DNA of 32,000 nt, from contig NC_010163.1 in the NCBI RefSeq assembly GCF_000018785.1, positions 450,001 through 482,000 on the forward strand, written 5' to 3'. Under the pieces are notes generated by a model. That model was not told where the DNA came from, made no database searches, and worked only from the letters and a program-made list of their open reading frames with translations. Below, piece after piece: positions 1 to 32,000 of the stretch. Within the stretch, counting starts at the first letter, position 1. Each line of letters opens with the position of its first letter. Source of the stretch: Acholeplasma laidlawii PG-8A (GTDB lineage: Bacteria > Bacillota_I > Bacilli_A > Acholeplasmatales > Acholeplasmataceae). The translations under genes and the position numbers were made by a program.

Positions 1-269
1 TAGGTATGCCACATACTTTAGATACATCTGTGATGTTTCCAACGATGCTATATATTCGCTTAAAAAACGAAATAGACTATCAAGCAATCGATGGTTTACC
101 AGTAAAGGAAATATACGCAATTGCAATGCCAAACAGCTATCAAAAAGAGCATTTAGAGTTGATTAGCAAGATTGCTACTATCTATATAGATGAAACATCA
201 AAACAAGAAATTAGAGCACTAGATACAAAAGAAAGTATTCATAGTTTCATCTCTAAAAACTTAAAATAA
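1..269 (+). CDS. PTS EIIA (type-2, fructose/mannitol/Ntr-like) domain protein, C-terminal part; the gene starts upstream of the window
   Basis: The frame is open to the window edge (codon 3-5 GGT precedes MPH). G-x-PH resembles the phospho-His loop of EIIA-2 domains. The downstream pattern (DG.PV..I..IA.P......HLELISKIA) fits that family. Confidence 0.55.
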   Translation, partial: GMPHTLDTSVMFPTMLYIRLKNEIDYQAIDGLPVKEIYAIAMPNSYQKEHLELISKIATIYIDETSKQEIRALDTKESIHSFISKNLK

Positions 270-277
270 CACAAAGT

Positions 278-311
278 CCGCATAAATTATCGTTTATGCG
301 GTTTTATTTTT
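278..311 (+). terminator. Rho-independent terminator
   Basis: Perfect 9-bp stem ccgcataaa (278-286) / tttatgcgg (293-301), 6-nt loop, then a T-rich tail ttttatttttt. Confidence 0.8.
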
Positions 312-343
312 TATGGCATGTTAAAATAATTTTAGGTGATGAC

Positions 344-853
344 ATGAGAGTTGAAATTTGGTTTGACTTCAATCAAGAGAGTTTAGAAGTCATAAATAAT
401 TTAAATAATGCCTTTGAGCGCTTTAAACATTCTAAAGATGTGGATATCTTATTTAGATCTTTACCGCAAAAAGAAGAGCACTTTAAATACCATGAAATAT
501 TTCAGTATGGGAGAAAAAAAGGATTAAAACACAGTTATTTATGTACTGTTTTTGATTTATTTAAAAGTAAAACTGATTTGACAACTGGTTTAGAAAGCCG
601 TTTATCACCATATCATGTAGATATTAAAGATTTACAAACAAATTTAAAAGATCATAAGAGTTTAAGAATTGTTAAAAATCAATTAGAACATGCAGCACTT
701 CAAAAAATCGATACTGCTCCAACACTTACCTTTACCCATGGGTTTAGATTAGTGGGCGTTAGTTCTATTTCTGATATTGAACAAACCTTAATTAAGATGT
801 ATGAAAAGGACTCTGGAATTAAATACTGTATAGAAGAAGATTGTGAAAGATGA
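344..853 (+). CDS. DsbA/FrnE-like thioredoxin-fold protein lacking the CxxC motif
   Basis: The ORF track starts at 296, but that start lies inside the upstream terminator. ATG 344 is preceded by AGGTGA (334-339). The N-terminus MRVEIWFDFNQES aligns with the IEIWSDxxCPxC start of DsbA/FrnE-type proteins with the cysteines replaced. The family call is from memory only. Confidence 0.4.
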   Translation: MRVEIWFDFNQESLEVINNLNNAFERFKHSKDVDILFRSLPQKEEHFKYHEIFQYGRKKGLKHSYLCTVFDLFKSKTDLTTGLESRLSPYHVDIKDLQTNLKDHKSLRIVKNQLEHAALQKIDTAPTLTFTHGFRLVGVSSISDIEQTLIKMYEKDSGIKYCIEEDCER

Positions 854-873
854 TGTGAAAATCATCTTTTTTT
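846..873 (+). terminator. Rho-independent terminator
   Basis: Stem aaagatgat / atcatcttt with loop gtgaaa, followed by a T-run to 873. Confidence 0.7.
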
Positions 874-952
874 GTAAATATGCATAAAAATGAGTGGCAT
901 CATGGTATACTTGATAAGGTTCAAAAAACGAAAAAGAAATAAGGGATACTAA

Positions 953-2596
953 ATGGCAATTTTATTTAACGATTTACCAATATTAGATACAACAAAAGTA
1001 GCATTAGAAAAATTAGGTTTTACTGAAGCTACACCAATACAGGAACAAGCAATTCCAAAGATGATTTTAGGTTTAGACTTAATCGGTCAAGCTCAAACAG
1101 GAACAGGAAAGACATTTGCTTTTGGCATACCGATGGTCGAAAAAACTGATACATCCTTAAGACAAACTCAAGGTTTAATTTTAACTCCAACTAGAGAATT
1201 AACAAATCAAGTGTACAAAGAGATTATTAAATTAGTGAAGTTTTACCCAGAATTAAGAGTTACAACCATCGTTGGTGGTGAGTCCTATGAAAAACAATTC
1301 AAGGAACTAGACAGAAAACCACATATCATTGTTGCAACACCAGGACGTATTATTGATCATATCGATCGAGGTACAGTGGATTTATCACACATTACAACAC
1401 TTACATTAGATGAAGCTGATGAAATGTTAAAAATGGGTTTCCAAGATGATATCGAACGCATTCTACAAACAACACCAGAAACACGTCAAACTGTATTATT
1501 TTCTGCAACAATGCCAGCATTTATTAAAAAGATAGCTAAAAACTATCAAAAAAATCCTGAGCTTATTAAAATTGAAGCAAAAAGTTTAACAGTTGATCGT
1601 ATTACTCAAGCTTACTTCTTAGTTAAAGAAAAAGAAAAACAAAGTTTATTAGAACGTCTATTAGATTTTGAAAATCCATCAACTGCAATTATTTTTGTGA
1701 ATACAAAAGCAGGTGCGGATAGAATTACTGAAAGTTTACAAAAAGCAGGATTTACTGCGGATGCACTTCATGGTGACTTAAAACAATCACAACGTACATA
1801 CGTTATGAATCGTTTTAGAAGTAAACAACTATCTATCTTAGTAGCAACAGACGTTGCAGCTAGAGGGTTAGACGTTGATGATGTTGAAATTATTGTAAAC
1901 TATGATTTACCTCAACAAGATGAAATCTATGTTCACCGTATTGGCCGTACAGGTCGTGCTGGTAAAAAAGGTAAAGCATTCACATTTGTTACACCACTTA
2001 AACGTCGTATGTTAGATATGTTAGCTCACTACACTAAAGCAGATATTAAACGCTTAGAAGTGCCAACAGCTGATGATGTTTACAAAGAACAACTTAAAAC
2101 ATTTAAACATAAAATTAAAACTGAACTAGCAAATGAATATCCAAACCATTTAGAAGCTATTAAAGAATTATTAGTGGATGAAGGTTCTAAGGATCAACTA
2201 TTAAATTACTTACTAGACAGCATGCTGCCTACTAAAAAAACTTACGAAACAATTGAAATCATTCCTGAAAAAGCATCAAGAAGAAGTCAAGATGAAAGAG
2301 GAAATGACAAAGGTAGAAAAGATTCAAGATCATCAAGAGATGCTTCACCAGCTCGTGGCAGTGGCCAATATGTTGACTTCACTCTAAATATCGGTAAAGC
2401 AGATGGACTAACACCTCCGACACTATTTAAATTCATGGAAAAAGAATATGGTATCTTCTCTAAAAATATTGGCGATATTAGACACCATAAAAACGAAACA
2501 GTTTTCGGACTTAGAAAAGATTCTGTAAGACGTCTTAATGCAAAAAAAGAAGTGAATTATAAAGGTAGAAAAGTAGTTATCAAAACATTAAACTAA
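953..2596 (+). CDS. DEAD-box ATP-dependent RNA helicase (DeaD/CsdA-like, with a C-terminal DbpA-type RNA-binding domain)
   Basis: Q motif GFTEATPIQ, motif I AQTGTGKT, Ia PTRELT, II DEAD, III SAT, VI HRIGRTGRAG. An R/S/K-rich linker is followed by GQYVDFTLNIGKADGLTP..., typical of the DbpA RBD. Confidence 0.93.
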   Translation: MAILFNDLPILDTTKVALEKLGFTEATPIQEQAIPKMILGLDLIGQAQTGTGKTFAFGIPMVEKTDTSLRQTQGLILTPTRELTNQVYKEIIKLVKFYPELRVTTIVGGESYEKQFKELDRKPHIIVATPGRIIDHIDRGTVDLSHITTLTLDEADEMLKMGFQDDIERILQTTPETRQTVLFSATMPAFIKKIAKNYQKNPELIKIEAKSLTVDRITQAYFLVKEKEKQSLLERLLDFENPSTAIIFVNTKAGADRITESLQKAGFTADALHGDLKQSQRTYVMNRFRSKQLSILVATDVAARGLDVDDVEIIVNYDLPQQDEIYVHRIGRTGRAGKKGKAFTFVTPLKRRMLDMLAHYTKADIKRLEVPTADDVYKEQLKTFKHKIKTELANEYPNHLEAIKELLVDEGSKDQLLNYLLDSMLPTKKTYETIEIIPEKASRRSQDERGNDKGRKDSRSSRDASPARGSGQYVDFTLNIGKADGLTPPTLFKFMEKEYGIFSKNIGDIRHHKNETVFGLRKDSVRRLNAKKEVNYKGRKVVIKTLN

Positions 2597-2621
2597 ATAG
2601 CACATTCGTGCTATTTTTTTT
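2596..2621 (+). terminator. Rho-independent terminator
   Basis: Stem aatagcac / gtgctatt, loop attc, followed by T8. Confidence 0.8.
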
Positions 2622-2766
2622 GTTATACATATATCAGATGTGATTACCGAGGTATAAAAGACTGTTCATAATCAGGCCTTCTTTTAATGGATAATTAAAT
2701 ATTATAAGTACTTAGTAGTTATTATCACGAATTTATCATCAATTTAGTGAAATAATCATCAAAAAA

Positions 2767-2775
2767 TGATACAAT
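2767..2775 (+). promoter_or_regulatory. Candidate extended -10 (TGaTACAAT) for the SMC-like operon
   Basis: TG-n-TACAAT lies 32 nt upstream of the TTG start. There is no good -35. Confidence 0.35.
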
Positions 2776-2806
2776 AAGTAAGAAAAGGCAATAGGAGGAT
2801 TTAGTC

Positions 2807-4180
2807 TTGCATCTATTTGATAATATCCCTGATACACTATTTAATGTCTTATCTTCTCCAAACAAACATATATACGTAGACTGTCTGTTTATCATATATG
2901 ATGCCACCAACTCAATTGAAAATGCGTTTCAAGGTGAACGAGGCTATGTGATTGATAAGTTAGTTGACTATTTTGATGAACTTAAAGAAGATTTTCAGAT
3001 GGGGGATAGTGAAGTCACTACTTCACGTCAAAAGTCTGTTTCTGTCATTAATGTATTAAAGCAAAATGGTTGGTTAGGTGAAGAAGAACTAGGGGATTAT
3101 AAAACATCTTTAAATTTATTCGATTACTCCATCAAAATTATTGATTTACTTAAAAGAATTCAAATGGGTGAAGAAAACGAGTATACCGGTGAAATTTACA
3201 CCGTGTACTCTCTTTTGTCATCTTTTGATATTTTAGATGGTTTAACTATTGTAGAACAAGCATATCAAAAGATTGAAGATGTCTTAAGGAAACTTAAAAC
3301 TTTAAAAGCAAACATTTACCGTTTTTACTTTGATTTAGTTAAAAAGGATAGAAAAGATGATTTACAAAAAGTTTTAGAAAAACTACTTATAGACTATAAA
3401 ACAAACTTCTTTGATAGTGCATATTATCATTTAAAAACGACAGATTCACTACCGAGATATAAACGTAGTATTTTAGAAAATATATCCTATATTTACCAAA
3501 ATGAAGGTTTTATGGAAACTATGGCAGAACAAGCACTAACAAAAAGAAAAGCACTTCAATATAATGATGCATATAACTATGTTGAAGAACGTATTCGCTA
3601 TATAAAAGATTCTATTGATGCCATTGAGTATTTAATTGAAGGTATTGATAATAAAAATGAATTATACATTAATGCTGCAGCATCTAAGATTATGTTTTTA
3701 ACTAACACATCAGAGGACTTAGAAGGCTTAATGAATCGTTTATTTAAGATTATATTAAGCGATAAAAAGGTAGATTATAGTCAAATATTTAACCTTTTTA
3801 GAGCTAGAAACTTAGATGAAAACTCGCTTCAGACAGTTAGAAGGCCAAGAGTGGATGCTGTTGCAGAGGAAATTGACTATAACCAAGATATCTCTGATGA
3901 GGTTAAGGAACGTAAGATGGCAAGCCTACTTAAGGCAAACTTATTTTCTAAAAAAGAAATTAACAACTATGTCACTTACTTACTAGGCGATGCACCAAGA
4001 ATATTAGCAAGTCATATTGAATTAGAATCAAACGATGATTTTGTTAAACTGATCTTAATCTTCTTATTTAGTAAATCAACAGGTATGGTTTACGATGTTA
4101 GATTATTAAATTATGATACGAGAATTGGACATATTAAATTTACTGATTTTGAAATCTTTGTTAAAGGAAAAAGCTTATGA
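2807..4180 (+). CDS. jetA: JetA/MksF-like (kleisin-type) subunit of an SMC-like complex; assignment is by context
   Basis: TTG start 8 nt after AGGAGG (2793-2798). 457 aa. The stop overlaps the next start (ATGA at 4177-4180). Its position and size match the first gene of jetABC / mksFEB operons. I could not verify any diagnostic motif by eye. Confidence 0.5.
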   Translation: MHLFDNIPDTLFNVLSSPNKHIYVDCLFIIYDATNSIENAFQGERGYVIDKLVDYFDELKEDFQMGDSEVTTSRQKSVSVINVLKQNGWLGEEELGDYKTSLNLFDYSIKIIDLLKRIQMGEENEYTGEIYTVYSLLSSFDILDGLTIVEQAYQKIEDVLRKLKTLKANIYRFYFDLVKKDRKDDLQKVLEKLLIDYKTNFFDSAYYHLKTTDSLPRYKRSILENISYIYQNEGFMETMAEQALTKRKALQYNDAYNYVEERIRYIKDSIDAIEYLIEGIDNKNELYINAAASKIMFLTNTSEDLEGLMNRLFKIILSDKKVDYSQIFNLFRARNLDENSLQTVRRPRVDAVAEEIDYNQDISDEVKERKMASLLKANLFSKKEINNYVTYLLGDAPRILASHIELESNDDFVKLILIFLFSKSTGMVYDVRLLNYDTRIGHIKFTDFEIFVKGKSL

Positions 4181-4815
4181 TGAACAAAAACCAAGCAATT
4201 AAAAAACTAAGTGAAGAGTTTGTAGTCTTAAAAGAAGCAGAAAAAACTGTTTTTTCTAGAATTGTAAACAAATTACTTCAAGTGAACTTCATCACCAGAA
4301 AAAAGATTGCTGATGCAAATGATTACCGTTTTGTATTAGCATATAAGGAAATATTTGAAGCCTATTTTTGTTTATCAGATTTTGAACTTATTATTGAGCG
4401 ACATGAAGAAGTCTTATATATCAAAAATATATCAAACTTTAATCACTTAAGACTTAGAAAAGCTGAAAGTATTTTATTACTAATTATTAGAATGTTATAT
4501 CAATCGAAGATGAATGTCATTACTTTGGATGAAAACGTTGAAATATACTTAAGTGAGGTTCATGATGAACTCACTAAAGTAGGTTACCTAGATAACAAAC
4601 GTATGACTAAAGAAACATTAAAACCTAGTCTTCAATTACTTAAGAGCTATAACATCATTGATTATATGGATAGTAAATTAAATGATGATGCAAGAATTAA
4701 GATATATCCAACGATTTTATATGTCATTAGAACAGACAGCATCAAAGAATTATTAGATCACATAGACGACTATGTTAAAGGGGGTAATGTAAATGAAGAA
4801 GTTGACGAAGATTAA
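4177..4815 (+). CDS. jetB: JetB/MksE-like small subunit; assignment is by context
   Basis: 212 aa, translationally coupled on both sides. Size, position and general pattern (YRF....K..FE.YF......L......EVLYI......N.LRL.K.ESILLLI.R.LY) are consistent with DUF4194-type proteins as I remember them. Confidence 0.5.
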   Translation: MMNKNQAIKKLSEEFVVLKEAEKTVFSRIVNKLLQVNFITRKKIADANDYRFVLAYKEIFEAYFCLSDFELIIERHEEVLYIKNISNFNHLRLRKAESILLLIIRMLYQSKMNVITLDENVEIYLSEVHDELTKVGYLDNKRMTKETLKPSLQLLKSYNIIDYMDSKLNDDARIKIYPTILYVIRTDSIKELLDHIDDYVKGGNVNEEVDED

Positions 4816-7800
4816 ACTGATTAATTGGCATTTGTTTACAGACCAAACCATTAAAATAGATGGTAATACATTAATCTCTGGTGAAAACGGTGCTGGTAAA
4901 TCAACATTACTTGACGCCTTACAATATTTATTAGTCGGTGGAAAATCCGGTGCTAAATTTAATATTGCAGCAACTGATGATGCCAAACGTACCCTTGAGG
5001 GTTACGTTCGTGGTCGTATTGGTGCTGAAAATAAAGAATTTATCCGTTCAGGGGATGTTATCACTCATGTTGCATTAGAGTTTTATGATGAACAAAGTGA
5101 TGAATTTGGTATTATTGGTGCAGTCTTAGAGTTACCTAAAATGGGTAACTTAAAAGAAAGATTTTACTTACTAGAAAACTTAAATCTTCATGATGGTATT
5201 TTTATGGATAAAAATACGCCAAGAGATTACCGCTCCATGAAAGCATATTTAAAAACATTATCGATTGATTTTATACCGTTTGATTCACAACGTCAATACC
5301 GTGATGCACTTGCTAAATACTTTGGTATTGATGCTAAAAAATACTCAAAAATATTACCTAAAGCACTGGCTTTTAGACCGATTGATTTACAATCATTTGT
5401 TTTTGAATTCTTATTAGACGATGAACCCATTGATATTCAAAGTCTAAAAAATAATGTGACACAACTTAAACGAGTTGAAGGTCAAATTCGCTTAGACAAG
5501 GAAAAATTAGAAAAATTAGAAAAAATTATTACTTTGGGTGAGTCTCTTAATCAAAACCTAGATCAAATTACAACCAATGAGTTAATTGATCAAATGGCAT
5601 TTATTGAAAAAAGAGAAACCTTTTTAAATCATTCTGAAAATTTACTGGATAAAGTGAATGCTAAATATGAAGTACTAAAACGTCAAAAAGATGATTTAGA
5701 TAGACAAATAACATCGAATGATGAAACGATTTTAGAACTTGAGACATCACGTCAAAATGATGATATCACTCGTACCCTTTCAAACCTAAAAGAACAACTG
5801 CATGCTAAGGGAAACCAGTATAATGAACAAAAAGTGATTGTCAGTGATTTAAAAGCAACTCTAAATAGAGAACTTGATTTATATAGAGACTTTGTGAATT
5901 TAAATCCAAATACACATATCTCAGCATTCCTAAAATATTATTCTGGTCACGAGGAAAATTCAAATATTTTAGAATTAAGCAGTTACATTGAAGGTGCACA
6001 ATCTGCAGCAAGTGGTTATTTAAATGCTTTAAGTGTAGAAAAATCTGAACTTGAAAAAGAAAGAAATAATATCTTAAATGAATTAAGGATTGCTGAAAAC
6101 AGATTAAATGCACTAAAAAGAAATGTCAAAACATATCCTAGAAATGTCCAATCCTTAATGGATGCTATTAATACAGAACTATCAAATTATTATAAAAAAG
6201 ATGTACGTGTGCGTGCTTTTTCAGATCTAATTGAAGTTAAGGATGAAGCATGGCGTGATGCATTAGAGGGTTACCTAAATACAAGACGTTTTGACTTGAT
6301 TATTGATCCACTATACTTTAATGATGCACTTGAAGTCTATGACCGTGTTAAAAATGAATTATCTATTTACGGTGTAGGGTTAGTCAATACTGCTAAAATC
6401 GGTGAATATACAACATGCTTACCAAATTCACTTGCTGCTAAAGTAACAACAGATCATCCTTATGCTAGAAACTATGTCAACATGACCATGGGGTATGTTG
6501 TCACAGTTGATAATTTAAGTGATTTAAAAAATCATCAAAGATCAATTACTAAGTCTGCAATGACTTATGCTAACCACACAGCAAGACAAATCAATCCAAG
6601 TCAATATCAAGTACCTTACATTGGTAATTCATCGACACAACTTCAAGTAGAAATGGATACTAAGTTAGTAGGTGAACTGACAAGTGATCTTAAACGTGTA
6701 TCCAATTTACTTGAGAAAAACCAAATGTCACTCAGATTATTACAACAATCTAAATTAGGACATATTGTATCTTCTAATCAAATTAGATACTTTGATAATA
6801 TTAAACAAACAAGAAAAGAATACATTGAACTAGAACAAAAAGTAGCGAATTTATCAAGTAATCCTAAGATTGCTGAATTAGAGTCACAACTTGATGAAGA
6901 GCGTAACAAGAAACGTCAACTACGTCTAGATTTTGAAAAGTTAGCTGATCAAATGGCTGATTTACGTAGTGAAAAAACACGTATTCTTGAACAAATTGAA
7001 GAATCACGAGATGCATTATCCAATTATTTAAAGGAACAAAAAGAGTGGAATCAAAAATATCCAACACTTTTACCGATAGCTTATAACCAGTTTAACGCAT
7101 TAAAAGTGAGATATCAGTCAAATTATGACTTGATTTCTAGAGATTTAGCACAATCTACAATTCAAATTAAATCTCAAAATGCACGTGCAGAAGCTGATGT
7201 TGTAAACTTAATGCGTGCATATATTATAAACTATCACTTTGGTGCTGCACCAGATCTATCAGAGCTCATTGAATTTGAAAAAGAGTATGTCTTGATTAAA
7301 GACAATAATTTAATGAAGTATGAACAAGAAGCAATTGACTTAAGAAAAGCTTCTGAAACCGGATTTAGAGAAGAATTTGTAGGTAAACTAAGAGCATCAA
7401 TTGAATCCGCTCAAATTCAAATTGCAGAACTTAACCAGGCCTTAACTGGAAAGCACTTTGGTACAGATAGTTATGAGCTTGTTACAAAACCATCAGAGAA
7501 TCCAGAGTTTAGAACATACTATGATATCATTATGGACTCTGATGCGGTAGCTAAACATACCTTATTTACAGAAAACCTATCTAAACGTAAAGAAATTATA
7601 TTAATGGAGTTATTTAATAAGATTGCTTCATTTGATCCTGAAAATGATAAGTTTGCATTACAATTTTTAGATTACCGCTATTACATGAGTTATGATATTG
7701 AAGTCACAAACGAAAATGGTAACAAATCATACTTTAGTAAGGTAAGTAAAGAAAAATCTGGTGGTGAGACTCAGGTACCATTCTATATTGTTATTGCAGC

Positions 7801-8059
7801 AAGTTTCCAACAACTATTAAGTAAAAATAAACGTATTGATGCGGGTTGTATGGTATTATTTGACGAAGCATTTAACAACATGGATGAGTCTAGAATTGAT
7901 GCGATGATGAAGTTCTATAACTCATTAAGTATTCAATTATTTATCGCAGTGCCACCTCAAAGGGTAAGTAACATTGTAAACTATGTGACAACATCACTAG
8001 CGATAGTTAAAGATAACGATTTTGCAATTGTAGAGGCATTCAAAAGAGAGGTTATTTAA
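4793..8059 (+). CDS. jetC: JetC/MksB-like SMC-family ATPase
   Basis: SD AGGGGG upstream of ATG 4793. KLINWHLF...GENGAGKST Walker A (4880-4906), FNIAA..RTLEGYVRG, and long K/E/L/Q heptad-rich arms around a globular middle. C-terminal SGGETQ signature (7757-7774) and MVLFDEAF Walker B (7850-7873). 1088 aa. Confidence 0.8.
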   Translation: MKKLTKIKLINWHLFTDQTIKIDGNTLISGENGAGKSTLLDALQYLLVGGKSGAKFNIAATDDAKRTLEGYVRGRIGAENKEFIRSGDVITHVALEFYDEQSDEFGIIGAVLELPKMGNLKERFYLLENLNLHDGIFMDKNTPRDYRSMKAYLKTLSIDFIPFDSQRQYRDALAKYFGIDAKKYSKILPKALAFRPIDLQSFVFEFLLDDEPIDIQSLKNNVTQLKRVEGQIRLDKEKLEKLEKIITLGESLNQNLDQITTNELIDQMAFIEKRETFLNHSENLLDKVNAKYEVLKRQKDDLDRQITSNDETILELETSRQNDDITRTLSNLKEQLHAKGNQYNEQKVIVSDLKATLNRELDLYRDFVNLNPNTHISAFLKYYSGHEENSNILELSSYIEGAQSAASGYLNALSVEKSELEKERNNILNELRIAENRLNALKRNVKTYPRNVQSLMDAINTELSNYYKKDVRVRAFSDLIEVKDEAWRDALEGYLNTRRFDLIIDPLYFNDALEVYDRVKNELSIYGVGLVNTAKIGEYTTCLPNSLAAKVTTDHPYARNYVNMTMGYVVTVDNLSDLKNHQRSITKSAMTYANHTARQINPSQYQVPYIGNSSTQLQVEMDTKLVGELTSDLKRVSNLLEKNQMSLRLLQQSKLGHIVSSNQIRYFDNIKQTRKEYIELEQKVANLSSNPKIAELESQLDEERNKKRQLRLDFEKLADQMADLRSEKTRILEQIEESRDALSNYLKEQKEWNQKYPTLLPIAYNQFNALKVRYQSNYDLISRDLAQSTIQIKSQNARAEADVVNLMRAYIINYHFGAAPDLSELIEFEKEYVLIKDNNLMKYEQEAIDLRKASETGFREEFVGKLRASIESAQIQIAELNQALTGKHFGTDSYELVTKPSENPEFRTYYDIIMDSDAVAKHTLFTENLSKRKEIILMELFNKIASFDPENDKFALQFLDYRYYMSYDIEVTNENGNKSYFSKVSKEKSGGETQVPFYIVIAASFQQLLSKNKRIDAGCMVLFDEAFNNMDESRIDAMMKFYNSLSIQLFIAVPPQRVSNIVNYVTTSLAIVKDNDFAIVEAFKREVI

Positions 8060-8064
8060 CCCTA

Positions 8065-9777
8065 ATGACAAAACTTAAAGGTAATGGTGTATCCAGTGGT
8101 ATAGCAATTGCTAAGGTACATCAATTCAAACTAAATAACATGTTTGCAATGAATAAGTATGCAACCGACAAAGCATTTGAAATCAAGCGCTTAGGGGATG
8201 CACTTTATAAAGCAGATAAGGAACTTGAAAATCTAACCAAGCAAGCTGAAGAAAGAATTGGGGTTGAACATGCCCAAATCTTTAGTGCGCAACAAATGAT
8301 GATTAATGACCCTGAAATGATAAAAAATGCGCATGTTAAAATAAATGACTTTAATCTAGATGCTGCCTACGCATTTAAGCAAACTATGAGTGAAATGATA
8401 GATATGTTTGAGTTAAGTGATAATCCATACATTAAGGAACGTATCTCTGATTTAGAAGATATTTCAAATAGAGTATTACATATTTTAAGTGGAAAAACGC
8501 ATAGTCTTTATGTGTTTAATGAAGATGTGATACTTGTAGCAACAGACTTAGTCCCTTCAGAAACAATCAATTTAGACACAACTTTTATTAAAGGTATTGT
8601 CATTGAAAAAGGATCTAAAACAAGTCACTCAGCAATTCTTGCACGTAATTTAGGTATTCCTGCAATTACGGGTGTTGATGTAAGTAAAATACATCACGAC
8701 ACACTTGCAATCATTGATGGACACACAGGGGATATTTTATTAGAACCTAGTGAAGATACCATCAAAACATACCAAACTAAACAGCAAGAAGCACTTAAAT
8801 TACAATCAACGTATGAAACAATAAAAGACCTTAAAACAGCAACCATAGACAATCATGAAGTCCATTTAGCTGCAAACATTGGTGTTGATTTAGACATTCA
8901 AGAAGCACTAGATGCTAATGCTTCAGGTATTGGTTTATTACGTACAGAAAACCAGTATTTAGAATCTGATGATTTTCCAACCGAAGATGAACTATTTATC
9001 TTCTATGAAAAGGTAGCAACATCATTTGAAACTAATGAAGTCACTATTAGAACGCTTGATATTGGTGGCGATAAAAACTTAAGTTACCTCAATATGCGTA
9101 AAGAATTAAACCCATTTTTAGGTAATAGAGCAATCAGATATAGCCTAAGTTATCCATCATTATTTAAAACTCAGCTTCGTGCTATCTTACGTGCTAATAC
9201 ACATCAAAATATTAAAGTCATGTTTCCAATGATTTCAACTTTAAAAGAACTCATGGATGCGAAGAAGATACTAGATGAAACTTATCAAGCATTAAAGATT
9301 GAAGGACATGAAGTAAATTATCCAAAGATTGGTATGATGGTTGAAGTACCATCCGCTGCACTTGGTATAGAAAAGTTTTTACCACATATTGATTTCATCA
9401 GTATTGGAACCAATGACCTGATTCAATACATGTTTGCAGCAGATAGAATGAATGAACGTGTAGCATATCTTTATCAACCATATAATCCAATTCTTTTGTC
9501 CACCATCAAATCTATGATTGACAAGACTAATAAGCATGGTATAATAGTTAGCGTGTGCGGTGAAATGGCTGGCCATAAAGCTCAAAGTTTACTACTTATT
9601 GGCTTAGGTATCAAACATTTAAGCATGCATGCAAACTTAATTTTAGAAAACAAATACTTGATTTCTAAAACAACTTATAAGGCACTAGAAGAAATTGCCG
9701 AAAAAGCATTATTACTAGATCACCCTTACGAAGTTGAAGCACTTATAAATACATATATTAAAGGACTTAAATATTAA
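8065..9777 (+). CDS. ptsI: Phosphoenolpyruvate-protein phosphotransferase (PTS Enzyme I)
   Basis: GSKTSHSAILARNLGIPAITG (phospho-His), RTLDIGGDK, NPFLGNRAIR, MFPMI, MMVEVPSAA, SIGTNDLIQY, VCGEMAG (catalytic Cys). 570 aa. Confidence 0.95.
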   Translation: MTKLKGNGVSSGIAIAKVHQFKLNNMFAMNKYATDKAFEIKRLGDALYKADKELENLTKQAEERIGVEHAQIFSAQQMMINDPEMIKNAHVKINDFNLDAAYAFKQTMSEMIDMFELSDNPYIKERISDLEDISNRVLHILSGKTHSLYVFNEDVILVATDLVPSETINLDTTFIKGIVIEKGSKTSHSAILARNLGIPAITGVDVSKIHHDTLAIIDGHTGDILLEPSEDTIKTYQTKQQEALKLQSTYETIKDLKTATIDNHEVHLAANIGVDLDIQEALDANASGIGLLRTENQYLESDDFPTEDELFIFYEKVATSFETNEVTIRTLDIGGDKNLSYLNMRKELNPFLGNRAIRYSLSYPSLFKTQLRAILRANTHQNIKVMFPMISTLKELMDAKKILDETYQALKIEGHEVNYPKIGMMVEVPSAALGIEKFLPHIDFISIGTNDLIQYMFAADRMNERVAYLYQPYNPILLSTIKSMIDKTNKHGIIVSVCGEMAGHKAQSLLLIGLGIKHLSMHANLILENKYLISKTTYKALEEIAEKALLLDHPYEVEALINTYIKGLKY

Positions 9778-9783
9778 GTCCTT
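9761..9783 (+). other. Perfect 9-bp hairpin spanning the ptsI stop codon, with no T-tail
   Basis: aaggactta (9761-9769) / taagtcctt (9775-9783) with loop aatat. It is followed by cacac and then the tRNA 5' end at 9789. Confidence 0.6.
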
Positions 9784-9788
9784 CACAC

Positions 9789-9877
9789 GGAACAATACTC
9801 AAGAGGCTGAAGAGGCACGCTTGGAAAGCGTGTAGGGTGTAATAGCCGCGAGGGTTCAAATCCCTCTTGTTCCGCCA
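9789..9877 (+). tRNA. tRNA-Ser (anticodon GGA), CCA encoded
   Basis: Acceptor GGAACAA/TTGTTCC, anticodon stem CACGC/GCGTG with loop TTGGAAA, long variable arm, T-arm GAGGG-TTCAAAT-CCCTC, G discriminator plus CCA. 89 nt. Confidence 0.9.
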
Positions 9878-9926
9878 TAATTTAACAATAGTGTTGATAC
9901 AATAGTATCGACCTTACAGTATACGA

Positions 9927-9951
9927 AAATAGGGAGAATATCCCTTTTTTC
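9927..9951 (+). terminator. Rho-independent terminator after tRNA-Ser
   Basis: aggga (9931-9935) / tccct (9941-9945) followed by T6. Confidence 0.65.
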
Positions 9952-10096
9952 TTTATAATAATACCGTTCTATTATAGGTTTCGCTTTGTGAGTTTAAACG
10001 CGCTATCAAAAATGTTAGTATAAAAACACAAATGGTCAATATAAAACACGAAAGCATAACACAAAAAACGATTGATTAAACTAAATTTGAATAGCT

Positions 10097-10120
10097 ATAT
10101 TGTGCCGATAACGGCATAAT
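10097..10120. promoter_or_regulatory. Operator repeat 1 (atattgtgccgataacggcataat)
   Basis: A perfect 24-nt copy of the sequence at 10152-10175. It contains the inverted repeat tgccg-ataa-cggca and abuts the -35. Confidence 0.7.
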
Positions 10121-10121
10121 G

Positions 10122-10150
10122 TTGACTTAGCGAATAAACTATGATATACT
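10122..10150 (+). promoter_or_regulatory. Sigma-70/SigA-type promoter of the fic operon
   Basis: TTGACT (10122-10127), 17-nt spacer, TATACT (10145-10150). Confidence 0.7.
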
Positions 10151-10151
10151 G

Positions 10152-10175
10152 ATATTGTGCCGATAACGGCATAAT
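10152..10175. promoter_or_regulatory. Operator repeat 2 (atattgtgccgataacggcataat)
   Basis: A perfect 24-nt copy of 10097-10120. It begins 2 nt after the -10 and covers the predicted transcription start. Confidence 0.7.
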
Positions 10176-10189
10176 AGGAAGGTGAAGTA

Positions 10190-11110
10190 ATGGAATACAA
10201 AAACATATCTTATTTTGCTACTAAATGGAATATTAAAGAAAGAAGAATTAGAGTACTTTGCACAGAAGGTAGAATACATGGTGTGAAAAAAGTTGGTAAA
10301 ACTTGGTTAATCCCAGAAGATGCTCAAAAGCCTATTGATAAAAGATATCGACAAGTTAATGACTTGTTCTTTGATTCAATAGATTTTAGTATTATTGATG
10401 AAAAAAAGGATACAATTGATTCCCATCGACCATTCTCTCAAAACATGACTAGACAATTAAGAGATAAATTAATTATTGAATGGACTTATAATTCTAATGC
10501 AATTGAAGGTAATACACTTACTTTATCAGAAACAAAAGTAGTCTTAGAAAACGGCATAACAATTAAAGGAAAACCATTAAAAGATCATTTAGAGATAATT
10601 AATCATAAAGAAGCAATTGAATACATTGAAGACCTAGTCAGTAAAAACGTTAAACTTTCAGAATATGATATTAAAGCTGTTCATTATTTAATTTTGAAAG
10701 AGATTGATTCTACTAATGCTGGTAAATATAGACAAGAAAATGTGTTTATCAGTGGTGCTAAGCATGTGCCATCAGTATACTTAAATGTTCCATATGAAAT
10801 GCAGAAAATGATTGAAAAATATCAAAGTTGGAAAGATTTACACCCTGTAGTAAGGGCTTGTTACTTACATGGAGAGTTCGTAAAAATACACCCATTTATC
10901 GATGGGAATGGTAGAACAGCAAGACTTTTATTAAATTTTGAACTCATTCAAAGTGGCTATCCACCCGTCGTAATCAAAACAGAGAATAGAGCGGATTATT
11001 ATGATACACTAGATAAAGCGCATACAACAAATAATTATACAGATTTTATTAAAATTATTGTTGACTTGGTTAATGAGTCAGAGAATTTATACTTATATTT
11101 GATAGGTTAA
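10190..11110 (+). CDS. Fic/DOC family protein with an N-terminal HTH (class II, intramolecular inhibitory helix)
   Basis: Fic motif HPFIDGNGRTAR (10889-10924). Inhibitory motif S-N-A-I-E-G (10493-10510), matching [S/T]xxxE[G/N]. The N-terminal about 45 aa (ISYFATKWNIKERRIRVLCTEGRIHGVKKVGKTWLIPEDA) resemble an excisionase/MerR-type HTH. Confidence 0.9.
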   Translation: MEYKNISYFATKWNIKERRIRVLCTEGRIHGVKKVGKTWLIPEDAQKPIDKRYRQVNDLFFDSIDFSIIDEKKDTIDSHRPFSQNMTRQLRDKLIIEWTYNSNAIEGNTLTLSETKVVLENGITIKGKPLKDHLEIINHKEAIEYIEDLVSKNVKLSEYDIKAVHYLILKEIDSTNAGKYRQENVFISGAKHVPSVYLNVPYEMQKMIEKYQSWKDLHPVVRACYLHGEFVKIHPFIDGNGRTARLLLNFELIQSGYPPVVIKTENRADYYDTLDKAHTTNNYTDFIKIIVDLVNESENLYLYLIG

Positions 11111-11129
11111 TAAGGAAGGGGGTTATACA

Positions 11130-11552
11130 ATGACTGGTGATATTTTAAAACTATTGTCAGAGTTAAATTGGAATAATAAAGAAAAACAAACTATAGCGAT
11201 TAAGGTATTATCAAGTAGGAAAGATTATAATTTTAAAATGCTAATTGCACCATTACAAAATGAATTTTATGAGAATCAAGGAATTTGGTGGAAAGATATT
11301 GCTTTAGGTTGTGCTATTGTACTAAGTAATAAGTCCGATAGTGAAATAATTAACTTATTACCCGATCTTCTAGTTTGGTTACAAGATTTGAATTGGCCGG
11401 GTGCAGTCGAAGTTTTCGAAAGGCTAAAGAAAATCCCATATTTATTAATAAAAAAATATTTGAATGATACGATTTATAAAGCACAAATAGAAAATGATGA
11501 TCAGTGGATTGAATGGTTAACCCTGCTTAATAAAAGTCTTCTGACTCTATAG
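11130..11552 (+). CDS. Small cytoplasmic helical protein, DUF5071-like (from memory)
   Basis: Strong SD AAGGAAGGGGG. 140 aa. The motif LVWLQDLNWPGA resembles what I recall for DUF5071. No catalytic motifs. Confidence 0.4.
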   Translation: MTGDILKLLSELNWNNKEKQTIAIKVLSSRKDYNFKMLIAPLQNEFYENQGIWWKDIALGCAIVLSNKSDSEIINLLPDLLVWLQDLNWPGAVEVFERLKKIPYLLIKKYLNDTIYKAQIENDDQWIEWLTLLNKSLLTL

Positions 11553-11701
11553 AATGTTAATAACATCGTATTATTGAATAATTATTTATGATTTGGATGT
11601 TTATTATTTTATATTTGTCAAGTATTAACATAAAAGAATAAAATAGCATTTCGACACAAACCTTTTAAGGTTTAATCATTATAACACACCTAAAATTAGA
11701 T

Positions 11702-11731
11702 AGCCTGATAACTTAGTATCAGGCTTTTTTA
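11702..11731 (+). terminator. Rho-independent terminator
   Basis: Perfect 9-bp stem agcctgata / tatcaggct with a 6-nt loop, followed by T6. Confidence 0.85.
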
Positions 11732-11843
11732 TCAAAACTGATACTATTTATAATTTTATTTATCATGAATACAAACTTGATATTTAACTAATATGGTCTC
11801 AATATGCTAAAATATGATGTGTGATAATTATTTGAAATAAGAA

Positions 11844-13136
11844 ATGGTGGAAGTATATTTAATAACTTCTATAGCTAAAATAATGAGATTAAAAGTAAAA
11901 ACAAATGATCTTGATTACCAAGGTCAAGGTGTAACAAGAATAGATGATAAAGTAACCTTTATAAAAGGTATGTTTGATGATGAAGTAGGCATCATAGAAA
12001 TCACAAAATCAAAAAAGAATTTCCAACAAGCAAAACTTGTAGAACTTATTCAAAAAAATAAACAACGTGTATCTGAAAACTCTTTTGACTATGCACCGTT
12101 TTTTGGTCTATCCTTAAAAGCAGAATGCCTATGGCAACAAAAGATTACTAAAGAAACGATTAAAAAAATAACCAATTTAGATGTTGAAGTAGAAGATACT
12201 ATCACAGATGGTAAGAAACTAAACTACAGAAATAAAATCACTTTACATGTGAAACATATTGGTGGTTCATTAAAGATTGGTACCTATGAAGAAAACTCTA
12301 ATTATCTTGAACCGATTGAAACACATCATCTTGCACTACCTGTCATAAATGATAAAATTACAGTTTTAAATAAATGGCTCAAAACCTTTAAATTAGAAAC
12401 GAATGATATTAAAAACTTTACCCTTAGAACAAACGGTAAAGATGTGATGCTTATCATTGGTATAAAACTTAAGTTTGAAGGTACAGAAAGCATCATAGAT
12501 GAACTTAAAAAGCACTTTGAATCCATCTACCTAAATATTGAAAAAAGAAGTTTTGAAAACCTATCAGATGAATCGATTCATGTTTATGGTCTAGAGACCT
12601 TAAAGATGACATTTAATCACTTATCATTTGAAATAGGACCTGAAAGTTTCTTCCAGGTAAATAAAGATGTAGCAATTTTAATGTATGATGAAATTAAGAA
12701 ACTTACCCAAAATCACACAGTCATTGATGCCTATGCTGGTATGGCAAGTATTGGTCAATATATTGATGCTAAAAAGGTATACGCAATTGAATCTAATCTA
12801 GATTCAATTATTCAAGCTAAGAAGATATTAAAGGTAAATCAAGTAGACCATGTAGAGTTGATTCATGGACAAGTAGAAGAAAAACTAGAAGCATACATTA
12901 AACATGCAGATGCTATAGTGTTTGATCCACCAAGAAGTGGATTAACGGAAAGTATTATTGAACTAGTAAAACTCAATCAGATTAAGACGATTGTATATGT
13001 GTCTTGTGATTTAAAATCACTAGCAAGAGATATCAATGGCTTAAAAGATTTATATGATATTAAAAAAATCATTCCAGTTAGAATGTTTCCGTCCACAATT
13101 CATATGGAAACAATTACCTTGCTTTCGTTAAAATAG
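11844..13136 (+). CDS. 23S rRNA (uracil-5)-methyltransferase, RumA/RlmCD (TrmA) family
   Basis: TRAM-like N-terminus (LDYQGQGVTRIDDKVTFIKGMFDDEVGIIEI), SAM motif VIDAYAGMASIG, FDPPRSG, and the catalytic Cys context VYVSCDLKSLARD. The true start may be ATG 11883 (MRLKVK...). Neither start has a clear SD. Confidence 0.85.
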   Translation: MVEVYLITSIAKIMRLKVKTNDLDYQGQGVTRIDDKVTFIKGMFDDEVGIIEITKSKKNFQQAKLVELIQKNKQRVSENSFDYAPFFGLSLKAECLWQQKITKETIKKITNLDVEVEDTITDGKKLNYRNKITLHVKHIGGSLKIGTYEENSNYLEPIETHHLALPVINDKITVLNKWLKTFKLETNDIKNFTLRTNGKDVMLIIGIKLKFEGTESIIDELKKHFESIYLNIEKRSFENLSDESIHVYGLETLKMTFNHLSFEIGPESFFQVNKDVAILMYDEIKKLTQNHTVIDAYAGMASIGQYIDAKKVYAIESNLDSIIQAKKILKVNQVDHVELIHGQVEEKLEAYIKHADAIVFDPPRSGLTESIIELVKLNQIKTIVYVSCDLKSLARDINGLKDLYDIKKIIPVRMFPSTIHMETITLLSLK

Positions 13137-13328
13137 CACTTATTGGACATCTATCACTTATCTGAAAATAGCATAAAAACATCAAACTTTTAATTTAGAA
13201 GGTTGGTGTTCTTTATTTTAGTACCACTAATATTATCTATTATACAAATAGTAAACTTCTGATTATTAATAATAATAAAGTATAATAAAAGGAAGGGATG
13301 TTAAGACGATAAATTAGGGGGATTCAAC

Positions 13329-14069
13329 ATGGTTTGGCTATCTAAACGTAGTAAAGATAATTTTTATGACACTTTAAAAATACTAAAAAACGAAAAAACA
13401 ATGCATTTTGTATATGCAGAACTTAGAAAATATATTGAAAATACTTTTGGTATTACAGTATTCAACATAACTATAGATAAGTTTGGCTTTTTTGATAGAC
13501 CAAAAAAGAACTCATTTTTTTATCAAAAGAAATATCTATTAGCCATTCATGTTTCATCTTACAGTGAGCGTGAAATGATGCAGAATAAAGTAAGTGTGGA
13601 ACTTGCTAATTTTCCAACTGCTTATAAAATGGTAAATGACAAAATTAAGCAAGATTTAATAATGGATAAACTCATCGAACTAACTAAACTAAAGAACTTT
13701 AAAACTAAAATTAATAAAACTAATACTTATGTAGATTACCGTTTTGGTTTTACTACAGACTATGCTGAAATACTACTTGATAAAATAGAAAAAGGTATTA
13801 CAAAAGAGATACTCAATGAATTTAAGGAAAAGGCTCATATTTGGCGTATCGAGAAAATGTTTTCAACTGTTACTATATTCTATTTTACAGAATTAGATAA
13901 AATAGAAAATGAAAAAAATGGCATTACACATATTATAAGAGATAGGTATTTATCTAGAATTAAAGAAATTGATAGTATCAATCTTTTTAAAGAAGAATAT
14001 ATTGTTTTTGATACCAAAGAAAATGTAGATAAAAATTACGGGGGTAATTTATTCTACTATTTCCGTTAG
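13329..14069 (+). CDS. Hypothetical protein (246 aa), no recognisable family
   Basis: SD AGGGGGA 6 nt upstream. Long ORF with a lysine/asparagine-rich soluble sequence. No motif recognised. Confidence 0.55.
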   Translation: MVWLSKRSKDNFYDTLKILKNEKTMHFVYAELRKYIENTFGITVFNITIDKFGFFDRPKKNSFFYQKKYLLAIHVSSYSEREMMQNKVSVELANFPTAYKMVNDKIKQDLIMDKLIELTKLKNFKTKINKTNTYVDYRFGFTTDYAEILLDKIEKGITKEILNEFKEKAHIWRIEKMFSTVTIFYFTELDKIENEKNGITHIIRDRYLSRIKEIDSINLFKEEYIVFDTKENVDKNYGGNLFYYFR

Positions 14070-14248
14070 TTTTTAGTCTTCTTATTTAGTCAGATCTAAA
14101 GTAGTAAAGTGTTGGTCGTTAAATGCATAACCATTTATGCTTTCAGATTCATAAATAAAATATAAATAAGATAAGTAACTTTTAGTATTAAAGTTTAAAA
14201 ACATCAGTAAATACTAATTGGTGTAATGTATATAAAGTAGGTATTCTA

Positions 14249-14662
14249 ATGAAAAAGAAAATTATAGTGAATCCAGCGATTTATCCGGTTTTTATTATTG
14301 CCATAGTAGGCACGATAATACTCATTCAGAGATTGATAACAACTGAAACTTATATAAACACAGCTCAAGAAGTAGCAACTTATATATATATGCTAGCAAT
14401 GGTTTTTTCTGTATTTTATTTAGGTAGATATATTATTAAACCTGTCCCATTGAGCTATGACAACAATGAAATAGTCATTAAAATGTATTTTAGAAACGAT
14501 GTTCGACTTAGCTATAAAGAGATTGTAAAAGCTGAGTACTACAATCGATATATGAGATTAATTATTCATACGAAACATAAAAAATATAAATTTACATTTG
14601 TAATAAAAACTAGTGAATTGAAAGAAATACTAAAGAAAAAAGTGAAAGATTCTGATTTTTAG
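14249..14662 (+). CDS. Small membrane protein (2 TM) with a possible bacterial PH-like C-terminal domain
   Basis: Two hydrophobic helices (IYPVFIIAIVGTIILI, VATYIYMLAMVFSVFYLG) followed by a beta-rich basic tail. Confidence 0.5.
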   Translation: MKKKIIVNPAIYPVFIIAIVGTIILIQRLITTETYINTAQEVATYIYMLAMVFSVFYLGRYIIKPVPLSYDNNEIVIKMYFRNDVRLSYKEIVKAEYYNRYMRLIIHTKHKKYKFTFVIKTSELKEILKKKVKDSDF

Positions 14663-14693
14663 TTTTCACTTTAAAGTATCAATAATTATGTGG

Positions 14694-14707
14694 ATTGTCT
14701 AGACAAT
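14694..14707. promoter_or_regulatory. Perfect 14-bp palindrome attgtctagacaat
   Basis: Self-complementary 14-mer in the intergenic region upstream of the ClC gene. Confidence 0.4.
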
Positions 14708-14876
14708 TAAACCGATGATATATATTTTAGAAGATCTTTCGCAATTTCATCAGTTAAAAGTTGATAAATATTAATCTATTAATTACTGTAACTAATCTTG
14801 AAAATTTTCTGAAAAAAAATACTTTTATTTTATGAAAATGAGCGTATAATATTCATTTGGAAAGAGACGGTAAATC

Positions 14877-15065
14877 ATGATGAAAGAAAAAACATCACTC
14901 AACCATATGTTGGTTATCGTATTATTATATTCAGGAATTACAGGTATTATTACAGGTTTATTTTTATACTTATTTCGCTACTTAAGTAGTTTATTATTAG
15001 AACTTACCTATTCGATATACTTATCAGTTCAGTCAAATCTATGGTATTTACCATTTTTTGAATAG
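14877..15065 (+). CDS. ClC chloride-channel family protein, N-terminal fragment (frameshifted)
   Basis: The first TM helix region ends at TAG 15063-15065. The reading frame continues in the +2 frame from 15062 (IGLVVLAYLVSLLIKWEPHAGGG...). Confidence 0.6.
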   Translation: MMKEKTSLNHMLVIVLLYSGITGIITGLFLYLFRYLSSLLLELTYSIYLSVQSNLWYLPFFE

Positions 15066-15088
15066 GTTTAGTTGTTCTTGCTTATTTA

Positions 15089-16468
15089 GTGTCTCTACTT
15101 ATTAAATGGGAACCTCATGCAGGTGGTGGAGCGATTTCAAGAGCGGCAGGGTTTGTTCGCGGAATTCTTTTATTTAATTGGTTAAAAACATTGATTTCAA
15201 CATTCATTTCAGCTCAGTTAGTATTCTTTGCTGGATTACCATTTGGTATTGAAGGTCCTTCTGTAATCATGGGAACGGCAATTTCAGGTGGCGTAGATGA
15301 TCTTGGAAAAGCACATCCAGCACATAGAAAATATTTACTTACTGCTGGTGCATCAGCTGGATTTTCAATCGCTACAGGCTCGATTTTTGCAGGAACGATA
15401 TTTACATTAGAAGAGATGCATAAGAAGTTCTCCTTTATGCTTTTATCTGTTGCTATGAGTGGAGCTGTTTTTGCATCTGTAACTATGAGAATACTCGATT
15501 ATGTATTCGGTAACCATACTGCATTTTTCTCACTGACAAATGAATTTAAAAATATACCATTTGAATTTATTTGGTTAGCACCTTTATTGGGCATTGGAGC
15601 AGGTTTATTAGCTGCAGGGTTTAATTTCCTAATTGACTTTTTTGGGAATATGAGTGCTTATAAATTCAAAAAAGTTCCACTTTTTGTGAAATTAACAATA
15701 AATTTCTTGCTTGTAGGTTTTGTTGGTTTATTTGTTATTGAAACCATTGGAAATGGCCATCATAGTATTATAGAACCGTTATTTGATAGACAGTTTAGTT
15801 TTGGTATGATTGTATTACTCATCGTTTTAAAAATTATTACAATTGTTGTATCATCAAGTGGTACAACAGGTGGGTTATTTATTCCTGTATTAGTGATTGG
15901 AGCTTTATATGCAGGTATATTTAATGAAGTGTCTATTTTAATTGGATTAAATAGTGAATATACAGCTGCAATTGTTTTAATTGGCATGAGTGTATTTTTT
16001 AGTACCTCCATGCAAGCACCTATTACAACCATAGCATTTATTATTGAAGCATCCCTTCATCCAGAAACAATCATATTTATGATGGTTGCTATTTTAGCAG
16101 GTATATTAATTGCAGAATTATTACATATGAAACCTTTAAATGAAATTGCTTTAAAAAGATTTATGAAGATTCAAGATCAAAATAGAGTCTGGAATTTATA
16201 CAATGCTAAAGCAACCATTCAAGAAAATGCGTTTGTTATAGGGAAAACAGTAAGAGATATATTATGGCCAGCAAATACCCTCATTAAAGAGTTGATCCAA
16301 GAAAATCAACAAAATGCTACCAATATTGCTGTACATGGTGGAGACCGTGTATTAACATATAGAGATCAAATTCTATTTCAAATTCAATCATTTGATATTG
16401 AAAGAACATTAAAAGAATTACAGGATTTAATCGGTATTCAAGAAGTAGAAATAGAATTGATTAGATAA
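15089..16468 (+). CDS. ClC (voltage-gated chloride channel) family protein body with a C-terminal TrkA-C/RCK_C-like domain
   Basis: GIEGPSV (GxEGP motif with the gating Glu), GGLFIPVL (GxFxP), and many TM helices. The soluble tail (ATIQENAFVIGKTVRDILWP...GDRVLTYRDQILFQ) is like TrkA-C. The GTG start in the track is probably artefactual because the frame is open from 15062. Confidence 0.85.
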   Translation: MSLLIKWEPHAGGGAISRAAGFVRGILLFNWLKTLISTFISAQLVFFAGLPFGIEGPSVIMGTAISGGVDDLGKAHPAHRKYLLTAGASAGFSIATGSIFAGTIFTLEEMHKKFSFMLLSVAMSGAVFASVTMRILDYVFGNHTAFFSLTNEFKNIPFEFIWLAPLLGIGAGLLAAGFNFLIDFFGNMSAYKFKKVPLFVKLTINFLLVGFVGLFVIETIGNGHHSIIEPLFDRQFSFGMIVLLIVLKIITIVVSSSGTTGGLFIPVLVIGALYAGIFNEVSILIGLNSEYTAAIVLIGMSVFFSTSMQAPITTIAFIIEASLHPETIIFMMVAILAGILIAELLHMKPLNEIALKRFMKIQDQNRVWNLYNAKATIQENAFVIGKTVRDILWPANTLIKELIQENQQNATNIAVHGGDRVLTYRDQILFQIQSFDIERTLKELQDLIGIQEVEIELIR

Positions 16469-16582
16469 GTTGTGAAATACTAGTAAGTTGATACATATAT
16501 TCTAACAATAAGTAAAAATACATTATTATCTCCATTATATAGAGTCATTCACGTTTTCGGAGATAAGGTATATTGAAAAAAG

Positions 16583-16604
16583 GACCTATAATAGACCTAT
16601 AATA
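16583..16604 (+). repeat. Tandem 11-bp direct repeat gacctataata x2
   Basis: Two abutting perfect copies, each carrying TATAAT, lie 17 nt upstream of the XRE gene start. Confidence 0.6.
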
Positions 16605-16620
16605 AATGTGGAGGTAACAT

Positions 16621-17430
16621 ATGGAACAGTTAAAAACAATCATTTTGGAAAGAAGAAAAACATTAAGACTTACTCAAAAAGAGTTAGCCCAAAAACTTAA
16701 TGTATCAGACAAGGTGATAAGTAAATGGGAAACAGGCAGTAGTCTACCCGATATTACACTTATCAATCCACTCGCAGAACTACTAGGGATTACGGTATCA
16801 GAACTCTTAAGTGCTAAAGAATTGTCTAAACCTGTCTTAAATGAAGAGGTAAACCTTAAAATCATTACTAAATTTAAAGTGTTATACTTTATAGCTTTAG
16901 GTTTATTTATAGTATCTTTACTAATTTTCCCATTTGGAAATTATTTAGTGACCAAGAATGAAGAGGCAATTGGTATGATACTTATTGTCATATCTATCAT
17001 ATTTTTAATCAGTAGCATCATCACGTATTTAGTAAATAACGTATGGTTTAGAGGACTTTATACGAAGTACTTTTATAGAAAACCTTATGATTTAGTCTTC
17101 TATAAATATAACTTAGTAGTGATAGATATAGTAAGTATTACTTTATATGCACTAACACTTATGGTAAATCATTTAGCTTTTTTATTAATTATTGCAATCA
17201 TAATCAGTACAATCATTTTCTTGGGAAAACATAAATTGGCTAAATCTACAATGTATATTTTTAAAAATAGAAATCAGTTATTGTTTATAATAGCATTATA
17301 TTTAATAAGTTTACTGATATTTATTATTTCATATCTTTATGGTAAGTCATGGATGACAATCTTTTTTACAATACCTTTATATATATCTATCACAAGTTAT
17401 AAGTTTTATCGACTAGACTACTCAAATTAA
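16621..17430 (+). CDS. Membrane-anchored XRE-family (Cro/C1 HTH) transcriptional regulator
   Basis: N-terminal LRLTQKELAQKLNVSDKVISKWETGSSLPDITLINPLAELLGITVSELL, followed by about 5 hydrophobic helices. SD GGAGGT. Confidence 0.85.
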   Translation: MEQLKTIILERRKTLRLTQKELAQKLNVSDKVISKWETGSSLPDITLINPLAELLGITVSELLSAKELSKPVLNEEVNLKIITKFKVLYFIALGLFIVSLLIFPFGNYLVTKNEEAIGMILIVISIIFLISSIITYLVNNVWFRGLYTKYFYRKPYDLVFYKYNLVVIDIVSITLYALTLMVNHLAFLLIIAIIISTIIFLGKHKLAKSTMYIFKNRNQLLFIIALYLISLLIFIISYLYGKSWMTIFFTIPLYISITSYKFYRLDYSN

Positions 17431-17442
17431 TACATATGAAAT

Positions 17443-17478
17443 GGCTTGATAATCATAATTTGATGTCAAGCCTTTTTT
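17443..17478 (+). terminator. Rho-independent terminator
   Basis: ggcttga (17443-17449) / tcaagcc (17466-17472) followed by T6. The loop is rather large. Confidence 0.6.
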
Positions 17479-17566
17479 ACCTTAAATAAGTATAATTAAG
17501 AAAACGTCTATTGTATCAATTATTTGCTATAATGATGTAAAGCATATAAAACAAAAATGGGGATAG

Positions 17567-18061
17567 ATGAACATGGATTTTAATCATATCACTATAGAAT
17601 ATATTAGCGATATAAATTCTGAACAACTTCAAAATATAGAAAGATCAGATGTGAGTGAATCTTTTGTAGATTCCTTAGATTCTATTAATGCATATACGAA
17701 TTATGGACTTGAGCATCATTTAAAAGGACATACATATTTAATAAAATATCAAAATGTACTTGCTGGTGTATTACTCATAGGAGAAGGGATTAGTTGGGAA
17801 ACAGATCCTCTAGAACTCAAAGACGTGCCCTTTTACAGATTGATGGATTTTATAATTATTCAAAAATATAGAAATGTTGGATTGGGTTCTTTTGTGATTG
17901 AAAAAGTTATTTCTAATATGTATGAAGAATTTGGTGTAAGACCAATTGTCTTAGGAGTACATAAAGATAACATTGGAGCTGAAAAATTCTACTACAAGCA
18001 CGGGTTTGTTAAAACAAACTATATGGACGACGATGATTATTACTTTATTCGCTGGACTTAG
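17567..18061 (+). CDS. GNAT family N-acetyltransferase
   Basis: QKYRNVGLGSFVIEKV (R/QxxGxG acetyl-CoA motif) and the C-terminal AEKFYYKHGF. Confidence 0.8.
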   Translation: MNMDFNHITIEYISDINSEQLQNIERSDVSESFVDSLDSINAYTNYGLEHHLKGHTYLIKYQNVLAGVLLIGEGISWETDPLELKDVPFYRLMDFIIIQKYRNVGLGSFVIEKVISNMYEEFGVRPIVLGVHKDNIGAEKFYYKHGFVKTNYMDDDDYYFIRWT

Positions 18062-18192
18062 TCATAAAAAGGAAAAAAAATATAAAAACATATATCATCA
18101 AGTAAGTCAAATGTTTACAGTAATTAACGATAATGTGAAATTTATTAATTTATAGTGTATAATAAAACGAATCATTTTTTGGGAGAGAAAGC

Positions 18193-19269
18193 ATGTTCAT
18201 TAAATCTATGATTAAGGGTCTATTTTTTAATATGAACCCTTTATTTGAACGTAATAAGCATGACATTATACGTTACAATAAACAACTAATACCTATCGCA
18301 TTTATTTTTTCATTGGTTACTATTTTAATCCCAATGTTTTTTTCACTATTTAGACCATCCATGCTAGAAACCTTACCGGCTTATCTAGTTATATTTAGTG
18401 TTTTTATACTTTTACTTATCCTATTTAACTTTAAACCATTTCATGAAAAACCTTTAGTGTTTGCTTATACATTTGGTATTGTTTTCTTTATATTTGTAGT
18501 ATACCTAAGTATAGATAGATTTCAATCTAGACCAGCTGGTACTGCACTCATATTCTTTGTTGTTGCACCTATAATATTTGTAGATAAACCATATAAGATA
18601 AACATCTATTTAGTGTTAATGTTTATTATTCATACGATATTATCTTTTCAATATAAGACGTTTGATATAGCCTCAGTTGATTTATTAAACACATTTATCA
18701 GTCTTGTAGCTGGCATGTTATTTGGTAGAATCTTCTTAGTCACTAGATTGAAAAATTTTGATATACACAGAGCACTTTTAATAGAAAGAGAAACAGACTT
18801 TTTAACAGGTCTACCAAACCGCCGATCACTATTTGAATATGCTCAAAAAGATACATTTAAGGCATATAATTATATGGGTCTTATGATGTTTGATATAGAC
18901 CGTTTTAAAAAGTATAACGATAACTATGGTCACTTAAATGGCGATCAAGTACTTACAGAATTTGCACGACTATTAGAAGTGTTTTCTAAAACATACCCAG
19001 TAAAATTTTACCGATATGGTGGTGAGGAGTTTATTGGAATCACGTACAACCTAGATAAATTAGAAATCATCAACCTAGCAAATCATATTAAAATGGATAC
19101 CTTTAAATTGAAAGTACCGTTTGAACAAATCACTACAAGTATTGGTGTTACTGTTACAGATAAAACTGATAATATAGATATAAATGATTTGATAGAACAA
19201 GCAGATAAAGCATTATACTCTGGTAAAAACAGTGGTAGAAATAAAGTGATTTTTTACGAGAAAAAATAA
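18193..19269 (+). CDS. Membrane-bound diguanylate cyclase (GGDEF domain)
   Basis: About 6 N-terminal TM helices, then DFLTGLPNRR, FDIDRFKKYNDNYGH, YRYGGEEF and ADKALYSGKNSGRN. There is no RxxD I-site directly upstream of GGEEF. Confidence 0.9.
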   Translation: MFIKSMIKGLFFNMNPLFERNKHDIIRYNKQLIPIAFIFSLVTILIPMFFSLFRPSMLETLPAYLVIFSVFILLLILFNFKPFHEKPLVFAYTFGIVFFIFVVYLSIDRFQSRPAGTALIFFVVAPIIFVDKPYKINIYLVLMFIIHTILSFQYKTFDIASVDLLNTFISLVAGMLFGRIFLVTRLKNFDIHRALLIERETDFLTGLPNRRSLFEYAQKDTFKAYNYMGLMMFDIDRFKKYNDNYGHLNGDQVLTEFARLLEVFSKTYPVKFYRYGGEEFIGITYNLDKLEIINLANHIKMDTFKLKVPFEQITTSIGVTVTDKTDNIDINDLIEQADKALYSGKNSGRNKVIFYEKK

Positions 19270-19282
19270 ATAAAAGTATAAG

Positions 19283-19325
19283 AAAAGGGCAGTTGTTTTT
19301 AGTGTGAACAGCTGCCCTTATTATT
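19283..19325. terminator. Bidirectional terminator between convergent genes
   Basis: aagggcag..tg / ca..ctgccctt stem, flanked by an A-run upstream and T-rich sequence downstream. Confidence 0.8.
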
Positions 19326-19332
19326 TAACTAT

Positions 19333-20820
19333 TTAAACGCGTTTATATGGTGTATAGCTTTTTTGAGGTTTGGTTTCTGGTTTTAATACAACAAACCCGT
19401 ATGGTTCTAATGTAAAATTCATGAGTCCAGCTAATAGCGTAACAGGTTTTGCTTTACCTAAAACAGTTTTAAAATTAGAATAATTCATTAATCTTGAATC
19501 TTTTAATAAGACAGTTTCAGAAACGTCCTCTTTAGATGGATTTATCGCGATGATACAAGTATCCTCAACTTTATCAGTAATACGCATATAACATAATAAG
19601 TCATCTGCATTTATGGCTATAAAATCACCAATTTTAAGAGATCTTTCTCTTTTATGAAGACTAATTAAAGATTGAGTCCACTTTAGAGTTTCATTTTTAT
19701 CATTAAATAAATCCCAGTTCATCGGTGCTCTATTCATTGGATCGTTTGCACCATCCATGCCAAGTTCAGTACCATAGTATAGATTGGGTGAACCTGGGAG
19801 TGTAAACTGCATCACTTGAGCAAGACGTTGTAGTTCCAGTTTAGGTAGAAGATGCTTTAATCTTGCAACATCGTGATTATCAAGTAAATTCCAAGATTTT
19901 AATATGGGTTCAATACCGGCATCATCAATGGTATCTTTAAGCATATGAATCGCTTTATGAGGTGATAGTTCACCTGATAACAATCTTAAAGTAATCTCTC
20001 TAAATGTAAAATTCATAACGCCGTCAATAGATTTTAACCATTTTTCGGGATAGTTCCAAATCTCACCTACAATCATGACATCAAGTTTATCTTTTCTAGC
20101 ATAATCTCTTAGTTCACTTAAGATATCAAAACCGATATCAAAAGCAACATCTAATCTCCAACCATCAATACCCATTTTAATATATGTTCTAATGACCGAA
20201 TCATCTTGTTTGAAGATATAGTTTTTAACATCTTCATGCTCTAAATTAAGTTCAGGTAAACTTGGGGCATCAGCCCATAATCGAACACCTCTAGGATAGC
20301 TATCATTAAAATCAAAGAAGTGTCTAAAGCCCTCATGTTTAAGTGCTTTTTGAAACATTGGGTTTCCTACACCAACATGGTTAAACACACCATCTAGCAT
20401 GATTTTCATATCATGAGCATGCACATTTTGAATCAGTTTTTTTAAATCCTCTTTTGTACCATATTCTTTAGATATCTCTAAAAAATTAGTTGCATCATAC
20501 TTATGGTTAGAAAGGGATTCAAAAATAGGGTTTAAGTATAATACATCTACACCAAGATGTTTAATATACTCTAAACGTTCATTTAAGCTATTTAAATCTC
20601 CACCCCAAAAATCTAGTTCATGAGACCAATACCTATGTTCTTCTAAGAATGTACCTGGTTTTGGTAAACTATGCCAATCATTTAGCGTTTTAGGATATAG
20701 ATATAACCCTTTTTTAGACTCTAAATGACTTGAAGGATTAAATCTATCCACTAAGACTTGATAAACTAATGCGCCATTTCGCCAATCATTTTCTCTTAAT
20801 TTAAATTTATTATTATTCAT
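19333..20820 (-). CDS. GH13 alpha-amylase family glycosidase (neopullulanase / maltodextrin glucosidase-like)
   Basis: DGVFNH, GWRLDVAFD (nucleophile Asp), VGEIWN (acid/base Glu), LLDNHDVAR. Start placed at ATG 20820 (MNNNKFKL...), preceded by GAGGTGA. The track start at 20883 has no SD. Confidence 0.9.
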   Translation of the reverse strand: MNNNKFKLRENDWRNGALVYQVLVDRFNPSSHLESKKGLYLYPKTLNDWHSLPKPGTFLEEHRYWSHELDFWGGDLNSLNERLEYIKHLGVDVLYLNPIFESLSNHKYDATNFLEISKEYGTKEDLKKLIQNVHAHDMKIMLDGVFNHVGVGNPMFQKALKHEGFRHFFDFNDSYPRGVRLWADAPSLPELNLEHEDVKNYIFKQDDSVIRTYIKMGIDGWRLDVAFDIGFDILSELRDYARKDKLDVMIVGEIWNYPEKWLKSIDGVMNFTFREITLRLLSGELSPHKAIHMLKDTIDDAGIEPILKSWNLLDNHDVARLKHLLPKLELQRLAQVMQFTLPGSPNLYYGTELGMDGANDPMNRAPMNWDLFNDKNETLKWTQSLISLHKRERSLKIGDFIAINADDLLCYMRITDKVEDTCIIAINPSKEDVSETVLLKDSRLMNYSNFKTVLGKAKPVTLLAGLMNFTLEPYGFVVLKPETKPQKSYTPYKRV

Positions 20821-21011
20821 GATTATCACCTCACTTTTAATTATAGACGAAATAAATTTAGTTTCTAGTAAAATCGTAAACATTCAATATACAAGCGGTT
20901 ACGTAATAGAAAAATAGATCAATATCATCAATCTTTATAAGTTTTTATAATATTGGACACTTGTATTAAGAAGCTTTGATATAATGAACTTATAAAGGGA
21001 GGATTAGGCTC

Positions 21012-22472
21012 ATGAAAAAAATAATAACTATAATATTTTTGTCTAGTTTATTAGTTGTTTTAGTTGCTTGTAGTGGTAACTATAATGGGGGTTACCTTCA
21101 AGATGAGAACTATAATTATATTTTTAATGATGATGAACATCAAGAAATAATAGAAAATCCATTTATTGATGTTTCTGTGAATAATAAATCTAACATATCC
21201 TTAAGTGCAAACACTGCATCTTATTCGTTTATCAGATCTCAAATTAATAGCGGACGCGCAGTAGATCGTAATGCCGTACGCATTGAAGAAATGGTCAATT
21301 TCTTCAATTATAACTATAATCAACCTGAAACAGATAAAACATTTGGGTTTAAATCTGAACTTATCCAAACACCATGGAATAATGAAACCCATTTACTATT
21401 AATAGGTTTAGAAACTAAACAGGTTGATTTAGGTGATATACCATCCAATATTGTTATTTTACTGGATGTATCTGGTTCTATGAGTGCTACAAACAAACTT
21501 TCACTAGCTAAAAAAGCAATGGAGTTATTAATCGAACAAATGAAACCTAATGATGTGATATCACTTGTTACCTATTCATCTGGTGAAAAGGTGGTTTTTA
21601 AGGGTAAAAGTATAGATGATATGGCCTATATGACAAGTCAAATCAGACTCTTAAAAGCAAGTGGTTCAACCGCTGGTAAAAAGGGACTTGATATGGCCTA
21701 TAAGGTGGCAGAAGAATACTTCATTGAAGGTGGAAACAACCGCATTATTTTAGCAACAGATGGTGATTTTAACGTAGGTATTTCCAGTACAGATATGCTT
21801 ATTGAATATATTTCTGAGAAAAGAGAAAGTGGCATTTACTTTTCTGCATATGGTTTTGGTTATGGTAACTTTAAAGATGAGAAGTTAGAACGCGTAGCTA
21901 AGGCTGGTAATGGGACATATCACTATATTGATGACATCATATCAGCTAGAAAGGCTTTTGTGGATAACATAGATGGTGTTTTATATACCGTTGCACGTGA
22001 TGCAAAGGCTCAAATTGTATTTGATGCATCTGCAGTATTAGAGTATCGTTTGATTGGTTATGAGAATAGACAATTAACAGATGATGAGTTTGATGATGGT
22101 ACAACCGATGCTGGTGAAATTGGTACAGGTCTTCAAGTGACTGCAATTTATGAATTAAAACTCAATGAAGGTGCTAGTGATGTTGGATCATTAACGATTC
22201 GTTATAAAAACCATGACATTACGGATGATACCCAACTTGAAGAAGCATTTACTGTTTTAAATGCAATTAATGAAAACCCAAGTGTCGATGCAAAATTCAT
22301 TAGTAGTGTCGTAGAATTTGGTCTTATTTTAATGGATTCTAAATATAAAGTGGATGCGGATCTTGGTGCAGTATTAGAACGTATTGAAACAGAAACTTAT
22401 AATCTAGAAGATTATTACAGAAATGATTTTATAGATGTATTAAACACCTATAAAGATATGACAACTTCTTAA
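21012..22472 (+). CDS. von Willebrand factor type A domain lipoprotein (YfbK-like)
   Basis: Lipobox LVAC-S. The N-terminal segment SYSFIRSQINSGR..DRNAVRIEEMVNFFNYNY is typical of vWA N-terminal modules. MIDAS DVSGSM...S..T. SD AGGGAGGA. Confidence 0.85.
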   Translation: MKKIITIIFLSSLLVVLVACSGNYNGGYLQDENYNYIFNDDEHQEIIENPFIDVSVNNKSNISLSANTASYSFIRSQINSGRAVDRNAVRIEEMVNFFNYNYNQPETDKTFGFKSELIQTPWNNETHLLLIGLETKQVDLGDIPSNIVILLDVSGSMSATNKLSLAKKAMELLIEQMKPNDVISLVTYSSGEKVVFKGKSIDDMAYMTSQIRLLKASGSTAGKKGLDMAYKVAEEYFIEGGNNRIILATDGDFNVGISSTDMLIEYISEKRESGIYFSAYGFGYGNFKDEKLERVAKAGNGTYHYIDDIISARKAFVDNIDGVLYTVARDAKAQIVFDASAVLEYRLIGYENRQLTDDEFDDGTTDAGEIGTGLQVTAIYELKLNEGASDVGSLTIRYKNHDITDDTQLEEAFTVLNAINENPSVDAKFISSVVEFGLILMDSKYKVDADLGAVLERIETETYNLEDYYRNDFIDVLNTYKDMTTS

Positions 22473-22484
22473 ACAAATATTCAT

Positions 22485-22526
22485 AAAGGTGCCTAATTAT
22501 AGGTTTATAATCGGGCACCTTTTTAT
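22485..22526 (+). terminator. Rho-independent terminator
   Basis: aaaggtgcc / ggcaccttt 9-bp stem with a 20-nt loop, followed by a T-run. Confidence 0.65.
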
Positions 22527-22597
22527 TATAAGTAGGTTACATCATAACTCGTGATATAATCAAAATAGATTATGAACATGCTAAAGGGATAAAGTAT

Positions 22598-23713
22598 ATG
22601 ATCATTAAAGAAGTTATAACCAAGAAGGAAGCTAAGTTATTTACCAACTTTCCTAATAAACTTTTCAAACATATAGGGGCTTATGTACCTGCTTTAAGTT
22701 TTGATGAGTTGAATGTCTTTGATAAGAATAAGAACCCTGCACATATGTACTGTGAAAGTGTAAGGTTTTTAGCCATTAAAGATGATAAAATCGTTGGACG
22801 TATTGCAGGTATTATTAATCATAAATATAACGAATCATTTGATACTAAAATAGTTAGATTTACCAGAATTGATATGATCGATGATATTGAGGTTACAACA
22901 AAACTCATAGATAGTGTGATAGGTTGGGGTAAATCTAAGGGTATGACAGAAATTATTGGTCCGATTGGTTTTACCGATATGGATCGTATGGGTATGCTTG
23001 TTGAAGGATTTGAGTACTTAAACATGTTTATCACCATTTGGAATCCACCGTACTATAAAGAACACTTAGAAACTTTGGGATTTGTAAAAGATGTAGACTG
23101 GATTGAATCCGTCATACCATGGCCAAGTGTGGTGCCTGAAAAAGTGACTAGAGGGGCACATATTACAAGACGCAGATTTGGTTATGAGTTAGTAAAATAT
23201 AAAAGAAAAAAAGATATTTTACAACATATCTATGAAGCATTTGATGTATATAACAGAGCCTTTCATGACTTATATGGATTCTTTCCAGTAACTAAAGAAG
23301 TGATGGATTATTATATTAAACAAATGATTAGTTTAGTGAAACTAGATTTTGTATGGTTTGTTTTTGATAAACATAAGAAAGTGATTGGTTTTGGTTTAAT
23401 GATGCCAAGCTTAGCGCTTGCGAATAAAAAATCAAATGGTAGACTTTTACCGTTTGGTTTGTTTAGATTATTACGTGCTTTAAAAAGATTTAAAACCATC
23501 GATTTTTACTTTATTGCCGTGGATCCAAATCACCAGGGTACAGGCGTATTATCGATGATCATGGAAGATGGTATCAAACAAGGTATTAAGTATGGCGTAC
23601 TACAAGCTTTAACCGGTCCTGAACTAGAACTGAATGTAAAAATACAGACACAGTGGAAGGATTTTAATCCATCAAATTATAAACGTCGTCGCTGTTATAA
23701 AAAAAATATTTAA
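22598..23713 (+). CDS. GNAT-like acyl-CoA N-acyltransferase superfamily protein (371 aa)
   Basis: C-terminal FIAVDPNHQGTGVLSMIM (QxxGxG/A acetyl-CoA motif). The overall family is recognised only loosely. Confidence 0.55.
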   Translation: MIIKEVITKKEAKLFTNFPNKLFKHIGAYVPALSFDELNVFDKNKNPAHMYCESVRFLAIKDDKIVGRIAGIINHKYNESFDTKIVRFTRIDMIDDIEVTTKLIDSVIGWGKSKGMTEIIGPIGFTDMDRMGMLVEGFEYLNMFITIWNPPYYKEHLETLGFVKDVDWIESVIPWPSVVPEKVTRGAHITRRRFGYELVKYKRKKDILQHIYEAFDVYNRAFHDLYGFFPVTKEVMDYYIKQMISLVKLDFVWFVFDKHKKVIGFGLMMPSLALANKKSNGRLLPFGLFRLLRALKRFKTIDFYFIAVDPNHQGTGVLSMIMEDGIKQGIKYGVLQALTGPELELNVKIQTQWKDFNPSNYKRRRCYKKNI

Positions 23714-23810
23714 ACGTAAGACTTATTAGAGATATTTTATAAATTGTTGTGATACAATGACTTATCAAATTAAATCAACTTTGTTTTAGTACGGGAGAGG
23801 TACTAGTAAA

Positions 23811-24977
23811 ATGAATGTAGAAAATCTTTTTAGTATCATGATAGTTGTTTTCGCTGCAATTATAGCTTTATCACTAGCTGTAACACACCGTTATGTGAAA
23901 ACAATTTATCGGGGCATAAATTTTTTAGCCATGGGTGTAGTGGGGCATATTATCGGATTTATAATTTATATTGGTCTTTATATACAGACTGATTGGATCA
24001 AATACTTTATTGGAAATGGTATCTTTTTATCAGGTACTTTTTTGCTGCATAAAGGTTTAAACCAGTTTATGGAACGAGAAGTGAGTTACAAAAGAGCATA
24101 TAGTATCTTAAGCATTGGCGTTATTCTTGGTATCTTATTTTTCTTTTTTGAACCTAATTTAGTGTATCGTCAAAACTTAATCTCGTTTTTAATTATTTAC
24201 CTTGTGGTAGAGATATTAAATAGTGTCATTAAATCTACCGATAAAATAAAAGCTACCCTAAAGTTTCCAATCTATGTATTTTGTACACTATTTCTACTAC
24301 TTATGATGGCACGCTTTATCGCAGTGAATAATCATATAATATTAGAATTGATTCCAGGCCAAGACTTTACTTATAATTTTTTATCAAATATTATTGGTGG
24401 TATCTTATTTGTAGTATTAGGTTTTATGATTTCTGTAATTATTAATATTAGAGCAATAACCGATTTGAAAATAGAACGTGCCCTAATGGAAAAAATCTCA
24501 GTAACAGATCACTTAACTGGTTTACCAAACCGTTTAGCTTTAGAAAAGTATGTATCTAAAATAGAACATAATGGTCAACCTTATGCAGTCATCATTGCAG
24601 ACATTGATGAATTTAAGAAAATAAATGATACCTATGGTCATATGATTGGTGATAAAGTAATTGTAGAATTTTCTAAAGCGTTACTTAATTTAAATGATGA
24701 TCGTATGTTTACAGCAAGATATGGCGGTGATGAATTTGTCACAATTGTTAAACGCTTTGAATCAGTAGACACATTAAAGAGTAATATTGCTAAGACAATT
24801 AGTACGATAGGCACACAAATTAAAGTCAATGAGCATCATTTTAATTTAACCCTCTCAGTTGGTGTTGCAATCTATCCTCATCATGGTACTGAAATTTATG
24901 AACTTATTCATAAAGCAGATGCAGCTTTAGGGGATATTAAAACAAGTGGTAAAAACAGTATAAGGTTTTATGTATAA
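23811..24977 (+). CDS. Membrane-bound diguanylate cyclase (GGDEF domain)
   Basis: About 6 TM helices, then DHLTGLPNRL, ADIDEFKKINDTYGH, ARYGGDEF and ADAALGDIKTSGKN. Confidence 0.9.
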   Translation: MNVENLFSIMIVVFAAIIALSLAVTHRYVKTIYRGINFLAMGVVGHIIGFIIYIGLYIQTDWIKYFIGNGIFLSGTFLLHKGLNQFMEREVSYKRAYSILSIGVILGILFFFFEPNLVYRQNLISFLIIYLVVEILNSVIKSTDKIKATLKFPIYVFCTLFLLLMMARFIAVNNHIILELIPGQDFTYNFLSNIIGGILFVVLGFMISVIINIRAITDLKIERALMEKISVTDHLTGLPNRLALEKYVSKIEHNGQPYAVIIADIDEFKKINDTYGHMIGDKVIVEFSKALLNLNDDRMFTARYGGDEFVTIVKRFESVDTLKSNIAKTISTIGTQIKVNEHHFNLTLSVGVAIYPHHGTEIYELIHKADAALGDIKTSGKNSIRFYV

Positions 24978-25016
24978 AAAAGGACCATCTTTCATTCGAA
25001 AGGTGATCCTTTTTGT
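24976..25016. terminator. Bidirectional terminator between convergent genes
   Basis: aggaccatctttc / gaaaggtgatcct (11 of 13 pairs), flanked by A5 and T-rich runs. Confidence 0.65.
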
Positions 25017-25017
25017 T

Positions 25018-26892
25018 TTATTTTTTAGCTAACATGCGTAAACCATTTAAGATAACTAATATGGTAGAACCTTCATGGGCTACAACGCCAAATGGAAGAT
25101 TGACTAATCCAAAGATATTAAATGAAAGTAATGTAAGTATAACAAGCAATGAGAATATCATATTTTGATAGATGATAGATTGATTAGCTTTTGAGATTCT
25201 AAAGATCTTATCAATGTTTTCAATTTTATTATTCATGAAGATGATATCCGCAGTTTCAAGTGACACATCAGATCCACTTCCCATAGAGGCACCAATGTCT
25301 GCAATGGCTAGTGCTGGTGCATCATTTACACCGTCTCCAACCATCATGACTTTACCATATTGTTTTTGAAGTTCGATAATGTGTGCACTCTTTTCATGTG
25401 GTAATGCATCTGAAATAATAACATCAATACCCGCTTTTTGCGCAATCGCGTGAGCTGTTGCATTGTTATCACCTGTAAGAAGAATAGGTATGATGTTTTC
25501 TTTTTTAAGTTTCATGACCATTTCTTTAACGTTTGGTCTTAATTTATCAATGAGTGAAATATAACCAATTAAATGATCATTCAAGATAATTTGAACAATA
25601 GAGTTACCGTTGGATTGGCTTTCTACCATTTTTGGAGTCACTACATCAGATTTATTATGTTCAAACTTTCCAATTTTATATTCATCTTTACCTAATTTAA
25701 GTGACATACCTTTTCCAGGTATTTCTGTTACTGGATTTGGTTTATAGGTTGTTGAATCTTCTAAAAAAGTAGTAATTGCACTTGCTAGCGCATGATTAGA
25801 TAGTTTTTCTACTGAGTAGACAATATCAAGAATATCTTGTTTATTATAATTAGGATCGACAAATACATCAACAACTGCAGGTTTACCTTCTGTGATTGTA
25901 CCAGTCTTATCAAATACCACAACTTTGATGCGACTTAAGTCTTCTAAGTATTTACCACCTTTAATTAATACTCTACCTCTTGCAGCATTAGATAAAGTAG
26001 ATAACATTGTAGGTGCAACACTTGCCATAAGTGCACATGGAGAACCAACAACTAACACAACCGTACCACGGTAGAATGCTTGATCCCAAGTCCATGTGTT
26101 AGTTAGTGGTGGAATCAGCATGAAACCTATCGCAAGAAGTATTACAAAATACACATACCATTTTTCGATTTTTTCAATACGTGTTTGTGTATGACCTTGA
26201 TTATCTTGTGCATCGCGAACAAGTTTAATAATTTTATTGACAACGAACTCTTCTGGTCGTGTTGTAATCTTAACTAAAATCGCTGAGTTTAGATTATATG
26301 TACCTGCAAATACCTCTTCATTTTCACCTTTATTTACTGGCATAGATTCACCAGTAATTGCAGCTTGGTTAATTGCGGTTGAACCTTTAAAGATAAGACC
26401 ATCAACTGGAATTGCATCCCCAACCTTTACAATAACAATGTCTCCAAGTTTAAGATCATTAATTGCTACAACCGTCTCTACACCATCTTGGTAAAGGGTT
26501 GCTCTTTCAGGCGAAAGATTTAATAAAGAAGTTAATTCTTTTTGTGATTTATTATGTGCAAATGTTTCCATTAAACCAGAAATTGCAAATATCATAATAA
26601 GTAATGCGGCTTCAAGTGGATTACCAATGATAAATGCTGACACAGCTGCAATAATCATCAAGATTTCTACGTTTAATGCCTTGTTAGCAATAGTTTCTTC
26701 AACACCTTCTTTAGCTTTGAAGAATCCACCTAATACAAAGGACAATGCGTATAACACGACAAGTGGTGTTGGAACAATGTCACCAGTATTTGGCATCACT
26801 GTAAAGTTTAATATGACGGCTACTACTAAGAGTAGAACCGATGTGACAACGAACATAAGTTCGATATTTAATCTAGTAAATATTTTTTTCAT
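25018..26892 (-). CDS. P1B-4-type heavy-metal P-type ATPase (SPC motif; Co/Zn/Fe(II)-exporter class, PfeT/CtpD-like)
   Basis: TGES, SPC in the TM helix (VVGSPCALM), DKTGTIT, GDGVNDAPAL, HEGST in the last TM. There is no N-terminal HMA domain. Start placed at ATG 26892 (MKKIFTRL...), preceded by GAGG. Confidence 0.88.
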   Translation of the reverse strand: MKKIFTRLNIELMFVVTSVLLLVVAVILNFTVMPNTGDIVPTPLVVLYALSFVLGGFFKAKEGVEETIANKALNVEILMIIAAVSAFIIGNPLEAALLIMIFAISGLMETFAHNKSQKELTSLLNLSPERATLYQDGVETVVAINDLKLGDIVIVKVGDAIPVDGLIFKGSTAINQAAITGESMPVNKGENEEVFAGTYNLNSAILVKITTRPEEFVVNKIIKLVRDAQDNQGHTQTRIEKIEKWYVYFVILLAIGFMLIPPLTNTWTWDQAFYRGTVVLVVGSPCALMASVAPTMLSTLSNAARGRVLIKGGKYLEDLSRIKVVVFDKTGTITEGKPAVVDVFVDPNYNKQDILDIVYSVEKLSNHALASAITTFLEDSTTYKPNPVTEIPGKGMSLKLGKDEYKIGKFEHNKSDVVTPKMVESQSNGNSIVQIILNDHLIGYISLIDKLRPNVKEMVMKLKKENIIPILLTGDNNATAHAIAQKAGIDVIISDALPHEKSAHIIELQKQYGKVMMVGDGVNDAPALAIADIGASMGSGSDVSLETADIIFMNNKIENIDKIFRISKANQSIIYQNMIFSLLVILTLLSFNIFGLVNLPFGVVAHEGSTILVILNGLRMLAKK

Positions 26893-26914
26893 ATAGACCT
26901 CGTTTCTTAGTAAT

Positions 26915-26943
26915 AATCTACCACCAATATTATAAATAGTCAA
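26915..26943 (-). promoter_or_regulatory. Candidate promoter of the ATPase gene
   Basis: On the minus strand: TTGACT (26943-26938), 17-nt spacer, TAGATT (26920-26915). Confidence 0.5.
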
Positions 26944-26969
26944 CTTATTTATAAAAATAATTACCTTAT

Positions 26970-26984
26970 TTATAATAATTATAA
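26970..26984. promoter_or_regulatory. Perfect PerR/Fur-family 7-1-7 box TTATAATAATTATAA
   Basis: Exact match to the B. subtilis Per-box consensus TTATAATnATTATAA, located upstream of the P1B-4 ATPase. Confidence 0.55.
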
Positions 26985-27000
26985 TGAGCAAGTGTTCTAT

Positions 27001-27015
27001 TTAAAATAATTATAA
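27001..27015. promoter_or_regulatory. Second Per-box-like site TTAAAATAATTATAA (14/15)
   Basis: One mismatch to the 7-1-7 consensus. Its centre is 31 bp from the first box. Confidence 0.4.
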
Positions 27016-27075
27016 ATTGGTAATTTTTACTTATAAAAAGTATAATTAAGAAACTCAAAAAAGGGATGGAAATAT

Positions 27076-27104
27076 TTGATTATCGCTTAGGCATATGATA
27101 CAAT
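27076..27104 (+). promoter_or_regulatory. Promoter of tRNA-Val
   Basis: TTGATT (27076-27081), 17-nt spacer, TACAAT (27099-27104) with an upstream TG (extended -10). Confidence 0.65.
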
Positions 27105-27126
27105 ACTATTGCGTCAAAATTTCAAC

Positions 27127-27201
27127 GCACAATTAGCTCAGCGGGAGAGCACCTGCTTGACGTGCAGGGGGTCACAAGTTCAATCCTTGTATTGTGCACC
27201 A
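27127..27201 (+). tRNA. tRNA-Val (anticodon GAC), CCA encoded
   Basis: Acceptor GCACAAT/ATTGTGC, D-arm TAGCTCAGCGGGAGAGCA, anticodon stem CCTGC/GCAGG with loop TTGACGT, T-arm ACAAG-TTCAATC-CTTGT, A discriminator plus CCA. 75 nt. Confidence 0.93.
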
Positions 27202-27215
27202 TGTTAACATTGATT

Positions 27216-27246
27216 AGAGATTCTTCTGCGAGAGTCTCTTTTTTTA
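27216..27246 (+). terminator. Rho-independent terminator after tRNA-Val
   Basis: agagattct / agagtctct stem (one G-U pair) followed by T7. Confidence 0.7.
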
Positions 27247-27340
27247 ATCCTAAAACATTAATTAACAAAAAACTATATAAAAGATATATAATAAAGGTGA
27301 TTTATCGGTTACCTAATTTATATTAAGGGGAGGACTTCAT

Positions 27341-27481
27341 ATGGAAGGTTTTGATGTAAGTCTAGTTCCAACTATTTTCTTGGCATTTCAAGGCATTGTG
27401 ATTGGACTATTTGTTTTGGTACACATATTTCTAGGTAGAAAAAGAGGTGTTGTTAAAACGTTCCTGGTTTTTTATTGGTGA
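27341..27481 (+). CDS. 5' fragment (first TM helix, CvpA-like N-terminus) of the giant downstream gene, separated by a frameshift
   Basis: Strong SD AAGGGGAGGA (27325-27334) precedes ATG 27341. The 46 aa MEGFDVSLVPTIFLAFQGIVIGLFVLVHIFLGRKRGVVKTFLVFYW overlap the 5' end of the 27447 ORF and run into it if the T6 run at 27468-27473 is read as T5. Confidence 0.6.
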   Translation: MEGFDVSLVPTIFLAFQGIVIGLFVLVHIFLGRKRGVVKTFLVFYW

Positions 27482-30400
27482 AATTATTTTAGTATTTGTT
27501 TTACTTTGGGGATTAGGATTATTCCAAACAAACGATTGGGTAACAGAAGCAATGGTACGTCAGTACATCTCCTTGATACCTTTTGGTAATGAACAACTTG
27601 TTGAATACATGGATGAGATTGTAGCTAGTGGTATGTTACCTCTTGTTTTAGCAATTGTCGATTTAAGTATTAAAATGAGTATCTTCATTGTCTTTTATAC
27701 AATCCTAAGAGCTATATTTAAGTGGATCTTGTTTGGTATACCTTGGTTAATATTTATTAAACCGATTGTTAAGGATAAAGAAAAGAATAAATTTTTAGGC
27801 GGTATCGTAGGTATTTTTAGAGGTGCCTTTGCTGGATTTTTCTTAATCTTTCCTGTCTTAATCATCATTAATACAGTAGTTGGTGAGGGTGTTGAGTTAG
27901 ATAATCCCGAATACAATGATATTGCCCAAGCAGTATCACAAGCAAATCAATATAACTTTGTTAAATATATTAATGATGCGACTAAAGTTAATGATGTTGG
28001 TCTAGCAGATTTCATGTTTGACCTAGCCTTTAAATCTAAAGTCAATGATGACGAAATGATTGTTTGGCGTGTCGAATTAAAATGGATTGCTGAAGCAGGT
28101 AAAGTAGCACTACCTTATATATTAGATGAAAATTCGGAAATGGAAATCACTTTAGCTGAAATCACTAAATTCGAAGGTGCTTTTACCGCGTTTTCTAATT
28201 CTCAACTCTTAAACTCAAGTGTCAAACCAATGATGAAATTTGCTATCCTTGTTGCATCAGAACAAGAAGGATTTGATTTCTTATCAGAAACAGAAATTGC
28301 TGATTTGATTACACAAATCGATGGTGTAGATATTGATTTATCAAACGATGTCAATGAAGTATATCTTGCAGCTAAAGAATTATTAACCATACAAGATTAT
28401 GCACAATGGCAAGCATCGCTTGAAAATATCGGTTTAATCGCAAACTTTGATAGCGATGATCAAGACTTATTTATAAGTGCATTAAATAGATTAGTTACCC
28501 TTGATTTACTTAAACTAGCAGATCCTGTTTTATCTGTAGGTATGTATGATCAATCTATCGTTGATCAAATTACTTGGTTAGAAACCAATGAAGAAAAAGT
28601 AGAACTACTGAATAGCGTTCGTGCAAAATTAAATGCTTATGAAGGTGAATTTGTCTCAACAACTTTAAACGAACTTGTTGGATTATTTGAGACAACATTC
28701 TACAGTTTCCCAGGTATTGATCTTGATGGTGATGGTACAACGGATGTTGAACTATCTGAATTAATAGAAAACATGGAAGACTTAAGTATTATATTGAATA
28801 AAGATCCACAATATCATACTTGGTTTAAAGAAGTATTAGATGGTGTTGGTTCATTATCTGTGATTGACGTATTTATGGAACCACTCATGGGTATTGCTTA
28901 CAGTCAAATAGCTGGTCAAGATGAAATGTTTGATGAAACAGAATTAGCATTATTAAAAGATATTATAGAAACTAACTTTAGCGATAGTGATGACTTAGCA
29001 AGAGAACTAACTTGGATTGCTGATGTTTATTATGCAATTGGTAGTTTAGAAGTAGGCGAATTATTAAAAGCTGGTGAAACACCAATTGTCATTATGGACA
29101 CATTACTTGTTGATAATGATGGTCAACTGCTATTTAAAGAAATGGTAGATACCTTCTTAGAAGGTCAAACAATTAGTGCTTTAACAAATCAAATGAGTAG
29201 TGCACTTATTAGAAAATATGTCACTGAACCAGTGACATTAGCTGAACCACTCAACCGTGCAGCAGCAATTTCTTCATTTAATTTTAATACTGAAATTAAT
29301 GTACTACTAGATGTCTTATTCGGTCTATATGATGAAGGTATGACACTTGAAGCAGCAATGAGTACAGAAGAAGACTCTAATATGCTAGAAACATTATTAC
29401 CTTCCATCATTACTTATATTAGAGATGAAGCACAAAAAACTAAGTTATTATCATCTAACATCCTATATTCATTCTTAGATTATAACTTATCAAGTATCCC
29501 AATGCTTGAAATGCCTGAAGTGATTTATGAAACAGAAGGTATGTATGAAGGTTGGATTAAAAAGACAGAATTATCTAACCTGTTATCTGTTATCGATGGT
29601 TTATTAACTGAAATGGAATCTCATGATATGGGCATCCAAGATCTCTTGGGTGGTATGGAATCTATGAATGATTTCTTCCCTGTGATTAAAGGCTATGCAA
29701 GTAGTGAAGAAAATAGAGATACACTCTTATCATCTGATATCATTTATAAGACAATAGATGACTTGATTCAAGGTATTGATTTAATTACAATCCCAGAAAA
29801 TGCAGTTGTTACTGATGTCAACTCACCATATTTTGAATGGACAGATCGTATTGAACTTAAAAAGATATTAGAAGCAATTGTAATTATGAATGTCGATGTA
29901 CCTCAAGAAGGCGAGCAAATGAACTTAGATGCTATTACAGGTGAACAGATTAATGATGTAATCCTTGTAGAATCTAAAGTCATGACAAGACTACTTACAA
30001 CCTATATTAAAGATGCAAATATATTTGATATCCCTGAAGTAGCTTATGAAACAAATGAAGCACTAGACCTTAAACAAACAGAACTTGAAGCGTTAGGTAA
30101 TTTATTGGTTGATTTAAACCTTACATTAGGGGACTTAATTGGTGGTGGCGCTGGTAACTTACTAGATAGTTATTATGTAAGTGACCTAACAAGCTTAGAT
30201 TATAGTCAATCCTATCTAATTAAAGGATTTATTACCCACGGTATTAAAACCGGTATTGGCACACCGCATACACTTGCACTTGATACAACATACCCAGAAG
30301 TTTTAAGTAATACTGAAATCGGTGAATTATTCAACATCTTAAATGCATTAGATACTATACCATCCATGACTGTACAAGGATTAATGGATACACTGGATCC

Positions 30401-31880
30401 AACCGTTTTAACCTATGAACAAACATCTGATATCATTAATAGTGGAGACTCTATCGTTATTAGATCTTTATTTAGTGATAATTTATTAGGTACTCAAATC
30501 ATTAGTGACCTAACACTTCAAGATGTAGCATATCATGATAATAATGGTACCTATGTATATGATTTAATTAGTTACAATGAAATGAAAAAATTAGTCGATG
30601 CACTTGCTAACTTATTTGAACCAACAGATGTTGTTGTTGACTCTGTTACAAACCTAGATACAGATACATTAACCATTCATAATATGATGCTCATGCATCA
30701 AGAAACATCTAGTATCATCCGCACATTAATGAGTGATTCTATTATTGGGTTTGCAACACCTCAAAGAATCTCTGATGATGCTTATGATCTAATGGCACCA
30801 GGTGATTTAACTTACGTAGAATTAACTAATTTCTTAAATGCGATCGCTGTATTAGATTCTACATATAATGATGGTGACTTAAATAATGACTTACCAGTAA
30901 CAGATTTAGTGGATACATTAGCAGGTACTGTAGGTCAACTTAAACTTGGACAAATGCAAAGTATGCATCAAGAAGGCTCACTGATTATGCAAAAATTCAT
31001 GTCAGAAGGTATTATCACAGCTGTACAAAGACCAAATGTTAGAGATGATGCATTTAGTGACCTAACAATGGAAATGGTTGATCACAGTGAAATTACGAAG
31101 TTACTCCTATCACTTAATGATATTGCATTATCTATGCATGCAAATGATCAAAACTTAGCTGATGATGAAACAATTACCAATGTAGTATCTAACATCTCAA
31201 CAAACCTAGAAACAGCACTGATTCGTACAATAGCTACAAGAGAATCTATTATTGTTTATAGAAAAGTAACAAATGCAATCAATTCAAGCCTACCAGTTGC
31301 AATACCTACACTAGCACTACAAAACCATGCATATACAGGTGATGATATTACATCGACTGAACTTGTTAACTTGACTTACGCGCTTGAAGACTTTGGCTTT
31401 ACAAATATTGATACATCGCTAGTTGACTCCGGGGCATCTGATTTATTAAATGTAAAAGATGCATTAACTAGAAACTCTTATATTATAGATAGAATGATTT
31501 CAGATGCTGTAACTACTGCAGGTTTAGATACTGTAGAATCTCATACTGGTATGGAAGATCCACTAATTGATATTCAAAAAGATGAACTTACAAATTTAGT
31601 AGACGCGTTTATTGCATTTGGTATTAGTGATATCAATAATGCTACAAGTACAAGCATGGCTACATTATATGCAAGTGCTCAAGCAATGAATGAAACCGAA
31701 TTTAACGCTTATATCGATTTTGTTGAACCGTATGATCCATTAACAGAAGATCTCGGATTAACTATCGTTAAAGACTTCTTGATTGCTAAACTAGATAACC
31801 AAATTCCAGATCCGTTTAACTTCCCAAATAATATCTCAGTTACAAACCGTCAAGAACTACATGATTTAATTTACCCATAA
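27447..31880 (+). CDS. Giant acidic protein: CvpA-like 4-TM N-terminal anchor plus a roughly 1300-aa helical repeat-rich extracytoplasmic region
   Basis: 1477-aa ORF. N-terminal TM helices with GIFRGAFAGFFLIFPVLII, as in CvpA (colicin V production) family proteins. The remainder is D/E/T/L-rich with recurring [ST]E[LI]xxL..A[LI] and S.I[IL] motifs. The GTG at 27447 has no usable SD spacing, so the real start is probably 27341. Confidence 0.75.
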   Translation: MLLKRSWFFIGEIILVFVLLWGLGLFQTNDWVTEAMVRQYISLIPFGNEQLVEYMDEIVASGMLPLVLAIVDLSIKMSIFIVFYTILRAIFKWILFGIPWLIFIKPIVKDKEKNKFLGGIVGIFRGAFAGFFLIFPVLIIINTVVGEGVELDNPEYNDIAQAVSQANQYNFVKYINDATKVNDVGLADFMFDLAFKSKVNDDEMIVWRVELKWIAEAGKVALPYILDENSEMEITLAEITKFEGAFTAFSNSQLLNSSVKPMMKFAILVASEQEGFDFLSETEIADLITQIDGVDIDLSNDVNEVYLAAKELLTIQDYAQWQASLENIGLIANFDSDDQDLFISALNRLVTLDLLKLADPVLSVGMYDQSIVDQITWLETNEEKVELLNSVRAKLNAYEGEFVSTTLNELVGLFETTFYSFPGIDLDGDGTTDVELSELIENMEDLSIILNKDPQYHTWFKEVLDGVGSLSVIDVFMEPLMGIAYSQIAGQDEMFDETELALLKDIIETNFSDSDDLARELTWIADVYYAIGSLEVGELLKAGETPIVIMDTLLVDNDGQLLFKEMVDTFLEGQTISALTNQMSSALIRKYVTEPVTLAEPLNRAAAISSFNFNTEINVLLDVLFGLYDEGMTLEAAMSTEEDSNMLETLLPSIITYIRDEAQKTKLLSSNILYSFLDYNLSSIPMLEMPEVIYETEGMYEGWIKKTELSNLLSVIDGLLTEMESHDMGIQDLLGGMESMNDFFPVIKGYASSEENRDTLLSSDIIYKTIDDLIQGIDLITIPENAVVTDVNSPYFEWTDRIELKKILEAIVIMNVDVPQEGEQMNLDAITGEQINDVILVESKVMTRLLTTYIKDANIFDIPEVAYETNEALDLKQTELEALGNLLVDLNLTLGDLIGGGAGNLLDSYYVSDLTSLDYSQSYLIKGFITHGIKTGIGTPHTLALDTTYPEVLSNTEIGELFNILNALDTIPSMTVQGLMDTLDPTVLTYEQTSDIINSGDSIVIRSLFSDNLLGTQIISDLTLQDVAYHDNNGTYVYDLISYNEMKKLVDALANLFEPTDVVVDSVTNLDTDTLTIHNMMLMHQETSSIIRTLMSDSIIGFATPQRISDDAYDLMAPGDLTYVELTNFLNAIAVLDSTYNDGDLNNDLPVTDLVDTLAGTVGQLKLGQMQSMHQEGSLIMQKFMSEGIITAVQRPNVRDDAFSDLTMEMVDHSEITKLLLSLNDIALSMHANDQNLADDETITNVVSNISTNLETALIRTIATRESIIVYRKVTNAINSSLPVAIPTLALQNHAYTGDDITSTELVNLTYALEDFGFTNIDTSLVDSGASDLLNVKDALTRNSYIIDRMISDAVTTAGLDTVESHTGMEDPLIDIQKDELTNLVDAFIAFGISDINNATSTSMATLYASAQAMNETEFNAYIDFVEPYDPLTEDLGLTIVKDFLIAKLDNQIPDPFNFPNNISVTNRQELHDLIYP
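29394..31644 (+). repeat. About 9 degenerate tandem protein modules (77-92 aa each) within the giant ORF
   Basis: Motif A sits at aa 668, 760, 843, 920, 1000, 1087, 1176, 1265 and 1343 (LLSSNILYSFLD, LLSSDIIYKTID, VMTRLLTTYIKD, SYLIKGFITHGI, SIVIRSLFSDNL, SIIRTLMSDSII, SLIMQKFMSEGI, SIIVYRKVTNAI, SYIIDRMISDAV). Motif B alternates at aa 706, 802, 878, 956, 1044, 1124, 1214, 1303 and 1380 (TELSNLLSVIDGL, IELKKILEAIVIM, TELEALGNLLVDL, TEIGELFNILNAL, NEMKKLVDALANL, VELTNFLNAIAVL, SEITKLLLSLNDI, TELVNLTYALEDF, DELTNLVDAFIAF). Confidence 0.7.
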
Positions 31881-31894
31881 AAATTTAAGTACTT

Positions 31895-31926
31895 ACAAAC
31901 CCAGAAGAAACTCATTCTGGGTTTGT
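31895..31926 (+). terminator. Terminator hairpin after the giant ORF
   Basis: Perfect 12-bp stem acaaacccagaa / ttctgggtttgt. The T-tail is weak. Confidence 0.6.
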
Positions 31927-32000
31927 ATCTACGTCATAAGAGTAACATTGAATAAAAAATAATGTATAATAGAACTATGAAAGGTAGGGGATGTGTATGA

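What the first reader, a model, noticed from the sequence alone, without database searches (positions are those of the whole stretch)
2807..8059. JetABC / MksFEB-like SMC operon with no JetD/MksG nuclease gene
Three ORFs of 457, 212 and 1088 aa are translationally coupled: an ATGA overlap at 4177-4180 and a 23-nt overlap at 4793-4815.

The third protein is clearly an SMC/Rad50-type ATPase. It has Walker A GENGAGKST at 4880-4906, a FNIAA...RTLEGYVRG segment, two long heptad-rich arms around a globular middle, the SGGETQ signature at 7757-7774 and Walker B MVLFDEAF at 7850-7873.

Gene order and sizes match JetA (DUF3375 kleisin-like), JetB (DUF4194) and JetC of Wadjet, which correspond to MksF-MksE-MksB. 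In described Wadjet systems a fourth gene, the JetD/MksG Toprim nuclease of about 380-400 aa, follows jetC and performs plasmid cleavage. Here the next gene, 5 nt downstream, is canonical ptsI, and no nuclease-like ORF occurs anywhere in the 32 kb.

Three readings are possible:
- a pure MksBEF-type condensin in a low-GC, Mollicutes-like genome;
- a Wadjet variant whose effector is encoded elsewhere;
- a DNA-sensing SMC module that uses a different output.

I could not verify the two small subunits by motif, so they may be a divergent or undescribed family.
Basis: partly seen in the sequence, partly recalled or inferred. Interest (0 to 1): 0.8.

Follow-up and report, generated by a model that had tools for sequence, protein, structure and literature searches.

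The report
Nuclease-less Wadjet SMC operon, inherited housekeeping
This is a complete JetA-JetB-JetC (Wadjet type I, MukBEF-like) DNA-folding motor with no cutting subunit, JetD; it is inherited vertically at one housekeeping locus across Acholeplasma relatives, and jetB-jetC persist even in tiny phytoplasma genomes, so it most likely organises the chromosome rather than destroying plasmids.

Summary
Three coupled ORFs encode JetA (Pfam PF18982, 1e-76), JetB (DUF4194, 4e-32) and JetC (PADLOC JetC1, 1128 bits). ptsI starts 5 nt after jetC.

No JetD exists in the 32-kb window or in 5 kb further upstream. A JetD HMM found none in 85 related loci, while it recovered all five JetD controls.

The operon is not an insertion. 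jetABC sits in one syntenic housekeeping neighbourhood (dsbA/cshA upstream, ptsI/pepC downstream) in Acholeplasma, Alteracholeplasma, Haploplasma, Mariniplasma and dozens of MAGs. jetB-jetC persist in at least 10 phytoplasma species with genomes of 0.5-0.8 Mb.

The JetC tree mirrors taxonomy. ATPase motifs are invariant. dN/dS is 0.04-0.13, lower than for neighbouring cshA and ptsI.

The nearest JetD-bearing relatives are Clostridia and Bacilli Wadjet I, some of which lie among defence genes.

A published COG table lists JetC but no JetD, ScpA or ScpB for A. laidlawii. A. laidlawii and phytoplasmas both carry plasmids.

Best reading: a domesticated, nuclease-free MksBEF-type condensin. The class is already known (MukBEF, Pseudomonas MksBEF, "several Wadjet members lack MksG"). 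This lineage, and a possible replacement of Smc-ScpAB, appears undescribed and is unproven.

The parts
2595..2616 (+). Terminator-like hairpin plus T-run that ends the upstream cshA (DEAD-box helicase) unit
   Evidence: 9-bp stem, T-tail; cshA domains
2747..2775 (+). Promoter-like site (GTGAAA-17-TACAAT with an upstream TG) in the 210-nt gap before jetA. Consensus match only.
   Evidence: sequence
2807..4180 (+). jetA: MukF/JetA-type kleisin, 457 aa, TTG start preceded by AGGAGG
   Evidence: Pfam JetA PF18982 1.3e-76 over profile positions 2-431 of 434. PADLOC JetA1 3.5e-94. The AlphaFold model shows an N-terminal winged helix, a helical bundle, a disordered linker and a C-terminal winged helix. 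All top 13 PDB matches are MukF or E. coli JetA.
4177..4815 (+). jetB: KITE subunit (DUF4194/MukE-like), 212 aa, ATGA-coupled to jetA
   Evidence: Pfam DUF4194 4.3e-32 and MksE 1.2e-6; PADLOC JetB1 3.6e-69; junction
4793..8059 (+). jetC: SMC-type ATPase, 1088 aa, start overlaps jetB by 23 nt
   Evidence: PADLOC JetC1 1127.9 bits over profile positions 1-1088 of 1097. Pfam AAA_29 and SbcC_Walker_B. Walker A, signature, Walker B and hinge residues are invariant in 10 homologues and intact in phytoplasmas. The PDB profile search hits JetC 8DK2 and MukB 3EUJ.
8065..9777 (+). ptsI (PTS enzyme I), 5 nt after jetC with no terminator between. Probably co-transcribed; not a subunit of the complex.
   Evidence: ptsI directly follows jetC in 12 related loci.
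9931..9945 (+). First terminator-like hairpin downstream of the unit, after tRNA-Ser at 9789-9877

Best explanation
The three genes encode a complete but nuclease-free Wadjet-group SMC complex. JetC is the ATPase, with coiled-coil arms and a hinge. JetA is the kleisin that bridges the JetC heads and dimerises the complex. JetB forms KITE dimers on JetA. Shown here: the family identity of all three proteins, intact ATPase motifs, strong purifying selection, absence of jetD from this locus and from 85 related loci, and vertical, syntenic inheritance through Acholeplasmatales including genome-reduced phytoplasmas. Inferred: like MukBEF and Pseudomonas MksBEF, the complex loads on the chromosome and extrudes DNA loops using ATP, helping chromosome compaction and segregation. 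Without JetD it cannot carry out the plasmid-cleavage step of Wadjet. It descends from a JetABCD defence system that lost JetD and became a housekeeping gene set, transcribed together with ptsI. It may compensate for a missing or reduced Smc-ScpAB in this lineage; that last step rests only on a published COG table and is unproven.
For: Identity: Pfam and PADLOC hits for JetA, JetB and JetC, and the JetA fold matches MukF/JetA.

No JetD: Pfam and PADLOC scans of the window ORFs found none, nor did the 10-kb flanks in L001. A JetD HMM built from four annotated JetDs recovers those four, and also the Alkaliphilus JetD that was not used to build it (8e-88). It finds nothing at E<=1 in the 85 Acholeplasmatales loci, of which 69 have at least 1.5 kb and 42 at least 5 kb downstream of jetC. 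COG4924 (JetD, per PMC8649781) has no row in the COG table for A. laidlawii PG-8A, whereas COG4913 (JetC) is present.

Housekeeping character: synteny is conserved as dsbA/cshA-jetABC-ptsI/pepC in four named genera and many MAGs. jetB-jetC sit among frr, cdsA, fakA, lepB, udg and rnhC in phytoplasmas with genomes of 511-762 kb. The JetC tree is monophyletic and follows taxonomy. JetC identity correlates with CshA identity (r=0.98) and exceeds it in 24 of 24 loci. dN/dS is 0.04-0.13, against 0.12-0.25 for cshA and ptsI. There is no conserved fourth gene.

Contrast: JetD-bearing relatives are contiguous JetABCD, and some lie on plasmids or beside other defence genes such as SIR2 and an SRA/McrA-like protein.

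Plasmid tolerance: A. laidlawii 8195 keeps pNZ18 and an oriC plasmid intact (PMC10805103). Phytoplasmas often carry plasmids (PMC3322544).

Against: There is no functional data for this complex and no direct evidence that it acts on the chromosome. I could not scan the whole A. laidlawii genome, so absence of JetD elsewhere rests on a 2011 COG table, which has false negatives: it also lacks ScpA for M. gallisepticum. The same table lists COG1196 (SMC) for A. laidlawii, so a canonical SMC may coexist with this complex. Phytoplasma loci lack a recognisable jetA within 10 kb, which is awkward for a kleisin-dependent motor. dS values are close to saturation, so the dN/dS ratios are rough. Whether strain 8195, which tolerates plasmids, carries an intact jetABC was not verified.
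Confidence: 0.65

Rival explanations
1. Nuclease-independent immunity: JetABC still senses small circular DNA but acts without cleavage, by silencing or sequestering it or by recruiting an unrelated nuclease or restriction system encoded elsewhere.
For: Its closest JetD-bearing relatives are anti-plasmid Wadjet I systems. A. laidlawii PG-8A is hard to transform and has five restriction systems. An evolved 8195 strain gained 200-300-fold in plasmid transformation from unidentified mutations.
Against: No fourth gene is conserved next to jetC in 72 loci. The locus is syntenic and vertically inherited, not a variable defence island. It is retained in obligate intracellular phytoplasmas that themselves carry plasmids. 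Replicative plasmids are maintained intact in A. laidlawii 8195.
Confidence: 0.15
2. Ordinary split Wadjet: a functional jetD is encoded elsewhere in the genome and the system still cleaves plasmids.
For: I could not search the whole 1.5-Mb chromosome. Only about 37 kb (the window plus L001) was inspected directly.
Against: COG4924 (JetD) is absent from the published A. laidlawii COG inventory. No jetD lies within the flanks of any of 85 related loci (about 0.95 Mb of flanking sequence). In every JetD-bearing relative examined, jetD directly follows jetC. Phytoplasma genomes of 0.5-0.8 Mb keep jetBC.
Confidence: 0.05
3. An SMC-like DNA-repair or recombination factor (in the manner of RecN, SbcC or Smc5/6) rather than a chromosome-folding condensin.
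For: SMC-family complexes are versatile. recX lies in the upstream flank of jetABC in several relatives and directly upstream in one clade. In phytoplasmas, udg and rnhC lie downstream.
Against: The subunit set (kleisin, KITE and SMC with a hinge) is that of loop-extruding Wadjet/MukBEF complexes, not of Rad50 or RecN. A. laidlawii already has RecN (COG0497). The neighbouring genes vary between lineages.
Confidence: 0.1
4. A decaying remnant of a defence system that has no function.
For: The effector gene is lost.
Against: All three ORFs are full length against their profiles. The ATPase motifs are invariant from Acholeplasma to phytoplasmas. dN/dS is 0.04-0.13. The genes are retained in genomes of about 0.5 Mb.
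Confidence: 0.02

Closest known systems
Type I Wadjet / JetABCD (E. coli GF4-3, P. aeruginosa PA14, Bacillus cereus Q1; also called MksBEFG or EptABCD)
   Same: The three core families and gene order are the same: JetA PF18982, JetB DUF4194 and a JetC1-type SMC ATPase, translationally coupled. The JetA fold matches E. coli JetA 8AS8/8Q72, and JetC matches PDB JetC 8DK2.
   Different: There is no JetD Toprim nuclease. The locus is a fixed, syntenic housekeeping one, not a defence island or plasmid (against 51-54, 100, 101). It is only about 24-32% identical to JetD-bearing JetC proteins.
Pseudomonas aeruginosa MksBEF (nuclease-free Wadjet-group condensin)
   Same: A three-gene kleisin/KITE/SMC operon without MksG. 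[quoted passage not shown]
   Different: This is an independent lineage within PADLOC 'JetC1'/PF18982 type I sequences, in Mycoplasmatota. No functional data exist here. I did not compare sequences with P. aeruginosa MksBEF directly.
MukBEF of Enterobacteria
   Same: A Wadjet-group complex lacking MksG/JetD that became the housekeeping chromosome-folding machine (PMC7617805). MukF is the top structural match for JetA, and the MukB head matches the JetC profile.
   Different: The sequence relation is very distant: the Pfam MukB N-terminal hit is only 3e-4 and below its cutoff. MukBEF is known to have replaced Smc-ScpAB. Here replacement is only suggested, by a COG table in which ScpA and ScpB are absent but COG1196 is present.
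Smc-ScpAB
   Same: The general architecture is shared: an SMC ATPase with a hinge, a kleisin and a KITE dimer.
   Different: It is not a member. TIGR02169 SMC scores 19.9 bits against a cutoff of 729, and JetA and JetB are not ScpA and ScpB.

Membership tests
Wadjet type I (JetABCD anti-plasmid system) | JetA kleisin subunit | tested here: met
   PF18982 1.3e-76, full profile length; PADLOC JetA1 3.5e-94; model and fold search hit MukF/JetA
Wadjet type I (JetABCD anti-plasmid system) | JetB KITE subunit (DUF4194) | tested here: met
   PF13835 4.3e-32; PADLOC JetB1 3.6e-69
Wadjet type I (JetABCD anti-plasmid system) | JetC SMC ATPase with Walker A, signature and Walker B motifs | tested here: met
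   PADLOC JetC1 1127.9 bits over the full length; motifs invariant
Wadjet type I (JetABCD anti-plasmid system) | JetD Toprim nuclease encoded in the operon | tested here: not met
   No JetD in the window, in L001 or in 85 related loci. The HMM recovered five positive controls.
Wadjet type I (JetABCD anti-plasmid system) | JetD anywhere in the same genome | not testable with these tools
   There is no whole-genome access. Indirect evidence: COG4924 is absent from the published A. laidlawii PG-8A COG table.
Wadjet type I (JetABCD anti-plasmid system) | Restriction of small circular plasmids | not testable with these tools
   Literature only: plasmids pNZ18 and pAL1 replicate and are recovered intact in A. 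laidlawii 8195. The jetABC status of that strain was not checked.
Nuclease-free Wadjet-group condensins (MksBEF/MukBEF type) | Kleisin-KITE-SMC operon lacking MksG/JetD | tested here: met
Nuclease-free Wadjet-group condensins (MksBEF/MukBEF type) | Stable chromosomal, vertically inherited locus under purifying selection | tested here: met
   Synteny; tree; dN/dS and identity compared with neighbouring genes
Nuclease-free Wadjet-group condensins (MksBEF/MukBEF type) | Demonstrated role in chromosome organisation or segregation | not testable with these tools
   Needs genetics, Hi-C or microscopy
Smc-ScpAB | Canonical SMC (TIGR02168/02169) with ScpA and ScpB partners | tested here: not met
   TIGR02169 scores 19.9 bits against a cutoff of 729.4; the partners are JetA and JetB

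The most novel reading that the evidence does not exclude
In the whole Acholeplasmatales lineage, from free-living Acholeplasma to phytoplasmas, a Wadjet type I system that lost its nuclease has become the principal and perhaps only kleisin-containing SMC machine. It would then have replaced Smc-ScpAB, an independent replay of the MukBEF take-over in gamma-proteobacteria. In phytoplasmas it may even run without a recognisable kleisin gene beside jetBC. The evidence that leaves this open: ScpA (COG1354) and ScpB (COG1386) are absent from the A. laidlawii COG table although present in 14-15 other Mollicutes; a phytoplasma review calls the partitioning repertoire 'sparse' and doubts the 'smc' annotations; and jetBC are retained in genomes of 0.5-0.8 Mb.
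Probability: 0.3. Interest if true: 0.75.

Novelty: new member of a known kind. Interest (0 to 1): 0.55.

Why it matters
Current reviews argue that SMC-based plasmid defence and chromosome condensins have interconverted during evolution: MukBEF and MksBEF are thought to descend from Wadjet. This locus offers a clean, dated example. An entire bacterial order carries a nuclease-free type I Wadjet at a fixed housekeeping position, with JetD-bearing relatives just outside the clade. Retention in phytoplasmas, whose genomes discard almost everything dispensable, argues that the complex is important there. It also gives a candidate for the chromosome-partitioning machinery that phytoplasma genomics has described as missing. 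A. laidlawii is culturable, now has plasmids, electroporation and Tn5 tools, and is a synthetic-genome target. The question of what a JetABC motor does without its nuclease, and whether it substitutes for Smc-ScpAB, is therefore directly testable.

Tried and rejected
1. NCBIfam gave no family-level hit for JetA or JetB and only sub-threshold ATPase hits for JetC, so it was uninformative.

2. Single-sequence PDB searches for JetA and JetB found nothing. Profile and fold searches were needed instead.

4. The hunt for a phytoplasma JetA failed. HMMs found nothing within 10 kb. AT-rich JetA-like cluster representatives were unnamed. The best such group turned out to be ordinary JetABCD, one locus beside defence genes and the other cut off within jetC.

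5. Supplementary Table 3 of Nucifora et al., which lists the mutations of the hyper-transformable strain, is not held. Data S1 of Burmann et al. contains no Acholeplasma names or accessions in the held text. Doron et al. 2018 is not held.

6. A look-up of the 1477-aa ORF, meant to extend the inspected region, failed because no gene with exactly that product is on record.

7. The idea that the operon is an insertion between cshA and ptsI was rejected on synteny.

8. The idea that a downstream gene (pepC, ptsI, RNase J or lepB) is a substitute effector was rejected. These are ordinary housekeeping families and they differ between lineages.
Full report
**1.

The window has about 30% GC and reads in the standard code.

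- ORFs lie at 2807-4180 (457 aa), 4177-4815 (212 aa) and 4793-8059 (1088 aa), exactly as stated.
- jetA starts at TTG, with AGGAGG 8 nt upstream.
- The jetA/jetB junction is ATGA. jetC starts 23 nt inside jetB, behind a GGGGG ribosome-binding site.
- ptsI begins 5 nt after the jetC stop.
- A terminator-like hairpin closes cshA at 2595-2616, and a promoter-like site lies at 2747-2775. The scan reports only one weak 5-bp hairpin inside jetC (6203-6216) and nothing between jetC and ptsI; the next terminator-like hairpin follows ptsI and tRNA-Ser. jetA-jetB-jetC-ptsI therefore looks like one transcription unit.

**2. What the proteins are**

- Pfam places ORF1 in JetA (PF18982, 1.3e-76, full profile) and ORF2 in DUF4194/JetB (4.3e-32, with a weaker MksE hit). 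ORF3 carries AAA_29 plus SbcC_Walker_B.
- PADLOC calls them JetA1 (3.5e-94), JetB1 (3.6e-69) and JetC1 (1127.9 bits, profile positions 1-1088 of 1097).
- NCBIfam shows that JetC is not a canonical SMC: TIGR02169 scores 19.9 bits against a cutoff of 729.
- An AlphaFold model of JetA (pLDDT 74) shows an N-terminal winged helix, a helical bundle, a disordered linker and a C-terminal winged helix. Its 13 best PDB matches are all MukF or E. coli JetA.
- A JetC profile hits PDB JetC 8DK2 and the MukB head 3EUJ.

The small subunits are therefore ordinary Wadjet type I parts, not a new family. JetA is PF18982/DUF5716, not DUF3375.

**3. No JetD**

- None of the other 19 ORFs of 80 aa or more that I scanned matches a JetD family in Pfam, and the ten of them also scanned with PADLOC match none there. 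They are PTS, helicase, Fic, methyltransferase, CLC channel, GGDEF, amylase, vWA, P-type ATPase and similar proteins.
- The source record is LS483439.1 (GCA_900476025.1), a 1,497,557-bp chromosome. Five further kb upstream also lack JetD.
- From memory this is A. laidlawii NCTC 10116. The size, GC content and nearest named relatives (A. granularum 86%, A. oculi 80%) fit that.
- I built a JetD HMM from four annotated JetDs taken from plasmid-borne JetABCD loci in Cohnella, Butyrivibrio, Rossellomorea and Erythrobacter. With all filters off it recovers those four and, later, the Alkaliphilus JetD (8e-88). It finds nothing at E<=1 in the six-frame translation of the window or of any related locus.

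**4. The operon is ancestral and syntenic, not an insertion**

- The 120 best JetC homologues are at least 54% identical, and all named ones are Acholeplasmatales.
- Gene order in three complete or draft genomes:
  - Alteracholeplasma palmae: dsbA-cshA-jetABC-ptsI-pepC.
  - Haploplasma axanthum: secA-prfB-yitT-recX-...-dsbA-jetABC-cshA.
  - Mariniplasma anaerobium: prfB-yitT-...-recX-...-dsbA-cshA-jetABC-pepC.
  - None has JetD within 10 kb.
- A scan of one genome per species found 505 relatives. The best 80 are all Acholeplasmatales.
- Across the 85 held loci:
  - 62 show A+B+C. The rest are cut contigs or phytoplasmas.
  - 69 have at least 1.5 kb and 42 at least 5 kb downstream of jetC.
  - The gene after jetC is pepC-like in 37 loci, ptsI in 12 and RNase J in 8.
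  - The gene before jetA is cshA in 21, dsbA in 13, an EIIA gene in 6 and recX in 6.
  - No fourth gene is conserved.

**5. Phytoplasmas keep jetB-jetC**

- At least ten Candidatus Phytoplasma species carry full-length JetC (36-41% identical) and JetB (40-50%). They include P. oryzae (511 kb), P. fraxini (599 kb) and P. rubi (762 kb).
- In P. rubi the neighbours are frr, cdsA, fakA, a Cof-type HAD, then jetB and jetC, then lepB, udg, rnhC, HIT and hlyIII.
- All ATPase motifs are intact.
- No JetA is detectable within 10 kb, even with broad HMMs. Searches for a phytoplasma JetA elsewhere failed. This remains unexplained.

**6. Signs of selection and vertical descent**

- A JetC tree puts Acholeplasmatales and phytoplasmas in one clade whose branching follows taxonomy. 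JetD-bearing Bacillales and Clostridia lie outside it.
- Identity to A. laidlawii averages 59.8% for JetC, 58.3% for JetA and 63.1% for JetB, against 52.5% for CshA. JetC exceeds CshA in 24 of 24 loci (r=0.98) and PtsI in 8 of 8.
- dN/dS is 0.04-0.13 for jetABC, 0.12-0.18 for cshA and 0.19-0.25 for ptsI. dS is near saturation, so these ratios are rough.
- Hinge and head residues are invariant across the ten aligned JetC homologues.

**7. Outgroups**

- The nearest JetA relatives outside the clade include a Haloplasmataceae MAG, a 1.49-Mb genome and a 3.2-Mb 'Mycoplasmatota bacterium'. All three have jetABC without jetD and are syntenic with one another.
- Alkaliphilus metalliredigens has contiguous JetABCD.
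- In an AT-rich group, the one full locus held (L096) is JetABCD next to SRA/McrA-like and methyltransferase genes. The other (L097) lies near a SIR2 gene but is cut off within jetC.
- An Agathobacter rectalis replicon also has JetABC without JetD.
- Loss of JetD has therefore happened more than once, or early in Mycoplasmatota. JetD-bearing relatives sit on plasmids or, in some cases, beside other defence genes, unlike this locus.

**8. Literature**

- No paper links Acholeplasma or phytoplasmas with Wadjet or Mks, apart from one unrelated mention.
- The class itself is known. [quoted passage not shown] - Table S12 of Fisunov et al. 2011 (PMC3139596) gives this inventory for A. laidlawii PG-8A:
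  - Present: COG4913 (JetC), and in A. laidlawii alone among 16 Mollicutes.
  - No row at all: COG4924, which is JetD according to PMC8649781.
  - Absent: COG1354 (ScpA) and COG1386 (ScpB), although they are present in 14-15 other species.
  - Present: COG1196 (SMC-like), ParB, FtsK and RecN.
- COG1196 also attracts unrelated coiled-coil proteins such as HMW2, and the table has false negatives. This evidence is therefore suggestive only.
- A phytoplasma review calls the chromosome-partitioning repertoire 'sparse' and doubts the 'smc' annotations. It also notes that phytoplasmas often carry plasmids.
- A. laidlawii 8195 maintains pNZ18 and an oriC plasmid intact. An evolved strain transforms 200-300-fold better through unidentified mutations.

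**9. Interpretation**

The best-supported reading is a domesticated, nuclease-free Wadjet-group condensin of the MksBEF type. JetC dimers are closed by JetA, carry JetB, and use ATP to load on and extrude chromosomal DNA. Without JetD, whose aCAP domain docks on the JetC 'larynx' in E. coli JET, the cleavage step is gone.

- The identification, the absence of JetD from all inspected loci, and the vertical inheritance under purifying selection are shown.
- The chromosomal function is inferred from that conservation pattern and by analogy with MukBEF and MksBEF.
- Rivals are nuclease-independent immunity, a split Wadjet with jetD elsewhere, a repair role, and decay. All are less well supported but not all excluded. 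They are set out in the rival explanations.

**10. Verdict**

This is a new member of a known kind.

- For a specialist, the notable points are the order-wide fixation, the retention in phytoplasmas, and the open possibility that it stands in for Smc-ScpAB. I could not test that possibility directly.
- It is ordinary in that JetD-less Wadjet-group operons are already recognised.
- Interest is moderate (0.55). It would rise if whole-genome searches confirm that Smc-ScpAB is absent.

Noticed in passing
L070, L072, L075-L077, L079-L081, L084, L085 (jetB at about 9.3-10.0 kb and jetC at about 10.0-13.3 kb of each locus): Ten phytoplasma species keep jetB-jetC among core genes (frr, cdsA, fakA, HAD, lepB, udg, rnhC). 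No recognisable jetA (kleisin) lies within 10 kb; a Cof-type HAD hydrolase occupies the upstream position. The kleisin is either elsewhere or lost.
   Followed up: partly
L092 4280-9537; L093 9001-14230; L094 9001-14204: A second JetD-less jetABC clade occurs in a Haloplasmataceae MAG and two other loci, one from a record named 'Mycoplasmatota bacterium'. JetC is 36-37% identical to that of A. laidlawii. The three loci are syntenic with one another: an MS channel gene upstream in two of them, an unknown ORF of about 296 aa on the opposite strand downstream, and PedC-like genes in all three.
   Followed up: partly
L091 1475-7067 (Agathobacter rectalis replicon); L090 1964-7423 (Salipiger plasmid): The Agathobacter locus is JetABC followed directly by a carbonic anhydrase gene, with no JetD. 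The Salipiger locus has a 790-nt unannotated gap after jetC, and the JetD HMM found nothing there.
   Followed up: partly
window 9789-11552: tRNA-Ser(GGA) at 9789-9877 is followed by two identical 24-nt repeats, ATATTGTGCCGATAACGGCATAAT, at 10097-10120 and 10152-10175. Each has a palindromic core, and they lie just upstream of a Fic/DOC gene (10190-11110; PADLOC PDC-S04 1e-37, SoFic 7e-34) and a DUF5071 gene (11130-11552). This may be an operator-controlled Fic toxin or defence pair at a tRNA-flanked spot.
   Followed up: partly
window 27447-31880: A 1477-aa ORF has hydrophobic N-terminal segments and no Pfam or PADLOC hit at the thresholds used. No gene with exactly this product is on record, so the true start probably differs.
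   Followed up: partly
window 18193-19269 and 23811-24977: The window encodes two GGDEF diguanylate-cyclase-domain proteins, plus a vWA/YfbK protein at 21012-22472. Cyclic-di-GMP signalling genes are, to my recollection, unusual in Mollicutes.
   Followed up: no
window 8057-8067, and 12 related loci (e.g. L002 13273, L042 13271): ptsI is packed against or overlaps the jetC stop, and there is no ptsH beside it. A central sugar-uptake gene therefore appears to depend on the jetABC transcript in the Acholeplasma/Alteracholeplasma branch.
   Followed up: partly
literature: PMC10805103 (A. laidlawii 8195 strain DN-E): An evolved strain gained 200-300-fold in plasmid electroporation efficiency through 27 substitutions listed in a supplementary table that is not held. 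This recalls the M. smegmatis ept (Wadjet) story, so it is worth checking for jetABC mutations.
   Followed up: partly
literature: PMC3139596 Table S12: The COG inventory lists A. laidlawii as lacking ScpA (COG1354) and ScpB (COG1386), which 14-15 other Mollicutes have. It is also the only one of the 16 with JetC (COG4913) and ParB (COG1475).
   Followed up: partly

What the first reader, a model, noticed from the sequence alone, without database searches (positions are those of the whole stretch)
27341..31880. Giant acidic CvpA-anchored protein built from about 9 degenerate 77-92 aa helical modules
The N-terminus has 4 TM helices and a GIFRGAFAGFF segment that resemble the CvpA (colicin V production) membrane family. 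CvpA proteins are normally only about 160-180 aa.

Here the anchor is fused to about 1300 aa of D/E/T/L-rich sequence. From about aa 650 to 1400 (nt 29394-31644) two motifs alternate with a period of 77-92 aa. One is an S.I[IL]...[LF] motif and the other a [ST]E[LI]xxLxxA[LI] motif. Weaker copies of the second motif occur earlier, at aa 283, 435, 498 and 616.

I do not recognise this repeat as any named domain (not Ig-like, LPXTG, RHS or YD). It could be a cell-surface scaffold or adhesin of a wall-less or thin-walled organism, or a new repeat family.
Basis: partly seen in the sequence, partly recalled or inferred. Interest (0 to 1): 0.7.

Follow-up and report, generated by a model that had tools for sequence, protein, structure and literature searches.

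The report
Giant membrane-anchored repeat protein of Acholeplasma
This gene of the wall-less bacterium Acholeplasma laidlawii encodes a very large, acidic, cysteine-free helical protein with a four-helix CvpA-like membrane anchor and nine copies of a roughly 83-residue module that matches no catalogued domain or solved structure, and it belongs to an unstudied family of several hundred such giant proteins found in wall-less relatives.

Summary
The observation largely holds.

- **ORF:** 27447-31880 (+) encodes 1477 aa. An iterative profile finds exactly nine modules of 76-88 aa at aa 659-1413, each with E 1e-15 to 1e-24. No shuffled decoy passes.
- **Start and earlier copies:** The window carries a net +1 insertion near 27460-27463 that splits off the first transmembrane helix. 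Orthologues are intact at 1512 aa. The "weaker earlier copies" are not significant.
- **Anchor:** The window protein does not hit Pfam Colicin_V (PF02674), and no close orthologue's N-terminus does either. Among N-termini of more distant relatives, 20 of 32 match it at E<=1, most of them weakly. One just reaches the gathering score, and the R-x2-G-x3-G-x3-G motif is shared. I read the anchor as a divergent CvpA-like domain.
- **Topology:** Charge distribution in 41 of 42 sequences places the acidic, cysteine-free 1330-aa part outside the cell.
- **Module novelty:** Pfam, NCBIfam, PDB sequences and Foldseek against PDB and BFVD give no match, using a two-module model with pLDDT 92.6.
- **Family:** The module profile finds 322 protein clusters, up to 4566 aa and 34 matched stretches. 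Named members come from Acholeplasma, Izemoplasmatales and other Mycoplasmatota.

The most likely role is an elongated surface scaffold, coat or adhesin. That function is inferred, not shown.

The parts
27216..27239 (+). Terminator-like hairpin with T-run after tRNA-Val (27127-27201). It implies the giant gene has its own promoter in 27250-27330.
27341..27484 (+). Original 5' end of the gene: ATG with ribosome-binding site AAGGGGAGG (27325-27333). It encodes the N-tail, TM1 and the GRKRG loop. In this window it is out of frame with the rest and ends at TGA 27482-27484.
27460..27463 (+). Frameshift site: window ACGTTCC versus AC-CACC in strain 8195, a net +1 nt plus two substitutions.
   Evidence: orthologues P0001-P0010 read ...GRKRGVVKTTWFFIGE... 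without interruption
27447..31880 (+). Main ORF as it stands in the window: 1477 aa from GTG, stop codon included.
27465..27875 (+). Rest of the CvpA-like membrane domain: TM2 (27465-27524), acidic outer loop, TM3 (27633-27707) followed by a further hydrophobic stretch, lysine-rich inner loop, and TM4 with K-x2-G-x3-G-x3-G / FRG motif (27798-27875).
27876..29420 (+). Non-repetitive acidic region (aa 144-658), not significantly module-like. The part that was modelled (aa 278-658) is helical at lower confidence (pLDDT about 45-82); aa 144-277 was not modelled.
28719..28745 (+). DLDGDGTTD loop (DxDxDG type). The four Asp are invariant in all 11 sequences. Candidate Ca2+ site (inferred).
29421..29663 (+). 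Module 1 (aa 659-739)
29697..29948 (+). Module 2 (aa 751-834)
29937..30185 (+). Module 3 (aa 831-913)
30174..30401 (+). Module 4 (aa 910-985)
30411..30662 (+). Module 5 (aa 989-1072). Extra modules of longer orthologues are inserted after this one.
30672..30926 (+). Module 6 (aa 1076-1160), the seed of the profile. Modelled together with module 7 at pLDDT 92.6.
30942..31202 (+). Module 7 (aa 1166-1252)
31209..31472 (+). Module 8 (aa 1255-1342)
31440..31685 (+). Module 9 (aa 1332-1413)
31686..31877 (+). Conserved 64-aa C-terminal cap containing the family-wide motif EDxG[LM]TIVKD (31746-31775).

Best explanation
This is the Acholeplasma laidlawii copy of a conserved integral membrane protein of about 1512 aa.

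**Anatomy**
- The first ~180 residues form a divergent CvpA-like four-helix membrane domain. It is oriented N-terminus out and C-terminus out.
- The remaining ~1330 residues therefore lie on the outside of this wall-less cell (inferred from charge distribution).
- That outer part is cysteine-free, strongly acidic and almost entirely alpha-helical.
- It has a ~515-residue non-repetitive region with one invariant DxDxDG-type loop, then nine ~83-residue modules, then a conserved 64-residue cap.
- Each module is predicted as about four helices plus a one-residue beta bridge.

**Evolution of the array**
- Every module is conserved position by position across species.
- Longer relatives add modules in the middle of the array.

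**Likely function (inferred)**
- I think it forms an elongated helical rod or solenoid projecting from the membrane.
- It would act as a structural surface element whose length is set by module number. Candidate roles are a polyanionic, cation-binding coat or spacer, or an adhesin.

**State in this window**
- A +1 frameshift after codon 40 separates TM1 from the rest.
- Either this is a sequence error or a very recent lesion, or the protein is made from an internal start as a three-helix-anchored form with the same orientation.
For: **Shown**
- ORF and composition.
- Nine modules with no decoy hits.
- Positional orthology of modules: scores of 131-269 at the corresponding position against at most 108 at any other position, with insertions after module 5.
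- All-alpha models, pLDDT 75 for the 1200-aa model and 92.6 for two modules.
- Intact 1510-1998-aa orthologues in A. laidlawii 8195, A. granularum, A. oculi, A. equifetale and metagenome-assembled genomes.
- Family of 322 clusters. Of 102 representatives of at least 1200 aa, 90 have three or more N-terminal hydrophobic segments and 46 match the same N-terminal profile.
- Link to Pfam Colicin_V through relatives and the shared R-x2-G-x3-G-x3-G motif.

**Supporting the outside location (inference)**
- Loops 1 and 3 carry on average 3.1 and 7.7 K+R. The N-tail and loop 2 carry 0.3 and 1.4 K+R, and loop 2 has 5.0 D+E. The bias holds in 41 of 42 sequences.
- CvpA is predicted to be a 4-pass protein with a periplasmic C-terminal segment of variable length (bioRxiv 10.1101/2020.09.25.314492).
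- MarP has four N-terminal transmembrane helices followed by a periplasmic protease domain (PMC4992679).
- Ten of the eleven close homologues have no cysteine.
Against: - No experiment or dedicated topology predictor was available. The topology rests on the positive-inside rule.
- TM3 is followed by a further hydrophobic stretch. Together they span 42 residues. If this formed two helices the orientation would flip, although the lysine-rich loop 3 argues against that.
- Pfam Colicin_V does not hit the window protein or its close orthologues. Direct hhalign to E. coli CvpA is weak: probability 34-36%, E about 4e-4, TM4 only.
- The only structural neighbours, all insignificant, are HEAT/ARM solenoids, which are typically cytoplasmic scaffolds.
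- There is no conserved operon partner to hint at function.
- Pfam does not support calcium binding: no EF-hand hit among 73 modules.
- The gene is frameshifted in this window.
Confidence: 0.6

Rival explanations
1. The giant acidic helical region is cytoplasmic. It would be a membrane-tethered internal scaffold or cytoskeleton-like element of a wall-less cell, not a surface protein.
For: - The only fold neighbours, though insignificant, are HEAT/ARM-type solenoids that usually work inside cells.
- There is no cleavable signal peptide.
- TM3 and the hydrophobic stretch after it together span 42 residues and could in principle be a hairpin that flips the orientation (regions).
Against: - The positive-inside bias holds in 41 of 42 sequences, with very basic loops 1 and 3.
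- CvpA is predicted to have its C-terminus in the periplasm. MarP has a comparable layout of four N-terminal helices followed by a periplasmic domain.
- The protein is cysteine-free and its tail is strongly acidic.
Confidence: 0.15
2. The CvpA-like domain is the working part, for example an envelope-stress or transport-related membrane module. The giant outer domain would then be its sensor or regulator, for instance sensing divalent cations, surface contact or membrane tension, rather than a passive scaffold.
For: - The anchor is far better conserved than a mere anchor needs to be: 53 invariant positions across the ten close orthologues, including GxKRG, AIxDL and GGxxGxxRGAF.
- CvpA's variable C-terminus has been proposed to bind or sense periplasmic partners.
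- The pre-repeat region has an invariant DxDxDG loop.
Against: - CvpA's own biochemical function is unknown, so nothing can be transferred from it.
- Variation in module number from 9 to 15 among close orthologues, and up to 34 matched stretches in the wider family, fits a length-setting structural role better than a sensor.
- There is no partner signalling gene in conserved synteny.
Confidence: 0.2
3. In this strain the gene is a pseudogene. The frameshift removes the start codon, the ribosome-binding site and TM1, so no functional product is made.
For: - The change is a net +1 with two adjacent substitutions, not a simple homopolymer slip.
- The first in-frame start (GTG 27447) has AGAGG immediately adjacent, which is poor spacing for a ribosome-binding site.
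Against: - The remaining 4.4 kb frame is fully open and 98% identical to an intact orthologue. Any inactivation is therefore very recent, or the difference is a sequencing or assembly error.
- A product starting at 27447 would keep TM2-TM4 and the same orientation.
Confidence: 0.2
4. The apparent repeats are a by-product of biased composition (D/E/T/L-rich helical sequence) and not true internal duplication.
For:
- Pairwise identity between modules is about 20%.
- There is no DNA-level repeat.
Against: - The seed module finds its neighbour at E 7.5e-6 in a single pass.
- The profile converges with no hit in 33 composition-matched decoys.
- The same profile finds 193 proteins at E<=1e-10 among 1.84 billion.
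- AlphaFold gives the same four-helix unit for each module.
Confidence: 0.02

Closest known systems
CvpA / Colicin V production protein family (Pfam PF02674; E. coli CvpA, 162 aa)
   Same: - Four N-terminal transmembrane helices.
- A basic RG loop after TM1.
- TM4 motif (R/K)-x2-G-x3-G-x3-G followed by RG.
- Predicted C-terminus outside and of variable length.
- Relatives of the window protein hit PF02674, and one reaches the gathering score.
   Different: - The window protein and its close orthologues fall below any Pfam signal.
- The aspartate before the glycine motif (TDR in E. coli) is replaced.
- The C-terminal extension is about 1330 aa instead of about 40 aa.
MarP (Rv3671c) of Mycobacterium tuberculosis: four N-terminal transmembrane helices plus a periplasmic serine protease
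   Same: The same design principle: a four-helix N-terminal anchor carrying a large extracytoplasmic C-terminal domain (PMC4992679). That MarP's anchor is itself classed as Colicin_V is my recollection of InterPro and was not tested here.
   Different: The passenger is a roughly 200-aa trypsin-like protease with a disulfide. Here it is a cysteine-free, non-enzymatic-looking repeat array of about 1330 aa.
Variable membrane proteins VmpA/Vmp1 of phytoplasmas (same order, Acholeplasmatales), surface adhesins with tandem repeats
   Same: Surface proteins of wall-less relatives, built from a stretch of repeated sequences whose number varies, and membrane-anchored (PMC4392738). That the repeat unit is about 80 aa is my recollection.
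   Different: - Vmps have an N-terminal signal peptide and a single C-terminal transmembrane anchor.
- They are much shorter.
- Their repeats are near-identical, recently duplicated copies, whereas here the modules are ancient and each is conserved at its own position.
- Sequence relatedness could not be tested because no Vmp sequence was available in the tools.
HEAT/ARM-type alpha-solenoid repeat proteins
   Same: An all-helical repeat architecture. These are the only structures Foldseek returns.
   Different: - The matches are not significant: E>=5e-3 and TM<=0.14 for the 1200-aa model, E>=2 and TM<=0.25 for two modules.
- The unit is about 83 aa with four helices and a beta bridge, not a 40-aa helix pair.

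Membership tests
CvpA family (Pfam PF02674 Colicin_V) | Significant match to the PF02674 profile (gathering score 29.3 bits) | tested here: not met
   The window protein has no hit at E<=1, with or without the repaired N-terminus. The N-termini of ten close orthologues have no hit at E<=10.
CvpA family (Pfam PF02674 Colicin_V) | Homology to proteins that do match PF02674 (transitive link) | tested here: met
   - The N-terminal profile A2 against 32 distant relatives A5 gives hhalign E 5.5e-36 over 177 columns.
- 20 of 32 relatives match PF02674 at E<=1. The best is 29.6 bits, E 8e-7; another gives 24.4 bits over model positions 2-125 of 144.
- The best-scoring relative, P0164, matches the window family's N-terminal HMM at E 1e-7.
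CvpA family (Pfam PF02674 Colicin_V) | [quoted passage not shown] | tested here: inconclusive
   - In the intact orthologue, hydrophobic segments lie at about aa 8-31, 42-61, 98-139 and 153-178.
- Segment 98-139 is long enough to be more than one helix.
- No dedicated topology predictor was available.
- In the window itself TM1 is out of frame.
CvpA family (Pfam PF02674 Colicin_V) | Conserved glycine motif in TM4 (three near-invariant glycines, GxxxG type) preceded by a basic residue | tested here: met
   - The window has K-FL-G-GIV-G-IFR-G.
- The relatives have R147, G150, G154 and G158 nearly invariant.
- This aligns to E. coli R98, G101, G105 and G109 in hhalign.
- The conserved glycines are described in bioRxiv 10.1101/2020.09.25.314492.
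CvpA family (Pfam PF02674 Colicin_V) | Near-invariant aspartate reported for CvpA homologues | tested here: inconclusive
   - The paper does not give the position in the text I read.
- The E. coli 'TDR' aspartate before the glycine motif has no counterpart in the window family (KNKFLGG).
- An invariant Asp (AIxDL, D107) does exist in TM3.
CvpA family (Pfam PF02674 Colicin_V) | C-terminus on the outer (periplasmic) side | not testable with these tools
   Only the positive-inside count (41 of 42 sequences) and predictions in the literature are available. No experiment was possible.
EF-hand / DxDxDG calcium-binding motifs | Match to EF-hand profiles; acidic ligands at loop positions 1, 3, 5, 9 and 12 | tested here: not met
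   - No EF-hand Pfam hit in the protein or in 73 modules.
- PDB sequence hits to NCS-1/frequenin are only E 0.17-0.32.
- One loop (aa 425-433, DLDGDGTTD) has invariant Asp at positions 1, 3, 5 and 9 but Leu at position 12. It fits the looser DxDxDG class only.
Named repeat families (HEAT/ARM, TPR/Sel1, FIVAR, Ig-like, RHS/YD, LPXTG proteins) | Profile or structure match of the module | tested here: not met
   - Pfam and NCBIfam: nothing.
- PDB sequence profile: best E 0.0015, to a designed protein.
- Foldseek PDB: best E 2.0 for the two-module model.
- Foldseek BFVD: best E 1.5.

The most novel reading that the evidence does not exclude
Wall-less Bacilli (Acholeplasmatales, Izemoplasmatales and relatives) share a lineage-specific class of giant, cysteine-free, polyanionic helical-repeat proteins. 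These are planted in the membrane by a CvpA-like domain. Together they would form an external protein coat whose thickness is set by module number (from 9 modules among close orthologues to 34 matched stretches in the wider family). Such a coat would do part of the job that the wall and its anionic polymers do in walled Firmicutes: cation buffering, spacing and protection. The fusion would also give the first handle on what the enigmatic CvpA membrane module does, namely hold or sense an extracytoplasmic partner.
Probability: 0.2. Interest if true: 0.75.

Novelty: new variant of a known kind. Interest (0 to 1): 0.5.

Why it matters
- **A gap in Mollicutes biology.** Acholeplasma and its relatives have no cell wall, and little is known about what organises their surface. 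This family is large and conserved, and its members are among the largest proteins these small genomes encode. I found no Pfam model for the module and no publication on the family.
- **Practical outcomes.** The work defines a new ~83-residue helical module that could become a domain family. It also yields a strong candidate for a major surface structure or adhesin of a common cell-culture contaminant.
- **Bearing on CvpA.** CvpA is widespread and needed for gut colonisation by enteric pathogens, yet its biochemical role is unknown. The fusion shows the CvpA-type four-helix domain serving as a carrier for very different extracytoplasmic domains.

Tried and rejected
- **Self-BLASTP.** Comparing the protein with itself returned only the identity hit, so I switched to profile iteration.
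Too strict to be useful.
- **Alignment A1.** It contained a tail for P0006 that I had typed in wrongly. I discarded it and rebuilt it as A2 from the true sequence.
- **Direct tests for CvpA.** Pfam on the window protein and on close orthologues found nothing. A word-indexed profile search with A2 found only fragments of the same family.
- **Third large protein search.** I spent it on E. coli CvpA. It returned only relatives of at least 79% identity, too shallow for a good profile. hhalign against that set stayed weak.
- **EF-hand origin of the modules.** Considered because of G-D-[IL]-[ST]-x-x-E-L and weak NCS-1 hits. Rejected as unsupported.
- **Pre-repeat region as degenerate modules.** Rejected.
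- **Conserved operon partner.** None found. Only loose synteny with a P-type ATPase upstream and the acc genes downstream.
- **Literature.** Searches for Acholeplasma with CvpA or colicin V found nothing relevant.
Full report
**What is at the coordinates.**
- The window has about 31% G+C. Over the 1200 residues compared (ORF aa 278-1477), it is 97% identical to the chromosome of Acholeplasma laidlawii strain 8195. This is a wall-less member of the Mollicutes that uses the standard genetic code.
- The only long ORF in the reported region runs from GTG 27447 to the stop at 31878-31880, giving 1477 aa.
It is in a different frame and runs into TGA at 27482-27484.
- Ten homologues from the 5.8-billion-protein collection are 1510-1998 aa long. 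They begin MEGFDVSLVP...GRKRGVVKTTWFFIGE, so the ATG-frame peptide and the main ORF are joined in them.
- A DNA alignment with strain 8195 shows the window reads AAAACGTTCCTGG where the intact gene reads AAAAC-CACCTGG. This is one extra base plus two substitutions.
- The gene as given is therefore frameshifted after about codon 40. The rest of the frame is open for 4.4 kb and 98% identical to an intact orthologue. I consider a sequence error or a very recent lesion more likely than an old pseudogene.

**The repeat is real.**
- A single module (aa 1076-1160) used as a phmmer query finds the next module at E 7.5e-6.
- I iterated with an inclusion threshold of 1e-3 against the 11 family members plus 33 shuffled decoys. 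This converges on an 83-position profile.
- The profile marks exactly nine modules in the window protein, at aa 659-1413 (nt 29421-31685). They are 76-88 aa long, with E 1e-15 to 1e-24. No decoy was ever included.
- The consensus is TLEELNEILLEESIIIRRLISEAIIDITLFTIPDDAYEEDAPEGDISKTELTNLLDALVALDLTLEDGAEDTDLTDLVDNLDA.
- Seven orthologues have nine modules, two have eleven and one has fifteen.
- Each window module scores 131-269 against the module at the corresponding position in other species. It scores at most 108 against any other position. The extra modules sit between modules 5 and 6.
- The array is therefore old and each position is individually conserved. In line with this, there is no repeat at DNA level.

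**Structure.**
- AlphaFold2 on aa 278-1477 with the 11-sequence alignment gives pLDDT 75, rising to 80-90 in the module region. The model is almost purely helical.
- Modules 6-7 alone give pLDDT 92.6 and pTM 0.87.
- Each module is a short helix, a 15-residue helix carrying S-x-I-I, a turn with a one-residue beta bridge, the T-E-L helix, an Asp/Asn-rich loop and a final helix.
- Foldseek against the PDB finds nothing at E<=1e-3. For the long model there are only generic HEAT/ARM solenoids with TM-score at most 0.14. For the two-module model the best E is 2.0. BFVD is equally empty.
- Pfam, NCBIfam and a profile search of PDB sequences find no family for the module, either in the window protein or in distant relatives.

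**The family is much larger than the first search suggested.**
- The module profile was scored exhaustively against 1.84 billion cluster representatives. It finds 322 proteins at E<=1e-3, 193 at E<=1e-10 and 68 at E<=1e-30. Lengths reach 4566 aa, with up to 34 matched stretches.
- Among the 102 listed representatives of at least 1200 aa, 90 have three or more hydrophobic segments in the first 260 residues. Forty-six match an HMM built only from the N-termini of the close orthologues. The listed representatives are uniformly acidic, with mean D+E 16% and K+R 6%.
- Where the source names an organism, it is one of these: Acholeplasma, Alteracholeplasma palmae, Acholeplasmataceae, Candidatus Izemoplasmatales, Mycoplasmatota/Tenericutes, 'Bacilli bacterium', or in one case a 2-Mb 'Clostridium sp.' metagenome-assembled genome.
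- Nearly all are annotated 'hypothetical protein'.

**Is the anchor CvpA?**
- Directly, no. PF02674 does not hit the window protein, even with the frameshift repaired. It does not hit the N-termini of ten close orthologues at E<=10. hhalign to E. coli CvpA is weak.
- Indirectly, yes, though most individual matches are weak.
  - The N-terminal profile aligns over 177 columns with that of 32 distant family members at E 5.5e-36.
  - Twenty of those 32 match PF02674 at E<=1, colinearly in those inspected. One just reaches the gathering score (29.6 against 29.3 bits, E 8e-7). Another scores 24.4 bits across model positions 2-125 of 144.
  - The piece that aligns to E. coli CvpA is the TM4 signature R-x2-G-x3-G-x3-G followed by RG. 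These are the conserved glycines described for CvpA.
  - RefSeq already calls the A. palmae member a 'CvpA family protein'.
- I therefore treat the anchor as a divergent CvpA-like domain. I have listed in the membership table which defining features were and were not met.

**Topology and likely role.**
- Across 42 N-terminal domains, the loops after TM1 and TM3 carry on average 3.1 and 7.7 Lys+Arg and almost no acidic residues. The N-tail and the TM2-TM3 loop carry 0.3 and 1.4 Lys+Arg, and the TM2-TM3 loop has 5.0 Asp+Glu. The bias holds in 41 of 42 sequences.
- By the positive-inside rule, both termini are outside.
- This agrees with the predicted periplasmic, variable-length C-terminus of CvpA (bioRxiv 10.1101/2020.09.25.314492). 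It also agrees with MarP, where four N-terminal helices carry a periplasmic protease (PMC4992679).
- The complete absence of cysteine in ten of eleven homologues and the strong negative charge are also what one expects of an exported protein in this lineage. This last point is inference from general knowledge.
- The gene stands alone between a terminator-like hairpin after tRNA-Val and its own stop.
- Its neighbours are a P-type ATPase upstream and, beyond the window, a small no-Pfam ORF and the acc genes. They are partly syntenic in a 38%-identical orthologue, but not in another locus, and suggest no partner.
- My best reading is an elongated, polyanionic helical rod on the cell surface whose length is tuned by module number. 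It would serve as coat, spacer, cation sink or adhesin.
- The anatomy is shown. The location is inferred. The function is a hypothesis.

**Comparison and novelty.**
- The design 'CvpA-type anchor plus a large outer domain' is known in principle (MarP). Repeat-bearing surface proteins are known in the sister group (phytoplasma Vmps).
- The module itself, the ~515-residue pre-repeat region and the conserved C-terminal cap have no described counterpart in the resources I could query. I found no literature on the family.
- I classify it as a new variant of a known kind: a CvpA-family membrane protein with a novel giant repeat ectodomain. It defines a sizeable uncharacterised family specific to wall-less Bacilli.
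- I score interest as moderate (0.5). The family is real, well delimited and unstudied, but its function is still open and nothing here overturns current understanding.

Noticed in passing
window 2807-8059: JetA (2807-4180), JetB/DUF4194 (4177-4815) and JetC (4793-8059) of a Wadjet/MksBEF-like system. No JetD ORF follows; the next gene is PtsI (8065-9777). This is either a three-gene condensin-like set or a Wadjet that has lost its nuclease.
   Followed up: no
window 27460-27463: A net +1 frameshift with two neighbouring substitutions at the 5' end of the giant gene, relative to strain 8195 and all orthologues. It is not a homopolymer slip, so it may be a real strain difference.
   Followed up: partly
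window 28719-28745: A DLDGDGTTD loop with four Asp invariant in all 11 sequences (DxDxDG type). It is a possible single calcium site in the pre-repeat region. Pfam does not recognise it as an EF-hand.
   Followed up: partly
window 25018-26991 (-) and loci L004/L005: A P-type ATPase with an SPC motif and no N-terminal metal-binding domain is the divergent upstream neighbour of the giant gene. This holds both here and in a 38%-identical orthologue locus, but not in locus L002.
   Followed up: partly
L006 9714-13501 (beyond the window's 3' end): Downstream of the gene in A. laidlawii 8195 lie a 221-aa ORF with no Pfam match and then accB, accC and accD. The same order occurs in the distant orthologue locus L004.
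   Followed up: partly
window 18193-19269 and 23811-24977: Two GGDEF diguanylate-cyclase proteins within 6 kb. A GGDEF-EAL protein sits next to the orthologue in locus L002. This points to c-di-GMP signalling in a mollicute.
   Followed up: no
window 10190-11552: A Fic/DOC-domain protein (10190-11110) is followed directly by a DUF5071 protein (11130-11552). They may be a toxin-partner pair.
   Followed up: no
window 27127-27239: tRNA-Val(GAC) is followed by a 10-bp hairpin and a T-run, directly upstream of the giant gene's promoter region.
   Followed up: yes
P0008, P0009, P0010 (orthologues): Extra modules (six, two and two respectively) are all inserted at the same place, between the counterparts of window modules 5 and 6. 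This suggests a preferred expansion point in the array.
   Followed up: partly
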